Below, in pieces: positions 1 through 64,000 of a stretch of 64,000 nt of DNA; positions within the stretch are counted from its first letter, which is position 1; each line of letters opens with the position of its first letter. The translations under genes were made by a program, and so were the position numbers. The notes beneath the pieces were generated by a model. It worked only from the letters and a program-made list of their open reading frames with translations. It was not told the origin of the DNA and ran no database searches. The stretch comes from Lysobacteraceae bacterium (GTDB lineage Bacteria; Pseudomonadota; Gammaproteobacteria; Xanthomonadales; BQJN01): contig BQJN01000003.1 in the NCBI GenBank assembly GCA_021604725.1, forward strand, positions 2,416 to 66,415, given 5' to 3'.

Positions 1-2
1 AT

Positions 3-128
3 CACCCCGAAGGCGTTTGGACATTGCCACCGTCGTTGGAGCTGGGTGATACCGATCGAGAGAAGTATCTGGCTATTGGCGAGAGCGATCGCATGACACT
101 GCGTTTCGTCAAGCCGCCCGAACAATAA
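3..128 (+). CDS. C-terminal fragment of an unidentified protein (gene starts left of the window)
   Basis: Open frame runs in from the left edge and ends at TAA 126-128 (...GESDRMTLRFVKPPEQ*). No recognisable motif. Not in the ORF track because it is under 60 aa and has no start in the window. Confidence 0.3.
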   Translation, partial: HPEGVWTLPPSLELGDTDREKYLAIGESDRMTLRFVKPPEQ

Positions 129-146
129 GTAACAAGCACTTCGGCC

Positions 147-686
147 ATGTTGCTGGCTTTTAACAAGCCCTGGGGCGTGCTCAGTCAGTTTACCGACAAC
201 CAGGGCAGGCCGACATTGGCGGACTATATTGATCAGGCTGGCGTCTATGCCGCGGGCCGTCTGGATCGAGACAGTGAAGGGCTGTTGTTGTTGACCGATG
301 ATGGACGCCTGAAGGCCAGCATTGCCGATCGAGAGGCGGGTACTGAAAAACGCTACCTGGTGCAAGTCGAAGGCTTGCCCCAGGTCAGCCAACTGCAGCG
401 TTTGCAGCAAGGCGTGGTGGTCCAGGGGCAGAAGACCCGACCGGCGCAGGTTCGCCTGTTGTCGGCAAAGCCCGGATTTGTCTGGCCGCGTGATCCGCCG
501 ATTCGGGTGCGGCGCAAGATCCCGGATCGCTGGTTAGAGATCGCCATCACCGAGGGGCGCAATCGTCAGGTCAGGCGCATGGTGGCCAGTGTTGGCTTGC
601 CAGCGCTACGTTTGATTCGCCTTGGTATTGGGGCATGGACGCTAGACGGTTTGCTGCCTGGCCAGTGGCGCCAGCTGCTAGCTTGA
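147..686 (+). CDS. rluE: 23S rRNA pseudouridine synthase, RluE type (RsuA/RluE family)
   Basis: 179 aa, colinear with E. coli RluE as recalled: FNKPWGVLSQFTD, AAGRLDRDSEGLLLLTDDG (catalytic Asp motif), EGRNRQVRRM. It starts at the first ATG after the in-frame stop at 126-128. Confidence 0.85.
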   Translation: MLLAFNKPWGVLSQFTDNQGRPTLADYIDQAGVYAAGRLDRDSEGLLLLTDDGRLKASIADREAGTEKRYLVQVEGLPQVSQLQRLQQGVVVQGQKTRPAQVRLLSAKPGFVWPRDPPIRVRRKIPDRWLEIAITEGRNRQVRRMVASVGLPALRLIRLGIGAWTLDGLLPGQWRQLLA

Positions 687-721
687 GGTCAAGCAGAGCC
701 GCATTCGAATTGATCAGAGCT

Positions 722-1048
722 GCCCTAGCCTGCATTATTCATGAAGGCGGCCACCCATCGCCAGATACTTCAGTAAAAACAGCTGCTTGAGAACAATAAT
801 GAGCATGCCGGAAATGACCAGCGTGGCCTTTTCACTGCCAGGACGGATTGGCGTTGCATCTTGAGCGATCAACCTTGCCTGGGCACCCTTTGGTGCAGCC
901 ATCCATGGCGAAACGTTTGCACTTCGAAAGAACCCCAGCCTTGCCTTCCGTGGCAAGTCGTTCAGCGGGATCGAGGGACGTTAAGTCCCTCGTTCCGGCT
1001 CCGCTTCACCCCTGCCAGCGAACCTTCATGAATAATCCAGGCTAGGGC
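722..1048. mobile_element. MITE-like or invertible-segment-like element bounded by 26-nt inverted repeats
   Basis: 722-747 (gccctagcctgcattattcatgaagg) is the reverse complement of 1023-1048 at 25/26 positions. About 275 nt lie between the arms with no credible ORF. There is a perfect 8-bp/5-nt-loop hairpin at 972-992. CTAG lies at both ends (725-728, 1042-1045). No transposase or recombinase gene is present in the window. Confidence 0.35.
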
Positions 1049-1217
1049 TTTAGGACCCCTATATTTCTGCGGATCAAAAGCGACCCGAAATGGCAATGCC
1101 TACGCATATCGCGTGAGGGCGTAGTTTCGCAACAGTCTGTAATAGCCGTTGGCGCGCTAAACCGTTACTATGGGCGCCTGTTTTCGATAATCGAACCCGA
1201 ATTAAGCTCAAAAACTG

Positions 1218-2000
1218 ATGGACGGTTCCTCTGTAAGCCATGACAGCATCAGCCGTTATCCCTCGGCTGTAGCCCCACCAGCGACGGTTGGATCCGACGT
1301 TGGCGGGCGGCGTTTGGCTTTCGGTGTGGTGCCCGCCTATCGTCGCTATGAGTTACGTCAGGCGCGCTATCAAGACTTGATAGAGCCGATTCAGGCGGTT
1401 GCCGCAAGAAACGGTTTGATTGATGTGCTGGATCTGGGCAGCGGACATGGCTTTGCCAAACGCTTTGTAGACCATCACGCCATCCCGGCACGCTGGACCG
1501 GCGTTGAAATCTGCCCCAATCGTGCTGAAAGCTGTCGGTCGCTGGGCTATTCGGAAGTCATCGAAGAGCTCGACTTGGAGCGCGTCTCATTACCCTTTGA
1601 CAACGAAAGCTTTGATGTCGTTGTTGCCAGCCATGTTCTGGAGCATCTAGAGGATGCCGAAGCCAGCGTTGCGGAGTGGTTCAGGGTATTGAAGCCCGGT
1701 GGGCGCCTGTTGATTGGCGTACCCATGCACCTGGGCTTTGTTGCACGCTTTTCCAGCTGGCGGTATCGCCGTTCCGGCCGCCGACCATTTGGTCATTGCC
1801 ATTTTTTCTCGCAGAAATCTTTGGATGCCCTGCTGGCTGACTTTCCGGTCGTAGGGCTGCGTGGTTTTCGTTTGTTCTCCGCGCGCAAATGGTTGCCGCT
1901 GGAGGACTACAAGTGGTTCTATCGCTGGTCGATGCGGTTTGGCAAACGCTTTCCGGCTCTGACCGCAGAGGTCAATGTGGAGATTGAAAAGCCACTATGA
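1218..2000 (+). CDS. class I SAM-dependent methyltransferase
   Basis: 260 aa. SAM motif I VLDLGSGHG and a Methyltransf_11-like block VVASHVLEHL...LKPGGRLLIGVP. The start is uncertain because the N-terminal ~60 aa are featureless. Confidence 0.75.
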   Translation: MDGSSVSHDSISRYPSAVAPPATVGSDVGGRRLAFGVVPAYRRYELRQARYQDLIEPIQAVAARNGLIDVLDLGSGHGFAKRFVDHHAIPARWTGVEICPNRAESCRSLGYSEVIEELDLERVSLPFDNESFDVVVASHVLEHLEDAEASVAEWFRVLKPGGRLLIGVPMHLGFVARFSSWRYRRSGRRPFGHCHFFSQKSLDALLADFPVVGLRGFRLFSARKWLPLEDYKWFYRWSMRFGKRFPALTAEVNVEIEKPL

Positions 2001-3139
2001 CCTGGGGTCGTATCGAGGAAACGACACCGTTGCTACCCGAGAGCATTGACTGGATTGGCCTGAACCAGATGCCGGGTGTTCAGTTTCTGGCCGAATACAG
2101 AATTACTACCGCACTGCTTTTCATCGTCATCGGCTGGCTGTTGGCGCGACTGGGCCGGATGATTTTTCGGCGCATCACGGGCACGCTGGCAGCAAGAACC
2201 CAAACTGCCGTCGATGACAAGGTATTCGAACTGGTTGAGCACCCGATCTACTCAACCTTGTTTTTGGGCGGCCTGGCACTAGCCATCGCGGCGCTGGAAT
2301 TGCCTGAAGACGCCACTGATATCAGTCTGAAAGTTCTCGGCTCGATGCTCGTTGTCGCCTGGCTACGAGCGCTGTTTCCAGTATTTAGTTTGCTTTTGAC
2401 TGCGCTTAGCCGCAATCGGCATCGCTTCATGCTGGTCGAAGCGCGCACCCTGCCACTGTTCGACATGCTGGGGAAAATCTTCCTGATCGCCTTCGGCAGC
2501 TACGGTCTGCTGCTGATATGGGGTATCGATGTCACCGCCTGGCTGGCCTCAGCCGGTATTGTTGGTGTGGCGCTTGGCTTTGCCGCCAAAGACACATTGG
2601 CCAACCTGTTTTCCGGGTTCTTCATCGTTGCCGATACCCCGTACAAGATTGGCGACTACATTGTCTTGGATACCGGCGATCGAGGCGAGGTGACCCATGT
2701 TGGACTGCGTTCCACTCGGCTGAAGACCAGAGATGACATCGAAGTCACCTTGCCCAATGCTGTTATCGCCAATGCCAAGATCATCAACGAAAGCGGTGGT
2801 GGTACAGAACGTTCAAGGTTACGTATTCGCGTCGGTGTTGCCTACAGCACGGACGTTGACCATGTCGTCGATGTGCTGATGCAAATTTCCAACGATATTT
2901 CGGACGTATGCAAGGTGCCAGAGGCTCGCGTGCGTATGCGCGGATTTGGTGATTCGTCGATGGATTTTGATCTATTGTGCTGGATTGACCATCCGGCCGA
3001 CCGCGGCAGGGTCACGCACGAGCTGTATATGGAGACTGCTCGACGCTTCGCCAAAGAAGGCATCGAGATACCGTTTCCACAACGTGATTTGTGGGTTCGC
3101 AGTCCGGTCGACCTGGCATCAAACGAGCAGGAAAAATAG
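1997..3139 (+). CDS. mechanosensitive ion channel, MscS family
   Basis: 380 aa. Several N-terminal TM helices are followed by the MscS-type pore helix and beta-domain: LANLFSGFFIVADTPYKIGDYI...GEVTHVGLRSTRLKTRDDIEVTLPN. ATGA overlap with the upstream methyltransferase gene. Confidence 0.85.
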   Translation: MTWGRIEETTPLLPESIDWIGLNQMPGVQFLAEYRITTALLFIVIGWLLARLGRMIFRRITGTLAARTQTAVDDKVFELVEHPIYSTLFLGGLALAIAALELPEDATDISLKVLGSMLVVAWLRALFPVFSLLLTALSRNRHRFMLVEARTLPLFDMLGKIFLIAFGSYGLLLIWGIDVTAWLASAGIVGVALGFAAKDTLANLFSGFFIVADTPYKIGDYIVLDTGDRGEVTHVGLRSTRLKTRDDIEVTLPNAVIANAKIINESGGGTERSRLRIRVGVAYSTDVDHVVDVLMQISNDISDVCKVPEARVRMRGFGDSSMDFDLLCWIDHPADRGRVTHELYMETARRFAKEGIEIPFPQRDLWVRSPVDLASNEQEK

Positions 3140-3144
3140 CCTTC

Positions 3145-4170
3145 TCATTCTGTGACCGTCGCTTCAAAATTCCGTAGTGCCTGATCTTCAATATTCCACG
3201 GCACCACAAAGCGGTACATGTCGTTCTCGAAAGGCCAGCGGTGGAACTCGAACCCTGCCGCCAATAGCTTGTCGGCAAGCGCTTGATCCATCACAGCGAA
3301 AACTTCGTTGATATCCACCGGATGTACCACCGACGCCGCGGGGTGAGCGGCCAATGCTTCGGCAATGCGTGAGGCGCCAGCGTTTGCCGATCGCGCCAGA
3401 TTCAACCACAAGTCATCCTTGATGATGGCTGCCAACTGAGCTGAGCAATAACGCATCTTGCTTAAGAGGTGACCGCCCTTCATGCGGCGTTTGCCGAAAC
3501 CTTCCGCCATGGCAGGATCGAAAAAAATCAATGCCTCTGCGCCTATCGTTCCGTTTTTGGTCGCGCCAAACGACAACACATCAACTCCTGCGCGCCAGGT
3601 CATATCCGCTGGCGAGCAGTTCAGGCTGGCCACGGCATTGGCCAGTCGCGCGCCGTCCATGTGCACCACCATGCCGCGTTGTCGCGCCAGACCGCAAAGT
3701 TGTTGCAGCTGCGCTAGGTGGTAGACGCTGCCGCACTCCGTAGCTTGGGTAATCGATAGCGTTGAAATTTTCGGCTCGTGGTCGCCCTTGAATCCGTACA
3801 TCGCCAGTGTTTGCTCGAACGCTGACAGATCGATCCGGCCGTGATCGCCATCGATTGGAATCAATTTTGCCCCCGATGAGAAGAACTCTGGAGCGCCGCA
3901 TTCGTCGACGTGGATGTGCGCTTGCGTATGGCATAGAACGGAGCCATGCGGAGGCGTCACCTGGGCCAGGCCAAGGCTGTTTGCTGCTGTTCCTGTAGCC
4001 AGCGGAAAGACTCGGCATTCCGTCTCGAACAACTCCGAGAATTGATTGTCCAGAGCCACGGTGAATCTATCGGCACCGTAAGCATGCGCAGAGTCGCTGT
4101 TCGCCTCGATCAAAGCATCGATGATTTCCGGTGCGGCCGGTGATTCATTGTCGCTGCGGAAATTGGTCAT
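3145..4170 (-). CDS. ltaE: low-specificity L-threonine aldolase (beta-eliminating lyase family, PLP-dependent)
   Basis: N-terminal FRSDN motif, GTAANSL, and the PLP-lysine region SFGATKNG. The ATG ending at 4170 overlaps the upstream gene's stop (ATGA at 4167-4170), so I prefer it to the track start at 4191. Confidence 0.8.
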   Translation of the reverse strand: MTNFRSDNESPAAPEIIDALIEANSDSAHAYGADRFTVALDNQFSELFETECRVFPLATGTAANSLGLAQVTPPHGSVLCHTQAHIHVDECGAPEFFSSGAKLIPIDGDHGRIDLSAFEQTLAMYGFKGDHEPKISTLSITQATECGSVYHLAQLQQLCGLARQRGMVVHMDGARLANAVASLNCSPADMTWRAGVDVLSFGATKNGTIGAEALIFFDPAMAEGFGKRRMKGGHLLSKMRYCSAQLAAIIKDDLWLNLARSANAGASRIAEALAAHPAASVVHPVDINEVFAVMDQALADKLLAAGFEFHRWPFENDMYRFVVPWNIEDQALRNFEATVTE

Positions 4171-6140
4171 CGTGATTGGCTCCAGTACCAATTGGTTATG
4201 GCTTGCTCAGCGATTTGCTGGCGATCTCTGGGCAACACAAAGCCTTCCTCAATCAGCTCGTCGATGGCGACCTGGACTTTCTGCCGATAGTCAACCTCGT
4301 CGGCATACAGCTCGTTCAAAGGCGTACGCCAGTCGCCCTGGGTGACCATCTGGGGGATGGGTGTAACGGTGCCATGGAAGTCATCCATCTCGAATGCATC
4401 ACCATTGTCGAATCGCAAGGCCCAAGGCAGGAAGCTGGCCACAGGAACACGAACCTCCACGTTCCTGACCCCGCCCATCTCGTTGCCGCTCAGATCCAGT
4501 TGCGGCACCAGCACACCGAAGGGTGGTCCAACATTTGGGGGTTGCTTGTCCACAATGCCTTGCGACCAGCGGGGACCATAGTCAACGCGATGCGCCAGGT
4601 GGAGCTGGTGTGGACGCCTAACACCATCCACGGTACGCCAACGGTATTGCTCTATGGGGACCAGTTGTTGTTTGTCGATCCGCGGGTACTGAGAGTTTGG
4701 CGGGGCCTGGTCTTCGGCGACCCAATTGACCATATGGCCGGCCAAAGCTCGCAGGTTGACGAGAAAGTTTAGCCAGTTGCCGCGCACGGCCTTGGTGCGA
4801 GGAATCTCTTGCGGCGTACTGCGATGGACGTAATGTTGCGCCCCGGCCAGGTGATAAAGGCGTTCGTTCGGTAGCAAGTCGACGTCGCTGGTTCCATCCG
4901 GTGTAGTGTGCAGCAGCGAGGCCGCCCTGCCCCAATACTCGTAACCGGTGTTGGTATACATCACCTTGGGGCGTTTCCGTTCGGCGTATCGCATAAACAG
5001 CCCACCGGTGCCGGCATTGAAGGGGCCTTGCAATGGGTCGGTTTGCTGGGCACCAGAGAATGGAAACAGGTCGGTGGGGTAGTAAAATGCAGAGTAGCGG
5101 TGGCCGTCTCTTGAAGGTTGAGCAAAACGGTGGTTGAAACTGCCTCGCCCGGCGCCCGCGGTGTGAATCCATACGCCATCGAAAACTTGTCGCTTGCGCT
5201 CGTCCAGGTTAAAACCCTGGTACAGAAAATGTCGCAGGAATCTGCCAGTTTGAGAAATGCCGATAGCGATGGTCTTGTTGACTCGCGCCGGGCTGTCACG
5301 GTCGTTTTTTAGAAAGCTGACAAAATCTCGCACTGCTGCCAGCCCCATTCCAACCACAACGGGGTCGCGGCTTGGGTACACAAGTTCGTACACTCCGCCG
5401 CCCTTGAACCCGCTTTCACTCTCAACGCTGGTCCGGTCAGCTGCAATGGTCCACTGCTCGGCAGGCACCACTTTGCGATCGCCATCGCGCGCGGTTCGCC
5501 AGGTCAGGAGCATTTGGGTCGGATCATCAATGATTGGATAGGCGATGTGGTTGCGGTGTGCAACGTCGAGCGTGTTTGTCCGCGCCGTCATGGTCCAGTC
5601 CGATCGCACCAGGCCAGTTAAGGATTGACCGTCCTCGCCACGTGCAATCGGGGCTGTCAGGCGCATACGGTTTGGCACTGTCGGCACGTCGGCTTGCCAG
5701 CCGATCCAGACCAGGGTCAGGCCCAGCTCCATCAAATAACCGTCACCGAACTCATCGGATTGGGTCAGCGATGCGCTGCCATTGGTCGCGCCGTTGAAGT
5801 ATCGCAGCATCGCTTTGCCGCCCCGATTGGGGATTTCGACCAACGCAATCGATGCGTCCTGATCTTCGTCCACAGGTCGCAGGATGGCGAAGTCGGCTAT
5901 TGCTGTGACCAGGCCGTCGCGGTTTTTGGGTGCCAGCTTCAGATCAACGATCTGCCAGTTGTCGCGGTCATCGGGATCTAGGCCGATCACGACCTGGCCG
6001 ATGACTCGCTCATAGGGGCGCTGCTCGGCTAGGCTGTAATCGACCGGAGCTCGGTCTGTTACATGTACAGCGAGTACTTTGCCTTGCGCTGCTGTTGCAC
6101 TGCAGCAGGTAACAACGATCAGGGCTAGGGTTCGAAGCAT
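4167..6140 (-). CDS. secreted protein with an alpha/beta-hydrolase-like domain, function unknown
   Basis: Signal peptide MLRTLALIVVTCCSATAAQG (internal Met of the 666-aa track ORF). Candidate nucleophile elbow GISQTG (G-x-S-x-G). No other nameable motif. Confidence 0.6.
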   Translation of the reverse strand: MLRTLALIVVTCCSATAAQGKVLAVHVTDRAPVDYSLAEQRPYERVIGQVVIGLDPDDRDNWQIVDLKLAPKNRDGLVTAIADFAILRPVDEDQDASIALVEIPNRGGKAMLRYFNGATNGSASLTQSDEFGDGYLMELGLTLVWIGWQADVPTVPNRMRLTAPIARGEDGQSLTGLVRSDWTMTARTNTLDVAHRNHIAYPIIDDPTQMLLTWRTARDGDRKVVPAEQWTIAADRTSVESESGFKGGGVYELVYPSRDPVVVGMGLAAVRDFVSFLKNDRDSPARVNKTIAIGISQTGRFLRHFLYQGFNLDERKRQVFDGVWIHTAGAGRGSFNHRFAQPSRDGHRYSAFYYPTDLFPFSGAQQTDPLQGPFNAGTGGLFMRYAERKRPKVMYTNTGYEYWGRAASLLHTTPDGTSDVDLLPNERLYHLAGAQHYVHRSTPQEIPRTKAVRGNWLNFLVNLRALAGHMVNWVAEDQAPPNSQYPRIDKQQLVPIEQYRWRTVDGVRRPHQLHLAHRVDYGPRWSQGIVDKQPPNVGPPFGVLVPQLDLSGNEMGGVRNVEVRVPVASFLPWALRFDNGDAFEMDDFHGTVTPIPQMVTQGDWRTPLNELYADEVDYRQKVQVAIDELIEEGFVLPRDRQQIAEQAITNWYWSQSR

Positions 6141-6243
6141 GGTGGGTCCCGATTGAAGGTAAGGCAATTGGTGTAACAGAAGTATGCCAGCGTCAACGGT
6201 CCCGTGGTATGTTCACAGGCCGTTTCAGAACCATATTGAGCCG

Positions 6244-7509
6244 ATGCCCACCAGAGCGTTTATTTTTCTGCTGATCTGTTTGCTGCCGCTGGCTTGTACC
6301 GACAGTGGTACGTCGACGGGGGCAGCAAATGACCGGGAGGCTGAGCCGCTAAACATAGAGGGGAGTTGGCGAGGCGTCTTGCGTTCCCCGGGCGGAGAGC
6401 TGCCGTTTGGTGTCGAGGTTAGTCGTCAAGAAGATGGCTATTCGGCGGTGATTGTGAACGGGGATGAAAGGGTGGAGACATCTGGTGTCGGGGTGATTGG
6501 TCGGCGTGTCGTGATTAATTTCGAATGGTATGACGCTGAGATCAGTGCGCGCGTTGCTGCCGACGGACAGTCAATGACTGGTCATTGGCGCAAGACTGCG
6601 GCCGAAGAGGAAGACTCGACGTTGCCGTTCACTGCAAGCCGTACTCAGTCTTTCCGATTTACTCCAGCGACCGAGCGCGTGTTTCCGGCAAAAGATATTG
6701 GTGGGCGCTGGGCTGTGACCTTTACTGACGACGAGTCCAGCGAGCTTGCAGTGGGCGAGTTTCAACAACAAGGCGACCGGGTATTGGGCACCTTTTTAAC
6801 GCCTACTGGTGACTACCGTTATTTGGAGGGCGACTTTGTGGGCTCCAGATTGCGCTTGTCGACCTTTGACGGCGCCCACGCCTTTCTGTTCACGGCCGAG
6901 TTACAGGCCGATGGCTCGCTGCTTGGCGATTTCTATTCGCGCGACACCTATCACGCGACGTGGGTGGGCAATCGCGACCCTGATGCCTCATTGCCGGACG
7001 CATGGACTCAGGTGGAGCTTTCAAATCAGCTCGGTCAATTCCGCTTTTCTTTTGAGAACATTGATGGTCAGCTTATGACCGACCAGGACCCAACCTTGCA
7101 AGGGAAGGCTCGTCTGATCGTTCTGTTCGGCACCTGGTGCCCCAACTGCAACGACGAAGCCCCCGTGCTGGTGGACTGGTACGACCGATACCGTGCCCAA
7201 GGCTTGGAGATTGTTGGCCTTGCCTTTGAGTACAGCGGTGATATTGAGCGCGATCGGCAGATGTTAAAGCGCTATCGGGAACGCCATGGGATTGAGTTTC
7301 CGCTACTCCTGGCCGGGACCAGCGACAAGCTTGATGCTGCCGAAGTGCTACCGGATATTGACAAAGTCTTGGCCTACCCGACGACGATTTTTGTTGGTCG
7401 TGATGGCCAAGTGCAGGGCATTCATTCGGGCTTTGCAGGTCCCGGGACCGGTGAGCACTATGTCGAACTGGTGACCGAGCTGGAAGCAAGAATTCAGGCG
7501 ATGCTGTAG
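6244..7509 (+). CDS. TlpA/ResA-like thiol:disulfide oxidoreductase lipoprotein
   Basis: Lipobox LLPLAC after the internal Met at 6244. C-terminal thioredoxin fold with active site WCPNC (LIVLFGTWCPNCNDEAP). The N-terminal ~250 aa form an extra beta-rich domain. Confidence 0.8.
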   Translation: MPTRAFIFLLICLLPLACTDSGTSTGAANDREAEPLNIEGSWRGVLRSPGGELPFGVEVSRQEDGYSAVIVNGDERVETSGVGVIGRRVVINFEWYDAEISARVAADGQSMTGHWRKTAAEEEDSTLPFTASRTQSFRFTPATERVFPAKDIGGRWAVTFTDDESSELAVGEFQQQGDRVLGTFLTPTGDYRYLEGDFVGSRLRLSTFDGAHAFLFTAELQADGSLLGDFYSRDTYHATWVGNRDPDASLPDAWTQVELSNQLGQFRFSFENIDGQLMTDQDPTLQGKARLIVLFGTWCPNCNDEAPVLVDWYDRYRAQGLEIVGLAFEYSGDIERDRQMLKRYRERHGIEFPLLLAGTSDKLDAAEVLPDIDKVLAYPTTIFVGRDGQVQGIHSGFAGPGTGEHYVELVTELEARIQAML

Positions 7510-7524
7510 CCGGCGCTTGAACCC

Positions 7525-8523
7525 TTAAGGAAGCTCCAGGTCGACCGTTATGCCAAGCTGCTTGGCGCTATCGATGGCCGTGTCGACGGCGATCAGCTCA
7601 CCCTCATACATCATCGCTTCCCAAAATTTCCAGTCATAAATTTCGAGCATTTGTGCAGGCGACAGCTGGCATTGCAATTCGAAGTTGAGCCGTGACTGCT
7701 TCTCCTTTTCAGCATAGCGATGGTCAATATGGGCTTGCTGTCGCCTTTTGAGGTCGTAATGGGCCAGTTCTGTGTGCGCGAACTCGATATCGATATTGGC
7801 CGTAGAATCAACTAGCTTGAGCAATGCATTCCGGCAGATAGCCACCTTGTCGGTTCGCAGATGACCGATCGCGGGCTCTGACTGGCAAAGCTGTAGCAAC
7901 TCCGTGTAGGACGGAATGGCGACCGCGAGAATTACCGCGTTCATGTTGATGTATTGTGCGTTGTTGGTCGGCTCCTCATCGCCTTGGCTGTTTGGAAATA
8001 CCGAGGCCAATAGTTGCAGGGCGGACATATAAGGGTTTTCGATGCCTGGCGCCTCGGTCGCTCGCTGCATCGCCGCGTACCCAGCATCGATGTCTCCGCG
8101 CATCCAGGCCAGGCGCGCCAGGTTGAGCCAGGTCCATGCGTTGTCCGGGGCGCCGGCAATGATTTGCTGTTCCAGCGGCTCTGCACACAACGAGCTATAG
8201 GTTTGTCCATTCTTGATGCAGTTTTCAGCCACAGTGCTGAGCAGAAACGGGTGTGGTCCAACGGCCGACCAGCCGGCCTCCAACAACGCGGCTTCATCCT
8301 CGGTGCTGCGCTGGGTCGATCCGAGGAAACCGGCGACCAGCAACATCTTGGGATCATGGCCTTGGGCCAATAGTTGATGGGCATTGGAGCGAATAAACTG
8401 GTCGAACGAGACCTCGTCCTTGTCGCCAAAGGCTGCGGCATATTCGGCGTCGGTAGCCTGGTAGCAGTCTTCGTAGGGTGTTTGTGCCGACAGCACCGTC
8501 AGCATTGCGATGGCAACGATCAT
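7525..8523 (-). CDS. hypothetical exported helical protein (paralog A of a tandem pair)
   Basis: 332 aa with a hydrophobic N-terminus. Shares blocks with the gene immediately upstream (CAEPLEQQIIAGAPDNAWTWLNLARLAW vs CGQTWADQLVAIDSDNGWAHLHAAHQAW). ATGA start/stop overlap at 8520-8523. Confidence 0.6.
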   Translation of the reverse strand: MIVAIAMLTVLSAQTPYEDCYQATDAEYAAAFGDKDEVSFDQFIRSNAHQLLAQGHDPKMLLVAGFLGSTQRSTEDEAALLEAGWSAVGPHPFLLSTVAENCIKNGQTYSSLCAEPLEQQIIAGAPDNAWTWLNLARLAWMRGDIDAGYAAMQRATEAPGIENPYMSALQLLASVFPNSQGDEEPTNNAQYINMNAVILAVAIPSYTELLQLCQSEPAIGHLRTDKVAICRNALLKLVDSTANIDIEFAHTELAHYDLKRRQQAHIDHRYAEKEKQSRLNFELQCQLSPAQMLEIYDWKFWEAMMYEGELIAVDTAIDSAKQLGITVDLELP

Positions 8524-9515
8524 GGTGAAGTACTCTGCGCTGCGGTTTCCTGCAGGATACGCAGTAGCTGTGCCGGCGGCAGTGTTGACTGCTTCAAGAA
8601 AAAATCGCTGGGCAGTGCCTTGTCACAGAAAAGGCGTTGTTGCAGATCGTTTAGTTGTTCATTGAGTGCAGTGACTCGCTTGGTATCCAGGTCCTGATCA
8701 GACCGTTCGAAAACCGTCATCCCGAACCGGGCCGTAGTCGTCGGTGTTTCGTCGATCAGGCGTTGCGCCACACTCAGACAACCCTCCCCCGGATCGTCAT
8801 TGCACATTGCCAGCAGATTTGGCATCCATACCGCCATCGATATGCCTGCTTTAAGTAGATATCGCCCCCAGTCTTCGCCTCCCGGCATGGCCGCGTCAAC
8901 GCTCTGATCAATCGCGTCATCGATGGCTATCCAATAGGGCGACATGTGATCGGCGACCACAGCGGCGGCAAGGTGATCGAATGCCCGTGAGGGCGTTTCG
9001 GCAAGCCAGGCTTGATGCGCCGCGTGCAGGTGGGCCCAGCCGTTGTCACTGTCGATTGCGACCAGCTGGTCTGCCCAGGTTTGTCCACACAGTGGGCTCC
9101 AGCGGTCGTCTTTACCCTGACAGTGCAGCAACACACGTTCCAGTACCACTGGCTGGTTGGGCCAACGCGCCACGGCGGCCTCAAGAATCGGCGCTGTCAG
9201 TGGTTCATTGCCGGTTAACAGCATTGTGCTCAGTCGCAGTTGTTCATCTGGCCATTGCGACGGTGGTGAGTTGGGGTGTTCGAACAACTGCGCACTTGCA
9301 CGCTCTAGCCGAGCGGAATGGGAAGCGTCCTGTTCCGCTATCCGCAGCAAGGGGCAATCGTTCCAGCCAAGGCTCGGGGTTCCGGCCAGTGCATGCAGAG
9401 CGGCCAGGGCAATCAGTCCATTCATCCAGGGCTCCGTTGAAATCGCCCGGCGAGCTTGCCAGACGCGGTCGCAAATGACGAGTGCAACAAGTAATAAGAG
9501 GCGACTCGCTTCCAT
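8520..9515 (-). CDS. hypothetical exported helical protein (paralog B of a tandem pair)
   Basis: 331 aa, the same length class as its downstream neighbour, with colinear motifs. The start is uncertain; an internal Met at MNGLIALAALHALAG also looks like a signal peptide. Confidence 0.6.
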   Translation of the reverse strand: MEASRLLLLVALVICDRVWQARRAISTEPWMNGLIALAALHALAGTPSLGWNDCPLLRIAEQDASHSARLERASAQLFEHPNSPPSQWPDEQLRLSTMLLTGNEPLTAPILEAAVARWPNQPVVLERVLLHCQGKDDRWSPLCGQTWADQLVAIDSDNGWAHLHAAHQAWLAETPSRAFDHLAAAVVADHMSPYWIAIDDAIDQSVDAAMPGGEDWGRYLLKAGISMAVWMPNLLAMCNDDPGEGCLSVAQRLIDETPTTTARFGMTVFERSDQDLDTKRVTALNEQLNDLQQRLFCDKALPSDFFLKQSTLPPAQLLRILQETAAQSTSP

Positions 9516-9588
9516 TCTTCACGGGTGTTAGCACCTTGAATTGTCGCGTCACGTCAACGCCGCGCGGTATAGTGTGCCGTATAAGCCT

Positions 9589-12500
9589 ATGGTCCGATTT
9601 CCTGCAACTGCCGCGCTAATGCTGCTGAGTCTATTGGCTCACTCGGTTCATGCTGGCCAGTCACCTGCCTACCTCAACTTCGAAAGCGGTCATGTCAGGC
9701 CATTGGCCTTGTCTTCCGATGGCAACACCTTGTACGCAGTCAATACGCCGGATGCGCGTCTGGAGGTTTTTTCGGTCAAGCGGGACGGGCTCGTCCATAT
9801 GCACTCCGTGCCGGTGGGTCTTGAGCCGGTTGCGGTGGCGCTAAATGGCGATGATCAGGCTTGGGTGGTCAACCATTTGTCCGATAGCGTTAGCGTTATA
9901 GATATGGCTTCTATGCGACCACAGGTGGTTCAGACCTTGCTGGTTGGTGACGAGCCTCGAGATATTGTGTTTGCTGGTGGTCAAGGCAAACGAGCCTTCA
10001 TCACCACCGCCCACCGCGGCCAAAGACGAACTGACGTAGCACTTTCTGATGTTCCCGGGGCAGGCGACCCGCAGCTGACGACTGCTGGCGTGGGTCGGGC
10101 CGACGTCTGGGTTTTTGACACACGGCAAATCGAGCGCACGCAAGTTGCGGGCGGGCGGCCGTTGGCGATTGTAACGCTGTTTGGTGATACCCCCAGGGCA
10201 TTGGCGGTTTCGCCGAATGGCAAGGCTGTATACGCGGCCGTTTTTCAGTCCGGCAACCGAACCACGGTGGTGTCGTCACTGCAGGTATGTGAGCAGACCG
10301 CCAGCGGCGTTTGTGATGGCGATGGCGTGACCTCGCCGGGCGGGTTGGTCGATGGGCAGCTACCTGCTGGCCCACTGTCGCCTACACATGATGCCAACGG
10401 CCATCCCGCGCCGCCGTCAAGTCTCATCGTCGAGCAGCAAGGTGACCAGGGCGTCTGGCTGGATGAGCTGGGCCGCAACTGGAGCAACGCGGTGCGGTTT
10501 CATCTTCCAGACTATGACGTATTCAAGATCAACGCTCGCTCGCTGCAGGTCAAGCGTCGTTACTCGCAGGTCGGCACCACCCTGTTCAATATGGCCGTCA
10601 ACCCGACCTCGGGTGCGCTGTACGTTAGCAATACTGAGGCCAACAATGCCACACGGTTCGTTGGCGACGGCCAGTTCGCTGGCAGCTCGGTACAGGGCCA
10701 CCTGGCACCGGCGCGCGTCACCGTCATTGACCGGGGCTCAGTGACGCCGCATCGACTCAACCCACATATCGACTACGCAGTCACCCCTGCCGCTGGTGGA
10801 GTAAAAGAGCATAGTTTGGCAACGCCGATGGGTATGGCGGTCAGTGCCGATGGCGGGACGCTATACCTCGCCGCGTTTGGGTCTGGCAAAGTCGGCGTCT
10901 TCAACACCGATACTCTGGAACGCGGCGACCTTGATCCTGAGCAAGCCAGTACTCAATACCTTCAGGTCAGTGGTGGCGGACCGAGCGGACTGGCCCTCGA
11001 CGATCACAATCAACGCTTGTTTGTGGCCACCCGCTTCGATAATGGCATCTCGATGATTGACCTTCAGACCGGGATTGAGCTCGATCATCAAACAATGCCC
11101 AGCCCGGAGCCTGAGTCCATCACGGAGGGTCGACGGCTGTTCTACGACGCCGCGTTTACTTCCTCCAATGGTGAGGCATCTTGCTCAAGCTGCCACATGT
11201 TCGGTGATACTGATCATTTGGCCTGGGATCTGGGCAATCCGCAGGGCGACATTGTCGACAACCCGTTGCCGATGAACATGAAGGTGGTGGCCACGACTTT
11301 GGGCCAGGCTGAGCCGAACATAAATGGCAGTGGCGTCGTTACCGATCTGCATCCAATGAAAGGGCCGCTGGTGACGCAAACACTTCGCGGTATTGCCCAC
11401 TCCGGTGCCATGCATTGGCGCGGTGATCGTGCGGTAGGTGAGTTCGCCAATGATGCCTTTGATGAGCGCGTTTCATTCATGAACTTCAATGAAGCCTTTC
11501 CAGCCCTGCTGGGTCGGAGTGCGCCGCTGGACACAGAGGATATGTCAGCCCTGACAGACTTTGGCCTGTCCATCGTTCAGCCGCCAAACCCCATTCGAGC
11601 GCTGGACAATCAGCTCAGCCAAGCGCAAGCGCGTGGCGCCGCGTTTTTCTTTGGAACACGTCGTGCCGTCGGCTCACCGATCGATTTTCTGGGCGGGTCA
11701 CCTGAGGGTTTTACCTGCGAGGGCTGTCATACCGTTGATCCCGCTGAGGGACAGTTTGGTACTGGCGGCCACGCGGCATTCGAATTCCTGCATCAGATCT
11801 TCAAAGTGCCGCAGTTGCGAAACCTGCACACCAAGGTGGGCATGTTCGGTGTGCCAAATCGCCCTTTTTTCAATGCCAGGAGCAACCACCACCTGGGGGC
11901 GCAGATACGGGGCTATGGCTTTTTGCACGATGGTGCGTCGGACACCATTTTCCGAAACTTCAGTATCCTGCCATTCAATGGCCGAAACACCGTGTTTGGG
12001 TCCACTGGGTTTCCGAATGATCAGGTCCGTCGGGACGTAGAGCAGTTCATGTTCGCGTTCGAGGGCGATCTGGCGCCTATTGTTGGGTCTCAGTTGACGG
12101 TCACTGCACCTGCGTCTGAGGCGGCAATAGAACGATTAGCCTTGCTGATCGAGCGTGCGCAACAGCCCTTTGTCTCGCGAATTTTGGGCGGTGAGGTTAC
12201 GGAAGCTGATTTGGTGGTTTTGGGCACCATTGATGAGCAGCCGCGCGGATGGATGATGCAGGGCGATGCCTTTACCTCTGATCGGCGCTCTGAGCCAGAC
12301 TATTCGATCGATCAGCTACTCGATCTGGCGCAGCACCAGGCGCTAACTTTCACGGCAGTACCGCCCGGCTACGGTGCGCGTATCGCACTGGATCGTGATC
12401 TCGATGGCATATACAACGCCGATGACGTCTGTCCAGCAGTGTTCGATTCGAACCAGTTCGATCAGGATTCGGATGGCGTTGGCGACCTTTGTGATAACTG

Positions 12501-12732
12501 TGAAATGTATGCCAATGGCAACCAGCGCGATAGCAATGGCGATGGCATAGGCAATGCGTGCGATGCTGACCTGAATAATGATGGCGCGGTGGACTTCGCT
12601 GATTTTGCAATCATGGTCGGCGTGCTGTTCTCGGCGCATGATGGCGATGCAGATCTCGATGGCAACGGTCAGGTCGACTTAAATGACCTGGCCAGGTTGC
12701 AGGAACTGTGGGGCGCTGTCAGCAGCGGATAG
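9589..12732 (+). CDS. secreted multidomain protein: YVTN-type beta-propeller + di-haem cytochrome c peroxidase/MauG-like domain + thrombospondin type 3 / dockerin-like Ca-binding repeats
   Basis: Signal peptide MVRFPATAALMLLSLLAHSVHA (ATG 9589; the track starts at TTG 9541). Propeller blades LYAVNTPD.., AWVVNHLSDSVSVID, LYVSNTE.., LFVATRFDNGISMID. Two CxxCH haem motifs: CSSCH 11182-11196 and CEGCH 11716-11730. CCP-family motifs FKVPQLRN and GFLHDGA. C-terminal DQDSDGVGDLCDNC, DSNGDGIGNACD, DLNNDGAVDFADF, DLDGNGQVDLNDL. Confidence 0.8.
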   Translation: MVRFPATAALMLLSLLAHSVHAGQSPAYLNFESGHVRPLALSSDGNTLYAVNTPDARLEVFSVKRDGLVHMHSVPVGLEPVAVALNGDDQAWVVNHLSDSVSVIDMASMRPQVVQTLLVGDEPRDIVFAGGQGKRAFITTAHRGQRRTDVALSDVPGAGDPQLTTAGVGRADVWVFDTRQIERTQVAGGRPLAIVTLFGDTPRALAVSPNGKAVYAAVFQSGNRTTVVSSLQVCEQTASGVCDGDGVTSPGGLVDGQLPAGPLSPTHDANGHPAPPSSLIVEQQGDQGVWLDELGRNWSNAVRFHLPDYDVFKINARSLQVKRRYSQVGTTLFNMAVNPTSGALYVSNTEANNATRFVGDGQFAGSSVQGHLAPARVTVIDRGSVTPHRLNPHIDYAVTPAAGGVKEHSLATPMGMAVSADGGTLYLAAFGSGKVGVFNTDTLERGDLDPEQASTQYLQVSGGGPSGLALDDHNQRLFVATRFDNGISMIDLQTGIELDHQTMPSPEPESITEGRRLFYDAAFTSSNGEASCSSCHMFGDTDHLAWDLGNPQGDIVDNPLPMNMKVVATTLGQAEPNINGSGVVTDLHPMKGPLVTQTLRGIAHSGAMHWRGDRAVGEFANDAFDERVSFMNFNEAFPALLGRSAPLDTEDMSALTDFGLSIVQPPNPIRALDNQLSQAQARGAAFFFGTRRAVGSPIDFLGGSPEGFTCEGCHTVDPAEGQFGTGGHAAFEFLHQIFKVPQLRNLHTKVGMFGVPNRPFFNARSNHHLGAQIRGYGFLHDGASDTIFRNFSILPFNGRNTVFGSTGFPNDQVRRDVEQFMFAFEGDLAPIVGSQLTVTAPASEAAIERLALLIERAQQPFVSRILGGEVTEADLVVLGTIDEQPRGWMMQGDAFTSDRRSEPDYSIDQLLDLAQHQALTFTAVPPGYGARIALDRDLDGIYNADDVCPAVFDSNQFDQDSDGVGDLCDNCEMYANGNQRDSNGDGIGNACDADLNNDGAVDFADFAIMVGVLFSAHDGDADLDGNGQVDLNDLARLQELWGAVSSG

Positions 12733-12826
12733 CAAGCTGGTCCGACTCGCCAGTGGCGGCCGACGCGAACTGAATGTATTGTGGTTCACCAATTGGTTAC
12801 CACAGCAATAACAAAGGGGACTCCCA

Positions 12827-13465
12827 ATGAGATCTATAGCTGCCATTGTTTTGATGATCGCTGCCGCCGCGGCACAAGCTGCCACCGTCACGGTTGTCAA
12901 CTACTCGTATTGGGATATCCACTATCTGTACATTTCACCATCCGCTTCGAACAATTGGGGCCCCGATCAGCTGGGCAATCAAATCCTGGGGTCTGACCAG
13001 CAAATAACGCTGAAAATGGGCACCGGCGATTGGGATGTGCGGCTGGTAGATGAAGATGGTGATGAATGCGTTGTATTCGCTGTGCCGGTAAGAGGTGGCA
13101 GCGACAGCTGGGAAATCACCAACGACGACCTGCTCGATTGCCAGTCTGAAACCGAAACCGGTGGTGGCTATTCGGCTCAAGGTGCCGGTGGAACAGCCGA
13201 ACTTTATAACGGCACCAGTTACGATATTTACGAGATCTACCTGTCACCAACTCGCCAAAATACCTGGGGCCGAGACTTGCTCGGTAATCAGATTCTGTAT
13301 ACCGGTGAGACGTTTCAATTGTCGAATATCAGTTGTGACAACTATGACGTACGTATTGTCGATGAGGACGATGATGTATGTGAGTACAGCGGTGAATACA
13401 TTTGTGGCGATGCCGGCACCTGGCACCTGACCGACGATGAGTTGCTGAGCTGTCAGGGGTATTGA
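12827..13465 (+). CDS. small secreted protein made of two copies of an unnamed ~90-aa domain
   Basis: Signal peptide MRSIAAIVLMIAAAAAQA. Residues ~19-108 and ~122-212 align: Y.I..+Y+SP...N.WG.D.LGNQIL......L......+DVR+VDED.D.C......G...W.+T.D+LL.CQ. Confidence 0.7.
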   Translation: MRSIAAIVLMIAAAAAQAATVTVVNYSYWDIHYLYISPSASNNWGPDQLGNQILGSDQQITLKMGTGDWDVRLVDEDGDECVVFAVPVRGGSDSWEITNDDLLDCQSETETGGGYSAQGAGGTAELYNGTSYDIYEIYLSPTRQNTWGRDLLGNQILYTGETFQLSNISCDNYDVRIVDEDDDVCEYSGEYICGDAGTWHLTDDELLSCQGY

Positions 13466-13645
13466 GCTGGCCCATCATCTATCGCGACAAGCAAATAGCT
13501 AGGCCTAAGGTCACTGGACAGTGGCGGCTGCCGTTACTATGCTCAGAGGCTATGCTTTCTATAGGGATCATGTACGCAGCCAATTGGGCTGTTAACACGC
13601 CTGCTTGTACCGGGCTATTTAACCAATGAAAACAGGGGATGAACG

Positions 13646-13861
13646 ATGTCCAAGTTAGTTGATTTGATGAAGGACTTAGGCCAGGACGCAAGTCTTGCCA
13701 ACGAATATCAGAATGACGCTGATGGCGTGATGAAACGGTATGGCCTCAGTGATGAAGAATGCGCGGCGATGAAGTCCTGTGATGTCGACAAGATCAAGCA
13801 GATGAGTGGCTTGAGTGATGTGCATGTGACCACCAACAGCACAATCAAAGCCTTCGAATAG
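13646..13861 (+). CDS. candidate split-borosin (SonA-like) RiPP precursor peptide
   Basis: 71 aa, with AGGGGA 6 nt upstream of the ATG. Acidic helical N-terminal ~50 aa (LGQDASLANEYQNDADGVMKRYGLSDEECAAM), then the tail SGLSDVHVTTNSTIKAFE. Same strand and operon as an OphMA-like N-methyltransferase. Noticeably lower GC than the flanking genes by eye. Confidence 0.65.
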   Translation: MSKLVDLMKDLGQDASLANEYQNDADGVMKRYGLSDEECAAMKSCDVDKIKQMSGLSDVHVTTNSTIKAFE

Positions 13862-13872
13862 ATGGTTGAGCG

Positions 13873-15630
13873 GTGGCCAGCAGAGTGAAATTGATTGCCG
13901 CCGGTTTCGTCGCTCTGCTGACCGCTGCCAGTGTTGACTCAGTCGACTTGCAGTCCGAGTTGGATCGAGCGGCCCATCTTAATGTGACCGCACCCTGGGA
14001 GGAGTCCCAGCAGGTGCTTGATGCGATTGAGCCGCAGATGCACACCGCAACGCCCCGTCAACGGGGCCAGTTCGAGTTTATCGCCGCGCGCAATCGGGCA
14101 CTGGCCGGCGATTGCGACGCAGCGGTTTCGTCACTCCAACGTTTGCGAAGCGCCGACTCTGACCCGGATCAACGGTTGGGTGCCTATCGCCTTTCTGCCA
14201 ACTGCGCTCTCAATCAGGGGGACTTCGAACAGGGGTTCAGCTTTTTGTCGCTCGGGTTGAGCTTGTTGCCTGAGGTCGAAGCGTCCAGTGAGAAGACCAT
14301 GATTCTCGGCTTGGCGACCTACTACCATAGTCAGGCTGGTGAGCCAGCCAAAGCCTTGGAGTATGCGCAACAGGCGATGGATCTGGCCGCTCTGGACGAC
14401 GACCAGCGCGGGCTCTGCATGGCACTGTTCGACCTATCCTTGGCCGAGGAGAACGCGGGCGCCATTAGAGAGGCCTCAGTGTCAGCCAGGTCTGCCGTTG
14501 AGTCCTGCAAGGCCGCTCAGGACCCTGTCTATGTTGGTGCATCTCAGGTTCAATACGGCGAGTTGCTAAGTGAACTAGGTGATCATGAAGGTGCCAGACG
14601 AGCGGTTGAGGCCGGTCTAGGGTCTATGCAAGAGGCGGGGTATCGCGACGGTGTTATGCGTGGCCAATTGACCCTGGCCCACATTCTGGTTCAACTCGGC
14701 GACAGTTCGCAGGCCACCCAATTGCTACGCCCCCTGGTGGATGAGTTCGAGCGAATGGAGTATTGGCGTGACTTACGCGAAACGCTAATTTTGTTGGCCA
14801 CTCTCGGTGCCGAAGTCGGCGACTATGAACAGCCATATCATGACCTGCTTCGCGCGGAGGCTGCTAATGATAAGTACCTCGATGGTGACAGGGCCATGCG
14901 ATTGAGCTTGTTACAGGTACAGTTCGACACTTTGCACAAAGAGCAGGAGATTGAACTGTTGCGAGAGCGTAACCGCTTGCTCGAAGTGCAGGAGCAGGCG
15001 CAAAATGAGCGACGGCAACTGGTCACCTGGGGCTTGTTCATTCTGGCCGTGATCGGTGCTTTCCTTTTTATGTTGCTGTTGCGCACTCGCTCAGATCGCC
15101 GCCATCTGCTTTGGTTGTCTGAACATGATGGCTTGACCGGTCTTAGCAACCACACCACCTTTTTCAACCGCGCCTCGGTGACTCTGGAAGAGTGTTTATC
15201 TCAAGGGCGCCCGGCCGTTCTTTTCGTAGCTGACATCGATCATTTCAAACGCACCAACGACGAGCACGGTCATGCTTGTGGCGATGAGGTCTTGCGTCAT
15301 GTTGGGGTGGCGATGGTTAATACGTTTAGCCGATCCGACATCGTAGGTCGCGTCGGCGGTGAGGAGTTTGCCGCACTGCTGCCTGACCATACGGCGGTTG
15401 AAGCGAAAGGCATGATCGCCCAGTTTCACAAGCGGTTGAGCGAAGAAGAGGGCGCTTCTGAGCTGCCTCCAATTACGCTCAGTTACGGCTTGGCCGAAGC
15501 ATCACAAGGCCAAACGCTGGAGGCATTGCGTCAGACCGCAGATGAGGCTCTTTACGTGGCCAAACGCCGAGGGCGTAACCAGATCGTTGAGGCGGCGACG
15601 CTAACACCTGCACAAGAGGTCAGCGCTTGA
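13873..15630 (+). CDS. membrane diguanylate cyclase: periplasmic TPR-like helical-repeat sensor + GGDEF domain
   Basis: GTG start. N-terminal signal/anchor, ~370 aa helical repeats, a coiled coil, and a single TM (WGLFILAVIGAFLFMLLL). The GGDEF domain has HDGLTGLSNH and an intact GGEEF active site. The stop TGA 15628-15630 overlaps the TTG start of the next gene. Confidence 0.85.
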   Translation: MASRVKLIAAGFVALLTAASVDSVDLQSELDRAAHLNVTAPWEESQQVLDAIEPQMHTATPRQRGQFEFIAARNRALAGDCDAAVSSLQRLRSADSDPDQRLGAYRLSANCALNQGDFEQGFSFLSLGLSLLPEVEASSEKTMILGLATYYHSQAGEPAKALEYAQQAMDLAALDDDQRGLCMALFDLSLAEENAGAIREASVSARSAVESCKAAQDPVYVGASQVQYGELLSELGDHEGARRAVEAGLGSMQEAGYRDGVMRGQLTLAHILVQLGDSSQATQLLRPLVDEFERMEYWRDLRETLILLATLGAEVGDYEQPYHDLLRAEAANDKYLDGDRAMRLSLLQVQFDTLHKEQEIELLRERNRLLEVQEQAQNERRQLVTWGLFILAVIGAFLFMLLLRTRSDRRHLLWLSEHDGLTGLSNHTTFFNRASVTLEECLSQGRPAVLFVADIDHFKRTNDEHGHACGDEVLRHVGVAMVNTFSRSDIVGRVGGEEFAALLPDHTAVEAKGMIAQFHKRLSEEEGASELPPITLSYGLAEASQGQTLEALRQTADEALYVAKRRGRNQIVEAATLTPAQEVSA

Positions 15631-16433
15631 CTGCCAGCTCAGCTCCTGCCGGGGAGCTGGTCATCGTTGGTGCCGGCATTCAGCTTGGTCGCCATATTTC
15701 GCAACGGGCATTAAGCGAGATCGAGCACGCTGATGTCGTGCTGTGTTTGGTCGATACCTTTGCCTTAAGTTGGCTAAAGCAGGTTCGCCCGGACCTGATC
15801 GAATTGAATGAACTGTATGGTCCTGGCAAGGACCGCCGCATCACCTACGCGGAGATGGAGGCGGCAATGTTGGCGCCGCTGCGCGAAGGCAAACGGGTGT
15901 GCACGGTTTTTTATGGACACCCTGGTGTGTTCGCCGACGCGCCCCATGCGGCAATGGTTCGCGCTAGAGCCGAAGGGTACCTTGCCCGTATGGAGCCGGG
16001 AGTGTCAGCCGATGCCTGCCTGTTTGCCGACCTTGGCTTCGACCCCGGGTTGCATGGCGTGCAGTCATTTGAGGCGACGCAGTATTTGATCTATCAGCGA
16101 AACATTGATCCCAGTGCCTTGTTGATTCTGTGGCAAGTGGCCTTGGTCGGTGATTTAAGCTGCAAGGTGATGACCACGACACCTCAGCGGCGACAACTTC
16201 TGGTGGACAAGCTGTTGACGGTCTATCCGCTGCAAACCGAGGTCATTTTGTATGAAGCAGCGACGGTGCCGGTGCAGCAGCCACGAATTGACAGAATGCC
16301 AATCGAGGCCCTTCCAAATGCCAGCTATGTCGAACATACAACGTTGGTCATTCCTCCGGCGGTAAAACTGGTGCCTGATCGCGCCATGCGTGACCAGCTT
16401 ATGGAAATGGCGCCGATAGTTGATTCGAATTGA
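15627..16433 (+). CDS. borosin-type peptide backbone alpha-N-methyltransferase (TP_methylase fold; OphMA/SonM-like)
   Basis: 268 aa. Block-by-block match to the OphMA methyltransferase domain as recalled: [61 protein letters not shown]. No cobalamin or sirohaem genes nearby. Confidence 0.8.
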   Translation: [268 protein letters not shown]

Positions 16434-17085
16434 CTCCTCGGACATAACTGTGAATGTGCCCCTTGAACGGCGCTTCAAGGTATGAGGTATCGACCGGCTT
16501 GTTCTTGCTGTGGCCATAACCGAGGGCCAGCATCAACTTGGAAAACCTGCCTTCGTTTTTGCGTCCAGGGTCGACAATAATCACCTCACACTTTTGCTTG
16601 GCATGAGCGTCGATGAACGAAGCCAGCAGCCTGGCGTGGTCGGGTTCGTACAGCAAATCGCTGCCGATGATCAGATCAAAAGCGCCCAGCTCATCATCGA
16701 GGTCAGCCCAGCCGGTTCGGTCGAACGGGATTACTGGTCCGTCGTTCAAGGCAGCGTTGCGTCGCAGAAAGCTCTCGGTTTCGGGGTGGTGATCGGTCGC
16801 TGTGATGTCAGTTCTACGGTAGTTCAGGACAAGGCTGGCCAGGGCAATGCCGCAGCCCACCTCGAGGATGCGTTTGCCTGCAACTTCGAAGTCAAGCATG
16901 TGGTGAGCGAGAACTTGAGCCGAGGGCCAGACAATACCGAACATCGGCCAGTTGGCAGACGATATGCCAAGCTTCTCGGCCACGCCCTCAAGGTCAGAAA
17001 ACTGTTGATTGTCGCGCAGGGTTCTCAAGTGCACATCGAATGCACCAACCTCCAGGGTCTGGTAGCGAAGGCGCAGAACTGACAT
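16399..17085 (-). CDS. class I SAM-dependent methyltransferase (Methyltransf_16 / protein-lysine MTase-like)
   Basis: ILEVGCGIALASLVL (motif I), TDITATD, FDLIIGSDLLYEPDH. I prefer the ATG ending at 17085 (AGGA upstream) over the track start at 17133. Its 3' end overlaps the convergent gene by 35 nt. Confidence 0.75.
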   Translation of the reverse strand: MSVLRLRYQTLEVGAFDVHLRTLRDNQQFSDLEGVAEKLGISSANWPMFGIVWPSAQVLAHHMLDFEVAGKRILEVGCGIALASLVLNYRRTDITATDHHPETESFLRRNAALNDGPVIPFDRTGWADLDDELGAFDLIIGSDLLYEPDHARLLASFIDAHAKQKCEVIIVDPGRKNEGRFSKLMLALGYGHSKNKPVDTSYLEAPFKGHIHSYVRGVNSNQLSAPFP

Positions 17086-17248
17086 GGCATTATCCTGAGT
17101 AGGGATCGCAAAGAAGCAGGCTAATTGCAACACCTTGACGGATTACGCACGCAAGCGGATTGGTCAGAGCTTCCCTTAATCTACACCCACGCCCCGTATT
17201 GCGCCATTGGCGCTGTACAGTAGTCGCCAGAAAAATGACAATGGTGGG

Positions 17249-17764
17249 ATGAGTCTTGACGAACAACTCAGAGAACTGCTTGTTCAACTTCGCGATGAAC
17301 GGGTGAACTATGCACTGATTGGCGGGCTTGCCATGAACGTTCATGCCAGGCCCCGTGCTACCGCTGATATCGATTTGCTGGTGGCCGCTTCGGATCACGA
17401 TTTACTGTGCCGGCTGCTGAAGAGATTGAGCTATGTTGTACTTGATGATCGGCCAGAGCTGGCAAGTTTCGTACGAGGGGGACAGCGCGTCGATGCGCTA
17501 TTCGCCACAGGTGAGCACGCGAAAGAGTTTCTCACCGAGTCACGATTGATTGAGGGAGTGGATGGTCTCCGCGTAGTCACGCCCGAGGCGCTTATCGCGC
17601 TGAAACTGCAGGCGTTCAATGATGATCCACGCCGACTGCAAGACCTGGCCGACATTATGGGGTTGGTTGAACACAACAAAGATGCCCTTGATGTCGAGCG
17701 CCTGCGGGGCTACTTTGAGATATTCCAGCGTCTTGAGCTTTTCGATGAGCTGTTTGCCCAATGA
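17249..17764 (+). CDS. minimal nucleotidyltransferase (pol-beta superfamily, MNT-like)
   Basis: GG-x13-DID signature (IGGLAMNVHARPRATADIDLLV). The start could be ATG 17249 or TTG 17207. Confidence 0.6.
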   Translation: MSLDEQLRELLVQLRDERVNYALIGGLAMNVHARPRATADIDLLVAASDHDLLCRLLKRLSYVVLDDRPELASFVRGGQRVDALFATGEHAKEFLTESRLIEGVDGLRVVTPEALIALKLQAFNDDPRRLQDLADIMGLVEHNKDALDVERLRGYFEIFQRLELFDELFAQ

Positions 17765-17973
17765 TTACTGATCGATTGACTGCCGAGAGCCTTGCGGCCC
17801 GAGGCAAAGAGCACTCACCCACTGCGGTAGAGCAGTGGGAGCAACAGCGCCTCGCCGCCATGTCGCAACAGCAGCGTTTCGACGAGGGGCTGCAGCTGAG
17901 TAGTGTTGCCATGGCCATGCGGAGGCATGCGCCGGACCACCAGCCCATCGGTGGCAAGGTGTTCATTCTTTAG
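17761..17973 (+). CDS. small hypothetical protein coupled to the nucleotidyltransferase gene
   Basis: 70 aa with an ATGA overlap with the upstream gene (17761-17764). No recognisable domain. Confidence 0.35.
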   Translation: MITDRLTAESLAARGKEHSPTAVEQWEQQRLAAMSQQQRFDEGLQLSSVAMAMRRHAPDHQPIGGKVFIL

Positions 17974-18014
17974 CGCAGCTACTTCGAAGCTCAGGAAATA
18001 CCGACCAATCGCCC

Positions 18015-18043
18015 TTGTTCCGCCCCCTGTAGCCCGCTATAAT
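18015..18043 (+). promoter_or_regulatory. candidate sigma70 promoter of the atp operon
   Basis: TTGTTC (18015-18020), a 17-nt spacer, then a perfect TATAAT (18038-18043), about 90 nt upstream of atpI. Confidence 0.35.
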
Positions 18044-18130
18044 CGTCCGGCTCCCTCGCCGGGTTTGTGCTGAAACGGCCGATAGGCTTCTTTAGGCGGC
18101 AATTTTGCGGCCTGTAATTTGTGAAGGTGG

Positions 18131-18529
18131 ATGAGCGTGTTCACATATCAACACGCGCGTCGTTTCGCCTACCGCTTGGCCCTTGTACAAGGGTTGTTTG
18201 CGGTGCTGCCGGCGCCGGGAATCTGGATTCTGTTGGGTGGAAAGTTTGCGTTGGCGTTTGTCGCCGGCGGGCTGGCCACGGCAACTGGCAGCGCCTTGGC
18301 CACATGGTGGGCTTTCGGACGCGGTCAGCAGGCTCCGGGTATCAGCAGTTTGCTGGTGGCCGAGGCATTGAAATTCACGGTTGTGATCGTGGTAGTGGCT
18401 TTGGCCATCGTACGTTGGAAGCTGCCTTTCGGGGCGCTGTTGCTGGGGCTGATTGTGGCTCTGGTCGTGCACTACCTGGCGGGCTTGAAAAGCTCGATCG
18501 CAACGCAAGATAAAGAATTGAAAGATTAA
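18131..18529 (+). CDS. atpI: ATP synthase protein I
   Basis: 132-aa hydrophobic protein with 4 helices, immediately upstream of atpB, in the canonical position. Confidence 0.8.
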   Translation: MSVFTYQHARRFAYRLALVQGLFAVLPAPGIWILLGGKFALAFVAGGLATATGSALATWWAFGRGQQAPGISSLLVAEALKFTVVIVVVALAIVRWKLPFGALLLGLIVALVVHYLAGLKSSIATQDKELKD

Positions 18530-19393
<864 letters not shown>

Positions 19394-19458
19394 GATTTTT
19401 GGTGGCCGCAATAATGCGACCATGTTGAGTTTTGTTTTTTGATATTGATCTGGCTTAA

Positions 19459-19725
<267 letters not shown>

Positions 19726-19805
19726 GTAGATCCCATCGACGACTTACCCGGGGTTGACTGTAGTTGGCTCCGGACAGGTTTTGACCGAAACGACGAGGTG
19801 ACGGT

Positions 19806-20276
19806 GTGAATTTCAATCTGACATTAATCGGACAATCGATCGCGATGATCGTGTTCGTCTGGTTCTGCATGAAATACATCTGGCCACCGATGATTGCAGC
19901 TTTAGAAGAGCGCAAGCAGAAAGTGGCAGACGGTATTGCAGCCGGCGAACGTGGTCAGCATGAGTTGGAACTGGCGCAAAGCCGAGCAACCGAGCTTCTG
20001 AAAGAAGCCCGCGCGCAAGCGGCACAGATTCGCGAGCAGGCCAACCAGCAGGCGGTCCACATCAAGGATCAGGCCAAAGTCGACGCAGTTGCAGAACGCG
20101 AGCGTCAACTGACGGCAGCACAAGCTGAGATCGAGCAAGAGGCGTCTCGTACCAAAGAGGCGTTGCGCACTCAGGTGGCAGCATTGGCAGTGGCAGGCGC
20201 GGAGCAATTGCTCAAGCGCGAAGTCAACGCTGATGCGCACCAGGATCTGCTCGACAAACTCGCTGCGGAAATCTGA
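19806..20276 (+). CDS. atpF: F0F1 ATP synthase subunit b
   Basis: 156 aa with a GTG start. One N-terminal TM ([12 protein letters not shown]) and a long charged coiled coil. Confidence 0.9.
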
Positions 20277-20278
20277 TC

Positions 20279-20809
20279 ATGAGCGAACTGTCCACACTGG
20301 CTCGACCCTATGCTCGAGCCGTTTTTGAACTCGCTCGCGACCGTGATGCTTTGGCCAATTGGCACGAAGCGATGGTCTTGTGCGCCGCCATGGCGGCTGA
20401 TGATCGCGTACGTGATCTGCTGACCAATCCAGCAGTTTCACGTGAGCAACGTCAGTCGATCTTCGTTGGCGCCTCTGAGCAGCCCGAGGGTTTCGACAAC
20501 TTCATCGCTGTGCTTTCAGCCAACGATCGTCTGGTGTTGTTACCCATCATCGTAGAAGAGTTCGCCACGCTGCGGGCCGACCATGAGCGCACGCTCACGG
20601 TAACGGTTCAGTCGGCGTTGCCTTTGTCGGACTCGCAGCGAGCACAGATCGCTGAAGCGATGAGCCGGCGCACCGGCAGAAGTGTAGAGCTCGACGAGAC
20701 AGTCGACGAGTCGCTGATTGGCGGCGTACGTATTCTCGCTGGCGACGAGGTCATTGACGGTTCACTGCGCGGACGGCTGGAACGGCTCGGTTCAGCGCTC
20801 AACCAATAA
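20279..20809 (+). CDS. atpH: F0F1 ATP synthase subunit delta
   Basis: 176 aa. N-terminal LARPYARAVFELA (OSCP family), in the expected operon position. Confidence 0.9.
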   Translation: MSELSTLARPYARAVFELARDRDALANWHEAMVLCAAMAADDRVRDLLTNPAVSREQRQSIFVGASEQPEGFDNFIAVLSANDRLVLLPIIVEEFATLRADHERTLTVTVQSALPLSDSQRAQIAEAMSRRTGRSVELDETVDESLIGGVRILAGDEVIDGSLRGRLERLGSALNQ

Positions 20810-20827
20810 GCACCAAGGTTTTTTGAC

Positions 20828-22375
20828 ATGCAAACGACACTCAATCCATCGGAAATCAGCGAGCTGATTCGTTCTCGAATCGAGAACTTCAAAGTTGAAT
20901 CCGAAGCCCGTAACCAGGGCACAGTGGTCTCCGTCTCTGACGGTATCGCTCGCATCCACGGCTTGGCCGAGGTAATGCAGGGTGAAATGATCGAATTCCC
21001 CGGCGACACCTTTGGTCTCGCTCTTAACCTCGAGCGCGATTCGGTCGGTGCCGTAATCCTCGGCGCTTACGATCACATCGCCGAAGGCGACAAGGTCAAG
21101 TGTACCGGTCGTATTCTCGAAGTGCCGGTAGGCCCCGAGATGATGGGTCGCGTAGTAGACGCTTTGGGTAACCCAATCGACGGCGCTGGCCCGATTGACA
21201 CCAAGCTGACTGCGCCCATCGAGCAGGTCGCTCCTGGTGTAATTACACGCCAATCGGTAGACGAGCCAGTACAAACTGGTCTGAAGTCGATCGACGCCAT
21301 GGTGCCTGTTGGTCGCGGCCAGCGTGAGCTGATCATTGGTGACCGCCAAACCGGTAAGACCGCCGTTGCCGTTGATGCCATCATCAACCAGAAAGGCACC
21401 GGCATTAAGTGTATCTATGTGGCCATCGGCCAGAAGCGTTCATCGGTGGCTGCCGTTGTTCGCAAGCTGGAAGAGCACGGCGCGCTGGAGCACACCATCA
21501 TCGTTGCTGCCACCGCCTCTGACTCTGCGGCCTCCCAGTACATTGCTCCTTATGCTGGTTGTGCCATGGGCGAGTACTTCCGTGATCGCGGCCAGGATGC
21601 GCTGATTATTTATGATGATTTGACCAAGCAGGCTTGGGCTTACCGTCAGATGTCACTTTTGCTGCGTCGTCCGCCAGGCCGTGAAGCTTACCCGGGTGAT
21701 GTTTTCTACCTGCACTCTCGCTTGCTCGAGCGCGCGGCGCGAATCAATGCTGACTACGTCGAGAAGCTGACCAATGGCGAAGTGAAAGGCAAGACCGGTT
21801 CTCTGACCGCATTGCCGATCATTGAGACCCAGGCTGGCGACGTTTCGGCCTTCGTTCCGACCAACGTGATCTCAATCACCGATGGTCAGATCTTCCTGGA
21901 GACTGACCTGTTCAACGCGGGTATCCGACCGGCTATCAACGCTGGTTTGTCGGTATCTCGTGTTGGTGGTTCAGCACAGACCAAGATCATCAAGAAGCTG
22001 GGTGGCGGCGTTCGTTTGGCCCTGGCTCAGTACCGAGAGCTGGCAGCCTTTGCTCAGTTCGCCTCTGATCTTGATGAGACGACGCGTAAGCAGCTGGAGC
22101 GCGGACAACGTGTAACCGAGCTGATGAAGCAGGCGCAGTACAGCCCGATGAGCGTGTCAGAGATGGCCGTTTCATTGTATGCCGTTGATCGCGGTTACTT
22201 CGATGATGTCGAACTGAATCAAGTGTTGGCCTTCGAGGCCGCGCTGATTGAGCACATGAAGGCCAACGAAGCGGCTTTGATGAAGAAAATCGACGATACC
22301 GGTGCCTGGAATGATGAGATCGAAGCGAGCCTGAAGGCTGGTGTCGAGAGCTTCAAAAAGACCGGTTCCTGGTAA
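20828..22375 (+). CDS. atpA: F0F1 ATP synthase subunit alpha
   Basis: 515 aa. Walker A GDRQTGKT, plus [11 protein letters not shown] and [21 protein letters not shown]. Confidence 0.98.
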
Positions 22376-22387
22376 GAGGTCAAGCTG

Positions 22388-23251
22388 ATGGCTGGCGCAA
22401 GAGAAATTCGCACCAAGATCAAGAGTGTTCAAAACACTCGAAAGGTCACCAGTGCACTGGAAATGGTCTCGGCGAGCAAGATTCGCAAAGCCCAGGACCT
22501 GATGAGTGCATCTCGGCCTTACGCCAAGATGATGAAACAGGTGATTGGTCACCTCGCAGCAGCAACACCTGAGTATCGTCATCCGTTCATGACGGAGCGA
22601 GAAGAGGTTAAGCGAGTGGGCTTTATTGTCATCTCGTCTGATCGCGGCTTGTGTGGCGGCCTCAACGGCAGTTTGTTCAAGGCCATTCTGGCCGAGATGA
22701 GAGCGTGGCAAGACAAAGGTGCTGAGATTGATGTGGTCTGTGTTGGTGCCAAAGCCATCCAGTACTTCAAACGTCTGAAGGTGAACATTGTCAGCACCGC
22801 ATCGCATCTCGGTGAGAAGCCGCAGGTCTCGGATCTGATTGGTGTGATCAAGGTCATGCTGGATGATTACATGGATGGCAAGGTTGATCGCGTCACGCTG
22901 GCGTATAACAATTTTGTCAATACCATGACCCAGAAGCCGACGTTGGACGCCTTGTTGCCATTGCCCGAAGGTGATGATGACGAGGTCAAGAACAACTGGG
23001 ATTACCTGTATGAGCCCGAGGCACAGGTCGTACTGGATGAGGTATTGGTCCGTTACGTCGAGTCATTGGTGTATCAGGCGGTGGTCGAGAACTTGGCCAG
23101 TGAGCACGCCGCGCGAATGGTCGCCATGAAGGCTGCCACCGATAACGCCGGCGATCTGATCAATGATTTGCAGCTGGTCTACAACAAGGCCCGTCAGGCA
23201 GCGATCACCCAGGAAATTTCGGAAATTGTCAGCGGTGCCGCAGCGGTTTAG
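22388..23251 (+). CDS. atpG: F0F1 ATP synthase subunit gamma
   Basis: 287 aa. N-terminal [25 protein letters not shown] and C-terminal [19 protein letters not shown]. Confidence 0.95.
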
Positions 23252-23276
23252 CGCGGCGTCGTTCAAATGAATTTGA

Positions 23277-24686
<1,410 letters not shown>

Positions 24687-24701
24687 GCGGGTAGACACAC
24701 T

Positions 24702-25127
24702 ATGGCTATGACTTTGCACTGCGATATCGTAAGCGCAGAACAGCAGATTTTCTCCGGGACCGTCACAGGCGTGTTCGCGACCGGAGAAATGGGCGAGCTC
24801 GGCATCATGCCGCGCCACGCTCAGCTGATCACTCGGCTGAAGCCGGGGCATGTTCGCGTTACTCTGCAGCACGATGAAGACGAGTTCTATTACGTCTCAG
24901 GCGGCATCCTGGAAGTCCAACCTCACGTTGTGACGGTCCTGGCCGATACCGCGATTCGCGGTGAAGACCTTGACGAAGAGGCTGCACGCCAGGCCAAAGA
25001 AGAGGCCGAGCGAGAGCTGTCTGATCGAGCTGGCGAGATGGACATTGCACAAGCCCAGGCGAGACTGGCCGAGGCCAATGCTCAATTGCAGGCTTTGTCA
25101 CGACTGAAGAAAAACCTGAAGCGGTAA
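24702..25127 (+). CDS. atpC: F0F1 ATP synthase subunit epsilon
   Basis: 141 aa. [15 protein letters not shown] beta-sandwich start and a C-terminal helical hairpin. Last gene of the operon. Confidence 0.95.
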
Positions 25128-25220
25128 AGCCGCTTCTAGGGAGCCAAGCCTCGATCGCGAATTGCTCTGCAGGCCAGAGCCATACTCGCATTAATCAGAG
25201 CTTCCCGAGGTCAAGACCCG

Positions 25221-25261
25221 CGCCTCGGCGTCCTTATCGGATGCCGGGGCGTTCTTGTTTT
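25221..25261 (+). terminator. intrinsic terminator of the atp operon
   Basis: 13-bp stem (25221-25233 with 25239-25251, two G-U pairs), loop TTATC, followed by TTCTTGTTTT. Its 3' end (position 25261) overlaps by 1 nt the stop codon of the convergent decarboxylase gene. Confidence 0.6.
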
Positions 25262-26664
25262 CAGCGGCCGATAAGCCATTGCTCAATCCAGTCCAACAGC
25301 GACTCTACGGTGTCTGGCGTAGTCGATGCAGACATAAAGGTCAGTCGCAAGTAACGACGGCCATGAATCTCGGCCGATGTAATGTGAAATCTCCCATCTC
25401 GCAGCAGGGCATCGCGAATCGCCACTTGATCTGCGTCCGAGCCCGGTGCCCTGAAACACAAAATGTTGGACTCAGGTTGATACGGGCACTCGAATCCGGG
25501 CCGTTGTGATATTGCCTGATGGGCTTGGCTGGCGAGCGCGACGCGACTATCAAGATACCGAGCAAGATTGGTTTCGCCACCGGCTGCCAAAGCCAGGAAG
25601 GTTTTCAACCCCATCGGCGATTTGGTGCACTCAACCGCGCGCCCAAGGTAATCGACCCCGTTACGCTCATGATCGTAGAACAGGTAACTGGCTTCCTGCT
25701 GGAAGGCGTGATTGAAGGACTCGGCGTCTTTGAATAAAACGGCAGCGGCCAATGCCGATGTTCGCATCATCTTGTGAGCATCCCAGACCACGGAATCGGC
25801 ACGGTCAATGCCGTCAAGCAGGTGCCTGGTCTGTTCAGACACCAGGAAGCTGGCACCATGACAACCATCGACATGTAACCACGTACCGTGTTTCTCACAC
25901 AGCGTGGCGACCTGCGCAATCGGATCAAACAAGCCCGTGGTCGTAGCGCACGCATTGACGACCACCGCCATGACGCGTTTGCCTTCGTCCTTGGCACGCT
26001 CGATCAGGCTCTCCACGCTTTCACTGAGCAGGCGCTGTTCCTGATCGACGCTGGCTGCCCAAACCTGATTGCTGCCAAGGCCAATAATGCTCACAGCGCG
26101 GGCCACCGAGTAGTGGGTGCTTGCTGGCGCTATGACTACCAAATCGCCGGGTGTGCCTTCGGTCCAGGCTTTTGGTGCGATACGCCCTCTGGCAGCCAGT
26201 AGCGCGGTCAAGTTGGCCAATGAGCCACCGTGGGTCAGTACGCCAGCGCTTTTTGAACGACACCAAGCAATTTTCTCCATCATCCACTCGAGAACGACGG
26301 TTTCCAGGACCGTCGCGCTGGGTCCCATCTCATAGATGGAACCCGGGTTATTGATGACGCCATGGATGAAGTCACCGAACGCAGTGGCGGTCTCAACGCT
26401 GCCTACCTGATGGCCCATGTAACCGGGGTGGTGCAAATGGGTCGTATCGCTGAGAACTGCAGACACAAACTCGGAAAACTGTTGATCGGACGCAAAGCCA
26501 TCACGAAGCAGCCGACCAGCTTGCAGCGAGCCTCTTACATCGCTCATTGGACGGTTACTGACTGCCGGCCCCAGCCCTTGGTAGCCTTGGTCGATGTAGC
26601 GCGCCAACTGCTCGGCGACTTCGGCGGCGCGTTTGCGGAACAGGCTAGCTTCTGGTGTGTCCAA
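25261..26664 (-). CDS. pyridoxal-phosphate-dependent (group II) amino-acid decarboxylase family protein
   Basis: 467 aa. HPGYMGHQV, GGSLANLTALLAAR, HVDGCHGASF, and DAHKMM (PLP lysine). Confidence 0.85.
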   Translation of the reverse strand: MDTPEASLFRKRAAEVAEQLARYIDQGYQGLGPAVSNRPMSDVRGSLQAGRLLRDGFASDQQFSEFVSAVLSDTTHLHHPGYMGHQVGSVETATAFGDFIHGVINNPGSIYEMGPSATVLETVVLEWMMEKIAWCRSKSAGVLTHGGSLANLTALLAARGRIAPKAWTEGTPGDLVVIAPASTHYSVARAVSIIGLGSNQVWAASVDQEQRLLSESVESLIERAKDEGKRVMAVVVNACATTTGLFDPIAQVATLCEKHGTWLHVDGCHGASFLVSEQTRHLLDGIDRADSVVWDAHKMMRTSALAAAVLFKDAESFNHAFQQEASYLFYDHERNGVDYLGRAVECTKSPMGLKTFLALAAGGETNLARYLDSRVALASQAHQAISQRPGFECPYQPESNILCFRAPGSDADQVAIRDALLRDGRFHITSAEIHGRRYLRLTFMSASTTPDTVESLLDWIEQWLIGR

Positions 26665-26678
26665 AGCAGTGACCTCGG

Positions 26679-27101
26679 CTAGTGAGTGAAAACGGACCAG
26701 GCCGCCAACAGGGTCATAAGAAACAGAATCACCACCGAAAAAATAAACATCCGACGACGCAAGGGCACGAAGTTGGAGCCCAGGTGCACGTATGCGTGAA
26801 CAACCCTAAGGGCGACAAACGACCACGCCAGAACCTGCGCAGCGATGCCGGTGTTGCCCAACAGGTACAGCACCACCACCAGAACATAGAACAGCAACGG
26901 CGACTCGAACTGGTTGCGAATATTGTTGTTGATTTTGGCCACACTGTCAGGCCAGGCATCATCGTGTAGGGCTGCTCGCTTCAAATCAACGCCTCCCGCC
27001 AGATAAGCCTTTTTCTTGGCAGCAGCCAAAGCAAAGTAGACAACAATGGTGAGCACGATTTGAATAATTACTGGTAGGAAGATGTAATGAGGAGGCAGCA
27101 T
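26679..27101 (-). CDS. MAPEG family membrane protein
   Basis: 140 aa with 4 TM helices. IRNQFESPLLFY and RVVHAYVHL blocks are typical of MAPEG proteins. Confidence 0.7.
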   Translation of the reverse strand: MLPPHYIFLPVIIQIVLTIVVYFALAAAKKKAYLAGGVDLKRAALHDDAWPDSVAKINNNIRNQFESPLLFYVLVVVLYLLGNTGIAAQVLAWSFVALRVVHAYVHLGSNFVPLRRRMFIFSVVILFLMTLLAAWSVFTH

Positions 27102-27243
27102 GTCGATGATCCGTAAGGGGCGAGAAAACCGATTATAGGTTACCTAAGCCCCTGAGCGGATTCACAATCGCTGCCATCGTCTGAAGAGAGAACATTGAAC
27201 GTTTATGGTCGACCCAAGGCGGGCACGGCGACTCAGAGCATGC

Positions 27244-28671
27244 TCAATTGAACTGAGGCGGTGGCAGCTGCAAGCGGCTGATGCCGGCCTTGCCGTTGGC
27301 CAGGAAGCCCTTGATGGCTGTAGTCACTTCCGGTGCGACCATAAACAGGTCATGGCCGGCGTTTTCGATGACCAGTTGCTGCGCATTCGCAAACTGCGCC
27401 ATGACTTCGGCATGCGCTTCGGGAAAGGTTCGGCCATCCAGCGTGCCGGTCAGGAAAAGGGCCGGTACCTCGGTCTTGAACGGTGCCCGAAAAGATTCAC
27501 CTAGATCTGGTACGGATGGAAATTGCTCGATCAGATGTGGCATTGGGTAGTTCATGAAGTCGCCCATAATCGCGGTTTTGGCTTGTTCGTTGACCAGCGC
27601 CAGTCGCTGGCTCGAAATACCTGAGGCGACGTCCATGGCCGTCGACATCGCACCAAACCCGGTGGGACTGGCGTAGACCAGCTGATAAACACCCATCGCA
27701 ACCGGATCAAAATGTCCCGCATCCAGAGCCGCATAGGTGGCAGGCAGGTTGGCGATATTGCTTGGGTTCTTGGTAAGAAAGAATGCCGTGTAGAAGCGAA
27801 TTACTGTGCTGTCGAAGCTGATGTCCACTGGCTCGGAGTGTCCCTGCGGGATGATGGAAACGGTGACCGGCTGTTGGTCTAGTTTGGTCAGTACACGGCG
27901 CATTGTGTTCACCAAATCCGGATAGCGGTCAACCGCGCCTGCCGCAACCACGGCTTGTTCTACTCGCGCAAAAAACTGATCCGCATGCGCAGGCAGTTTC
28001 ACCGTCTGATCAAGCCCTTCGGCGCTGGCCAAGACTACTCGTTCGATTCGATCGGGCATCGCCTTCAGTGCTGCCAACGCAAGATGCGTACCGTAGCTGA
28101 TGCCCCACAAGTTGAGTTTCTCGGCACCGAGCTCCTTCCTTAGGATTTCCAGATCCCGTGCACTCTGCCAAGTGGTATACGCGGACAGGTCGACGCCTTC
28201 AGCTTGCCATTTGTTGTGACAGTATTTCGCACTTTCCGATGCGTAGTTGAGCCAGTTTTCGCGATTGATTGCCAGTCCGGCCGGGAACGGCTGTGCTGCT
28301 CGGCAGCCCATTGGCGGGTTGGAAAGCCCGGTGCCGCGCTGATCAAATGCAATCACGTCTGCTACCTCGCGCAAGGCCATGAACAGACTGAAGCGAGCGC
28401 CCTTAGCGGTGCCTGTCCCGGAACCCCCCGGTCCACCGGCCAAATATACGATGGGGTGACCCGGGTTTGGGTTTGTTGATGGAAAGCGGACGAACCCCAA
28501 ATCCAGCGAGCCACGGTTGGCATCTTCATGGTGTGCTGGAACGTTGAAGCGCCCGAGTTCTGCCGCGACCGGCTCCTGACCGCGCGCCTCGAAATTGTAA
28601 GGCTCGATGGTCAGTTCAGCCGAAGCAATACCCGACACCAGTGCCAAAGCGGGAAATAGACGATACAACAC
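27244..28671 (-). CDS. secreted alpha/beta hydrolase, S33 prolyl/tripeptidyl aminopeptidase-like
   Basis: Signal peptide. YLAGGPGGSG oxyanion region, nucleophile elbow WGISYGT, and C-terminal NAGHD. Confidence 0.8.
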   Translation of the reverse strand: MLYRLFPALALVSGIASAELTIEPYNFEARGQEPVAAELGRFNVPAHHEDANRGSLDLGFVRFPSTNPNPGHPIVYLAGGPGGSGTGTAKGARFSLFMALREVADVIAFDQRGTGLSNPPMGCRAAQPFPAGLAINRENWLNYASESAKYCHNKWQAEGVDLSAYTTWQSARDLEILRKELGAEKLNLWGISYGTHLALAALKAMPDRIERVVLASAEGLDQTVKLPAHADQFFARVEQAVVAAGAVDRYPDLVNTMRRVLTKLDQQPVTVSIIPQGHSEPVDISFDSTVIRFYTAFFLTKNPSNIANLPATYAALDAGHFDPVAMGVYQLVYASPTGFGAMSTAMDVASGISSQRLALVNEQAKTAIMGDFMNYPMPHLIEQFPSVPDLGESFRAPFKTEVPALFLTGTLDGRTFPEAHAEVMAQFANAQQLVIENAGHDLFMVAPEVTTAIKGFLANGKAGISRLQLPPPQFN

Positions 28672-28810
28672 AGCGGACCTCTCATAGGATTGACGTGAGC
28701 ATCCACATTAGAGTCCAGCCTCCGGGCAACACCAGAACACATCGGTCAGCATCTCACCACCACGGGTCAAGCGCTCATGGTGCCGCCAGCGGTTCTGCTA
28801 ATCTGCAAGC

Positions 28811-30529
28811 ATGCTGAAGCACCTGACAGGACTCACTTTCATCTTTTTCGCGTTTTACGGTCAGCCCTTATTGGCCCAGGGGCCACCTATCGGCTACCTT
28901 GGGGATTGCGCTGTAGAGAAGGGCGACAATCCCGCCTTTAGGTCGCCAAAGTTTGACGATGCCACCTGGAGAGTTCGGCCATGGCAAGAACTGAAGTTCT
29001 CGGCTGATGTCCATTGGTTACGTTGCCGTGTGAATGTGACGGACGGATGGGATCGCGATCGGACTCCCATCGGATTGTTCCTCAACGGCGCGTTTTCCGC
29101 AGAGGTGTGGTGGGATGGGCAGCCCATTGGCAACAAAGGATCGGTTGGTACATCTCCTGACCTCGAGCTGGCCGGGCCCCAGGATGCAGTCCTTTTTGTG
29201 CCACCGAACCTCCTAAAGGCCGGCCGGCACGTCATCGCACTTCGCGTATCGGCGCAACACGCCGGCTGGCGTATTAACACTCCAATCGACGGGCTGTATC
29301 TGGCGCGCTACAAGGCGGCTTCAGCCAAGCTGCAGGCGCATTATCGGTGGACCTTATGGATAGGCGGGGCCTTGATGTTGGCCACGCTTGTAGTGCTCGC
29401 CATGGGCGTTGGTTTGCGCGATCGGGCTTTCATGTACTTGGGCCTGGCCACCCTTGGCACCTTGGCCCAGCTGGGCTTTGAGGTGTCGCGAGCCTTCATC
29501 AGCTATGACTACTCGTGGCATGCCATACGTTTGCTTGGGGTTTCAAGCTCAGCGGCAGTCGCCGGCTTTGGCTTCCTGTCTTACCTTTGCTGTCGCTTTC
29601 GTCAACCACTTTGGATCACCATTCCATTGCTTGTGACCAGCGCCGCGGCGTTGGTCCTGGTGCCAATCCTCGACATCATAACTGTCATTGTGATCGCAAC
29701 GACGCTCTTTCTTGGCATGGTCGTTAGCCTGCGTGCCTGGTGGTCTGGGCAGGTTGACGCGCGCATCTCGTTGTTTGCGCTTCTGGCCATGGCTGTACTG
29801 TTGGCGATGGACCTCAATCAGTTCCTGGATACCGGGCTGTTTATCGGCTTTGCAATGCTGCTGTTGGTGTTTTTCGCCGATCACACCAGAGCTGTGGTGC
29901 GAACCCGAAGGCGAGCCGAGCAAGCGGCACGTACGGCATCAAGATTGGAGCTTGAGTTGCTGAAACGACACCTGCGGCCACATTTTTTGATGAATACTTT
30001 GACGTCCTTGAGTGAGTGGGTAGAGACCTCACCCGAGGTCGGCGTTCGTATGATCGAGGCGCTGTCGGCAGAGTTTCAGATTCTTGACCGCGTCGCTCGT
30101 CAAACCCTGATTGCCTTGTCAGAGGAGATTGATCTGTGTCAGCGGCATTTGGCGATTATGGGCTTTCGCCACGACCGCGTGTTCACACTGAGTGCGCCCG
30201 AACCTGTTCCCGCAATCATGGTGCCGCCCGCGGTACTGCACACCCTGGTCGAGAACGCGGTGACGCATGGCAGTTACCGTGATGACGCCGAGCTTAAGTT
30301 GTCGATAACGATGGGCGCAGAGAGCGTGACCATGCGGCTCACAGCGCCCCCAGGTCAGCAACCGGTTGCCGATGATTTCAACGAGGGTACCGGACTCTCC
30401 TACGTTCGTGCTCGCCTTGCCGAGGCATTCGGCGCGCAATGGGAGCTTGAATCTGGCCCCAGCGCCGACCAGGGCTGGCTCACGGTAATCACCATCCCGG
30501 CCGTTTTGGTTGACGGTGAGCGGCCATGA
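28811..30529 (+). CDS. sensor histidine kinase, LytS/YehU (His_kinase PF06580-type) with extracellular domain and 7 TM helices
   Basis: Signal peptide plus a ~170-aa extracytoplasmic domain, then a block of about 7 TM helices. LRPHFLMNTLTSL (phospho-His region) and HATPase block VLHTLVENAVTHG. Confidence 0.85.
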   Translation: MLKHLTGLTFIFFAFYGQPLLAQGPPIGYLGDCAVEKGDNPAFRSPKFDDATWRVRPWQELKFSADVHWLRCRVNVTDGWDRDRTPIGLFLNGAFSAEVWWDGQPIGNKGSVGTSPDLELAGPQDAVLFVPPNLLKAGRHVIALRVSAQHAGWRINTPIDGLYLARYKAASAKLQAHYRWTLWIGGALMLATLVVLAMGVGLRDRAFMYLGLATLGTLAQLGFEVSRAFISYDYSWHAIRLLGVSSSAAVAGFGFLSYLCCRFRQPLWITIPLLVTSAAALVLVPILDIITVIVIATTLFLGMVVSLRAWWSGQVDARISLFALLAMAVLLAMDLNQFLDTGLFIGFAMLLLVFFADHTRAVVRTRRRAEQAARTASRLELELLKRHLRPHFLMNTLTSLSEWVETSPEVGVRMIEALSAEFQILDRVARQTLIALSEEIDLCQRHLAIMGFRHDRVFTLSAPEPVPAIMVPPAVLHTLVENAVTHGSYRDDAELKLSITMGAESVTMRLTAPPGQQPVADDFNEGTGLSYVRARLAEAFGAQWELESGPSADQGWLTVITIPAVLVDGERP

Positions 30530-31227
30530 ACATCCTGATCGTCGAAGATGAGGCCGTGGTGGCCCGTCGCTTGTGCCGCATGGTCGCCAGTTGTCTGCAC
30601 ATCACGCCACGGGACGTGGTCATGAAGCAGTCACTGGCGGAGGCGCGTTTGTGGTTAAGTGAGCAACGGGCCGATGTCCTTTTTCTCGATTTGAATCTGG
30701 CCGGTCAGGATGGCTTTGACCTTCTTGCCGAGGCGGTGGCCGGCCCACAACATACCATTGTCGTCTCGGCCAATACCGATCGGGCAATGGAGGCGTTTGA
30801 ATACGGCGTGCTGGACTTTATTGGCAAGCCATTTGACATCGAGCGGGTAGGCAAGGCACTCCAACGTTTGCATACCAATACCGCACCGCATGAGCGCTTG
30901 CGCTTCCTCACGGTACGTGGCCACAAGGGGTTGGAACGCATACCGATCAAGCAGATTATCGCCATTCACGGTGCCGGCGATTATGCCGAATTGGAATTGG
31001 CTGATGGGCGTCGCTTGTTGCACGACAAATCACTGACCCGCTTGGCGCAAATTCTGCCGAAAGACTTTCGCCGCATCCACCGCTCACATATCCTCAGGGT
31101 GGATCAGGTTCGACATTTTCAGTGTCAGCCCGGCAGTCGCTATGTGGTTGAACTGCGCAATGGCGATACCCTGCCGGTCGGTCGTAAGCGAGCCGCCGAG
31201 CTGCGAGATTGGCTCAATTCAGTTTGA
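30526..31227 (+). CDS. LytR/AlgR family response regulator (receiver + LytTR DNA-binding domain)
   Basis: ILIVEDE...VLFLDLNL receiver domain. C-terminal LytTR domain (IIAIHGAGDYAELEL...FRRIHRSHILRVDQV). ATGA overlap with the kinase gene. Confidence 0.9.
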   Translation: MNILIVEDEAVVARRLCRMVASCLHITPRDVVMKQSLAEARLWLSEQRADVLFLDLNLAGQDGFDLLAEAVAGPQHTIVVSANTDRAMEAFEYGVLDFIGKPFDIERVGKALQRLHTNTAPHERLRFLTVRGHKGLERIPIKQIIAIHGAGDYAELELADGRRLLHDKSLTRLAQILPKDFRRIHRSHILRVDQVRHFQCQPGSRYVVELRNGDTLPVGRKRAAELRDWLNSV

Positions 31228-33183
31228 ACCAATCAGGTGCTTCTGGAAAAACATCATGACGATCTGCGTGTAAAGGTCGCGGTTTTCCTTCTTGCGAAAG
31301 CCGTGACCCTCATTCAACGCATTCATGTACCAGACCGACTGGCCGTTGTCGCGCAATGCAGCAACGATCTGCTCCGACTCGGTGACTGGAACACGGGGGT
31401 CGTTTTGCCCCTGCGCTACGAACATCGGCACGTTCATTTTGTCGACATGGTTGTTGGGGCTAATTGCCTCAAGGTGCTTGCGCATGGCCGGATCGCGCTC
31501 ATCGCCGTATTCGACCCGTCGCAAATCCTGTCGATAACTCTGGGTGTTTTCCAGGAAAGTGACGAAATTGGAAATGCCTACGATGTCGACCACCGCATTG
31601 ATGCGATCGGAATAGTGCACCGCGCAGGCCAGCACCATGTAGCCACCGTAACTGCCGCCGTAAACAGCGACGCGGTTGGCGTCCAGATTAGGTTGCGTCG
31701 CGATCCAGTCCAGCAAGGCGCCGATATCCTTGACCGAATCCTCGCGTTGATACCCGTTGTCCAGCGCGACATAGGTCTTGCCATAGCCGGCAGAGCCACG
31801 GACGTTGGGCACGACAACGGCGGCACCGAGCTCATCGATCCACATTTGATAGGTGGAGGAAAAACTCGGCCGCGCCTGGCCTTCGGGTCCGCCATGAATG
31901 CGGATGATCACCGGATGTGGTCCGTCGCCTTGCGGCCGGTAAACAAAAGCAGGAATCTTGCGGGCTGCGCCGTCGACCTGATCGAAGGTGGGGTAGTGCA
32001 CCAGGTCGGGAACAGCAAATTTGGACGAGTCCAGACCACCCGTTTCGCTAAACGTCCAACGCGTCAGCTCACCGCTGTCCAGTGGCGCATCACCCAGCGC
32101 CAGAACAAAGGTGTCGGACGGTGTTTGCGGCGTGTTCAAGCTCATCGCCAAACGGTCGGCATCGGGTGAGAAAGCGAACTCGCCGATGATGCCAACGGGG
32201 ATGGAGCTCACTTTCTGATAGTCGCGATTGGCCGGGTCAAATAGATAGAGCTGGCTCATGCCGTCTTCATTGGTGGTAAACGCACCTCGCTGGCCGTCTT
32301 CAGACAGCGCGAACCCGCTCACATCCCAATTCAGATCAGAGGTGATTTCAATGGTCACCGCATCGGCGTCCAAACCACGATAGGACAAGGTGGTGAACTC
32401 GCCACCTGCGTCGGTAAGAAAGTAAAAGCCACGACCATTGGGAGCAAACGCCAGCGGGAAGTTGCGGCTTTGCGTTTTGTCGTCGCCAACCAGAAGCTGG
32501 CTTTCCGTTGACTCCAGGTCGACCAGATAAATGGACGACTGGGTGGAGCTGACATACTTGATCACCAGCAGTGACTTGCCGTCTGGTGAAAAATCGGTAG
32601 GTCCCCACCAGGCCCCGCCCGGTGCGGGAAGTACCAGTCTGGCCGCTTCTGGGGAGTCTGGGTCCATCACCCAGATATCATTTGCCGCGCCGTTTCGGCG
32701 CGTACTTTGATAGGCGATGTGTTTCCCGGACTGATCAAAGATAACCGCACCATTGCGTGATTCGCCATCGGTCAACATGCGGTAGCTACCGTCGGCAGGA
32801 TCGAGCGCAAATAACTGACTGAACTCACTGCCACCGGCATCCATGGCGAAGATCAGCTCTTCGGACTTCGGATGCGAGGTGACCTCGCCAATGGGTTCAT
32901 CAAAAAATGTCAACTGATGGCGTGCACCGCCCGGCATATCTACTCGATGAATTTGCGCCACCTCGCCAAATCGGGTTCTGACAAACACCGATTCACCGTT
33001 GGCGGCAAAATCAAGAAAACTGGCATCTCGAACGTTGGAATAACGATTGAGAAGGTCGACCAGTGATTGCGGGACTTCGGGGACATCTTCGAGCAGCACA
33101 TTGCCGTCATTGGCGGTCCGCGATTCGAAGGCTAAAGCCTGATGGACCAGGCTCAGCAGGGCAATGGCGACAATGACTCTCAT
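31219..33183 (-). CDS. secreted S9 family serine peptidase (beta-propeller + prolyl oligopeptidase catalytic domain)
   Basis: Signal peptide MRVIVAIALLSLVHQALA. Catalytic Ser motif GGSYGGYM. QGQNDPRV and NEGHGF supply the Asp/His region. Confidence 0.85.
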   Translation of the reverse strand: MRVIVAIALLSLVHQALAFESRTANDGNVLLEDVPEVPQSLVDLLNRYSNVRDASFLDFAANGESVFVRTRFGEVAQIHRVDMPGGARHQLTFFDEPIGEVTSHPKSEELIFAMDAGGSEFSQLFALDPADGSYRMLTDGESRNGAVIFDQSGKHIAYQSTRRNGAANDIWVMDPDSPEAARLVLPAPGGAWWGPTDFSPDGKSLLVIKYVSSTQSSIYLVDLESTESQLLVGDDKTQSRNFPLAFAPNGRGFYFLTDAGGEFTTLSYRGLDADAVTIEITSDLNWDVSGFALSEDGQRGAFTTNEDGMSQLYLFDPANRDYQKVSSIPVGIIGEFAFSPDADRLAMSLNTPQTPSDTFVLALGDAPLDSGELTRWTFSETGGLDSSKFAVPDLVHYPTFDQVDGAARKIPAFVYRPQGDGPHPVIIRIHGGPEGQARPSFSSTYQMWIDELGAAVVVPNVRGSAGYGKTYVALDNGYQREDSVKDIGALLDWIATQPNLDANRVAVYGGSYGGYMVLACAVHYSDRINAVVDIVGISNFVTFLENTQSYRQDLRRVEYGDERDPAMRKHLEAISPNNHVDKMNVPMFVAQGQNDPRVPVTESEQIVAALRDNGQSVWYMNALNEGHGFRKKENRDLYTQIVMMFFQKHLIGSN

Positions 33184-35228
33184 GATGCAACTCCAATAAC
33201 AGATAGCACGAACGCATACTCGCGGGCGGTGTCTTCAAGACGCTGATAGCGCCCTGAACCGCCGCCATGGCCCGCGCTCATATCGGTGAATAATAACAAC
33301 TGATGGTTGCCCGTTTTCTGATCACGAAGACGGGCCACCCATTTTGCCGGCTCCCAATACTGTACCTGCGAATCCCACAGGCCGGTAGCCACATACATAT
33401 GCGGATAGCGCTGGGGCTTCACCTGGTCGTAAGGCGAATATGCCAGCATGTAGTCGTAGAACGAAGGATCGTTTGGATTGCCCCATTCATCGTACTCGAA
33501 GGTGGTCAGGGGAATGGTCTCGTCGAGCATGGTGGTGACCACATCGACAAAGGGCACCCCGGTCGTTAATGCTGCAAAGGTGTCCGCAGCCATGTTGGCG
33601 ACCGCGCCAATCAGCAACCCGCCCGCACTGCGGCCACTGCCGACTACTTTGCTGGCATCGCCCCAACCTATCTCCACCAGCCCTTTCGCCACATCGATGA
33701 AGTCGTGAAAGGTGTTGAGCTTGTTCAGCAAACGTCCTTGTTCGTACCAGTGCCGCCCCATCTCCTCACCACCACGGATATGGGCAATGGCAAATACAAA
33801 GCCGCGATCGACCAGGCTGAACACGTCGCGTCGAAACTCGGGTTCATACCACAGGCCATAGGCACCGTAGCCGAGGATAAAAATCGGGTGGCACCCATCG
33901 GGCCTGGCATCAGCCTGGCAAAGCAGCGTGGCCAACACCTCGGTGCCATCGCGGGCGCTGACGCTGACGCGATGTGTGCGGTAGCCACTCGACTGAAAAT
34001 CATCACCGGCAAAGGCCCGTTTGCGCTGGGTTTTTTCGCCGCTTGCCAGTTCCAGATCGAACACCGTGTGTGGCGTGGTGAGCGACGCGTAGCTGTAGCG
34101 CAGCGTCTCGATGCGGCTGTCCGGCGTGTACTGCATCGCCATGGCGTAGGCCGGTTCATCTGAGTCAATCAGCGCTTGCTGACCGCTCGGCTGTAGCACC
34201 CGCAAGTTCAGGTTGCCACGCTCGACCTCTGCGGTGACGATGAAGCGGCCGTATACGCCGACGTCGTGCAGCAAGACTTCGTCGCGATGAGGCAGTACTT
34301 CCTGCCAGCTTGAGCGATCCGTCGCCTTGTTCAGCGGTGCTCGCCACAAGGCAAAGTTCACCGCATCTTGATTGGAACGAATCAACACATCGTCACCTTG
34401 AATCTCGATATCGTATTCATGGCCAGATTGGCGAGGAATGAGCGGCTCAAACTCGCCTTCGATGTTGTGTTTGTCGAGGATGCGAATCTCGCTGGTCAGT
34501 GTGCTGGACAGGGTGATCAACAGATGCTTTCGATCGCGCGCCGGGTGCAGGCTCAAGTAGTAACTCGGGTCCGCCTCTTCGTAGACCAGGACGTCGTCGT
34601 CGACGCAGGTGCCGATTCGATGGCGCCAGACCTGATGCGGAATCAGCGTCTCCTGTTGCAGGCGAACATAGAACAGGGTGAGGTGGTCGCCCCCCCAGGC
34701 CAGATTTGGCGACACGCGTTCGATCACGGTCTGTGTTTTCCCGCTGCCATCCAGCGCGCGCAATTTCAGCGTGTATTCATGGCGACTGACGGTATCCTCG
34801 GTCCAGGCCAACCATTGATCATCCCCGCTGATGGCATAATCGCCGACCTTGTAATAGTCGTGGTCGGCACCCAGCACATTCTCGTCGAGCAATACTTGCT
34901 CGGCTTCGCTGCCAACCTTGCGTCGCGCATAGATCGCCTGCTCTTTATCCTTCTCCAGTCGACGGTAATACTCGTAGCCATCGAGCTCGACCGGCACCGA
35001 TACGTCATCGCCCGGCATCCGCGCCTTCAGTTCTTCGAACAGGGTTTGCTGCAGCTCGGCGGTCGGTGCCAAAACATGTTCGGTCCAGGCGTTTTCTGCC
35101 TCAAGGTAGGCGAGCACGTCCGGGTCCTTGCGTTGGTCATCCCGCAGCCAGTAATAGTTGTCGATGCGCGTATGGCCGTGGGTGGTTATTGGGTGCGGTC
35201 GCTTGCTGGCGACAGGGGGCTTGGTCAT
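33180..35228 (-). CDS. ptrB: oligopeptidase B (S9A)
   Basis: 682 aa. N-terminal HGHTRIDNYYWLRD, Ser motif GRSAGGLLIG, and C-terminal SAGHGG. ATGA overlap with the downstream S9 peptidase gene. Confidence 0.85.
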   Translation of the reverse strand: MTKPPVASKRPHPITTHGHTRIDNYYWLRDDQRKDPDVLAYLEAENAWTEHVLAPTAELQQTLFEELKARMPGDDVSVPVELDGYEYYRRLEKDKEQAIYARRKVGSEAEQVLLDENVLGADHDYYKVGDYAISGDDQWLAWTEDTVSRHEYTLKLRALDGSGKTQTVIERVSPNLAWGGDHLTLFYVRLQQETLIPHQVWRHRIGTCVDDDVLVYEEADPSYYLSLHPARDRKHLLITLSSTLTSEIRILDKHNIEGEFEPLIPRQSGHEYDIEIQGDDVLIRSNQDAVNFALWRAPLNKATDRSSWQEVLPHRDEVLLHDVGVYGRFIVTAEVERGNLNLRVLQPSGQQALIDSDEPAYAMAMQYTPDSRIETLRYSYASLTTPHTVFDLELASGEKTQRKRAFAGDDFQSSGYRTHRVSVSARDGTEVLATLLCQADARPDGCHPIFILGYGAYGLWYEPEFRRDVFSLVDRGFVFAIAHIRGGEEMGRHWYEQGRLLNKLNTFHDFIDVAKGLVEIGWGDASKVVGSGRSAGGLLIGAVANMAADTFAALTTGVPFVDVVTTMLDETIPLTTFEYDEWGNPNDPSFYDYMLAYSPYDQVKPQRYPHMYVATGLWDSQVQYWEPAKWVARLRDQKTGNHQLLLFTDMSAGHGGGSGRYQRLEDTAREYAFVLSVIGVAS

Positions 35229-35276
35229 CGCTAATTTGGACTCGGCGCGAACTGGGCCGCCGACTATAACAAGGAT

Positions 35277-36395
35277 TTAAGGCAGCGCGCTGACCTTAGG
35301 CGTCATCCGGCCAGCCAGCTTTCTGGCCAACTCCAATCTGGGCTCAGTCCAACGATCAACATTGGTGGCGATGGCGACCACCGTTTGGCTGGGCAGGTGC
35401 AGGTACAGATACGCCGAGCCACCGACGGCGGTGCCGCCATGCACACGTTCATCGGGGTTGTCCGTGAGTTGCCAACCCAAGGCGGATTCGATCGTCGTCC
35501 CGTCAGCTAAAGTCTGCTGCCGAAGCATTTGCTGCCAGGAATTGTCGTCAAGCAAGCGCCCCTCAAACAACGCGGCACCAAAACGCACCAGATCGGTGGG
35601 CGTCGCCACAAAGCCACCGGCTGGAAAACGGTCGCTGAGATTCACCGCAGGCGAATTGGTCAACTCGCCGTCCCGGTTTCTTGAGTAAGGTCGCGCCCGA
35701 AACGAGATCAATGGCGGTGCTCGGTCCAGCTGAAATTGCAACATGCCCGCCGGCTCGGCGATGGTTTGGTCAACGTAGTCACCAAATGATTGACCACTGG
35801 CCGCTTCAACTGCGCAGCCGACCAAAACGTAGCCGAAGCTGCTGTAGTGAAACTCGCTGCCGGGTTCGTTGACCAGCGGGTCAGCAGCGAACACGGCCAA
35901 CGCATCGTTGACAGACGCATAGTCAACGTTGCTCAAAAACTCTTCCGTGAAACGCCGGTAGTTGTAATGGCGTATACCACCGAGATGAGCCAGTAACTGC
36001 CGGGTCGTTGGCGCGCTTGAGTGTTCGGGGAAGGCGACACAATAGTGCTGGACTGGCCGGTCGAGATCCAGTTGCGCAGCTGCAGCCAGTTGCATCGCAG
36101 CGGTTGCCGTGATCGGCTTGGCTACAGACCCAACACGGTAAACCGTCTGCGCGCTCGCAGCAACCTTGTTCTCAAGATCAGACCAGCCGACCGCATCGGC
36201 ATAAACTAGTGCATCTTCAGTCCACACCGCCGCACTCAGGGAAGGCAGTTGGTCAGCGCTTCGGTAGGAGTCGATCACCTTGATTCTGTCTGCGGCAACC
36301 GTCGGTTGCCACCAAAGCGCGACTAGAACATACACACTCAAAGCAACTACAGACCTGGCCATCGTCATCGCGAACCTCCGTTTTTCCATCGGCAA
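35277..36395 (-). CDS. serine hydrolase, beta-lactamase/esterase (class C-like) family
   Basis: S-x-x-K motif in RVGSVAKPITATAAM, plus FHYSSFGY (Tyr motif region). Signal-like N-terminus; the start may be an internal Met (MTMARSVV...). Confidence 0.8.
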   Translation of the reverse strand: MPMEKRRFAMTMARSVVALSVYVLVALWWQPTVAADRIKVIDSYRSADQLPSLSAAVWTEDALVYADAVGWSDLENKVAASAQTVYRVGSVAKPITATAAMQLAAAAQLDLDRPVQHYCVAFPEHSSAPTTRQLLAHLGGIRHYNYRRFTEEFLSNVDYASVNDALAVFAADPLVNEPGSEFHYSSFGYVLVGCAVEAASGQSFGDYVDQTIAEPAGMLQFQLDRAPPLISFRARPYSRNRDGELTNSPAVNLSDRFPAGGFVATPTDLVRFGAALFEGRLLDDNSWQQMLRQQTLADGTTIESALGWQLTDNPDERVHGGTAVGGSAYLYLHLPSQTVVAIATNVDRWTEPRLELARKLAGRMTPKVSALP

Positions 36396-36497
36396 CAGTG
36401 TAACGGCATTTTCCAGGAGCTTTGTTGGTTCGGATCGGCCGATTGGGGCGATTGGGTCGACTCAAGATGCCACATTGACCCCTCGCTTTAATACGAG

Positions 36498-37145
36498 ATG
36501 ACGAGAATGTTGCGATTTTTTCGATGGTCCCTGTTCTTTTTCCTGGTGGCTTTGTGCATTGGCGTGGCGGGTTATTCGATGAGCTATCTGCTGGCTGACC
36601 CCAACATCCACAACCCCTTCGTGGTCCGGTTCGCCGAGGCTGGATTTGCTGTTTCGTTCCACTTTTTCTTTGGTGCTGCCGCCTTGCTGTTGGTGCCATT
36701 TCAAGCTAGCGCACGCTTTAGAAATCGTTGGACCCACGCTCATCGCGCGCTGGGCGGCGCCTACATAGGCTGCGTCTTACTCAGTGGAGTCAGTGGCTTG
36801 ATCATTGCGCAGGGCACGCATACCGGGTTCGGGCCACGATTGGGGTTTTCTATCCTCAGTCTGCTTTGGTTGGGCTTCACTGCCCGAGCAGTGTGGGCGT
36901 TGATCGCAAAAGACATCGCCAACCATCGACGCTGGATGATTCGCAGCATGGCCTTGACTACTTCAGCTATCACGCTGCGTGTGATCCTGGGATTGGGGTT
37001 CGGGGTGTTCGGATTTGACTTCCCAGCGGTATATGCGTTCGCCTCGTGGGCAAGCTGGTTGATCAATCTGGTGCTGATTGAGCTGTATTTGCGCTGGCCT
37101 CCTCGGTCGGGATTTGCGGCCAAGACTCGGTCGGTGACAACATGA
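36498..37145 (+). CDS. polytopic membrane protein (DUF2306-like), function unknown
   Basis: 215 aa with 5-6 predicted TM helices. The family name is a tentative recollection only. Confidence 0.55.
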   Translation: MTRMLRFFRWSLFFFLVALCIGVAGYSMSYLLADPNIHNPFVVRFAEAGFAVSFHFFFGAAALLLVPFQASARFRNRWTHAHRALGGAYIGCVLLSGVSGLIIAQGTHTGFGPRLGFSILSLLWLGFTARAVWALIAKDIANHRRWMIRSMALTTSAITLRVILGLGFGVFGFDFPAVYAFASWASWLINLVLIELYLRWPPRSGFAAKTRSVTT

Positions 37146-37166
37146 TTGATTGTCAGTTGGAGGTGG

Positions 37167-38243
37167 CTAAGCAACCTCGGCGAGGGCTTGTCGACGCCAG
37201 GCGCTGGGCGTCATGCTGGTTTGTCGTTTGAATACGGTATTGAACGTGGTCTTGGAAGCAAACCCGCAGTCCAATGCAATATCGAGAATATTGGTTTGCG
37301 GCTCTTCAACCAGTCGCTGGCAGGCAGCCTGCACACGATGGCCGTTGATAAAGTCGTAGAAGGTCTGTCCGAAGCGCTGGTTGATGACTGCCGATACCAG
37401 GTATTCCGGCGCTCCGACACGCTCTGCCAACTGGGCGATGGTCAGCTCGGCCTGCGTATAAATGGCCTGTTCATTGATCAGTTGCAACAGGCGCTGTTCG
37501 ACCCTGTCCCAGCGCGGAGAGGGTGGCAGTGACTTTTCAGTGGAGGGTTTGGCCACCGCCGGCACGGCACCTTCTCGAACGCTGAAGCTACCGAACAACA
37601 GCAACCAAATGGTCACGGTGGCATAAATGGCATGGACGCTGACCCAGGAAACCAGGTTCTGCAGCACCGCCATGCCCCAAATGGACAATTGCCAAAAAGC
37701 CAGCATTCGCACCCAGGCCAGCTGATCGACGACGGCGTCGGATCGTTGTGCCAATAGCGCTTGGTGATGCCTGGTCAGTACGACCAGTGCGGCGGCGACA
37801 TAACTCAAACTGTAAGTGAACAGCGTGTGGTCGAAATAGCGAAACCAGAAGGTGCCACCTCCGGTTCCGTTCAATAGTTGGCGAGTCTGCTCGGCGCTAT
37901 GGAAAAACACCGGAAAGTTCAGTGCCACCACGACGATAAAACCGAGCAGAACGTGCAAGTCGGTCCAGCGCAGCGGACGGTCTCGGGTCAGCAGGCTGAC
38001 ATACAAAAATAACGCGCTGCCGTGGATGAACGGGAAAAACTGCACAATGCCGTAAGCCTTGACACTCAGATCGCTGCCGCTTCCCAGGTACCACGCTCTG
38101 GCAGCTAGATCCAGGAACAATACGATCAGCCAGGCCGCCAACAATCGATTGGCGCGGCGGTTGACCTGGCGTTGCCACAACCCAATTGCCAGCACGGCGG
38201 CAACAACCGCGCCTGTTGTGAAAAGATAAGACCAAAATTGCAT
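37167..38243 (-). CDS. membrane-anchored AraC family transcriptional regulator
   Basis: N-terminal ~220 aa contain about 6-7 TM helices. C-terminal AraC HTH: TIAQLAERVGAPEYLVSAVINQRFG...ILDIALDCGFASKTTFNTVFKRQTSMTPSAWRR. Confidence 0.8.
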   Translation of the reverse strand: MQFWSYLFTTGAVVAAVLAIGLWQRQVNRRANRLLAAWLIVLFLDLAARAWYLGSGSDLSVKAYGIVQFFPFIHGSALFLYVSLLTRDRPLRWTDLHVLLGFIVVVALNFPVFFHSAEQTRQLLNGTGGGTFWFRYFDHTLFTYSLSYVAAALVVLTRHHQALLAQRSDAVVDQLAWVRMLAFWQLSIWGMAVLQNLVSWVSVHAIYATVTIWLLLFGSFSVREGAVPAVAKPSTEKSLPPSPRWDRVEQRLLQLINEQAIYTQAELTIAQLAERVGAPEYLVSAVINQRFGQTFYDFINGHRVQAACQRLVEEPQTNILDIALDCGFASKTTFNTVFKRQTSMTPSAWRRQALAEVA

Positions 38244-38369
38244 GTGGGCGTGACTATTTGGTGTGGCTGCAGTCAGTCACGGTGTGTCATCGGTGGCCTG
38301 GGTAAATGGCGAGATTGTCAACTCGCTAGAGCGCGTCCACTGAAAGGTGGTTTGGACAACAGCCCCACT

Positions 38370-38570
38370 CTACGGATCGGTTAATTTGTGATCCATCGCA
38401 TCCTTGATCCACTGTTTGATGATGACAAAGTGGTCGCCATCGTACTTGAACGGTACCGAACCTGCCGTGCGCAGCGCGAAGCGGACAATGTTGGCTTCTG
38501 TTTGTTTTTCCTTGGGCTGATCTAGCCACATTCTTACGATGGCTACGTGGGCCTCTTGTTGACTCATCAT
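38370..38570 (-). CDS. small hypothetical protein
   Basis: 66-aa ORF with a protein-like composition. The overlapping 100-aa frame (38326-38628) is Arg/Cys-rich and less plausible. Confidence 0.35.
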   Translation of the reverse strand: MMSQQEAHVAIVRMWLDQPKEKQTEANIVRFALRTAGSVPFKYDGDHFVIIKQWIKDAMDHKLTDP

Positions 38571-38732
38571 GGTCAGTACTACCTGCGAAATCGAAGCAAT
38601 TTACACTACCCCCAATATTAACAGACAATGCAATGAGGCTTTTGGTTTCCCGGTTGCCTTTTTCGCCAAATATCGAGATGCATGCGGGTCGAAGCTATCC
38701 ATTGAAAACGTCTGAGGCAAGTTGAGAGAAGT

Positions 38733-39611
38733 ATGAGAATAGGATTCGCTGGACTGGGCGTCATGGGCTACCCCATGGCCGGGCACCTGGCCGCCGCCGG
38801 CCACCACGTTGTTGTTTACAACCGTACGACCGCAGTGGCAAAACGTTGGATCGAGGACCACAAAGGTTCACTCGCAGCCACGCCGATGGCGTTGGGCAAT
38901 GCGGCCGAATGTGTGCTGCTTTGCGTAGGCGACGATGATGACGTGCGACAGGTGGTGACCGGCGAACATGGCTTGCTCAAATCCATGGCGCGCGGCTCGG
39001 TAATTGTTGACCACACCACCACCTCGGCTGTTGTTGCCCGCGAATTGTCTGCGGCCTGTCAGGCTAGCGGGGTTGGTTTTGTTGATGCGCCAGTATCGGG
39101 TGGCCAGGCCGGCGCGGAGAATGGTCAGCTTACGGTGATGTGTGGTGGCGCAGTGGCTGACTATCAACAGGCCCTTCCCGCCATCGAGTGCTACGCAAAG
39201 ATGGTCAGGCGCCTGGGCGATGTCGGTTGTGGACAACTGACCAAGATGGTCAATCAGATCTGTCTGGCTGGGATGATCCAGGGCCTGGCTGAGGGCTTGC
39301 ATTTTGCTGAGCAGAACGGACTGGATGCCTCGGCGGTGATTGATGTGATTGGCAAGGGTGCTGCGCAATCGTGGCAAATGGACAACCGAGCCAGCACCAT
39401 GATCGCGGGTGATTACGATTTTGGCTTTGCCGTGGACTGGATGCGCAAAGATTTGAAGCATGCCTTGAACCAGGCGCGCGAATCAGGAGCTTCGGTTCCG
39501 GTGGCGGCGCTGGTTGATCAGTTCTACGCGGATGTTCAAGCCATGGGTGGAAATCGCTGGGATACTTCGTCCTTGTTGCAGCGGTTGCGAGGGTCCAGGG
39601 GCAGGTCTTGA
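38733..39611 (+). CDS. NAD(P)-dependent 3-hydroxyisobutyrate dehydrogenase family oxidoreductase
   Basis: 292 aa. Rossmann motif IGFAGLGVMGYPMAGHL, plus DAPVSGG and a GQLTKMVNQ block. Confidence 0.85.
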   Translation: MRIGFAGLGVMGYPMAGHLAAAGHHVVVYNRTTAVAKRWIEDHKGSLAATPMALGNAAECVLLCVGDDDDVRQVVTGEHGLLKSMARGSVIVDHTTTSAVVARELSAACQASGVGFVDAPVSGGQAGAENGQLTVMCGGAVADYQQALPAIECYAKMVRRLGDVGCGQLTKMVNQICLAGMIQGLAEGLHFAEQNGLDASAVIDVIGKGAAQSWQMDNRASTMIAGDYDFGFAVDWMRKDLKHALNQARESGASVPVAALVDQFYADVQAMGGNRWDTSSLLQRLRGSRGRS

Positions 39612-39636
39612 ACCAGGCATTGGTCGCTGAAACCGG

Positions 39637-41709
39637 TCAGGCCTCAGCGAATTGTTGTCGGCTGCCAAGCCAGCGGTCGAGCAGGGCGACGGCGTTACTG
39701 AGGTTGTTTTCGACCAGTTCATCGGCATGTTCGTGCACTTGTTCCAGCAAGTCGCCATCGCGTTCCAGGCTGGCCAGGCGGAAGTTGACCATGCCGGTCT
39801 GACGGGTGCCCAATAATTCGCCCGGCCCACGAAGCTCCAGGTCTTGACGTGCGATTTCGAAGCCGTCGTTGCTTTCACGCAATACCCCGATGCGTTTGCG
39901 AGCCATCTCCGACAAGGGGGCCTGGTACAACAGCAGACAGGTGGACGCCTCAGAACCTCGGCCAACGCGACCGCGCAGTTGATGCAATTGCGCCAAGCCC
40001 AGCCGCTCGCAGTTGTCGATAATCATCAAACTGGCATTGGGGACATCGACGCCCACCTCAATGACCGTGGTGGCCACCAACAGATCCAGTTCACCCTGTT
40101 TGAATTGGCGCATGACATCACTCTTTTCTGCCGCCTTCAACCGCCCGTGCACCAGGCCAACTCGCAGCGGTTTGAGTTCCGCCTGCAAGGTTTCATAGGC
40201 TTCATTGGCCGCCTGCGCCTCGATTTGATCAGATGGGTCGATCAAGGTACAGACCCAATAGGCCTGCTTACCCTGTTTTAATGCGACGCGAATGCGGTCG
40301 ATGACATCCTGCCGGCGGTTTTGCGCGATGGCGATGGTGTTGACCGCTTGTCGGCCCGGCGGCAACTCGTCGATCGACGACACATCCAGGTCGGCATAGG
40401 CGGCCATGGCCAGCGTTCTTGGGATGGGCGTGGCGGTCATGATGATCTGGTGTGGATAGGCCGACCCTTGCTGACCCTTGCGGCGCAAGGCCAGGCGCTG
40501 CTGTACACCGAAACGGTGTTGCTCGTCGACCACCACCAGGCCAAGGGATCGGTAACTCACCTCGTCCTGAAACAGCGCATGCGTACCGACGATGATGTCA
40601 GCGTCACTGGCGATGCTTTGCAACGCCGCCTGCCGAGCCTTGCCAGTAACTTTGCCCGACAACCAGGTCACCTTCAGACCCAAAGGTTGGCACCATTGGC
40701 TGAAGGCTTGAAAGTGCTGTTCGGCCAGGAGTTCGGTAGGTGCGGTGATTGCACTTTGGTAGCTACTGCCCACCGCTTGCAGGGCCGCTGCCGCAGCCAC
40801 CACGGTTTTTCCGGAACCGACATCGCCCTGCACCAGGCGCATGCATGGTGTACTGGTCTTCAGGTCGTGGCTCAGTTCTCTGACCACGCGTTGCTGCGCG
40901 CCAGTCAGTGTGAACGGCAGTTGCTCGACGAAGCGTGTCACCAGGTCGGTGCTCGGATCGAGCACAGGCGCATCCTGCAAGCGCACCCGCTGCCGTGCCA
41001 TTCGCATACTGACGCCATGCGCCAACAATTCTTCGAAGGCGAGCCGTTGCTGTGCCGGGTGTTGACCGCTAAGCAGCAGTTCAGGGTCGACATCGGCCGG
41101 TGGCGTATGCAACAGCTCCAAGGCATCGATCAATGCCGGCCATTGCCGGTCCTGACAAATCTTCGCCGGCAGCAAGTCATGCATGGCACCGGCTTGCTTG
41201 CGCATACTGTTGAGGATGCTTGCGATAAACCCCGCCAGCCGGTCTTGACTGATGCCTTCGGTGGCGGGGTACACTGGATTGAGGCGCTCTGGAAGGGGCT
41301 GGTCAAGCGAGCGCAGGATTTGCCAGCGTGGATGGATCATCTCCAGCCCTTGCATGCCATAGCGCGCATCGCCGATCAGGCGAATGATGCGACCGGCGGC
41401 CAGGGTTGCCAACTGGTTGCGAAAGAAGTGAAACAGGCGCATCTGCAACAGCCCCGAGTCATCCTCAACCAGGACCTTCAATTCCTGTCGACCGCGGTAG
41501 ACCACACCTGAGCTCAGCACCTTGCCTTGCACCACCGCGTGCTGACCCGGTTTGAGCTCACCAATGGGCGTTAGCCTGGTATGGTCTTCATAGCGAAACG
41601 GCAAGTGGAACAGCAGGTCCAGCGGTCGCTCTATGCCGAGTTTGGCCAGGCGCTTGGCAATCGCTGGGCCAACACCTGGCAGCTGGACAAGTGGGCCATT
41701 GAGGTCCAT
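39637..41709 (-). CDS. recG: ATP-dependent DNA helicase RecG
   Basis: 690 aa. N-terminal wedge domain, Walker A GDVGSGKT, DEQHRFG, TATPIPRTL, TTVIEVGVDVPNAS and HQLRGRVGRG. Confidence 0.95.
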   Translation of the reverse strand: MDLNGPLVQLPGVGPAIAKRLAKLGIERPLDLLFHLPFRYEDHTRLTPIGELKPGQHAVVQGKVLSSGVVYRGRQELKVLVEDDSGLLQMRLFHFFRNQLATLAAGRIIRLIGDARYGMQGLEMIHPRWQILRSLDQPLPERLNPVYPATEGISQDRLAGFIASILNSMRKQAGAMHDLLPAKICQDRQWPALIDALELLHTPPADVDPELLLSGQHPAQQRLAFEELLAHGVSMRMARQRVRLQDAPVLDPSTDLVTRFVEQLPFTLTGAQQRVVRELSHDLKTSTPCMRLVQGDVGSGKTVVAAAAALQAVGSSYQSAITAPTELLAEQHFQAFSQWCQPLGLKVTWLSGKVTGKARQAALQSIASDADIIVGTHALFQDEVSYRSLGLVVVDEQHRFGVQQRLALRRKGQQGSAYPHQIIMTATPIPRTLAMAAYADLDVSSIDELPPGRQAVNTIAIAQNRRQDVIDRIRVALKQGKQAYWVCTLIDPSDQIEAQAANEAYETLQAELKPLRVGLVHGRLKAAEKSDVMRQFKQGELDLLVATTVIEVGVDVPNASLMIIDNCERLGLAQLHQLRGRVGRGSEASTCLLLYQAPLSEMARKRIGVLRESNDGFEIARQDLELRGPGELLGTRQTGMVNFRLASLERDGDLLEQVHEHADELVENNLSNAVALLDRWLGSRQQFAEA

Positions 41710-41753
41710 TGACGTCGTTCGCAGCTCTTGGCTAATCGTTGGGCGGGTGAAAG

Positions 41754-42134
41754 CTAGTCAATAACGACGATGGCATCCATCTCGACATCCGCGCCCTTGG
41801 GCAGCGAGGCGACGCCGATGGCAGCGCGCGCCGGATAGTCATCAAAGTAGCGTTCCATCGCCTGGTTGACGGCAGCGAAGTTGCCAAGGTCGGTCAGAAA
41901 CACGTTGAGTTTGACGATGTTGTTTAGGGTACCACCGGCTGCCGCGATAACCGCCGACAAGTTGTCGAGGACGCGCGAGACACGATCGTCAAAGCTGCCT
42001 TCGACCATTTCGCCAGTGGCTGGATCCAAGGGGATTTGCCCCGATAGATAGACGGTGTTCCCGACTTTGATGGCCTGCGAATAGGTGCCGATGGCGGCCG
42101 GGGCATCGTCGCTGTGAATGACTTGTCTAGACAT
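41754..42134 (-). CDS. ridA: RidA family reactive-enamine/imine deaminase
   Basis: [23 protein letters not shown] and [21 protein letters not shown]. The ATG ending at 42134 has a GGAG upstream and gives the usual ~126 aa. Confidence 0.9.
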
Positions 42135-42203
42135 GAGGGACTCCTTGCGTATCTGATATGCAAACATTGTGCATGGATTGGTCGGTGGAGGACAGCGGCA
42201 TCA

Positions 42204-42938
42204 TCATGCACGCGCCAGTGTCCAGACTTCCACCCATTGGGCACCAGCCTTCTTGAGCTGCTTTGTACACTCGGCGACAGTGGCCCCACTGGTCATGACG
42301 TCATCCACGATGGTTAGCCTCTTTGGAACGTTGGCAACGACCTCAAAGGCGTTGCGCACGTTCCTGCCGCGCTCGTCCTTGGGCAAGGTGGACTGGGCCG
42401 GCGTATTGGCGCTTCGACGCAGCAGCGGCATTACCGGGGCCTTGGCGATGGCTCGAAGCGGCTTGGCCAGCAACTCGGCTTGATTGAACTTGCGTTGCCG
42501 CTGCCGGGTGGCATGCAGCGGCACCGGAACTATGGCGTCGACCACACCTAGGCGGTCGGACAGCGATCGCTGCATCAGCAAAGCCAGGGTGCGGCCGATG
42601 TCGCGCCGGTGTGAGAACTTCATGCGTTGCACCAGCCAGTCCAGCGGATAGCCGTAATGGTAGGCGGCGATGGCGCGATCGAAGGGCGGCGGCTTTTGCT
42701 GGCATTGGCCGCACACTTCGGCAACTGGCATGGGCATCGCGCAGTGCGGGCAGGCGCAGCTTGGTCGCGGCAATTGCAACTGACATGCCGCGCACAGTGC
42801 CAGGCTATCAACGCCGGGTTGCAGACAAAACAAACAATCCTGCGGCAATAGGCTGTCAACCAAAGCGGCCAGCTTTTGGTTGACAGCAAACAGGCGGCTG
42901 GCAATACTGCCGTGCTCAACTGGATATTGCTCGCGCAT
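42204..42938 (-). CDS. comF: ComF family protein (phosphoribosyltransferase domain)
   Basis: N-terminal double Cys pairs (CLFC...CAAC; CPHC...CGQC). C-terminal PRTase motif LTIVDDVMTSGATV. The start is at 42938 or 42959. Confidence 0.8.
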   Translation of the reverse strand: MREQYPVEHGSIASRLFAVNQKLAALVDSLLPQDCLFCLQPGVDSLALCAACQLQLPRPSCACPHCAMPMPVAEVCGQCQQKPPPFDRAIAAYHYGYPLDWLVQRMKFSHRRDIGRTLALLMQRSLSDRLGVVDAIVPVPLHATRQRQRKFNQAELLAKPLRAIAKAPVMPLLRRSANTPAQSTLPKDERGRNVRNAFEVVANVPKRLTIVDDVMTSGATVAECTKQLKKAGAQWVEVWTLARA

Positions 42939-42952
42939 GGTAGGAGTCTTCC

Positions 42953-43927
42953 TTGTCAAATACTGAACTGATCCGTCACGACTGGACGGTAGACCAAATC
43001 GTCGAACTGTTCAATCTTCCTTTCTCCGAGCTGATTTACCGTGCGGCAACGGTGCACCGGCAATTCTTCGAGCCCGATCAGGTACAAGTGTCGACTTTGC
43101 TGAGCATCAAAACCGGGGCTTGCCCGGAAGATTGCAAGTATTGCCCGCAATCGGCGCACTACAAAACTGGCCTTGAGGTTGAGCGCTTGCTGGAGTTGCA
43201 GACGGTGGTCGACAAGGCGAAACAGGCTAAAGCGGCCGGTGCCACTCGTTTCTGCATGGGGGCTGCCTGGCGTCAGCCTCGTGACAAGGATCTTGATCGT
43301 GTCATCGACATGGTCACCGAAGTGCGCAAGCTGGGCATGGAAACCTGCGTCACGCTGGGCATGCTGGAAGCGCAACAGGCACAGCGCTTGAAGGAGGCTG
43401 GTCTGGACTACTACAACCACAATATCGATACCTCCGAGGAGTACTACTCGGAAGTGATCTCGACGCGCAAGTTTGATGATCGACTGCAGACTCTGGAGAA
43501 CGTCCGCCAAGCCGGGCTCAATGTGTGCTGTGGCGGCATTGTTGGCATGGGCGAATCGGTTGATGATCGAGCGTCGATGTTGAAGACGCTGGCCAACTTG
43601 CCGACGCACCCGCAAAGTGTGCCGATCAATCAGCTGGTACGCGTTGCTGGAACACCCTACGAAGATGAAAAGGAAGTCGAAGCGCTGGATATGGTCCGTA
43701 CCATCGCGGTGGCTCGCATCGTGTTGCCCAAGTCCATGGTGCGCCTGTCCGCCGGCCGCAGCGAAATGAGCGATGAGACCCAGGCGCTGTGCTTCCTGGC
43801 CGGTGCCAACTCGGTATTTTATGGTGAGCGCTTGCTGACCACCGATAACCCCGATGAACACCACGACCAGCAACTGTTCAAGAAGTTGGGTGTGAAGCCG
43901 ATGCCGGCCCATTCGGGAGCGGCCTAG
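42953..43927 (+). CDS. bioB: biotin synthase
   Basis: Radical-SAM motif [11 protein letters not shown], plus YNHNIDTS and [11 protein letters not shown] start with AGGAG upstream. Confidence 0.95.
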
Positions 43928-43951
43928 CGCGGGCATCCGACACAGCGTGCC

Positions 43952-45121
43952 ATGCAAAGCAACTCTCCACTGCCCGGTCGCGTTGCGGCGGCCCGGCTTG
44001 AGCGCGCCAACGCCGGACTGCTGCGACGTGTAAAGACGGCGCGGCGTTTCGCTGATCGGCGGCTGCAAACCGCACAGGGTGAGCTGATCGACTTTGCCAG
44101 CAACGACTACCTTGGGTTAAGCCAGGAACACACCGTTGTTGAGGCGATGGTCGCGGCCGCGCGCGAATATGGGTCCGGTGCCGGAGCCGCCCATCTGCTC
44201 GGTGGCCATCACCCGCTACATCAACAGCTCAGTGAGCAACTGGCCGATTGGCTGGGTCGCGACAAAGTACTGTTGTTTGCCACCGGCTACATGGCCAATC
44301 TCGGCACCATTGCCGGCTTGCTTGAGCGCGGTGATATCTGCATTCAGGACAAACTGAATCATGCCTCTTTGATCGACGCTGCCAGGTTGTCGGGCGCAGA
44401 ACTGAAGCGTTACCCACACGCTGATCTTGCGGCCGCTGAAAGGCGCCTTGCGCAGAGCGAAGGCAGGGTGTCGATGCTGATCACTGATGGCGTTTTCAGT
44501 ATGGACGGCGATGTCGCCCCACTAACAGACCTGGCCAAGCTGTGCCAACGCTATGGGTCGGTTCTGATGGTCGACGATGCTCATGGTCTGGGCGTTTGTG
44601 GCGAACAGGGCCGCGGTAGTTGTGCGGACCTATCCAGCCAACAGCTACCGTTGTTGATGGGCACGCTGGGCAAGGCTTTTGGCCAGTCGGGTGCCTTCGT
44701 TGCAGCCGATGGGCACTGGATTGATCATCTGACCCAATCGGCACGACCTTTTGTCTATTCTACTGCCCCACCCCCACCGGTTGCGGCCGCGAACTTGGCC
44801 GCGCTGGCCATCATTCGTGATCAGCCGCAGCGGCGGCAAAGACTGCAGGACAACATCGCGCACTTTCGTCGGCTCGCAACGCAAGTCGGCATCGAATTGC
44901 AGGACGTGCACGGCCCGATTCAGCCGCTGATGATCGGGGATGCCAGTCAGGCCCTGAAGTTGGCGACCCGGCTGGGCGATGCCGGCTTTTATGTGCCAGC
45001 GATTCGGCCACCGACCGTGCCGGCGGGCAGCGCTCGTTTGCGCGTGACCTTGAGTGCTGCTCATTCGCGGCAACAAATCGAAGCATTGCTTGGCGCGCTG
45101 GAGACGGTTCATGCACATTGA
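43952..45121 (+). CDS. bioF: 8-amino-7-oxononanoate synthase
   Basis: SNDYLGL, MVDDAHGLG, and GTLGKAFG (PLP lysine). Confidence 0.9.
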   Translation: MQSNSPLPGRVAAARLERANAGLLRRVKTARRFADRRLQTAQGELIDFASNDYLGLSQEHTVVEAMVAAAREYGSGAGAAHLLGGHHPLHQQLSEQLADWLGRDKVLLFATGYMANLGTIAGLLERGDICIQDKLNHASLIDAARLSGAELKRYPHADLAAAERRLAQSEGRVSMLITDGVFSMDGDVAPLTDLAKLCQRYGSVLMVDDAHGLGVCGEQGRGSCADLSSQQLPLLMGTLGKAFGQSGAFVAADGHWIDHLTQSARPFVYSTAPPPPVAAANLAALAIIRDQPQRRQRLQDNIAHFRRLATQVGIELQDVHGPIQPLMIGDASQALKLATRLGDAGFYVPAIRPPTVPAGSARLRVTLSAAHSRQQIEALLGALETVHAH

Positions 45122-45866
45122 AGTGAGCGGAAAGGGTGATGATTCAATGGTCATGCTGCACGGCTGGGGCATGCACGGTGGTGTGTTTCGTGAGGTGTTG
45201 CCGGCGTTGGAAGACCGCTTTCGCGTACACCGTGTCGACTTGCCGGGTCATGGCCTGTCCAGCGAACGCGAGTTGACTGAGCTGCCGGCCCTGGCTGCCG
45301 AGCTGACTGAGTTGTTGCCTACCGGCATCTGGTTGGGATGGTCGCTGGGTGGCCTGATCGCGCAGCAGGTGGCATTGCAGTCGCCGCATCGAGTGCAACG
45401 CCTGGCGCTGATCGCTTCAACACCCAAGTTTGTGGCATCCGAGGACTGGGCTACGGCCATGCCGATTGATGTGTTCAATGCCTTTGCCGCCGATTTGGCC
45501 GAAGACTGGCGCGGAACGGTGAAGCGTTTCATTGCCCTGGAAGTGCATGGCAGTGATACCGAGCGCAGGGACTTGCGTACCCTGCATCAGACTATGCTGC
45601 GGCGGCCGCCACCGTCGCCACAGGCGCTGGCCAGCGGGCTGGCCATGCTGCGCTGCAACGACCTTCGTCCAGGTCTGCCACAAATTGAGATGCCAGCACT
45701 ATGGATCAGTGGTCGACGCGATCGGCTGGTGCCGAGCGCTGCATCGGCTGCAGCGGCGCGTATGTGTGCAGATGGCACCCATGTCGAGATCCGCGGTGCA
45801 GGTCATGCGCCTTTTATGGGTCACCCTAAGCAGTTCCTGGCCGCCCTGCTGGAATTCTGCCAATGA
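45111..45866 (+). CDS. bioH: pimeloyl-[ACP] methyl ester carboxylesterase
   Basis: MVMLHGWGM, nucleophile elbow GWSLGG, and GAGHAPF. ATG 45111 overlaps the end of bioF; the longer track start at 45054 is unlikely. Confidence 0.85.
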   Translation: MHIEVSGKGDDSMVMLHGWGMHGGVFREVLPALEDRFRVHRVDLPGHGLSSERELTELPALAAELTELLPTGIWLGWSLGGLIAQQVALQSPHRVQRLALIASTPKFVASEDWATAMPIDVFNAFAADLAEDWRGTVKRFIALEVHGSDTERRDLRTLHQTMLRRPPPSPQALASGLAMLRCNDLRPGLPQIEMPALWISGRRDRLVPSAASAAAARMCADGTHVEIRGAGHAPFMGHPKQFLAALLEFCQ

Positions 45867-46732
45867 ACCCTATGGATCTGGATCGACGATTGGCCAGACG
45901 TCACTTTTCGCGTGCTGCCGATACCTACTCAGCTGCGGCCGCGTTGCAGCACGAAGTCGAAGACCGGCTGCTGGAGCGCCTGGATCTACTGCCTGAGTTT
46001 GAGGGGCTGGTGGTCGATGCCGGCTGTGGACCGGGTCGCGCCAGTCATGCATTGAAAAAGCGTTACAAGAAGGCGCGGGTGTTGAGTCTGGATTTCGCGC
46101 TGCCGATGCTCAAACAAATACGTCCTGGTTGGCGCAAGCCCATCATGCGGGTGGCCGGTGACATACGGGCTCTGCCAATGAGAGCCGGAAGCGTTGACCT
46201 GATGTTTTCTTCACTGGCTTTGCAGTGGTGCGAGCCGCTGGACAAAACGCTGCTGGAAATCGGTCGCGTGTTGAAACCTGGTGCACCGGTGCTGTTCACC
46301 ACTTTTGGCGCAGACACCTTGATGGAATTGCGCCAAGCCTGGCACCAAGCCGACCCGGGCGTGCCGCATGTACACACCTTTCGTGATCTGCGCGAAATCG
46401 GTGACTTGATGATGAAGCTTGGTTTCGTCAACCCGGTGATCGATGTGGACGAGTTCACCCTCAACTACAGTGACGTGTTCGAGTTGATGCGAGAGCTCAA
46501 AGCCATCGGTGCCCACAACGCAGCCCGAGATCGACGCAGTGGTTTGACCGGGCGGGCAACCTTGAACCGCCTGCTGGACCAGTGCGAACAGCAAATGGAA
46601 GCCGGTCAACTGCCCTCGACCTGGCAGGTGGTCTACGGCCACGCCACCGCGCCCGAGACCGCTGCTACCCACCGCGATGGCGACACCACCATCGCCACCT
46701 TCCCCGTCGAAAAACTAAAGCGTCGTCGCTGA
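45863..46732 (+). CDS. bioC: malonyl-[ACP] O-methyltransferase
   Basis: FSRAADTYSAAAALQ, SAM motif VVDAGCGPG, and LKPGAPVLFTTFG. ATGA overlap with bioH. Confidence 0.85.
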   Translation: MNPMDLDRRLARRHFSRAADTYSAAAALQHEVEDRLLERLDLLPEFEGLVVDAGCGPGRASHALKKRYKKARVLSLDFALPMLKQIRPGWRKPIMRVAGDIRALPMRAGSVDLMFSSLALQWCEPLDKTLLEIGRVLKPGAPVLFTTFGADTLMELRQAWHQADPGVPHVHTFRDLREIGDLMMKLGFVNPVIDVDEFTLNYSDVFELMRELKAIGAHNAARDRRSGLTGRATLNRLLDQCEQQMEAGQLPSTWQVVYGHATAPETAATHRDGDTTIATFPVEKLKRRR

Positions 46733-46744
46733 ATTGCCCTGCTC

Positions 46745-46913
46745 AGCGTAGCTGGGTATGCAGTGAGGTTATTCGGCAGAACGGGCTGCTGCATTGCTCT
46801 CACCGAACCGTCGCAGGGGGTGAAAGGCAAGGCTTTCCGGCCCGAGGGAAGCGCAGTGTACTCTCGTACATGAGCATTCCCGAGTGGCCGGTATAACGCC
46901 GAATTTCGCCGCC
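46745..46913. repeat. copy 1 of a structured ~169-nt intergenic element (candidate sRNA or repetitive extragenic element)
   Basis: Direct repeat of 46998-47167. The last 143 nt differ at only 2 positions. Contains the long imperfect hairpin 46837-46891 (ccggcc..gggaa..tgtac-tctc-gtaca..ttccc..ggccgg). Confidence 0.8.
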
Positions 46914-46997
46914 TTCCGATACAAACCTATACCGTTTGGCACCCACGTCTAGGGCCGTTGCACAGTGCTAAAGACTAGGCACACCTAGTTTGGGTGA

Positions 46998-47167
46998 AGC
47001 GTAGCTGGGTATGCGGTAAGGGCTATTCGGCAGAACGGGCTGCTGCATTGCTCTCACCGAACCGTCGCAGGGGGTGAAAGGCAAGGCTTTCCGGCCCGAG
47101 GGAAGCGCAGTGTACTTTCGTACATGAGCATTCCCGAGCGGCCGGTATAACGCCGAATTTCGCCGCC
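46998..47167. repeat. copy 2 of the ~169-nt intergenic element
   Basis: Lies 253 nt downstream of copy 1 in the same orientation. The two substitutions in the conserved 143 nt fall in the hairpin loop (tctc>tttc) and in a bulge (gagt>gagc). Confidence 0.8.
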
Positions 47168-47183
47168 TGCGGCGGTTCCCTGG

Positions 47184-48590
47184 TTACAGATGTTTAATTT
47201 CTTGCACCAACCAATTCGCTGCCTCTGACCCATCCCCAAACAACATCTTGGTGTTGTCGGCAAAGAACAGGGCGTTTTCAATGCCAGCAAAGCCGGTACC
47301 ACGTCCACGTTTGATGACGATAACGTTTTTGGCTTCCTCTACATCCAGAATTGGCATGCCGTAAATCGGGCTTGAAGGGTCAGTTTTTGCCACTGGATTG
47401 ACCACGTCGTTGGCACCAATAACCAGGGCGACGTCGGTGTTTTTGAATGCCGGATTGATGTCTTCGAGATCCTCAATCAGATCGTACGGTACACCCGCCT
47501 CGGCCAATAAAACGTTCATATGGCCTGGCATGCGGCCCGCCACTGGATGGATCGCGAAACGGACTTTGACACCGCGCTCCTTCAACTTTTGCGTCAGCTC
47601 CCAGATCTTGTGTTGCGCTTGAGCCACGGCCAGACCGTAACCTGGAACGATGACTACGCTTTCTGCGTAAGCCATCATCACCGCGGCATCGGGCGCTTCA
47701 ATTTCCTTCATTGAGCCCTCAACTGCGGTTCCTGCTGCCGCTGTGGCGCCGAAGTTGCCGAACAACACATTGCCCAGCGAGCGGTTCATCGCCTTGGCCA
47801 TCAATTGCGTCAGCATGGTGCCAGCCGCACCGACCACCGTACCGGCGATTATCATCGCCTCGTTCTGCAGCACAAAGCCTTCGAAGCCCACAGCCAGGCC
47901 AGTCAAGGCGTTGTACAGCGAGATCACCACTGGCATGTCGGCACCACCAATCGGCAGCGTCATCAGCACGCCGACCAGCAGAGCCAGCACAAAGAAGGCG
48001 ACGATGGCGGTGGTGTTCAGTTCGTAGACGGCATAGCCCCCGAGCGCCAGCAGCGCCACGAACAGCAGCAAGTTGACGATATGTTGTCCTGGGAAGATGA
48101 ACTGCTTGTCCATCCAGCCCTGCAGTTTGGCAAAGGCCACCAGACTGCCGGAAAACGACACCGTGCCAATCAAAGCACCAGCAACGGCTAGAGTTGCGCT
48201 GGTGGTATTCAGACAGTCATGGCTGCCCAGTTCGCAGGTGCCGGTGGCAACGCCGGTGGCCGCCGCAGCTGAAAACAAGGCCACTGCGCCGATCGCTCCG
48301 GCAGAACCGCCACCCATGCCGTTGTACAGCGCAACCATTTGCGGCATGTCGGTCATGGCTACTCGTTTGCCGCTGATCCAGGCCACCATAGAGCCGACCA
48401 CGATGGCGATCAGCATCAACACGTAGTTGTGCATGTCGGGCAGGAAGAACGTTGCAACGGTGGCCACCACCATGCCGATACCGGCCCAGACGATGCCACC
48501 GCGCGCCGTTTTTGGCGAACTCATGCGTTTTAGCCCGAGAATGAAAAGCAGGGCCGCCCCGTAGTAACTGAATTGAATGAGCTGTTCCAT
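47184..48590 (-). CDS. pntB: NAD(P) transhydrogenase subunit beta
   Basis: 468 aa. Polytopic N-terminus and a C-terminal dIII domain with PGYGLAVAQAQH and HPVAGRMPGHMNVLLAEA. Confidence 0.95.
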   Translation of the reverse strand: MEQLIQFSYYGAALLFILGLKRMSSPKTARGGIVWAGIGMVVATVATFFLPDMHNYVLMLIAIVVGSMVAWISGKRVAMTDMPQMVALYNGMGGGSAGAIGAVALFSAAAATGVATGTCELGSHDCLNTTSATLAVAGALIGTVSFSGSLVAFAKLQGWMDKQFIFPGQHIVNLLLFVALLALGGYAVYELNTTAIVAFFVLALLVGVLMTLPIGGADMPVVISLYNALTGLAVGFEGFVLQNEAMIIAGTVVGAAGTMLTQLMAKAMNRSLGNVLFGNFGATAAAGTAVEGSMKEIEAPDAAVMMAYAESVVIVPGYGLAVAQAQHKIWELTQKLKERGVKVRFAIHPVAGRMPGHMNVLLAEAGVPYDLIEDLEDINPAFKNTDVALVIGANDVVNPVAKTDPSSPIYGMPILDVEEAKNVIVIKRGRGTGFAGIENALFFADNTKMLFGDGSEAANWLVQEIKHL

Positions 48591-48593
48591 CGA

Positions 48594-48893
48594 TTAAGCT
48601 CCTTTGCGGTCGTCGCCGCTGGACTTGAACATTTCAAGCATGCGCTCGGTGACCACGTAGCCGCCTACGGCGTTGCCGGCACCAAGGAACACACCGATGA
48701 AGCCAATCACCCGTTCAAGTGTGCTATCAGCGTGGCCCAGTGCCACCATGGCACCGACCAACACGATGCCGTGAATGAAGTTAGAGCCGGACATCAATGG
48801 CGTGTGCAAAATGACCGGCACGCGGCCAATGATTTCGTACCCGGTAATGGCTGCCAGGGTGAATATGTAGAGGGCGAGAAATCCGTCAATCAT
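48594..48893 (-). CDS. pntAB: NAD(P) transhydrogenase subunit alpha part 2 (membrane)
   Basis: 99-aa protein with 3 TM helices, between the soluble alpha part 1 and beta genes (three-gene split arrangement). Confidence 0.9.
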   Translation of the reverse strand: MIDGFLALYIFTLAAITGYEIIGRVPVILHTPLMSGSNFIHGIVLVGAMVALGHADSTLERVIGFIGVFLGAGNAVGGYVVTERMLEMFKSSGDDRKGA

Positions 48894-48895
48894 GG

Positions 48896-50011
48896 TTATT
48901 TGCCTCCTTCCAGCAGCTTCGCTACTTGCTCAGATCGTATCTCTCCGCCATGGGTGATCACGCTACCGGCGAGAATTTCGTCGTCGAAATCAAGGTTGAG
49001 TTCACCGTCCTTGATCCATGGCGTCAGGAAGTTCATCAAGTTGCGGGCGTACATTTCACTGGCGTGTATCGGCATCTGCGCGGGGAGGTTAACTGGCCCG
49101 ACAATAGACACTTGCTGGTGTTCGATGGTTTTGCCGGCCTCAGTCAGTTCGCAGTTTCCGCCAGTTTCCGCGGCGATATCGACAATCACCGAGCCAGGCT
49201 TCATGCCTTCGACCATGGCCTTGGTCAGGATCTTGGGCGCCGGTCGGCCTGGAACGGCCGCCGTGGTGATGACGATATCCACCTTACCGAGGTGGTCGGC
49301 CAGCGCTTGTTGCTGCGCCGCCCGTTCTTCATCAGTCAACTCGCGTGCGTAACCGCCTTCGCCAGCGGCGGTAACGCTCAAGTCCAGAAACTTGGCACCG
49401 AGCGACTCAATTTGCTCCTTGGTCTCGGGACGCACGTCATAGCCTTGGGTGATGGCACCCAGTCGTCTGGCTGTAGCCAGCGCCTGCAGTCCGGCAACGC
49501 CAGCGCCGATGACCAGCACGGTACTGGGCCGAATGGTGCCGGCAGCCGTGGTCAGCATCGGGAAGAACCGACCGGATGCTTGCGCGGCCGTCAGTACCGC
49601 TTTGTAACCGGCCACCGACGCCTGAGAAGATAGAGCGTCCATCGATTGCGCTCGGCTGATGCGTGGAATCATCTCGACCGCGAATGACGTGACCTCAGAT
49701 TTGGCCAACGCAGCGAAACGCTTGGGGTCTGAGAATGGCGCGAGAAAGCCCAAAAGAACTGCGCCTTTGTTCAGCTTCTTTAGCTGCTTGGCGTCGGGTG
49801 GTTGTACGGTCAGAACAATATCGGCTTTCCAGGGGTCGCCAAATTCGGCCCCACTGTAGGCGTGGTCCGGAATCAGTGCGGCTTCACCCGCCCCCTTTTC
49901 CAGGATGATGGAAGCACCGGTTTTGGCCAGCCGTGTTGCCACGTCTGGTACCAGTGCAACCCGCAGTTCACCCTCCGAAGTTTCCTTCGGTACTCCGATC
50001 GATACAGGCAT
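48896..50011 (-). CDS. pntAA: NAD(P) transhydrogenase subunit alpha part 1 (soluble dI)
   Basis: 371 aa. Alanine dehydrogenase/PNT fold, Rossmann VLVIGAGVAGLQA, and ISRAQSMDALSSQ. Confidence 0.95.
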   Translation of the reverse strand: MPVSIGVPKETSEGELRVALVPDVATRLAKTGASIILEKGAGEAALIPDHAYSGAEFGDPWKADIVLTVQPPDAKQLKKLNKGAVLLGFLAPFSDPKRFAALAKSEVTSFAVEMIPRISRAQSMDALSSQASVAGYKAVLTAAQASGRFFPMLTTAAGTIRPSTVLVIGAGVAGLQALATARRLGAITQGYDVRPETKEQIESLGAKFLDLSVTAAGEGGYARELTDEERAAQQQALADHLGKVDIVITTAAVPGRPAPKILTKAMVEGMKPGSVIVDIAAETGGNCELTEAGKTIEHQQVSIVGPVNLPAQMPIHASEMYARNLMNFLTPWIKDGELNLDFDDEILAGSVITHGGEIRSEQVAKLLEGGK

Positions 50012-50307
50012 GAATGTCGATCTCCCGCTTGCTTGTTGTACGAATAGCCAATCCTCACCGATGCTACCAGAAACTGTGAGGTCGCGTTTTTGGGTGAGCC
50101 GCCGTCAGTGCGGGGTGCCTTTAAGGCACGCCGCAGGCGGTGAACGACCGCACATGGAAGTGCGGGCTGGGTGCGGTCCATGGATGGTTGTTGGCGGACC
50201 TCGCCACCAAAGGCCGTGCCGGCGCTTTGCTCATGCTCGGCGTGTCCAGTGCAGACGAATGAGGGTGTGGACGGTTTGTAGGTAGGCCGCTTTGGAAAGG
50301 CCAGGCG

Positions 50308-51039
50308 CTACCGGCCAAGGTCTCCATGCAAGGTCTGCAATGCCGCAGTGGCAACAATGGCGGCTGTTTCGGCTCGCAATACCCTGGGTCCCAATCGCAC
50401 GGAATCAAAGCCGTGCCCAGTCATCAGATCCACCTCTTCATTACTAAACCCACCCTCGGGTCCGATCGCGACCAGTACTTGATTGCCGGTTATTGGCAAG
50501 GCAGATAGCGTCTGTTCGCTGGTCGGGTCTAGAACCAGCCGCATTGCATGTTCGGTTGTCACCAGATCAGCAAGCGCTTGCGGTGCCAGCACCTGGGGTA
50601 CGACGGCGCGGCCGCTCTGCTCGCAAGCTGACAGGGCGACGGCCTGCCAATGCGCGGTCCGTTTGCTCGCCTTGTCACCCCGCAGTTTGACCTCACAGCG
50701 TTCACTGAAAAATGGCAGGATTTCAATCACGCCCAACTCGACCGACTTTTGAATTGCAAAGTCCATACGATCGCCACGCGTAATGGCCAAAGCCAGTTTG
50801 ATCGACAGTGGCGATTCATTGCTGGTTTCGGTGACCGATTCAACCTGGACCCACACCTGTTTGCGGTCGATATCGGTGATGGTACAGGTGTATTCGCGAC
50901 CGGTGCCGTCAAAACACACAAGCGATTGCCCAACCCTTGCTCGCAGGACTTTGCCCAAGTGTCGCGATGCATCAGGTGGTAATGCGTATCGAGTTCCAGG
51001 AGAACTGACTGATGGGGCGAAAACACGAGCGATGCGCAT
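50308..51039 (-). CDS. rsmE: 16S rRNA (uracil1498-N3)-methyltransferase
   Basis: 243 aa. PUA-like N-terminus and SPOUT C-terminus with VAIGPEGGFSNEE and LGPRVLRAETA. Confidence 0.9.
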   Translation of the reverse strand: MRIARVFAPSVSSPGTRYALPPDASRHLGKVLRARVGQSLVCFDGTGREYTCTITDIDRKQVWVQVESVTETSNESPLSIKLALAITRGDRMDFAIQKSVELGVIEILPFFSERCEVKLRGDKASKRTAHWQAVALSACEQSGRAVVPQVLAPQALADLVTTEHAMRLVLDPTSEQTLSALPITGNQVLVAIGPEGGFSNEEVDLMTGHGFDSVRLGPRVLRAETAAIVATAALQTLHGDLGR

Positions 51040-51111
51040 TGCAGTCCTGTTAAATACTAATCATGGCGATAGGGTAGCCTTGCGCAGCCAGTTCGCGCCA
51101 CCGATCAATTG

Positions 51112-51753
51112 TTACCCGGCAAGGCGTTCGGGCGTCTCTGTCAAAAGCGCTTCAACAGCGCTGGGTGTGGCGCGGGTTACTGGCCTGCCATTGATGGCGC
51201 TCAGCGGCGCTTGTCGTCGCCCTTCAAGTGGGAACACGGTCATGTCCATTGGCGTCTGTCCGGCCGTAAACCTCAACACCGGCAGCTCGGCATGGACGCC
51301 TCGTCGCAACTGCAATTTGCGCTGTGTTTGGTCGAACGGAACACGATGATCATTCAAAAAATGGCACAGTTGTTCAAGGTTGTCGGTAAATACGTGCAGG
51401 CAGACGGCGGAGAACCGGTCAGCAGTGCCTTCCAGTACCGGTCCAACCAGTCGCGGGTGAAAGTCCTTGAAAAATTCCATCGAACGCAGCGCATCGGTGC
51501 GCAAACGGTTGAGCAGCTCGTAATCGTCCTGTGTTCTGAACAGGCTTTGGTGTTCGCGCAATGCCTGATCGATCTCTATGTTGGTCGGCAGCTCGCTGGC
51601 GTTAAAGATACCCAGTCGGTCCGCTGCTTTGTGCTTGGCGTGAAGGAAATCGCGCATCCCTTCATTGTGCATAATGCGCGCGGCTTCCACTGCGATTTGG
51701 CGACGGCGGCTCTCTCGGAGCCTGCTGTTTGCTCGCTGTCGGCGATGGGGCAT
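51112..51753 (-). CDS. conserved hypothetical protein
   Basis: 213 aa with a basic N-terminus and protein-like composition. The opposite-strand 261-aa ORF is Cys/Trp/His-rich and overlaps the mrcA 3' end, so I prefer the minus strand. Confidence 0.55.
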   Translation of the reverse strand: MPHRRQRANSRLRESRRRQIAVEAARIMHNEGMRDFLHAKHKAADRLGIFNASELPTNIEIDQALREHQSLFRTQDDYELLNRLRTDALRSMEFFKDFHPRLVGPVLEGTADRFSAVCLHVFTDNLEQLCHFLNDHRVPFDQTQRKLQLRRGVHAELPVLRFTAGQTPMDMTVFPLEGRRQAPLSAINGRPVTRATPSAVEALLTETPERLAG

Positions 51754-51816
51754 AGGTCACCTCTCGCTTGGGCCTGTGGGGCATGGTGTTCAATTACTGA
51801 ACACGCTTATACACTG

Positions 51817-54237
51817 CTAGAAAATGTCGTACGGGTCAACCACTGCTTGTTCGCTCTGCTCGGACCGCTCGGCCTCGGGCAGGTTCTCGGATAGAAACAC
51901 TTCATTGATGGCGTTGGGGTTGTCCGCTCGGGCTAATAACCCGCTATCAGGGTCAATGCGGGCCGTTGTCACCCCGGGGGGCGGATTGAAGGGGCGCTCC
52001 GGCACCCCGTCCAGTGCGTCTCGCATAAAATCAATCCAGATTGGCAGTGCCGCGCGGCCACCCACTTCGCCCTTGCCCAGTGGCGAGAAGTCGTCATGAC
52101 CGACCCAGGCGGTGGTGACCAGATGGTGATTGAAGCCCGAAAACCATGCGTCGCGCTGGTCGTTGGTGGTTCCGGTTTTGCCGGCCAGGTCATTGCGGCC
52201 AATTGAACGCGCCGGTCGGCCTGTGCCGCGACGTATGACATCACGCAGCACCGAGCTGATAATGTAGCCATTCCTTGGATCGATGACCTGCTCGGCATAA
52301 AACACGGGGCCTTCTTCATTGGCCTCAATGGTTGGAAGAAGGGCGTCGGCTGCCACCGTTTCAACCTCATCCGACTGCGGTTGGTTGCAGTCGTCACAGG
52401 CGATCAGAGGTTGCGATGAATAGATCTGCTCATCGTTGGCGTTGACAATACGCTCGACGAAATAAGGCTCAATCAGGTAACCGCCATTGGCGAATACCGA
52501 ATAGGCTCTGGCCATGGCGATGGGCGGTACCGGTCCGCTGCCCAGGGCTAGCGACAGGTCTGCCGGCAGGTCCCTGGAGTCGAAGCCGAACCTTAGGGCA
52601 TAGCCGTGTGTTTGCTGCACGCCGGTTTCTCGGAGAACGCGAATCGAAACCAGATTGCGGGAGTTGACCATGCCTTCGCGCAAGCGCGTAGGCCCATAAA
52701 ATGTTCGTGAGTAATTTTCCGGGCGCCAAACGCGCTCCAACTGCGGGTCATTGAACACAACCGGCGCGTCGTTGATCAGCGTTGAGACCGTCATCCCCGC
52801 TTCCAGGGCGGCCGAATAAATGATTGGTTTGAAGCTGGAACCAGGCTGGCGTTTGCCCTGGGTGGCGCGATTAAATTTGCTCCTGGAAAAATCAAAACCG
52901 CCGATTAACGCGCGAACTGCGCCGTCTCTCGGGCTCATTGAGATCAAGGCGCCTTCAACTTGCGGCAGTTGTGCCAATCGCCACTCGCCCTCGGCGTTGC
53001 GCTCGACGCGAATGATGTCGCCAACGCTGACGACTTCGTCGACGCGTTTCGGCGTCGGGCCACGTTGGTCGGCGTTGATGTACGGGCGCGCCCACGCCAC
53101 GGCGTCAAGATCCAGAGGCAATGTCTGGCCGTCCACAAGGTAGACCAAAGCCAGTTCTTCGTTGGCATCGATAACCAGCCCCGGAGCCAGACCGGCGGAA
53201 GCCCTGAAGCCCTCCAATGCCGCAGCCCAGTCAGCTGGCGTCGACTCCGCGGTCAGTTCAGCCTTTGCTTCGGCACCGCGATAACCGTGTCGGCGGTCAT
53301 ATAAGGCAAGGCCATTGCGAATAGCCATTTCAGCCGACTGTTGCAGACGACTGTCGATGGTGGTGAATATTTTGTAGCCACTGGTATAGGCGCTTTCGCC
53401 CATCTGCCCAACGACGGTGGCTCGTACCATTTCTGCCAGGTGTGGCGCATGAACATCGCTGGTTGGGACGTGCAGGTGTGCTCGGTCAACCTCATTGAAA
53501 GCCTGCTCCCATTCGGCCTGCTCAATGAAACCCAATTCCAGCATCCGCCCAAGGACATAGTTGCGCCGTGACAATGCCCGTTCAGGATTGTTGATTGGGT
53601 TGATGCGTGATGGTGCCTTCGGCAAAGAGGCGATCATTGCCGCTTCTGCCAGACTAAGCTCATCGAGTGATTTGCCGTAGTAAACGTCAGCAGCTGCCGC
53701 TATGCCATAGGCGCGGTGACCAAGAAATATCTTGTTGAGATAGAGCTCTAGTATTTCGTCCTTGTCCAATTCCTGCTCAATCTTCAGGGCCAGGAAAATC
53801 TCTTTTAGTTTTCGTAGATAGGTCCGCTCAAACGACAAAAAGAACTGCCGCGTCAGCTGCATGGTGATGGTGCTGCCGCCGGGGCCTTTGTCGCCACCGG
53901 TCCGAATGATGTACCAGACCGCGCGCAAAATCCCCTGGTAATCGACCCCCGGATGCTCGTAAAATCGCGCGTCCTCGCCGGCCAGAAAGGCGTTCTTGAC
54001 TGAGTCTGGTACCTCATCGATGGTGACCGGCTGTCGGCGCTTCTCACCGTAGGTCGCCATCAAACGGCCATCGCGGGTGTAGATGCGCAGCGGCACCTGC
54101 AGTTGAACGTCTTTTAGGGTGTCAGTGGTGGGCAAGCCTGGAGAGAGCACCAACCAGGCGACACCAATCGTGATGACGCCCACTACGCCGCCAGCAAGGG
54201 TCAGTATCAGCAGCCATTTGAGCAGTTTTTTCAGCAA
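51817..54237 (-). CDS. mrcA: penicillin-binding protein 1A (bifunctional glycosyltransferase/transpeptidase)
   Basis: N-terminal TM. GT51 motifs EDARFYEH, GGSTITMQL and RKLKEIFLALKIE. Transpeptidase motifs SSFKP (SxxK), SRN and KTGTTND. Divergent from pilM, as in other gammaproteobacteria. Confidence 0.95.
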   Translation of the reverse strand: MLKKLLKWLLILTLAGGVVGVITIGVAWLVLSPGLPTTDTLKDVQLQVPLRIYTRDGRLMATYGEKRRQPVTIDEVPDSVKNAFLAGEDARFYEHPGVDYQGILRAVWYIIRTGGDKGPGGSTITMQLTRQFFLSFERTYLRKLKEIFLALKIEQELDKDEILELYLNKIFLGHRAYGIAAAADVYYGKSLDELSLAEAAMIASLPKAPSRINPINNPERALSRRNYVLGRMLELGFIEQAEWEQAFNEVDRAHLHVPTSDVHAPHLAEMVRATVVGQMGESAYTSGYKIFTTIDSRLQQSAEMAIRNGLALYDRRHGYRGAEAKAELTAESTPADWAAALEGFRASAGLAPGLVIDANEELALVYLVDGQTLPLDLDAVAWARPYINADQRGPTPKRVDEVVSVGDIIRVERNAEGEWRLAQLPQVEGALISMSPRDGAVRALIGGFDFSRSKFNRATQGKRQPGSSFKPIIYSAALEAGMTVSTLINDAPVVFNDPQLERVWRPENYSRTFYGPTRLREGMVNSRNLVSIRVLRETGVQQTHGYALRFGFDSRDLPADLSLALGSGPVPPIAMARAYSVFANGGYLIEPYFVERIVNANDEQIYSSQPLIACDDCNQPQSDEVETVAADALLPTIEANEEGPVFYAEQVIDPRNGYIISSVLRDVIRRGTGRPARSIGRNDLAGKTGTTNDQRDAWFSGFNHHLVTTAWVGHDDFSPLGKGEVGGRAALPIWIDFMRDALDGVPERPFNPPPGVTTARIDPDSGLLARADNPNAINEVFLSENLPEAERSEQSEQAVVDPYDIF

Positions 54238-54712
54238 TTTTTAAGGTGTCGTTCGAGTAAAACAAGAAAGGTTGATCTGCTTCGGGAACGGTCAACGCAG
54301 ACTCCCATGCCGGTGCCCCCAACGCTGCGATCGCTTACCGAGGGGCGAATTCTACCAGTGCGGAGCTGATCAGGCGAAAGTTCCGGCGGCATTTGTGATG
54401 GCGGTCTAGGTTTCTGCGCCGGATCAGGGCGTATACCTGTATGTCTTGGATCGCACAACATGCCGCAGAGCACACAAAATTACCTCATGCTCGATCTGGG
54501 ACCGACGCTTGATTGCAAAGTTCCTCATCTGCCGCAATCGGACGCATGCCTGGGCAGAGGGCCGCAAATCGGTCGTTGGAATGCGTTTTCATGTTGATTC
54601 CCTTGATGGAATTCACAGATTCGCCAACTCCGAAAAAATCCTTAGTTGATATGGAGTTGAGTTTGGTATTTAATGTACCAAGCCAGGATTGTCTCGTAAA
54701 AGAGTGTTATAA

Positions 54713-55779
<1,067 letters not shown>

Positions 55780-55780
<1 letters not shown>

Positions 55781-56367
55781 TGGCCAGAATTAATCTTCTA
55801 CCGTGGCGCGAGGAACGCCGGCAGCAGCGTCAAAAAGAGTTTTTTGCATTGCTTGGCATGGGCGCAGTTGGCGCTATCCTGGTTTTCTTCGCCATCCAGT
55901 GGTTCGTTGGCGGTCTGATCGACAATCAGCGCTCGCGCAATAATACGCTGACAACTGAAATCGCCTCACTTGATCGACAGATTCGACAGATCGAAGAGCT
56001 GGATCGCAAGAAGGCTCGGCTGCTCGCGCGCAAAGAAATTATTGAACGTCTGCAGGCCAGTCGGTCAATGATGGTGCATCTGTTCGATGAGTTGGTTCGC
56101 ACCATTCCTGAGGGCGTTCAACTGACCAACATCAAACAGGCTGGGCGAGTCCTGACACTGTCGGGTGTGGCGCAGTCGAACGCAAGAGTTTCAGCTTACT
56201 TGCGCAACCTCGACAATTCGGACTGGTTGAAGGATCCGGATCTGGACATCATCGAGGCGGTCGATGACCAGCGAAACTACAAGTATGAGTTCACCGTCAG
56301 GGTCGGTTTGGTCGGGCCTGAAGATCAGGGCCAAGCAACGACTGATCAGGAGGGGTGGGAATCATGA
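55780..56367 (+). CDS. pilN: type IV pilus inner-membrane component PilN
   Basis: ARINLLPWREERR N-terminal motif, one TM helix and a coiled coil. TGATG overlap with pilM. Confidence 0.85.
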
Positions 56368-56978
56368 ATATCAGCGATCTCAATGATCTTGATTTTGAAA
56401 ATGTTGGTGCCTGGCCGCCGCTCGCCAAGGGGCTCGCTGTTTTGGCGGTCGCGATCGTGATTCTGGCCGCAGGCTATTTTCTGAGCATTAAAGATCAACG
56501 CGCTTCGCTTGAGCGACAGAAGCAGGAAGAGGCGCGGCTATTTGCGGAGTTTGAAGAAAAGCAAAAGAAAGCCGCAAATCTTGATGCTTACCGTGATCAG
56601 TTGGACGAAATCGAAGTGATTCTGCAGTCACTGTTGCGGCAGTTGCCGAGCAAGACAGAGATGCCAGATCTGCTGGTCGACGTTTCGCAAACGGCGCTGT
56701 CTTCGGGTATTGACGCTGAGCTGTTTAATCCTGGGCCGGAGGTTGTGCGTGAGTTTTACGCAGAAAAACCCATTGCCCTGAGAATGATCGGCAGCTATCA
56801 CCAATTCGGTCAGTTCGTCAGTGGCGTCGCCTCGCTACCGCGCGTTGTCATCCTCACCATGCATGATATTTCGCTGCGACCGCGAGCAGGCAGCTCTACC
56901 GAATTGGTACTGGAAGGAACGGCCAAGACATACCGTTATGTCGATGAAGGCGAGACTGTGGAGGAAAACAATGGCTGA
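56355..56978 (+). CDS. pilO: type IV pilus inner-membrane component PilO
   Basis: 207 aa with a TM helix and a coiled coil. LP.K.EMPDLLVDVSQ block. In the expected operon position. Confidence 0.85.
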   Translation: MGIMNISDLNDLDFENVGAWPPLAKGLAVLAVAIVILAAGYFLSIKDQRASLERQKQEEARLFAEFEEKQKKAANLDAYRDQLDEIEVILQSLLRQLPSKTEMPDLLVDVSQTALSSGIDAELFNPGPEVVREFYAEKPIALRMIGSYHQFGQFVSGVASLPRVVILTMHDISLRPRAGSSTELVLEGTAKTYRYVDEGETVEENNG

Positions 56979-57501
56979 TATACGCAGTCTGTTGAGATTC
57001 ACTCCGCTGTTGGCCGTTGTGGTCGCAGGTTGTTCGGTGGATAACTCTGACCTCGAGCGCCGTATTGCGGCGGTAAAGGCCAGACCTGCTGACCCGATTG
57101 AGCCTCTACCTGAGATTCGCCCTTACGCAGTATTCGAATACGGCGCCGAAGGGCTGAGAGACCCGTTCTCTGGTGGTCTGTTGGACGAAGAAGAAGAGGA
57201 AGTGACGGCTGATACGGGTGGGCCGTCGCCGGACTTTGATCGCAGACGTGAGGCGCTCGAGAGCTACTCATTGGACAGTCTGTCGATGGTCGGAACACTG
57301 AACATCGGCGGATTCAACTACGCCCTGGTACAAGACCCGGATCAGTTGATCCACCGCGTTGTACCAGGTAACTACATGGGCCGTAACCACGGCCGAATCG
57401 TAACGATAATGGACGACAGCATTGAACTGGTGGAATTGGTACCCAACGGCCTGGGCGGTTGGATTGAGCGCAACGCCGCCATTGCGCTGGATGATCAATA
57501 G
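56971..57501 (+). CDS. pilP: type IV pilus lipoprotein PilP
   Basis: Start ATG 56971 overlaps the pilO stop (ATGGCTGA). Lipobox VVAGCS. C-terminal beta domain. The track ORF start at 56821 lies inside pilO. Confidence 0.8.
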   Translation: MADIRSLLRFTPLLAVVVAGCSVDNSDLERRIAAVKARPADPIEPLPEIRPYAVFEYGAEGLRDPFSGGLLDEEEEEVTADTGGPSPDFDRRREALESYSLDSLSMVGTLNIGGFNYALVQDPDQLIHRVVPGNYMGRNHGRIVTIMDDSIELVELVPNGLGGWIERNAAIALDDQ

Positions 57502-57514
57502 ACTGGGGTCGTAA

Positions 57515-59701
57515 GTGATGAAGATGAGAAAATACAGTTCCGGTCCGAGTAAAGCATTTGCCGCGACCGCCATTGGTATCGCAAGTTTGCTGAGCCCGTT
57601 GTGGGTGCATGCGCAGGCCGTGCTTGAAGATGTCAGCTTTAACACCGGTGCAGGTGGCAATGTGGAGGTCTTGCTAACACTCGATTCCGCCGCTCCTGAG
57701 CCACGCGTGTTCACCACCGAATCGCCGCCGCGAATTGCTCTGGACCTAAACGATACGCGCAGCGCGCTGGCGGAGCGAACCTTGGCCGTTGGTCAAGGCG
57801 CAACGCGAAGCGTTACCGCCGTTGAAGCGGCAGGGCGAACACGGGTGGTCATCGACCTGTTTCGCAATGTGCCTTATGAAATTCGGCGCACCGGCAACAC
57901 CCTGGTAATCGATATTGCTGGCGGTGTCGCAGCCGCAGTTGCTTCTGCCGAAGCTGCCGAGCGCATGGGCGGTAGCAGCGTACATCTGCAGCGTGGGTCA
58001 GTTTCGAAGATAGACTTCCGGCGCGGTAAAGATGGCGAGGGGCGTGTCATCGTTCACCTTCAGGGCGAACCCTCAGGGTCAGATCTGTCGCAACAAGGTG
58101 ACAAAATTCGAGTAGAGCTATTCGATACACGGGTTCCTGCCGAGCTTGAACGACGTATAGACGTGATGGATTTCGCCACGCCCGTCGACATGATCGACAG
58201 CTTTAACGAAGGCGGTCGCGCGGTCATGTTGATTTCTGCCAACGGCAACTTTGAACACATGGCCTATCAGGCCGACAACCAGTTTGTGATCGAGGTTTCG
58301 CTGATCGAGGAAGAGGAAGAGGTGGATGCGCGCTCGTTGCTGGAAGATCCGGTGTACGAGGGCGAGCGTGTCACATTTACGTTCCAGGACATCGCTGTTC
58401 GCGCTGTCTTGCAGCTGATCGCTGATGTTTCACAGCTCAACATCGTTGTGTCAGACGCGGTGGGTGGCAACGTGACGCTGCGCTTGAACAATGTTCCATG
58501 GGACCAGGCACTGGACTTGATTCTGCAATCCAAACAGCTGGACAAGCGCCAGAATGGCAATGTTATTTGGGTCGCCCCTGCCAATGAGATCGCCGCCTAT
58601 GAGCAGCAACGCCTGCAGGCGCTGGTGCAAAAGGAAGAGCTTGAACCGATCCGTTCAGATTTTATTCAGGTCAACTACGCCAAGGCCAGCGATCTGGCTG
58701 CCCTTCTTTCCGCAGGTGGCGGCGGTGAGCGAACCGGCTTGCTGTCAGACCGTGGCGCGGTAAGCGTTGATGAACGAACCAACACATTGTTGATCAGCGA
58801 TACGCCGACCAAACTCGGTGAGGTTCGAGAGCTTATTGGCCTGCTCGACAGACCAGTGCGCCAGGTACAGATTGAGTCTCGAATCGTTATAGCCAACTCG
58901 GATTTCAGTCGTGATATCGGCGTTCGCTTTGGTGTCACTGGAACCAATGAGGACAGCAACGGAAACATTTATTCGACCGGTGGATCGCTCGAAGCGCTGG
59001 ACCGAATGAATAACCTGTCACTGATCAACCGCCTCAATGGCCTGCCTAGCGGACTGCCCAACGTCGGGCCGTCAATTCCGCCGGGTGGCATTGCTGCGCC
59101 GCCGCTGACGGAGCGCCTGAACGTAAACTTGCCGGTGGCAAACGCTGCGGGTACTTTCGGTTGGACCTTGCTGGCATCTGACTATCTGCTGGACCTGGAA
59201 ATTTCAGCCCTTGAGGCCGAAGGTCGAGGCGAAGTGATCTCCAGTCCTCGGATGATCGCTGCCAATCAGGTTGAAGCGTATATCCAGCAGGGTGTCGAGA
59301 TTCCATATCAGCAGGCGACTTCATCGGGTGCAACCGCAATTCAGTTCAAGGACGCAGTTCTCGAACTTCGTGCAAGACCGCTAATTACGCCGGATAATCG
59401 CATCCAGCTCGACTTGACGGTCAAGCAAGACACCGTCGGCGATGAAGTACCAACTGGCACAGGTGGAACCGTTCCGACCATTGATACCCGGGAGATCGAA
59501 ACCAAGGTGCTGGTTGACAACGGTCAGACTGTCGTACTTGGCGGTATTTACGAACAAAACTTGCGTGATCAAACCAACAAGGTTCCATTCTTTGGGGATC
59601 TGCCAATGGTCGGAAGTCTTTTCCGCCAGCGCCTGCGTCAGTTTGACAAGGCCGAGTTGCTGATCTTTATCACGCCAACCATTCTTCAAGAAAACTACTG
59701 A
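57515..59701 (+). CDS. pilQ: type IV pilus secretin PilQ
   Basis: 728 aa. Signal peptide, two AMIN-like N-terminal domains, and a secretin C-domain with VVLGGIYE...VPFFGDLPMVGSLFR...ELLIFITP. Confidence 0.95.
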   Translation: MMKMRKYSSGPSKAFAATAIGIASLLSPLWVHAQAVLEDVSFNTGAGGNVEVLLTLDSAAPEPRVFTTESPPRIALDLNDTRSALAERTLAVGQGATRSVTAVEAAGRTRVVIDLFRNVPYEIRRTGNTLVIDIAGGVAAAVASAEAAERMGGSSVHLQRGSVSKIDFRRGKDGEGRVIVHLQGEPSGSDLSQQGDKIRVELFDTRVPAELERRIDVMDFATPVDMIDSFNEGGRAVMLISANGNFEHMAYQADNQFVIEVSLIEEEEEVDARSLLEDPVYEGERVTFTFQDIAVRAVLQLIADVSQLNIVVSDAVGGNVTLRLNNVPWDQALDLILQSKQLDKRQNGNVIWVAPANEIAAYEQQRLQALVQKEELEPIRSDFIQVNYAKASDLAALLSAGGGGERTGLLSDRGAVSVDERTNTLLISDTPTKLGEVRELIGLLDRPVRQVQIESRIVIANSDFSRDIGVRFGVTGTNEDSNGNIYSTGGSLEALDRMNNLSLINRLNGLPSGLPNVGPSIPPGGIAAPPLTERLNVNLPVANAAGTFGWTLLASDYLLDLEISALEAEGRGEVISSPRMIAANQVEAYIQQGVEIPYQQATSSGATAIQFKDAVLELRARPLITPDNRIQLDLTVKQDTVGDEVPTGTGGTVPTIDTREIETKVLVDNGQTVVLGGIYEQNLRDQTNKVPFFGDLPMVGSLFRQRLRQFDKAELLIFITPTILQENY

Positions 59702-59760
59702 AATCCATGGGCGGGAGTGCAATGACCGTTCCAATGACGAACATGATGAGGATAGAAAAA

Positions 59761-62700
59761 ATGACACAGGCCCTGCGAGCAACGTTTCTGCTCCTCGCTG
59801 CGACAGCTCTGGCTAGCTGCGGCGGCGGTGGTGGTGGAACAGGTACAGGCGGTGGGTTCGAGCCTCCACAGCGGATCGCTGTATTTATTGCTGCAGACAG
59901 CCTGCGGTTAAACGCCAATCCATTTGGCGTGGTCGGCACTACCAATACGCCATTTGCGACCGAAGTAAGAGCTACGGTTAACAACTCTGCAGGCGGTCCG
60001 ATTGCCAACGGTACTGTCGTCACCTTTACCGTAACGCCTTCTGGCCGCGGCCAGATGTCTACTGTTGACAACCTGTCGGCAATAGCCAGTTCTGTAACCG
60101 TCACCACCACTGCTGGTGTTGCCAGGGCGGTTTTGCACTCGCAAACCAATACCGGTGCAGTTACCGTTCAAGCGTCGGTGACTGACCCAGGTTCTGGCGT
60201 GCCAGTTAACGCCAGTTTGTCAGTCACCATTGATCCGGCCCCAGACGTTGGCGATCAGGTCGGTTTTGACCTGGAAGCGAGCAGCGTAGCGGCCAACAGC
60301 AATGAGTTGCCACCGTTTCTCGGCTCACCACACATCGCGTCAGTGACTGCCAGTGCCGTGGACTTGCTGGGCACCGTGTTGCCTGACGGTACGCAGATGA
60401 ACTTCACAGTGACGCCTGCCTCTCGTGGGCAGTTGTCAGACCCGGACGACATTGCTGTCCTTTCATCGACGCTAACGGTAAGCAGCATCGGCGGGCAGGG
60501 CACTGTTCTGTTCAACGCAGGTACAACCACTGGACCAGCGACGATTCGCGTGTCATTCCTTGATCCAGTTCTCAACGACACCGTCACTGCATCGGCGGTT
60601 ATTCAGGTCACGACCGGTCCTGGGCCGAACAACCAGGTCACTGTTGACCTCCAGCCAAGCTCAATGCCAGCGAACACCAATAACATCCCTCCTGTGACCG
60701 GGTCGGACCATGTTGGCAGTATCGTCGTCAGCCTGCGCGACGCGTTGGGTGATGTGATTGCAGACGGCACTGACGTCAGTTTGACGGTTTCGCCAACAAC
60801 GCTAGGCAAGTTGTCGACCATTGAAGACCCGACCGACATGGTCAATACCTTGACCGTCGATAGCGCGGGCGGCCTGGCCAGCGCATTGTTCCACGCTGGA
60901 AGCCAGACCGGGACAGTTACGATCACGGCATCATTTCTGGATACCTTGACCAACCAGACAGCCACTGGATCTTCAACAATTCAAATTACGCCGGGACCTG
61001 ATCCCTTTGAGCAGGTAGAGTTTTTCCTCGAAAGTACGACAGTGCCGGCCAATACCAACCAGGTCGCGCCGTTTGACGGCTCACCATTCATTTCCAGCGT
61101 AACGGTCAGTCTGCGCGACGTACTGGGTGATGTCATCGCAGATGAAACCAACGTGTCATTTCAGGTCTCACCAGCGTCTCGCGCATTGTTGTCCTCTACG
61201 GACGATCTCAATGAGCGTGCCGACAGCATTACCGTTACTTCAGTTGGTGGCGATGCCCAAGCTCTGGTTCACAGCCTGCAAACCACGGGCACAATCCAGA
61301 TTCGGGCCTCATTTGTTGACCCACTGACCAACGAACAAGTGACTGCATCAGCTCAGATGAGCGTGGTGGCAGGACCTGATCCGTTCGATCAGGTGACCTT
61401 TGATATCGACGACTCGACAATTCCGGCCAACACGAACGATGTACCTCCGTCCATTGCGTCCCCATTCCTGACTTCGGTCGTTGTGGATTTCCGCAACTTG
61501 CTTGGCAACGCCATTCCAGATGGAACGGAGGTCAATGTTCAGGTATCGCCGGCTTCGCTCGGTGGTCTGTCGACTCCAGAAGACTTGCTAACGCAGACCT
61601 CAACCCTGACGCTGCTGAGCAGCGGCAGCAAGGTCGAGGCGGTGTTTCATACTCGAGTCGCCAGCGGTACCGCAACTGTCAGTGCTTCATTCATCGACCC
61701 CGTCGGTGGTCAGACCGTAACTGGTAGCAGCACGATCACGGTACTGGACGGACCAGACCCGCTGGAGCGCTTAACTATTCGTGCGCTGCGAACAACTCTG
61801 CCCGCCAACACATTCGGCGTGCCAATCTTCCTCGGCTCGCCGTACTTGACCGAAGCACAGATCACCTTTATCGACAATGAAGGCACGTTGATTCATCCGC
61901 TCGGCGATTCAGTCGAAGTGACAGTAAATCCAGTGACCTTCGGCGCCTTCTCGACCCTTGATGACCCGGCGACTACCGACGTCAACGAGATTGAGGTGTT
62001 GATCGGTCAAGGTCCGGTCAACGTCATCTCCGGAATCGCCACTATCTTCCTGCACGCATTCGATCAGACCGGTGAATATACGGTGACTGTCGCAGCTCAG
62101 GACCCGGTGACCAATGAAACCTTCAATGCAACGCTGGATATTGAGGTTGTAGACATCGCCTCAGATGGTCTGCCGGCTGATATCGTGGTCGCGGAAGAGA
62201 ATGTGCCAATCTACGTCCAAGGTGCGGGCGGCAACGAAAGCAAGCGTTTCGACCTTGAGGTCTATGACGGTGGCGGCGACGTTGTCCCAGATCCGTTCAG
62301 CGACATCGGTGGCCGTGAGGAAGTCTGGAACAACGTTCGCGTTGAGGTGATTTCAGAAGTACCGGGTAACGGTGAGTTCCTGACATCAACGGATGCGTCC
62401 GGCGAGCCAGTTCAAGGTGAAACCATTGATATCGCAACCCTCAACGGTGTCAGCTCCTTCGTGCTACACAGTGGCCAGGAGGACAACCTGGTTCGCATCA
62501 ACATTACCGCTGATCGAGCCGACAACAATGTCACCAATGGCATTCAGGAGCCGTTGGTGTCGAGCAACATTGTAGTGATATCGGACGGTGTGCCATTCGC
62601 AATTGAGATTACATCGCCAAATATCAATGCGATCTTTATCAATGCAGTCACTGATGGAATCGTTGGTGACCCAGGGTTGATACCACCTAGCCTGGATGGA

Positions 62701-64000
62701 ACGTATTCGCTGACTTTCTCAGCTATCGTTACCGACCGTGGCGGAAACCCACCCATCGTTGGTACCGAAGTTGAATTCGGTGGGTTTGATGAGTTCCTCG
62801 AAGGATTCCCAGCCACAGGGCCCGGAAACTTCGTACACGGCGGCAACGATGGTAACCCGGAAGAGTCTGGCTTCACGTTCCGTGCACCAGCGTCGGGTCG
62901 CCACAACGTCAACCCAGCCTTGGGTCCGGGCGATACCCTGGCCTTGTTTGGTGAGGACTCACCGGGTGATGAAGATCATGAATCGGTTCGGACGATTGAT
63001 CAGGTAAACGATGCGACCCGTCTGACCGTTACCTCGCCGTTCAACCCGAATGATCAGTCTGGTTCGTCTGTAAACAATGGACCGACCATTCCGTGGGCCG
63101 CCGGCCATGCATCAGACTTTACCGTGTCCAATGAGTCTGGCAGTTCAGTCACCGCAACCACCAATGAAATTGGCGTTGCCTCGACGACCATGAACTACCC
63201 GGTCAACCAACTGGGCAAGCTTGCGGTCATCTATGCTCAGACCCTTGGAGGCAGCCTGTCAGCTACCAAGGGAACGTTCCTGCGAACCGTCGCTGATGTT
63301 GAGCTGGCGCTGTTTGCGGGCGTTGCACCGGCAACATTGACCGTATCGCCAAACTCAATACCGGCAAACACGACGGTGAATGTCACCTTGTGTTTGGTGG
63401 ATGCTACCGAGTCGCCGATACAGGGTCAGCTGATTGGCTTCGGCTTTGACGCACCACCGGGACCAGCCGATGTCGATGGCGTACAGAACGCTGGCCTCGT
63501 TGGCAGCCCGACAGGCACCAACGGGTGTACCGTCGCAGCAGTCACCACCTCCGGTGTCCCGCCTGAGTCGGACGACTTCAATCTGAGCTTCTTCGTTGGA
63601 GATGCAACAGCCAACGTCGTCATCAACTCAGGTCAAGAGGGAATCCTGCAGGTGCTTCCGACCGCGGTGTTGGGTAATACCAGTGGACGTGAGTTTGTGA
63701 TTACTCTGTTGTCATCTTCAGGCCAACCAATTTCTGATGTCCAGATCCAGGTGGTTTGTATGGCGACCAATGGATTCATCAACGTTGTAGATCAGCCTGG
63801 ATCCACTGACGATAATGGCCAGACCACGGCCAGAATCGCGGCGCAAGTCGATGGTGGCCCGAACAATACGCCGGTCGGTGAGGGCGAATGTACCTTCTCG
63901 ACCTCTAGCGGATCGCCTTCGGCAGATGTTGTCTTCATCGGTCTGGATCTGTGCCTGCTCGGCGGCAGCCCGCCGATCCTGGGTTGTGAAGATCCGGTGG
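59761..64000 (+). CDS. giant surface lipoprotein with tandem bacterial Ig-like (Big_1/invasin-type) repeats; 3' end beyond the window
   Basis: My hand translation of this frame (open from at least ATG 59707) found no stop up to the window end. The track lists nothing here because the ORF has no stop in the window. Best start is ATG 59761 (AGGA 9 nt upstream), giving MTQALRATFLLLAATALAS|CGGGGGG (lipobox LASC). The body is repeated ~126-aa modules such as VTVSLRD.LGDVIADGT.V.F.VSP...G.LS....TLTV.S.GG.A.A.FH....TGT..I.ASF.D. Confidence 0.8.
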   Translation, partial: MTQALRATFLLLAATALASCGGGGGGTGTGGGFEPPQRIAVFIAADSLRLNANPFGVVGTTNTPFATEVRATVNNSAGGPIANGTVVTFTVTPSGRGQMSTVDNLSAIASSVTVTTTAGVARAVLHSQTNTGAVTVQASVTDPGSGVPVNASLSVTIDPAPDVGDQVGFDLEASSVAANSNELPPFLGSPHIASVTASAVDLLGTVLPDGTQMNFTVTPASRGQLSDPDDIAVLSSTLTVSSIGGQGTVLFNAGTTTGPATIRVSFLDPVLNDTVTASAVIQVTTGPGPNNQVTVDLQPSSMPANTNNIPPVTGSDHVGSIVVSLRDALGDVIADGTDVSLTVSPTTLGKLSTIEDPTDMVNTLTVDSAGGLASALFHAGSQTGTVTITASFLDTLTNQTATGSSTIQITPGPDPFEQVEFFLESTTVPANTNQVAPFDGSPFISSVTVSLRDVLGDVIADETNVSFQVSPASRALLSSTDDLNERADSITVTSVGGDAQALVHSLQTTGTIQIRASFVDPLTNEQVTASAQMSVVAGPDPFDQVTFDIDDSTIPANTNDVPPSIASPFLTSVVVDFRNLLGNAIPDGTEVNVQVSPASLGGLSTPEDLLTQTSTLTLLSSGSKVEAVFHTRVASGTATVSASFIDPVGGQTVTGSSTITVLDGPDPLERLTIRALRTTLPANTFGVPIFLGSPYLTEAQITFIDNEGTLIHPLGDSVEVTVNPVTFGAFSTLDDPATTDVNEIEVLIGQGPVNVISGIATIFLHAFDQTGEYTVTVAAQDPVTNETFNATLDIEVVDIASDGLPADIVVAEENVPIYVQGAGGNESKRFDLEVYDGGGDVVPDPFSDIGGREEVWNNVRVEVISEVPGNGEFLTSTDASGEPVQGETIDIATLNGVSSFVLHSGQEDNLVRINITADRADNNVTNGIQEPLVSSNIVVISDGVPFAIEITSPNINAIFINAVTDGIVGDPGLIPPSLDGTYSLTFSAIVTDRGGNPPIVGTEVEFGGFDEFLEGFPATGPGNFVHGGNDGNPEESGFTFRAPASGRHNVNPALGPGDTLALFGEDSPGDEDHESVRTIDQVNDATRLTVTSPFNPNDQSGSSVNNGPTIPWAAGHASDFTVSNESGSSVTATTNEIGVASTTMNYPVNQLGKLAVIYAQTLGGSLSATKGTFLRTVADVELALFAGVAPATLTVSPNSIPANTTVNVTLCLVDATESPIQGQLIGFGFDAPPGPADVDGVQNAGLVGSPTGTNGCTVAAVTTSGVPPESDDFNLSFFVGDATANVVINSGQEGILQVLPTAVLGNTSGREFVITLLSSSGQPISDVQIQVVCMATNGFINVVDQPGSTDDNGQTTARIAAQVDGGPNNTPVGEGECTFSTSSGSPSADVVFIGLDLCLLGGSPPILGCEDPV
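59881..62148 (+). repeat. six tandem coding repeats with an exact 378-nt (126-codon) period inside the lipoprotein gene
   Basis: Unit boundaries fall at 59881, 60259, 60637, 61015, 61393 and 61771, each exactly 378 nt apart. Each unit begins V.F.L....+PANTN..PPF.GSP and ends ..GP(D/G)P..Q. The units are diverged at DNA level and clearly related at protein level. Confidence 0.8.

Follow-up and report, generated by a model that had tools for sequence, protein, structure and literature searches.

A predicted type IV split borosin operon with a partner diguanylate cyclase in a Lysobacteraceae bacterium

The stretch of DNA analysed here (the window) comprises 64,000 nucleotides of contig BQJN01000003.1 from a Lysobacteraceae bacterium (assembly GCA_021604725.1). 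Three open reading frames, all found where an earlier note on this DNA had placed them, lie on one strand between positions 13646 and 16433. The genes and the signals that accompany them are as follows:

13466-13645: intergenic region of 180 bp, 5' of the precursor gene
13634-13639, + strand: Shine-Dalgarno sequence AGGGGA, 6 nt 5' of the precursor ATG (read from the sequence)
13646-13861, + strand: predicted sonA-like borosin precursor, 71 aa, ATG start
13873-15630, + strand: predicted partner diguanylate cyclase, 585 aa
15614-15619, + strand: Shine-Dalgarno sequence AAGAGG, 7 nt 5' of the methyltransferase TTG at 15627 (read from the sequence)
15614-15630, + strand: translational-coupling junction, in which the methyltransferase TTG overlaps the cyclase TGA (15628-15630) as TTGA
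15627-16433, + strand: predicted sonM-like peptide backbone alpha-N-methyltransferase, 268 aa, TTG start

A gap of 11 nt separates the precursor and cyclase genes and an overlap of 4 nt joins the cyclase to the methyltransferase. Shine-Dalgarno sites are present 5' of both outer genes, and the good site that had been ascribed to the 71-aa reading frame is the AGGGGA listed above. As in type IV split borosins, precursor and methyltransferase lie in one cluster, parted here only by the cyclase gene, and we hold it to be highly probable that 13646-16433 forms one operon of this kind with the order sonA-dgc-sonM. The 180-bp intergenic region is probably the site of the operon promoter. A sigma-70-like site is present at 13515-13543, but the frequency of such sites here is not above that in shuffled sequence, and the same was true of the counts from promoter and terminator consensus scans. 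A search of the whole window against Rfam gave no match at gathering thresholds and, over 12700-17300, only a snoRNA match at chance level (E=0.27). Control of the operon by a riboswitch or other RNA element was therefore rejected. A programmed frameshift joining the cyclase to the methyltransferase was also rejected, as there is no slippery heptamer 5' of the stop codon.

The predicted precursor is composed of two parts:

13646-13804, + strand: borosin-binding domain (leader), codons 1-53
13805-13858, + strand: SG hinge and core tail LSDVHVTTNSTIKAFE, codons 54-71

When compared by phmmer with the SonA chains in the PDB, the 71-aa protein matched over residues 1-61 (1.3e-9). The N-terminal part had been described as acidic and helical over some 50 residues, and this holds: residues 1-53 contain 11 acidic and 7 basic residues, and the AF2 model (pLDDT 81) has helices at residues 3-13, 15-23, 25-32, 36-44 and 47-54. 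A Foldseek search of the PDB with this model returned SonA for all of the top 29 matches (target-normalised TM-score up to 0.87, rmsd 1.0-1.6 A), with DesB and LigAB ranking only after these and with E>1. The likeness to SonA in size and layout that had been put forward in the earlier note is thus upheld by both sequence and model, and extends to a length of 71 aa, a five-helix binding domain, an S54-G55 hinge and a 16-residue tail. In a split borosin the precursor is encoded separately from the enzyme, with an N-terminal five-helix binding domain and a C-terminal core, and the modelled structure of the window precursor is of this form. Compared with its closest relative (locus L001) the precursor has a dN of 0.11 and a pS of 0.69, at which synonymous sites are near saturation, giving an omega of ~0.06; in this comparison it is under strong purifying selection. 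Homologues of the precursor adjoin methyltransferases in dozens of other genomes, an association that had been proposed as a check on its identity.

The methyltransferase matches the Pfam TP_methylase family (1.5e-21). Its best matches, well outside the range of chance, are the borosin enzymes SonM (4.7e-70), dbOphM (4.9e-42) and OphMA (3.4e-41), in agreement with the earlier suggestion of a tetrapyrrole-methylase fold that follows OphMA block by block. The blocks then quoted, including LVIPP, are all present in the translation of 15627-16433, and the one OphMA block that was tested is an exact match to OphMA residues 121-141. Two signature motifs, YGHP and a DCLFAD-type motif, have been defined for borosin enzymes (bioRxiv 10.1101/2021.12.24.474128). 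Both are present in the window enzyme, the former within FYGHPGVFA; these stretches are the most conserved in alignment A1 and served as scan patterns. The AF2 model (pLDDT 84) had SonM as its top Foldseek match (TM 0.85-0.87), followed by OphMA, dbOphMA and MroMA, and all of the 50 PDB matches listed are borosin enzymes. Homology identifies the 268-aa protein as a peptide backbone alpha-N-methyltransferase that uses SAM and has the 71-aa protein as its substrate; the predicted activity is the installation of backbone alpha-N-methyl groups on the core.

It might be argued that 15627-16433 encodes a C-methyltransferase acting on tetrapyrroles (precorrin, uroporphyrinogen or sirohaem) and that the small reading frame is an unrelated LigA-like or NHLP-like protein. 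The Pfam match fits this reading, homologues are labelled ‘precorrin-6B methylase’, ‘precorrin-3B methylase’ or ‘siroheme synthase’ in databases, and the small protein does weakly match LigA and NHLP-clan models. Against this, the precorrin-2 and uroporphyrin (corrin and sirohaem) methylases in the PDB match the window enzyme only at ~2e-3, far from the values for SonM and for the borosin enzymes that fill the structural matches, and the NCBIfam models cobJ and cobM score 16.5 and 15.7 bits against cut-offs of 246 and 260. The enzyme groups with the borosin N-methyltransferases and not with CobA, CysG or SUMT, which had been named as one test of the assignment. The ~45 window reading frames scanned include no cob, cys or nir genes, which bears out the earlier statement that genes for cobalamin, sirohaem or haem d1 are lacking nearby. 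The matches of the small protein all fall under curated thresholds: that to LigA reaches 19.4 bits (gathering threshold 25.3) with no LigB gene adjoining, so that a LigA subunit of a LigAB extradiol dioxygenase was rejected, and a leader of the NHLP or Nif11 type was rejected at 17 bits for NF038399 (cut-off 40) and 16.4 for TIGR04351 (cut-off 65). SonA itself was deposited as a ‘LigA domain-containing protein’. We give the tetrapyrrole reading almost no credence, and the comparison shows that ‘precorrin methylase’ and similar database labels are wrong for this methyltransferase family.

Type IV split borosins were first described in Shewanella. Among the closest known systems to the window locus is the son cluster of Shewanella oneidensis MR-1, which consists of the methyltransferase SonM (SO1478), the precursor SonA (SO1479), a GGDEF protein (SO1480) and a cation efflux pump (SO1481), and whose product is shewanellamide A (PMC10549244). 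As in that cluster, the methyltransferase of the window is a discrete protein, 49% identical to SonM over 240 aa, with all of the probed catalytic and lock residues kept. SonM residues Y58, R67, Y71 and Y93 correspond to Y64, R70, Y74 and Y96 of the window enzyme, and F99, E146, W166 and Q167 to F102, E149, W169 and Q170, with E173 replaced by D176. The window further resembles the son cluster in having a GGDEF cyclase, here with a TPR-TM-GGDEF layout, and in the absence of a protease or second tailoring enzyme. It differs in gene order, which is precursor-cyclase-methyltransferase here and methyltransferase-precursor-cyclase in the son cluster, and a profile scan of the window reading frames found no cation-efflux gene near the operon. 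The side clamp is three residues shorter than that of SonM, and M182 takes the place of SonM F179, so that SonA is no guide to how many methyl groups are added or where.

The cores also differ, that of the window being LSDVHVTTNSTIKAFE and that of SonA DSSYQSYLVISHGNGD. Where SonA has L63 and I65 the window core is polar (T, N, S), and it lacks a bulky residue of the Y62 type, by which the first methylation site of SonA is fixed. Pointers to the sites that would be methylated differ: the SonA register indicates T63 and S65, the bulky-residue rule the residues that follow H60/V61, and the hydrophobic pocket the conserved I67. The C-terminus of the window precursor (...TTNSTIKAFE) fits a motif conserved across its subclade, [TS]GLxDGQ[FY]ATN[HS]TIKAY[DE], which ends in a conserved aromatic-acidic C-terminus, and independent representatives have a similar kind of tail. 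A literature search with the tail strings TIKAYD, NSTIKA, ATNHTI, TNSTIK and IKAYDE returned nothing relevant. Shewanellamide A corresponds to residues 56-71 of SonA (PMC10549244), and by analogy the product of the window locus is likely to be the N-methylated linear 16-mer LSDVHVTTNSTIKAFE; the earlier placing of the core within roughly the last 15 residues would agree with this. Two S9 prolyl oligopeptidases encoded at 31-35 kb were considered as maturases on the analogy of OphP and rejected, given that the precursor is without proline, that their genes lie at a distance of 15-19 kb and that other loci show no conservation of a related protease.

OphMA, dbOphMA and MroMA, the fungal type I enzymes of the omphalotin pathway kind, share the methyltransferase fold and motifs with the window enzyme (E ~1e-41, 33-38% identity, query-normalised TM ~0.8-0.85), and presumably the chemistry as well. 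Unlike the window enzyme, those of the OphMA type carry their substrate fused to their own C-terminus and methylate it in trans within the dimer. The fungal pathways are further set apart by many methylations on hydrophobic cores, by subsequent macrocyclisation by a prolyl oligopeptidase and by the lack of a GGDEF partner.

A mechanism can be proposed by extension from SonM and SonA (for the mechanism of SonM see PMC8429565). The five-helix binding domain (precursor residues 1-53) would dock on the methyltransferase, leaving the C-terminal tail as the remainder, and the methyltransferase homodimer would hold the precursor through this domain and feed the tail into the active site. There Y64, Y74 and R70 may order the site and stabilise the amide in its deprotonated form, with one or a few backbone nitrogens being methylated in turn from the N-terminal towards the C-terminal side. 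An assumed cleavage just behind the conserved S54-G55 hinge, by proteases encoded elsewhere in the genome, would then remove the leader, and the product left would be the linear 16-mer with the boundaries of shewanellamide A.

The 1.8-kb gap between precursor and methyltransferase, whose occupant had been left unnamed in the earlier note, holds the cyclase gene, a known neighbour in the son cluster. The following features, all on the + strand, were predicted in its product:

cyclase aa 7-26: N-terminal hydrophobic signal or anchor (hydropathy)
cyclase aa 27-380: TPR region of ~350 aa, predicted to be periplasmic (Pfam TPR_MalT, 5.5e-12)
cyclase aa 381-407 (nt 15013-15093): TM helix (hydropathy)
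cyclase aa 417-570 (nt 15121-15582): cytoplasmic GGDEF domain (Pfam GGDEF, 3.4e-37)
cyclase aa 495-499 (nt 15355-15369): intact GGEEF motif (motif scan)

From its sequence this protein is predicted to be a membrane-bound diguanylate cyclase whose GGEEF site is intact and whose TPR region serves as a periplasmic sensor. Hydropathy and motif scans show the same architecture and a GG[DE]EF motif in nearly all cyclases that adjoin related methyltransferases. GGDEF proteins are the commonest neighbours of split-borosin methyltransferases (PMC10549244; bioRxiv 10.1101/2021.12.24.474128) and are present in 56% of split-borosin clusters (bioRxiv 10.1101/2021.12.24.474128). In the type X borosins, found mostly in Xanthomonadales, a TPR-TM-GGDEF protein is fused to the N-methyltransferase (Imani et al., bioRxiv 10.1101/2021.12.24.474128). 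These are the nearest relatives of the window methyltransferase (54-60% identity) and share with the window an upstream precursor, the tail motif ...ATN[HS]TIKAYD, an identical cyclase architecture and a junction at the same residue. In contrast to type X, the window cyclase ends with its own TGA and the methyltransferase begins within the 4-nt overlap in the -1 frame. The two are separate polypeptides, which makes the architecture of the locus type IV. Loci L001-L003 and others are split in the same way, so the split is not a sequencing error. A small gammaproteobacterial type IV group that clusters with type X has been described (bioRxiv 10.1101/2021.12.24.474128), and the window locus belongs to it.

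The module was compared across a sample of 83 related methyltransferase reading frames. A cyclase adjoins the methyltransferase in at least 76 of the 83 and is fused to it in frame in 32 (the published type X), the fusion lying at the exact split junction with a linker of only ~10 residues. The precursor precedes such a fusion in 28 of the 83, the order precursor-cyclase-methyltransferase of the window is found in 17 and the order methyltransferase-(precursor)-cyclase, as in Shewanella, in 26. Of 20 split cyclase/methyltransferase junctions, 11 have the 4-nt NTGA overlap. The surroundings in which the module recurs are unrelated. When flanking reading frames from 84 loci were clustered to look for conservation of a protease, an exporter or a further tailoring enzyme, no gene family was common to more than six loci, which extends the earlier observation that none is evident at the window locus. 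Since the window cyclase is co-translated with the methyltransferase, and many relatives have the two as a single fused protein, it is almost certain that the machinery of peptide methylation works together with c-di-GMP synthesis at the inner membrane face.

These findings can also be read to mean that the module is a c-di-GMP signalling device and not a natural-product pathway, with the complex of methyltransferase and precursor physically coupled to the membrane TPR-GGDEF cyclase. The precursor might stay on the methyltransferase and serve as a small regulatory subunit of it, with methylation of the tail or dimerisation of the methyltransferase switching the cyclase; in another form of this proposal a periplasmic signal at the TPR domain would control methylation. 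The repeated fusion, the conserved translational coupling, the near-constant adjacency and the lack of a conserved protease or exporter are all in its favour, as is the core tail, which is not hypervariable (mean pairwise distance 0.55; binding domain 0.49, GGDEF domain 0.52), an uncommon trait among RiPP cores. The recovery of shewanellamide A only from cell pellets and at very low titre also favours it. Against it, a cleaved and methylated 16-mer does occur in S. oneidensis; no experimental link between borosins and c-di-GMP has been reported and the native role is called elusive by the authors (PMC10549244). Gene fusion is a sign of joint action and does not tell which of the two functions controls the other, and a test for co-evolution gave no specific signal between core and TPR region. 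We regard the signalling proposal as possible but rather unlikely.

A further proposal is that the cyclase uses its periplasmic TPR domain to sense the methylated peptide after cleavage and export, the peptide being an autocrine or quorum-type signal of the kind known for TPR peptide receptors. Short peptides or acidic C-terminal tails are common ligands of TPR domains, and the aromatic-acidic C-terminus of the core would suit such binding. In the closest pair, window and L001, dN is 0.30 for the tail and 0.41 for the TPR region, both of which evolve 5-9 times faster than the binding domain, GGDEF domain and methyltransferase (dN 0.04-0.06). This is not general, however, as other close pairs have very different TPR domains and nearly identical tails. 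Across 44 loci, a partial Mantel test controlled for methyltransferase, GGDEF and binding-domain distances gave no correlation between core and TPR region (r=-0.03, p=0.62); that between core and GGDEF domain was weak (r=0.21, p=0.006) and inside the known false-positive range of such tests. An exporter is not conserved, and the peptide was not found in Shewanella supernatants (PMC10549244). Taken with these points, an exported signal seems very improbable.

The reading of the locus as a split borosin operon places it in a class that, as the earlier note recognised, is already known: published catalogues list over 1500 bacterial borosin pathways and 746 methyltransferases of type IV (PMC10549244; bioRxiv 10.1101/2021.12.24.474128). 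The locus is another type IV split borosin and mainly confirms and extends this published genome mining. Peptide drug design places value on backbone N-methylation, and work is under way to develop discrete borosin methyltransferases into biocatalysts. The enzyme and precursor of this locus form a compact pair with an unusually polar T/N/S-rich core, from a subclade without a characterised product, and could widen the known substrate range. Beyond the window lies the general question of why these modules are almost always joined or fused to a TPR-GGDEF cyclase. The type X fusions, being membrane proteins, are more difficult to work with, so the split version found here is convenient for probing the link. 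Were the signalling proposal true, backbone N-methylation of a conserved tail would be a regulatory post-translational switch, or would make a ligand, for second-messenger synthesis, and would represent a new role for RiPP-type chemistry.

The region 13646-16433 holds three head-to-tail open reading frames on the + strand:

13646-13861 (+), precursor, 71 codons; ATG start, AGGGGA Shine-Dalgarno 6 nt upstream
13873-15630 (+), cyclase, 585 codons; begins 11 nt past the precursor stop
15627-16433 (+), methyltransferase, 268 codons; TTG start, AAGAGG Shine-Dalgarno 7 nt upstream

The methyltransferase start and the TGA stop of the cyclase overlap as TTGA, and a 4-nt overlap of this NTGA form is found at 11 of 20 split cyclase/methyltransferase junctions. 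No known RNA element, riboswitches included, is present. An earlier note, made from the sequence alone, had read the precursor and methyltransferase as a split-borosin-like operon. This observation is confirmed and its interpretation supported; the coordinates and peptide blocks that it quoted are all correct, and the one OphMA block from it that was checked corresponds exactly to OphMA residues 121-141.

In the methyltransferase, Pfam detects no more than the general TP_methylase fold (1.5e-21). NCBIfam gives no specific match, with cobJ and cobM at ~16 bits against cut-offs of ~250, and release 20 contains no model for the peptide methyltransferase family. Among all PDB sequences the best match is SonM (4.7e-70), the discrete alpha-N-methyltransferase of Shewanella oneidensis, followed by dbOphM (4.9e-42), OphMA (3.4e-41) and MroMA (6e-36), whereas precorrin-2 and uroporphyrin methylases match at only ~2e-3. 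Aligned pairwise with SonM, the enzyme is 49% identical over 240 residues. The residues that matter in SonM are known by mutagenesis or structure (PMC8429565) and all are retained in the window enzyme.

Residues important in SonM and their counterparts in the window enzyme
SonM Y58, window Y64
SonM R67, window R70
SonM Y71, window Y74
SonM Y93, window Y96
SonM F99, window F102
SonM E146, window E149
SonM W166, window W169
SonM Q167, window Q170
SonM E173, window D176

Differences from SonM fall in the substrate clamps, with the side clamp shorter by three residues and F179 of SonM replaced by M182. An AlphaFold2 model (pLDDT 84) finds SonM as its first PDB match (TM 0.85-0.87), and all 50 PDB matches listed are borosin enzymes. 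An identity as a CobA/CysG/SUMT-type methylase is therefore rejected, the PDB sequence ranking, residue conservation and model matches all pointing to the borosin enzymes, as the earlier note had proposed. In public databases many homologues carry precorrin or sirohaem methylase labels ('precorrin-6B methylase 1', 'precorrin-3B methylase', 'siroheme synthase'); 'diguanylate cyclase' also occurs, and misannotation of the family in public sources is systematic.

The 71-residue protein has the SonA-type size and layout first suggested for it. SonA chains match residues 1-58/61 at 1.3e-9 to 8.5e-9. Modelling from four sequences (pLDDT 81) gives five helices (3-13, 15-23, 25-32, 36-44 and 47-54) followed by a tail of lower confidence. 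SonA accounts for each of the 29 best PDB matches to this model (target-normalised TM-score up to 0.87, rmsd 1.0-1.6 A, identity 37-42%). LigAB and DesB come after these, at E>1 only, which explains a weak, sub-threshold Pfam LigA match. An NHLP-type identity was also rejected, the matches lying far under their cut-offs. Compared with its nearest relative, L001 (82% identical), the 71-codon gene has near-saturated synonymous sites but a dN of 0.11 and an omega of ~0.06, and is therefore real. Searching 1.84 billion proteins with the four-sequence profile recovers 284 representative clusters at E<=1e-3, mostly ~70 residues long among the matches listed.

The middle gene, left unidentified in the earlier note, encodes a TPR-TM-GGDEF protein. 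A hydrophobic signal or anchor occupies the N-terminus (aa 7-26), TPR repeats fill the next ~350 residues, and a strong TM helix (aa 381-407) is followed by a GGDEF domain (3.4e-37) whose GGEEF motif is intact at 495-499. A GGDEF domain requires cytoplasmic GTP, which forces the TPR region to the periplasmic side, as the literature also predicts for such proteins (bioRxiv 10.1101/2021.12.24.474128). The cyclase is not a new borosin partner: in the S. oneidensis son cluster SonM and SonA are accompanied by a GGDEF protein (SO1480) and a cation efflux pump (PMC10549244), 56% of split-borosin clusters contain GGDEF, more than any other Pfam domain, and in 'Type X' borosins a TPR-TM-GGDEF protein is fused to the methyltransferase (bioRxiv 10.1101/2021.12.24.474128). 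Unlike the son cluster, the window operon has no cation-efflux gene nearby.

The trio is shared, in other surroundings, with two metagenomic relatives (precursors 82% and 58% identical), and further genomes likewise place homologues of the 71-residue protein beside such methylases. Relatives of the methyltransferase were sought in one genome per species; of 590 confirmed loci the best 80 were retained. All loci were searched with the three window proteins, and the 83 methyltransferase ORFs were sorted by arrangement.

Arrangement of 83 methyltransferase ORFs
Precursor-[cyclase::methyltransferase fusion] (type X), 28, mainly Lysobacterales
Precursor-cyclase-methyltransferase (window order), 17, Wenzhouxiangella, Thiolapillus, Sedimenticola, Natronospira and others
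Methyltransferase-(precursor)-cyclase (Shewanella order), 26, Dyella, Rhodanobacter, Rheinheimera
Fusion or cyclase-methyltransferase, precursor not detected, 5
Contig ends or ORF-calling artefacts, 7

A cyclase adjoins the methyltransferase in at least 76 of these ORFs, and nearly all adjacent partners share its layout, usually with a hydrophobic segment at the N-terminus, then a TM helix at ~380-410 and GG[DE]EF at ~495. In the fusions the linker between the last GGDEF helix and the first methyltransferase strand is only ~10 residues long, and the window stop/start lies exactly at this junction point. No other gene family around the module is common to more than six loci and the module is thus self-contained; as the earlier note had remarked for the window, in this clade it comes with no protease or exporter of its own and no second tailoring enzyme. 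Some genomes carry tandem modules: L017 (a Dokdonella MAG) has two complete precursor-[cyclase::methyltransferase] units (685-6762), and L055 (3977-8851) and L067 (6605-11184) each have one methyltransferase between two precursor-cyclase pairs. In L021 (Natronospira elongata) a normal 71-aa precursor is closely preceded by a 180-aa ORF (2058-2600), in which a borosin-binding-domain-like N-terminal segment is fused to an apparent response-regulator receiver domain; the neighbouring partner protein (1007 aa) is without a GG[DE]EF motif.

The window is ordinary chromosome, with the atp operon directly downstream of the borosin operon, then bioBFHC, pntAB, PBP1A and pilMNOPQ. No database entry exceeds 85% identity to AtpA, whose best named matches are Marinicella, Wenzhouxiangella and 'Xanthomonadales' MAGs. 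The nearest relatives of the methyltransferase agree, and these sequence relationships make the host an uncultivated gammaproteobacterium close to Wenzhouxiangellaceae and Marinicellaceae. Other genes around the operon are:

9541-12732 (+), 1063-aa protein, apparently secreted; lactonase/SGL-type beta-propeller, weak di-haem CCP_MauG-like segment, C-terminal thrombospondin-type-3/EF-hand-like calcium-binding repeats
12827-13465 (+), 212-aa protein; signal-peptide-like N-terminus, two internal ~85-aa repeats (...LY[IL]SP...N.WG.D.LGNQIL...YDVR.VDED.D.C...), no match in Pfam or NCBIfam
16399-17133 (-), class I SAM methyltransferase; Methyltransf_16, lysine-methyltransferase-like, 2e-10
17207-17973 (+), AbiEii/nucleotidyltransferase-like ORF (185 aa), then a 70-aa ORF with a 4-nt overlap
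31219-33183 (-) and 33180-35228 (-), tandem S9 prolyl-oligopeptidase-family genes, 15-19 kb from the operon

The 212-aa gene lies directly upstream of the precursor in the window and in L001 (7179-7817) but not in the related loci L002 and L003, and so is probably outside the module. The 16399-17133 gene converges on the borosin methyltransferase gene, overlapping its 3' end by 35 nt, an adjacency not conserved in more distant loci. The ORFs at 17207-17973, between the borosin and atp operons, may be a toxin-antitoxin-like pair. Fungal omphalotin is matured by a prolyl oligopeptidase; the window precursor contains no proline and a role for the S9 enzymes is therefore unlikely.

The precursor ends S54-G55-LSDVHVTTNSTIKAFE. 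The precursor-first clade shares the conserved C-terminus [TS]-G-L-x-[DE]-G-Q-[FY]-A-T-N-[HS]-T-I-K-A-Y-[DE], Wenzhouxiangella-like split loci read ...HLTNSTIKAY, and similar tails occur in independent representative sequences. RiPP cores are usually hypervariable. The core here is not: across 44 loci its mean pairwise distance is 0.55, amid 0.35 for the methyltransferase, 0.49 for the binding domain, 0.52 for GGDEF and 0.63 for TPR. Shewanellamide A corresponds to SonA 56-71, all residues past the S54-G55 hinge (PMC10549244), and the window precursor has equal length and an equal hinge. We infer that the mature product would be the 16-mer LSDVHVTTNSTIKAFE with backbone N-methyl groups. The sites of methylation are not predictable, since L63 and I65 of SonA are T63 and S65 here and Y62, the bulky residue that sets the first methylation site in SonA (PMC11751858), has no clear equivalent. 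Within the tail, a hydrophobic residue is retained throughout the clade only at I67 (I or V in 48/48 sequences).

Homology identifies the enzyme as a predicted SAM-dependent backbone N-methyltransferase with a cognate precursor bearing a binding domain. By analogy with SonM/SonA, the enzyme dimer would grip the leader domain and the tail would pass into the active site beneath the side and top clamps, which Y64, Y74 and R70 would pre-organise while stabilising the amide in its deprotonated form. Methylation would proceed in the N-terminal to C-terminal direction over one or a few amides, and proteases encoded elsewhere would release the tail. Synteny, translational coupling and repeated fusion indicate that the methylation machinery cooperates with the membrane diguanylate cyclase. 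One idea examined was that the periplasmic TPR domain binds the peptide as its ligand and that the two diversify together. Between the window and L001 the TPR region (56% identical, dN 0.41) and core tail (61%, dN 0.30) do evolve much faster than the TM helix, GGDEF domain, methyltransferase and binding domain (89-93%, dN 0.04-0.06), but other close pairs contradict this pattern and no specific core-TPR covariation is seen across the 44 loci (partial r=-0.03, p=0.62).

The operon is a type IV split borosin and belongs to a small gammaproteobacterial type IV subgroup that clusters with the type X fusions (bioRxiv 10.1101/2021.12.24.474128). It does not found a new kind, in keeping with the earlier note's statement that the class is already described; catalogued examples already number over 1500 bacterial borosin pathways and 746 type IV methyltransferases (PMC10549244; bioRxiv 10.1101/2021.12.24.474128). 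Its remaining interest lies in the prospect of a first characterised product from this subclade and in the near-obligatory link to a TPR-GGDEF cyclase.

Follow-up and report, generated by a model that had tools for sequence, protein, structure and literature searches.

Why a gene for a diguanylate cyclase should stand between a borosin precursor gene and its methyltransferase gene is the question raised by positions 13,873 to 15,630 of the window, by which we mean the whole 64,000-nt stretch of Lysobacteraceae bacterium DNA that was analysed. The first-pass annotation knew of no borosin cluster that had a c-di-GMP enzyme inside it; such clusters had in fact been described, the Freeman-lab papers having already reported both the pairing with GGDEF proteins and their fusion. 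GGDEF is the commonest Pfam domain in split-borosin gene clusters (56%, the other 44% being without a GGDEF gene), the cluster of Shewanella oneidensis encodes a protein with a periplasmic TPR region, a transmembrane (TM) segment and a GGDEF domain, and the Type X borosins, found mostly in Xanthomonadales, are TPR-TM-GGDEF-methyltransferase fusions (bioRxiv 10.1101/2021.12.24.474128). The son gene cluster includes SO1480 (PMC10549244). The pairing of cyclase and borosin was published in 2021–2023, and the window is a further example of an association whose role is still unexplained. No other available clue points as strongly to the role of borosins in bacteria as this frequent and sometimes physical pairing of methyltransferase and diguanylate cyclase. 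The explanation that we consider best overall, and to which we give somewhat better than even chances, is that the gene encodes a diguanylate cyclase in a three-gene operon, working with the methyltransferase as one membrane-bound unit.

A predicted inner-membrane diguanylate cyclase

The product of the central gene is predicted to be a type I inner-membrane diguanylate cyclase, with its catalytic residues complete and without the product-inhibition I-site (Table 1). The open reading frame begins with GTG and ends with TGA, and a second possible start is an in-frame GTG at 13885. Besides the GGDEF domain, Pfam returned TPR_MalT (E 5.5e-12), and the AF2 model had a pLDDT of 92 overall and above 90 in the TPR-like part. 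The order of parts proposed in the first-pass annotation (signal, TPR-like repeats, coiled coil, TM, intact GGEEF) held, whereas the length that it gave for the helical repeats, about 370 aa, did not, the AF2 model showing about 270 aa of repeats plus a stalk of about 64 aa. Its "signal/anchor" at the N-terminus can be narrowed to a cleavable-looking Sec signal, hydrophobic over residues 7–20 in the hydropathy profile; nearly all of 50 family members have a signal-like start with an AxA-like end, followed by the conserved stretch DLQxxIDRAxxLNVTAPW. The TPR-like superhelix contains a Cys182/Cys212 pair, both members of which are kept in 49 of the 50 family members, and its closest non-GGDEF fold matches in Foldseek were Rap/RRNPP and LGN TPR proteins. 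A conserved EQEIELLRE motif precedes the single TM at about residues 383–405 (nt 15019–15087; hydropathy), and in the AF2 model the helix of residues 319–417 crosses the membrane unbroken into the GGDEF domain.

The GGEEF motif occupies residues 495–499 (nt 15355–15369). Together with it, residues D454, K459, N462, D471, R493, K564 and R568, the equivalents of PleD D327, K332, N335, D344, R366, K442 and R446, were invariant in 50 of 50 family members. The RxxD inhibitory site, five residues ahead of GGDEF, is common in diguanylate cyclases and not obligatory. Here it is absent, with SRSD in its place, and it is not conserved in the family, where the corresponding positions hold R in 5 and D in 8 of 50 sequences. 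The best Foldseek matches of the GGDEF part were the GGDEF domains of DgcB, WspR and PleD.

The neighbouring precursor matched PDB SonA chains with an E of 1e-9 over residues 1–61. Its leader, the borosin-binding domain, covers residues 1–55, and its predicted core is LSDVHVTTNSTIKAFE (nt 13811–13858). The conserved SGL boundary leaves a precursor tail of 16 aa, shewanellamide A being equally long, and the core motif TN[HS]TI[KR]A[YF][DE] was found across 64 modules. The methyltransferase matched SonM (PDB 7ltc) with an E of 5e-70 and OphMA with an E of 1e-41, and its translation carries the borosin-type motifs FYGHPGVF and ADACLFADLG. The locus has the traits of a Type IV split borosin, a discrete methyltransferase of TP_methylase fold and a separate short precursor, and methylation of the core is predicted.

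Table 1. Features of the precursor–cyclase–methyltransferase locus (window coordinates)
Feature	Position	Strand	Evidence or remark
Promoter-like site TGGACA, 17 nt spacer, TATGCT (candidate)	13515..13543	+	Consensus scan; about 100 nt upstream of precursor gene
SonA-like borosin precursor, 71 aa	13646..13861	+	SonA matches, weak Pfam LigA match
Sensor diguanylate cyclase gene (periplasmic TPR), predicted	13873..15630	+	585 aa; Pfam, fold and motif evidence
Putative Sec-type signal peptide, residues 1 to about 22	13873..13938	+	Hydropathy profile, family alignment
Predicted periplasmic TPR-like superhelix, residues 42–314, about 7 hairpins	13996..14814	+	AF2 and Pfam TPR_MalT/TPR_12
Predicted continuous helix, residues 319–417: periplasmic stalk/coiled coil, TM, cytoplasmic signalling helix	14827..15123	+	AF2, hydropathy
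Predicted cytoplasmic GGDEF domain	15121..15582	+	Pfam E 3.4e-37; invariant residues; Foldseek
Coupling junction: AAGAGGT (15614–15620) within the 3' end of the cyclase gene, followed by TTGA	15614..15630	+	Sequence
SonM-like borosin alpha-N-methyltransferase, 268 aa	15627..16433	+	PDB matches, Pfam TP_methylase

A putative three-gene operon

Both junctions of the cyclase gene described in the first-pass annotation were verified by coordinate, with exactly 11 nt between the TAG stop codon of the precursor and the cyclase start, and an overlap of the cyclase TGA (15628–15630) with the methyltransferase TTG (15627–15629) in the sequence TTGA. This TTG, a weak start, is the sole start codon upstream of the conserved N-terminus of the methyltransferase, with a GAGG Shine-Dalgarno sequence 7 nt ahead of it. 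The methyltransferase reads in the -1 frame relative to the cyclase, and this shift, together with the TGA stop, indicates two polypeptides rather than one. A programmed frameshift joining both reading frames was rejected as a candidate: no obvious slippery sequence was seen on reading through the junction, and the good Shine-Dalgarno sequence and the start codon account for it.

Similar junctions recur among relatives. The TTGA overlap was also seen at L027 and L025, a GTGA at L028, ATGA-type 1-nt overlaps at L033 and L003, and 3-nt gaps at L001 and L002; in 8 of 9 unfused cases the cyclase–methyltransferase junction was a 4-nt or 1-nt overlap or a 3-nt gap. Precursor-to-cyclase gaps measured 5–33 nt in six junctions inspected and up to 91 nt by computed starts in the 64 modules. 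Upstream, both promoter-like hexamers belong to a block that is shared with L027, the nearest relative, in an otherwise diverged intergenic region; this site is a candidate promoter of the three-gene operon. A sequence scan found no terminator-like sites between the precursor, cyclase and methyltransferase genes, and an Rfam search of 12700–17300 for a c-di-GMP riboswitch or other RNA returned nothing at E up to 0.1. Among metatranscriptomes, one run contained window sequence, as a single 172-nt contig inside the cyclase gene that crosses no junction.

The precursor–cyclase–methyltransferase trio recurs with different flanking genes at each locus, suggesting that it moves as a module. A 212-aa repeat protein and a convergent class I methyltransferase were considered as further cluster members and rejected, both being shared with the closest relative alone and missing from every other module. 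The recurrence of the trio, the short gaps and overlaps, the scan that found no intergenic terminator-like site and the conserved promoter-like block all support the earlier proposal of a single operon and the view that the three genes behave as one unit.

Coupling of cyclase and methyltransferase among relatives

The neighbourhood survey of SonM-like methyltransferases that had been suggested at the first pass covered the 80 nearest metagenomic methyltransferases, 72 of which were informative, the other 8 lying on contigs too short to tell. Forty-nine were fused to the cyclase, 20 were unfused with the cyclase directly upstream, and 3 were without a cyclase, meaning that a GGDEF gene was linked at 69 of 72 informative loci; in this nearest clade, 49 of the 69 linked loci were fusions. 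Nearly all members of the Type X clade have the two enzymes fused or tightly coupled. Full-length cyclase homologues include proteins of 833–856 aa with GGDEF plus TP_methylase, and Luteimonas kalidii L004 and L032 carry cyclase and methyltransferase in a single open reading frame. Fused forms nest inside the precursor–cyclase–methyltransferase clade of the methyltransferase tree, and the fusion linker is only about 12–16 aa long, the junction alignment being consistent with its corresponding roughly to the cyclase tail plus the methyltransferase head. By this survey the window belongs to the Type X clade, in unfused form.

A second survey, centred on the cyclase, consisted of 11 individual context look-ups, in which 7 loci showed a methyltransferase next to the cyclase or fused to it, 1 was truncated at the edge of its contig and 3 were without a methyltransferase. 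The full-length family members without a methyltransferase nearby were L029, beside an EAL gene, L135, with no borosin gene in its vicinity, and L133, in an array of three cyclase genes (G-G-G). A contig scan derived from the full cyclase alignment relied on patterns common to GGDEF domains in general, and its matches were cyclases unrelated to the family. Gene orders by clade were A-G-M, M-A-G, G-M-A-G and M-A-G-G, where A is the precursor, G the cyclase and M the methyltransferase; the M-A-G order, seen in Shewanella and Lysobacteraceae loci, puts the precursor gene between both enzymes.

Comparison with known systems

The Type IV son cluster of Shewanella oneidensis consists of genes for SonM (SO1478), SonA (SO1479), a GGDEF protein (SO1480) and cation efflux (SO1481). 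The methyltransferase of the window is SonM-like, with about 47% identity, and the SonA-like precursor shares the leader fold signature of SonA and likewise has 16 aa following SG. Orthologues of SO1480 align over their full length with the window cyclase, with identity of only 24–25%, and because of this alignment and the 56% frequency of GGDEF among split-borosin clusters, the association of cyclase and borosin appears to be old. The window differs from son in its A-G-M order, as opposed to M-A-G in the Shewanella loci, in the overlap of its cyclase and methyltransferase genes, in that no cation-efflux gene was seen among its immediate neighbours, and in its core, LSDVHVTTNSTIKAFE being unrelated to the son core DSSYQSYLVISHGNGD.

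With the Type X borosins the window shares a methyltransferase of the same clade (54–62% identity), the same cyclase and precursor families, the core motif TN[HS]TI[KR]AY[DE] and the precursor–cyclase–methyltransferase order; the difference is that its two enzymes are split by the TGA stop and the frame shift. What it adds is a clean case of the Type X lineage without fusion, in a marine gammaproteobacterium, the stop and start codons overlapping. AtpA, used as a taxonomic marker, had best matches of only about 81% identity, scattered across many gammaproteobacterial orders. The survey adds the near-universal coupling within the clade, a core that is unusually conserved, and a covariation test that speaks against the peptide as a periplasmic ligand.

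The membrane or coiled-coil sensor cyclases DgcB, WspR, PleD and SiaD, for which GGDEF structures have been solved, share the GGDEF fold with the window cyclase (TM-score 0.83–0.89 normalised to target), the active site of which is intact, and as in DgcB a helix leads into the GGDEF domain. They differ from it in that the window cyclase has a periplasmic TPR input, no RxxD, and a genetic or physical linkage to a RiPP methyltransferase. The Rap/RRNPP proteins (4gyo, 8rsv) have a TPR superhelix of similar length, with a TM-score of 0.57–0.60 normalised to target that is to be read as analogy only. Rap proteins are cytoplasmic, are 10–14% identical and are without a membrane span or GGDEF output. 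Identity as an RRNPP-type receptor was rejected, the TPR region of the window protein being flanked by a signal peptide on one side and a TM on the other, with a GGDEF output, and the fold likeness being generic.

A proposed membrane-bound unit and its alternatives

A single membrane-bound unit is the explanation that we favour, because 69 of 72 relatives are linked or fused and because stop/start overlaps recur at the unfused junctions examined. Coupled translation would yield cyclase and methyltransferase, which may act together on the cytoplasmic face of the membrane, as in most close relatives, where they are a single polypeptide. A periplasmic cue, probably other than the peptide, would pass through the long helix and set the geometry of the GGDEF dimer, and with it c-di-GMP synthesis, and the dimeric methyltransferase beside the cyclase would methylate the conserved precursor core (...TNSTIKAFE). 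We propose that in such a shared unit one location and one signal would govern both the making of the peptide and the output of c-di-GMP; the peptide would most likely remain cell-associated.

For covariation with the methyltransferase, the partial Mantel r was 0.52 for the leader and 0.40 for the core; neither covaries specifically with the TPR domain. The AF2 monomer of a natural fusion (P0054), built with a shallow alignment for the methyltransferase half, had a pTM of 0.48 and a linker pLDDT below 50 at residues 589–592, and with values this low it shows no fixed interface between cyclase and methyltransferase. Contact or allostery between the two enzymes is putative, and the separate genes of the window could make it easier to ask whether they bind and regulate each other. 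The M-A-G loci, the family members without a methyltransferase nearby, and the 44% of clusters without GGDEF also weigh against a single unit.

It is possible, and we would not call it probable, that the genes are merely co-regulated, the cyclase sensing an unrelated envelope cue, being joined neither physically nor allosterically to the borosin enzymes, and sharing the operon because peptide and high c-di-GMP suit a common lifestyle such as biofilm growth. Gene order differs between clades, cyclase paralogues are found in tandem arrays and at loci that have no borosin genes, the predicted fusion linker is flexible, and the window sequence occurs mainly in marine metagenomes, biofilm ones among them, all of which would fit co-regulation. 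However, fusion at 49 of 69 linked loci and the recurring stop/start overlaps exceed what co-regulation requires. The usual Rosetta-stone argument is that proteins found fused tend to work together.

An autoinducer-like circuit, the idea raised at the first pass, is in our view unlikely. The methylated peptide would leave the precursor, reach the periplasm or medium, bind the TPR domain and switch c-di-GMP synthesis on or off. If true, a RiPP would serve here as the signal for a second-messenger enzyme from the same gene cluster. TPR superhelices often bind peptides, and the closest non-GGDEF folds belong to receptors for peptide pheromones (Rap/RRNPP type; 4gyo, TM 0.60; 8rsv). Such strong conservation of the core is unusual among RiPPs and suggests a fixed protein partner. 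Two close pairs hinted at co-evolution of TPR and core: between the window and L027, the closest pair, TPR (52% identity) and core (62.5%) evolve fastest, GGDEF and methyltransferase being 91–92.5% identical, and L001 and L002 have the same core, with TPR domains that are 93–100% identical. Such co-evolution was dropped after a partial Mantel test on 58 non-redundant modules, in which r(core,TPR|GGDEF) was 0.001 (p 0.49), and -0.004 in the fused subset; among the unfused modules the control value for the leader (0.43) was higher than that for the core (0.33), which means that covariation with TPR is not core-specific. Mean p-distances over all modules were 0.64 for TPR, 0.55 for the core, 0.49 for the leader and 0.34 for the methyltransferase, making TPR the most divergent segment, with the core among the most conserved after the methyltransferase. 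Neither an exporter nor a leader protease was conserved with the module at the loci compared, shewanellamide A was confined to cell pellets and went undetected in supernatants, fusions join both enzymes on the cytoplasmic side, the TPR similarity to peptide receptors is generic, and family members without nearby borosin genes retain the conserved periplasmic motif. The autoinducer idea gained no support and was, if anything, weakened; we doubt that a methylated 16-mer, LSDVHVTTNSTIKAFE or a trimmed form of it, reaches the periplasm as the TPR ligand of a self-contained peptide-to-c-di-GMP autoinduction circuit.

Degenerate GGDEF domains serving as receptors are known in general, and usually retain the I-site and lose the active site. 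That the GGDEF domain here is no working cyclase and acts as a scaffold or c-di-GMP receptor anchoring the methyltransferase to the membrane, a reading that the missing I-site might invite, is very improbable, all residues needed for catalysis being invariant in the 50 family members and the window cyclase showing the reverse of the receptor pattern, with the active site kept and the I-site lost.

Gene layout and published relatives

The cyclase gene is real, and the first-pass annotation described it correctly: coordinates, junctions and domain searches all agreed with the layout and domains it had claimed for the SonA-like borosin precursor (A), the TPR-TM-GGDEF cyclase (G) and the SonM-like borosin alpha-N-methyltransferase (M). 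The cyclase TGA (15628-15630) overlaps the methyltransferase TTG, which is the sole start codon upstream of that enzyme's conserved N-terminus and is preceded by AAGAGGT at 15614-15620, placing GAGG 7 nt before the start; an alternative in-frame GTG for the cyclase lies at 13885. Pfam searches of the cyclase protein returned GGDEF (E 3.4e-37) together with TPR_MalT/TPR_12, and its NCBIfam matches were generic diguanylate cyclase models only. Among solved structures, the methyltransferase matched SonM (7ltc, E 5e-70) and fungal OphMA (about 1e-41), and the 71-aa ORF matched SonA chains (E 1e-9).

Features of the borosin cluster and its surroundings
Feature	Position	Strand	Description
1063-aa protein	9541-12732	+	signal-like N-terminus; beta-propeller (SGL/lactonase-like) matches
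Secreted protein, 212 aa	12827-13465	+	internal two-fold repeat; upstream of precursor gene
Precursor ORF	13646-13861	+	71 aa, TAG stop; cyclase gene begins 11 nt later
Cyclase ORF	13873-15630	+	585 aa, GTG start, TGA stop
Methyltransferase ORF	15627-16433	+	268 aa, TTG start (15627-15629)
Class I SAM methyltransferase	16399-17133	-	Methyltransf_16, lysine-methyltransferase-like, E 2e-10
Nucleotidyltransferase, AbiEii/DUF2204 type, 185 aa, and 70-aa ORF	17207-17973	+	
F-type ATP synthase operon	18131-24686	+	atpI-like ORF, a, c, b, delta, alpha, putative gamma and beta

The belief that no borosin cluster with an embedded c-di-GMP enzyme had been described was wrong, because such clusters are published (bioRxiv 10.1101/2021.12.24.474128; PMC10549244). 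The study 'Diverse protein architectures and alpha-N-methylation patterns define split borosin RiPP biosynthetic gene clusters' reports GGDEF as the commonest Pfam domain (56%) in split-borosin clusters and also defines Type X borosins (35 members, 24 from Xanthomonadales), in which the methyltransferase forms the C-terminal part of a fusion with a TPR-TM-GGDEF protein (bioRxiv 10.1101/2021.12.24.474128). The window cluster adds a new unfused representative to the lineage to which Type X belongs, with two separate ORFs in place of one polypeptide. The son cluster of Shewanella oneidensis consists of SonM (SO1478), SonA (SO1479), a GGDEF protein (SO1480) and a cation efflux pump (SO1481); its native role is stated as unknown, and its product, shewanellamide A, was present in the pelleted cells of both wild-type and overexpression strains and was not detected in supernatants (PMC10549244). 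Nothing in the later literature searched accounts for the borosin-GGDEF link.

Coupling of the cyclase to the borosin genes

The neighborhood survey that the first-pass annotation had called for found a GGDEF gene fused to the methyltransferase in 49, and directly upstream of it in 20, of 80 metagenomic loci (50–62% identity) recovered with an alignment of A-G-M-clade methyltransferases; 3 loci were without a cyclase, and 8 were on contigs too short to tell. The fused forms fall inside the A-G-M clade in a neighbor-joining tree of methyltransferases, and their linkers, about 12–16 residues long, align in a manner consistent with a cyclase tail joined to a methyltransferase head. Unfused junctions were 4-nt overlaps (TTGA or GTGA) in the window, in its nearest relative L027 and in two further related loci (L025, L028), 1-nt overlaps in L033 and L003, a 3-nt gap in L001 and L002, and a 115-nt gap in L034. 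Sequence comparison shows tight genetic coupling of cyclase to methyltransferase and frequent natural fusions.

These junctions and fusions, with the recurring trio, lend good support to the proposal that the three genes form one operon, and we infer their co-transcription. A promoter-like TGGACA-17-TATGCT at 13515-13543 was the sole plus-strand match in 12600-17400, and the scan of that interval found no terminator-like site between the cluster genes. Both hexamers lie within a block conserved with L027, the surrounding intergenic DNA having diverged; this shared block (13498-13550, GCTAGGCC..GGTCACTGGACAG...TTACTATGCTCAG) possibly also holds an operator. The cluster region had no match to Rfam families, and its RNA trace in public runs was a single 172-nt metatranscriptome contig (14163-14330).

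Gene order near the methyltransferase, compared in 26 GTDB genomes, was A-G-M in Wenzhouxiangella and related MAGs, as in the window, and M-(A)-G in Lysobacteraceae MAGs; cyclase and methyltransferase formed a single ORF in Luteimonas kalidii, and six more distant loci had no GGDEF gene within 6 kb. Shewanella-type loci, in contrast to the window, have the order M-A-G (17/17). Their cyclases align with the window cyclase over its full length at 24–25% identity, so the association is old and the homology of the proteins extends throughout, beyond the GGDEF domain. Some full-length homologues are 833–856 aa proteins that also bear TP_methylase. When genomic context was inspected for 11 cyclase-family members, the methyltransferase was adjacent or fused in 7; a contig end interrupted one further locus, where the precursor was present. 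The other three, with no methyltransferase nearby, were beside an EAL gene, beside other GGDEF/EAL genes, and in a G-G-G array (L133) that lacks methyltransferase and precursor and is syntenic with the W. marina borosin cluster. Flanking neighbors varied from locus to locus, and no exporter or protease traveled with the trio in these contexts.

In L028 (Wenzhouxiangella marina), L001/L002 (W. sediminis and a MAG), L031 (Lysobacter korlensis) and L134 (Rhodanobacter aciditrophus), the borosin genes are flanked by paralogous TPR-TM-GGDEF genes, two or three per locus, in the orders G-M-A-G, G-A-G-M and M-A-G-G; L133 carries such paralogues as its G-G-G array. In Shewanella decolorationis (L117, 6834-7298) and S. 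morhuae (L125, 6834-7300), sonM and the GGDEF gene are separated by two tandem sonA-like precursors, compared to one in other Shewanella loci.

Architecture of the cyclase

Sequence and models together portray the cyclase as a putatively exported TPR domain, a single-pass helix, and a GGDEF domain that is predicted to be catalytically complete and without an I-site. Hydropathy revealed a short N-terminal hydrophobic segment (residues 7–20) and one strong membrane span (~383–405). Across 50 aligned full-length relatives, a Sec-type signal with AxA-like motifs at its end opens nearly every sequence, and a conserved DLQxxIDRAxxLNVTAPW follows it. C182 and C212, kept in 49/50 sequences, sit at start and end positions of neighboring antiparallel helices, which would fit a periplasmic disulfide. 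Every catalytic residue, as mapped to PleD numbering, is invariant (50/50): D454, K459, N462, D471, R493, GGEEF (495–499), K564 and R568. The RxxD inhibitory site shows no such conservation, and the window has SRSD. The AlphaFold2 model (mean pLDDT 92) has TPR-like hairpins at 42–314 and one helix (319–417) that comprises stalk, membrane span and signaling helix and leads into the GGDEF fold. Top Foldseek matches were the GGDEF structures DgcB, WspR and PleD; for the N-terminal part, Rap/RRNPP pheromone receptors and LGN were best (TM-score about 0.6 to target, 10–14% identity), which is generic TPR similarity.

Core peptide and possible mechanism

The leader ends in [ST]GL in 64 modules (borosin gene sets), and the short tail that comes after it bears the motif [DE][GV].[FYML].TN[HS]TI[KR]A[YF][DE]. 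The window tail after SG, LSDVHVTTNSTIKAFE, has 16 residues, as does that of shewanellamide A. The joint motif [ST]GL.[DE][GV].[FYML].TN[HS]TI[KR]A[YF][DE] is common to fused (Type X) and unfused modules with cyclases only 35–45% identical; examples are L034 (3780-3992), L221 and L262. Such core conservation is unusual for a RiPP, and suggests that its partner or function is fixed.

We propose that cyclase and methyltransferase work together as a single membrane-bound unit at the cytoplasmic face, where a periplasmic cue would set c-di-GMP synthesis via the long helix, and the peptide would be produced at the unit and stay cell-associated. Speculatively, two GGDEF domains could be drawn together with the help of the obligately dimeric methyltransferase, or the geometry of the GGDEF pair could change when the precursor binds. 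In the AlphaFold2 model of a natural fusion, linker pLDDT was below 50 and pTM 0.48, and the model weighs neither for nor against a fixed interface. A rival explanation is co-regulation without contact between the cyclase and the borosin enzymes.

The first-pass annotation envisaged a possible autocrine loop in which the periplasmic domain senses the exported methylated peptide, with another envelope cue as the alternative. The closest pair, the window and L027, hinted that TPR domain and core diverge together (52% and 62.5% identity, compared to 87% for the leader and 91–92.5% for the GGDEF domain, TM and methyltransferase); L001 and L002 have identical cores and TPR domains 93–100% identical. 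Partial Mantel tests on 58 non-redundant modules gave no sign that the core in particular co-evolves with the periplasmic domain, although their power is limited at these distances: core-TPR covariation given GGDEF was r = 0.001 (p 0.49), and given the methyltransferase it was -0.004 in fused modules and 0.33 in unfused ones, where the leader-TPR control was larger (0.43). Leader (0.52) and core (0.40) covaried with the methyltransferase given GGDEF, as an enzyme and its substrate should. The TPR domain, moreover, diverges more than any other part of the module. At their limited power the tests weaken the autocrine loop, which is unsupported. That the GGDEF protein is a non-catalytic scaffold is contradicted by the invariant active-site residues.

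At 13939-14826, the TPR domain is 52% identical to that of L027 (30–40% at residues 240–330) and neighboring segments and genes are 85–92% identical, a pattern suggesting that the sensor domain has locally evolved fast or recombined.

Host and neighboring genes

Public runs that contain the window sequence come mainly from the sea (metagenomes of biofilm, seawater, sediment and algae), and one isolate-like run matches at about 98.7% identity; the source organism is a marine gammaproteobacterium. Its nearest methyltransferase relatives in genomes are from Wenzhouxiangella (57% identity), and AtpA reaches no more than about 81% identity to that of any representative genome, so the organism is without a close sequenced representative in that collection.

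Each half of the 212-aa protein's repeat reads about ...LY.SP....WG.D.LGNQIL...YDVR.VDEDGD.C..., with no Pfam/NCBIfam match; the protein has an 85% identical counterpart in L027 (3958-4596) and none in any other module. The class I SAM methyltransferase gene, convergent with the borosin methyltransferase gene (3' ends overlapping by 35 nt), likewise occurs in L027 (86% identity) and not in other modules. The 1063-aa protein has a weak di-haem cytochrome c peroxidase (CCP_MauG) match and C-terminal thrombospondin type 3/EF-hand-like calcium repeats. The ATP synthase operon is immediately downstream of the cluster region; beside it, the ATG of the 70-aa ORF overlaps the nucleotidyltransferase stop, and the two could be a toxin-antitoxin-like pair.
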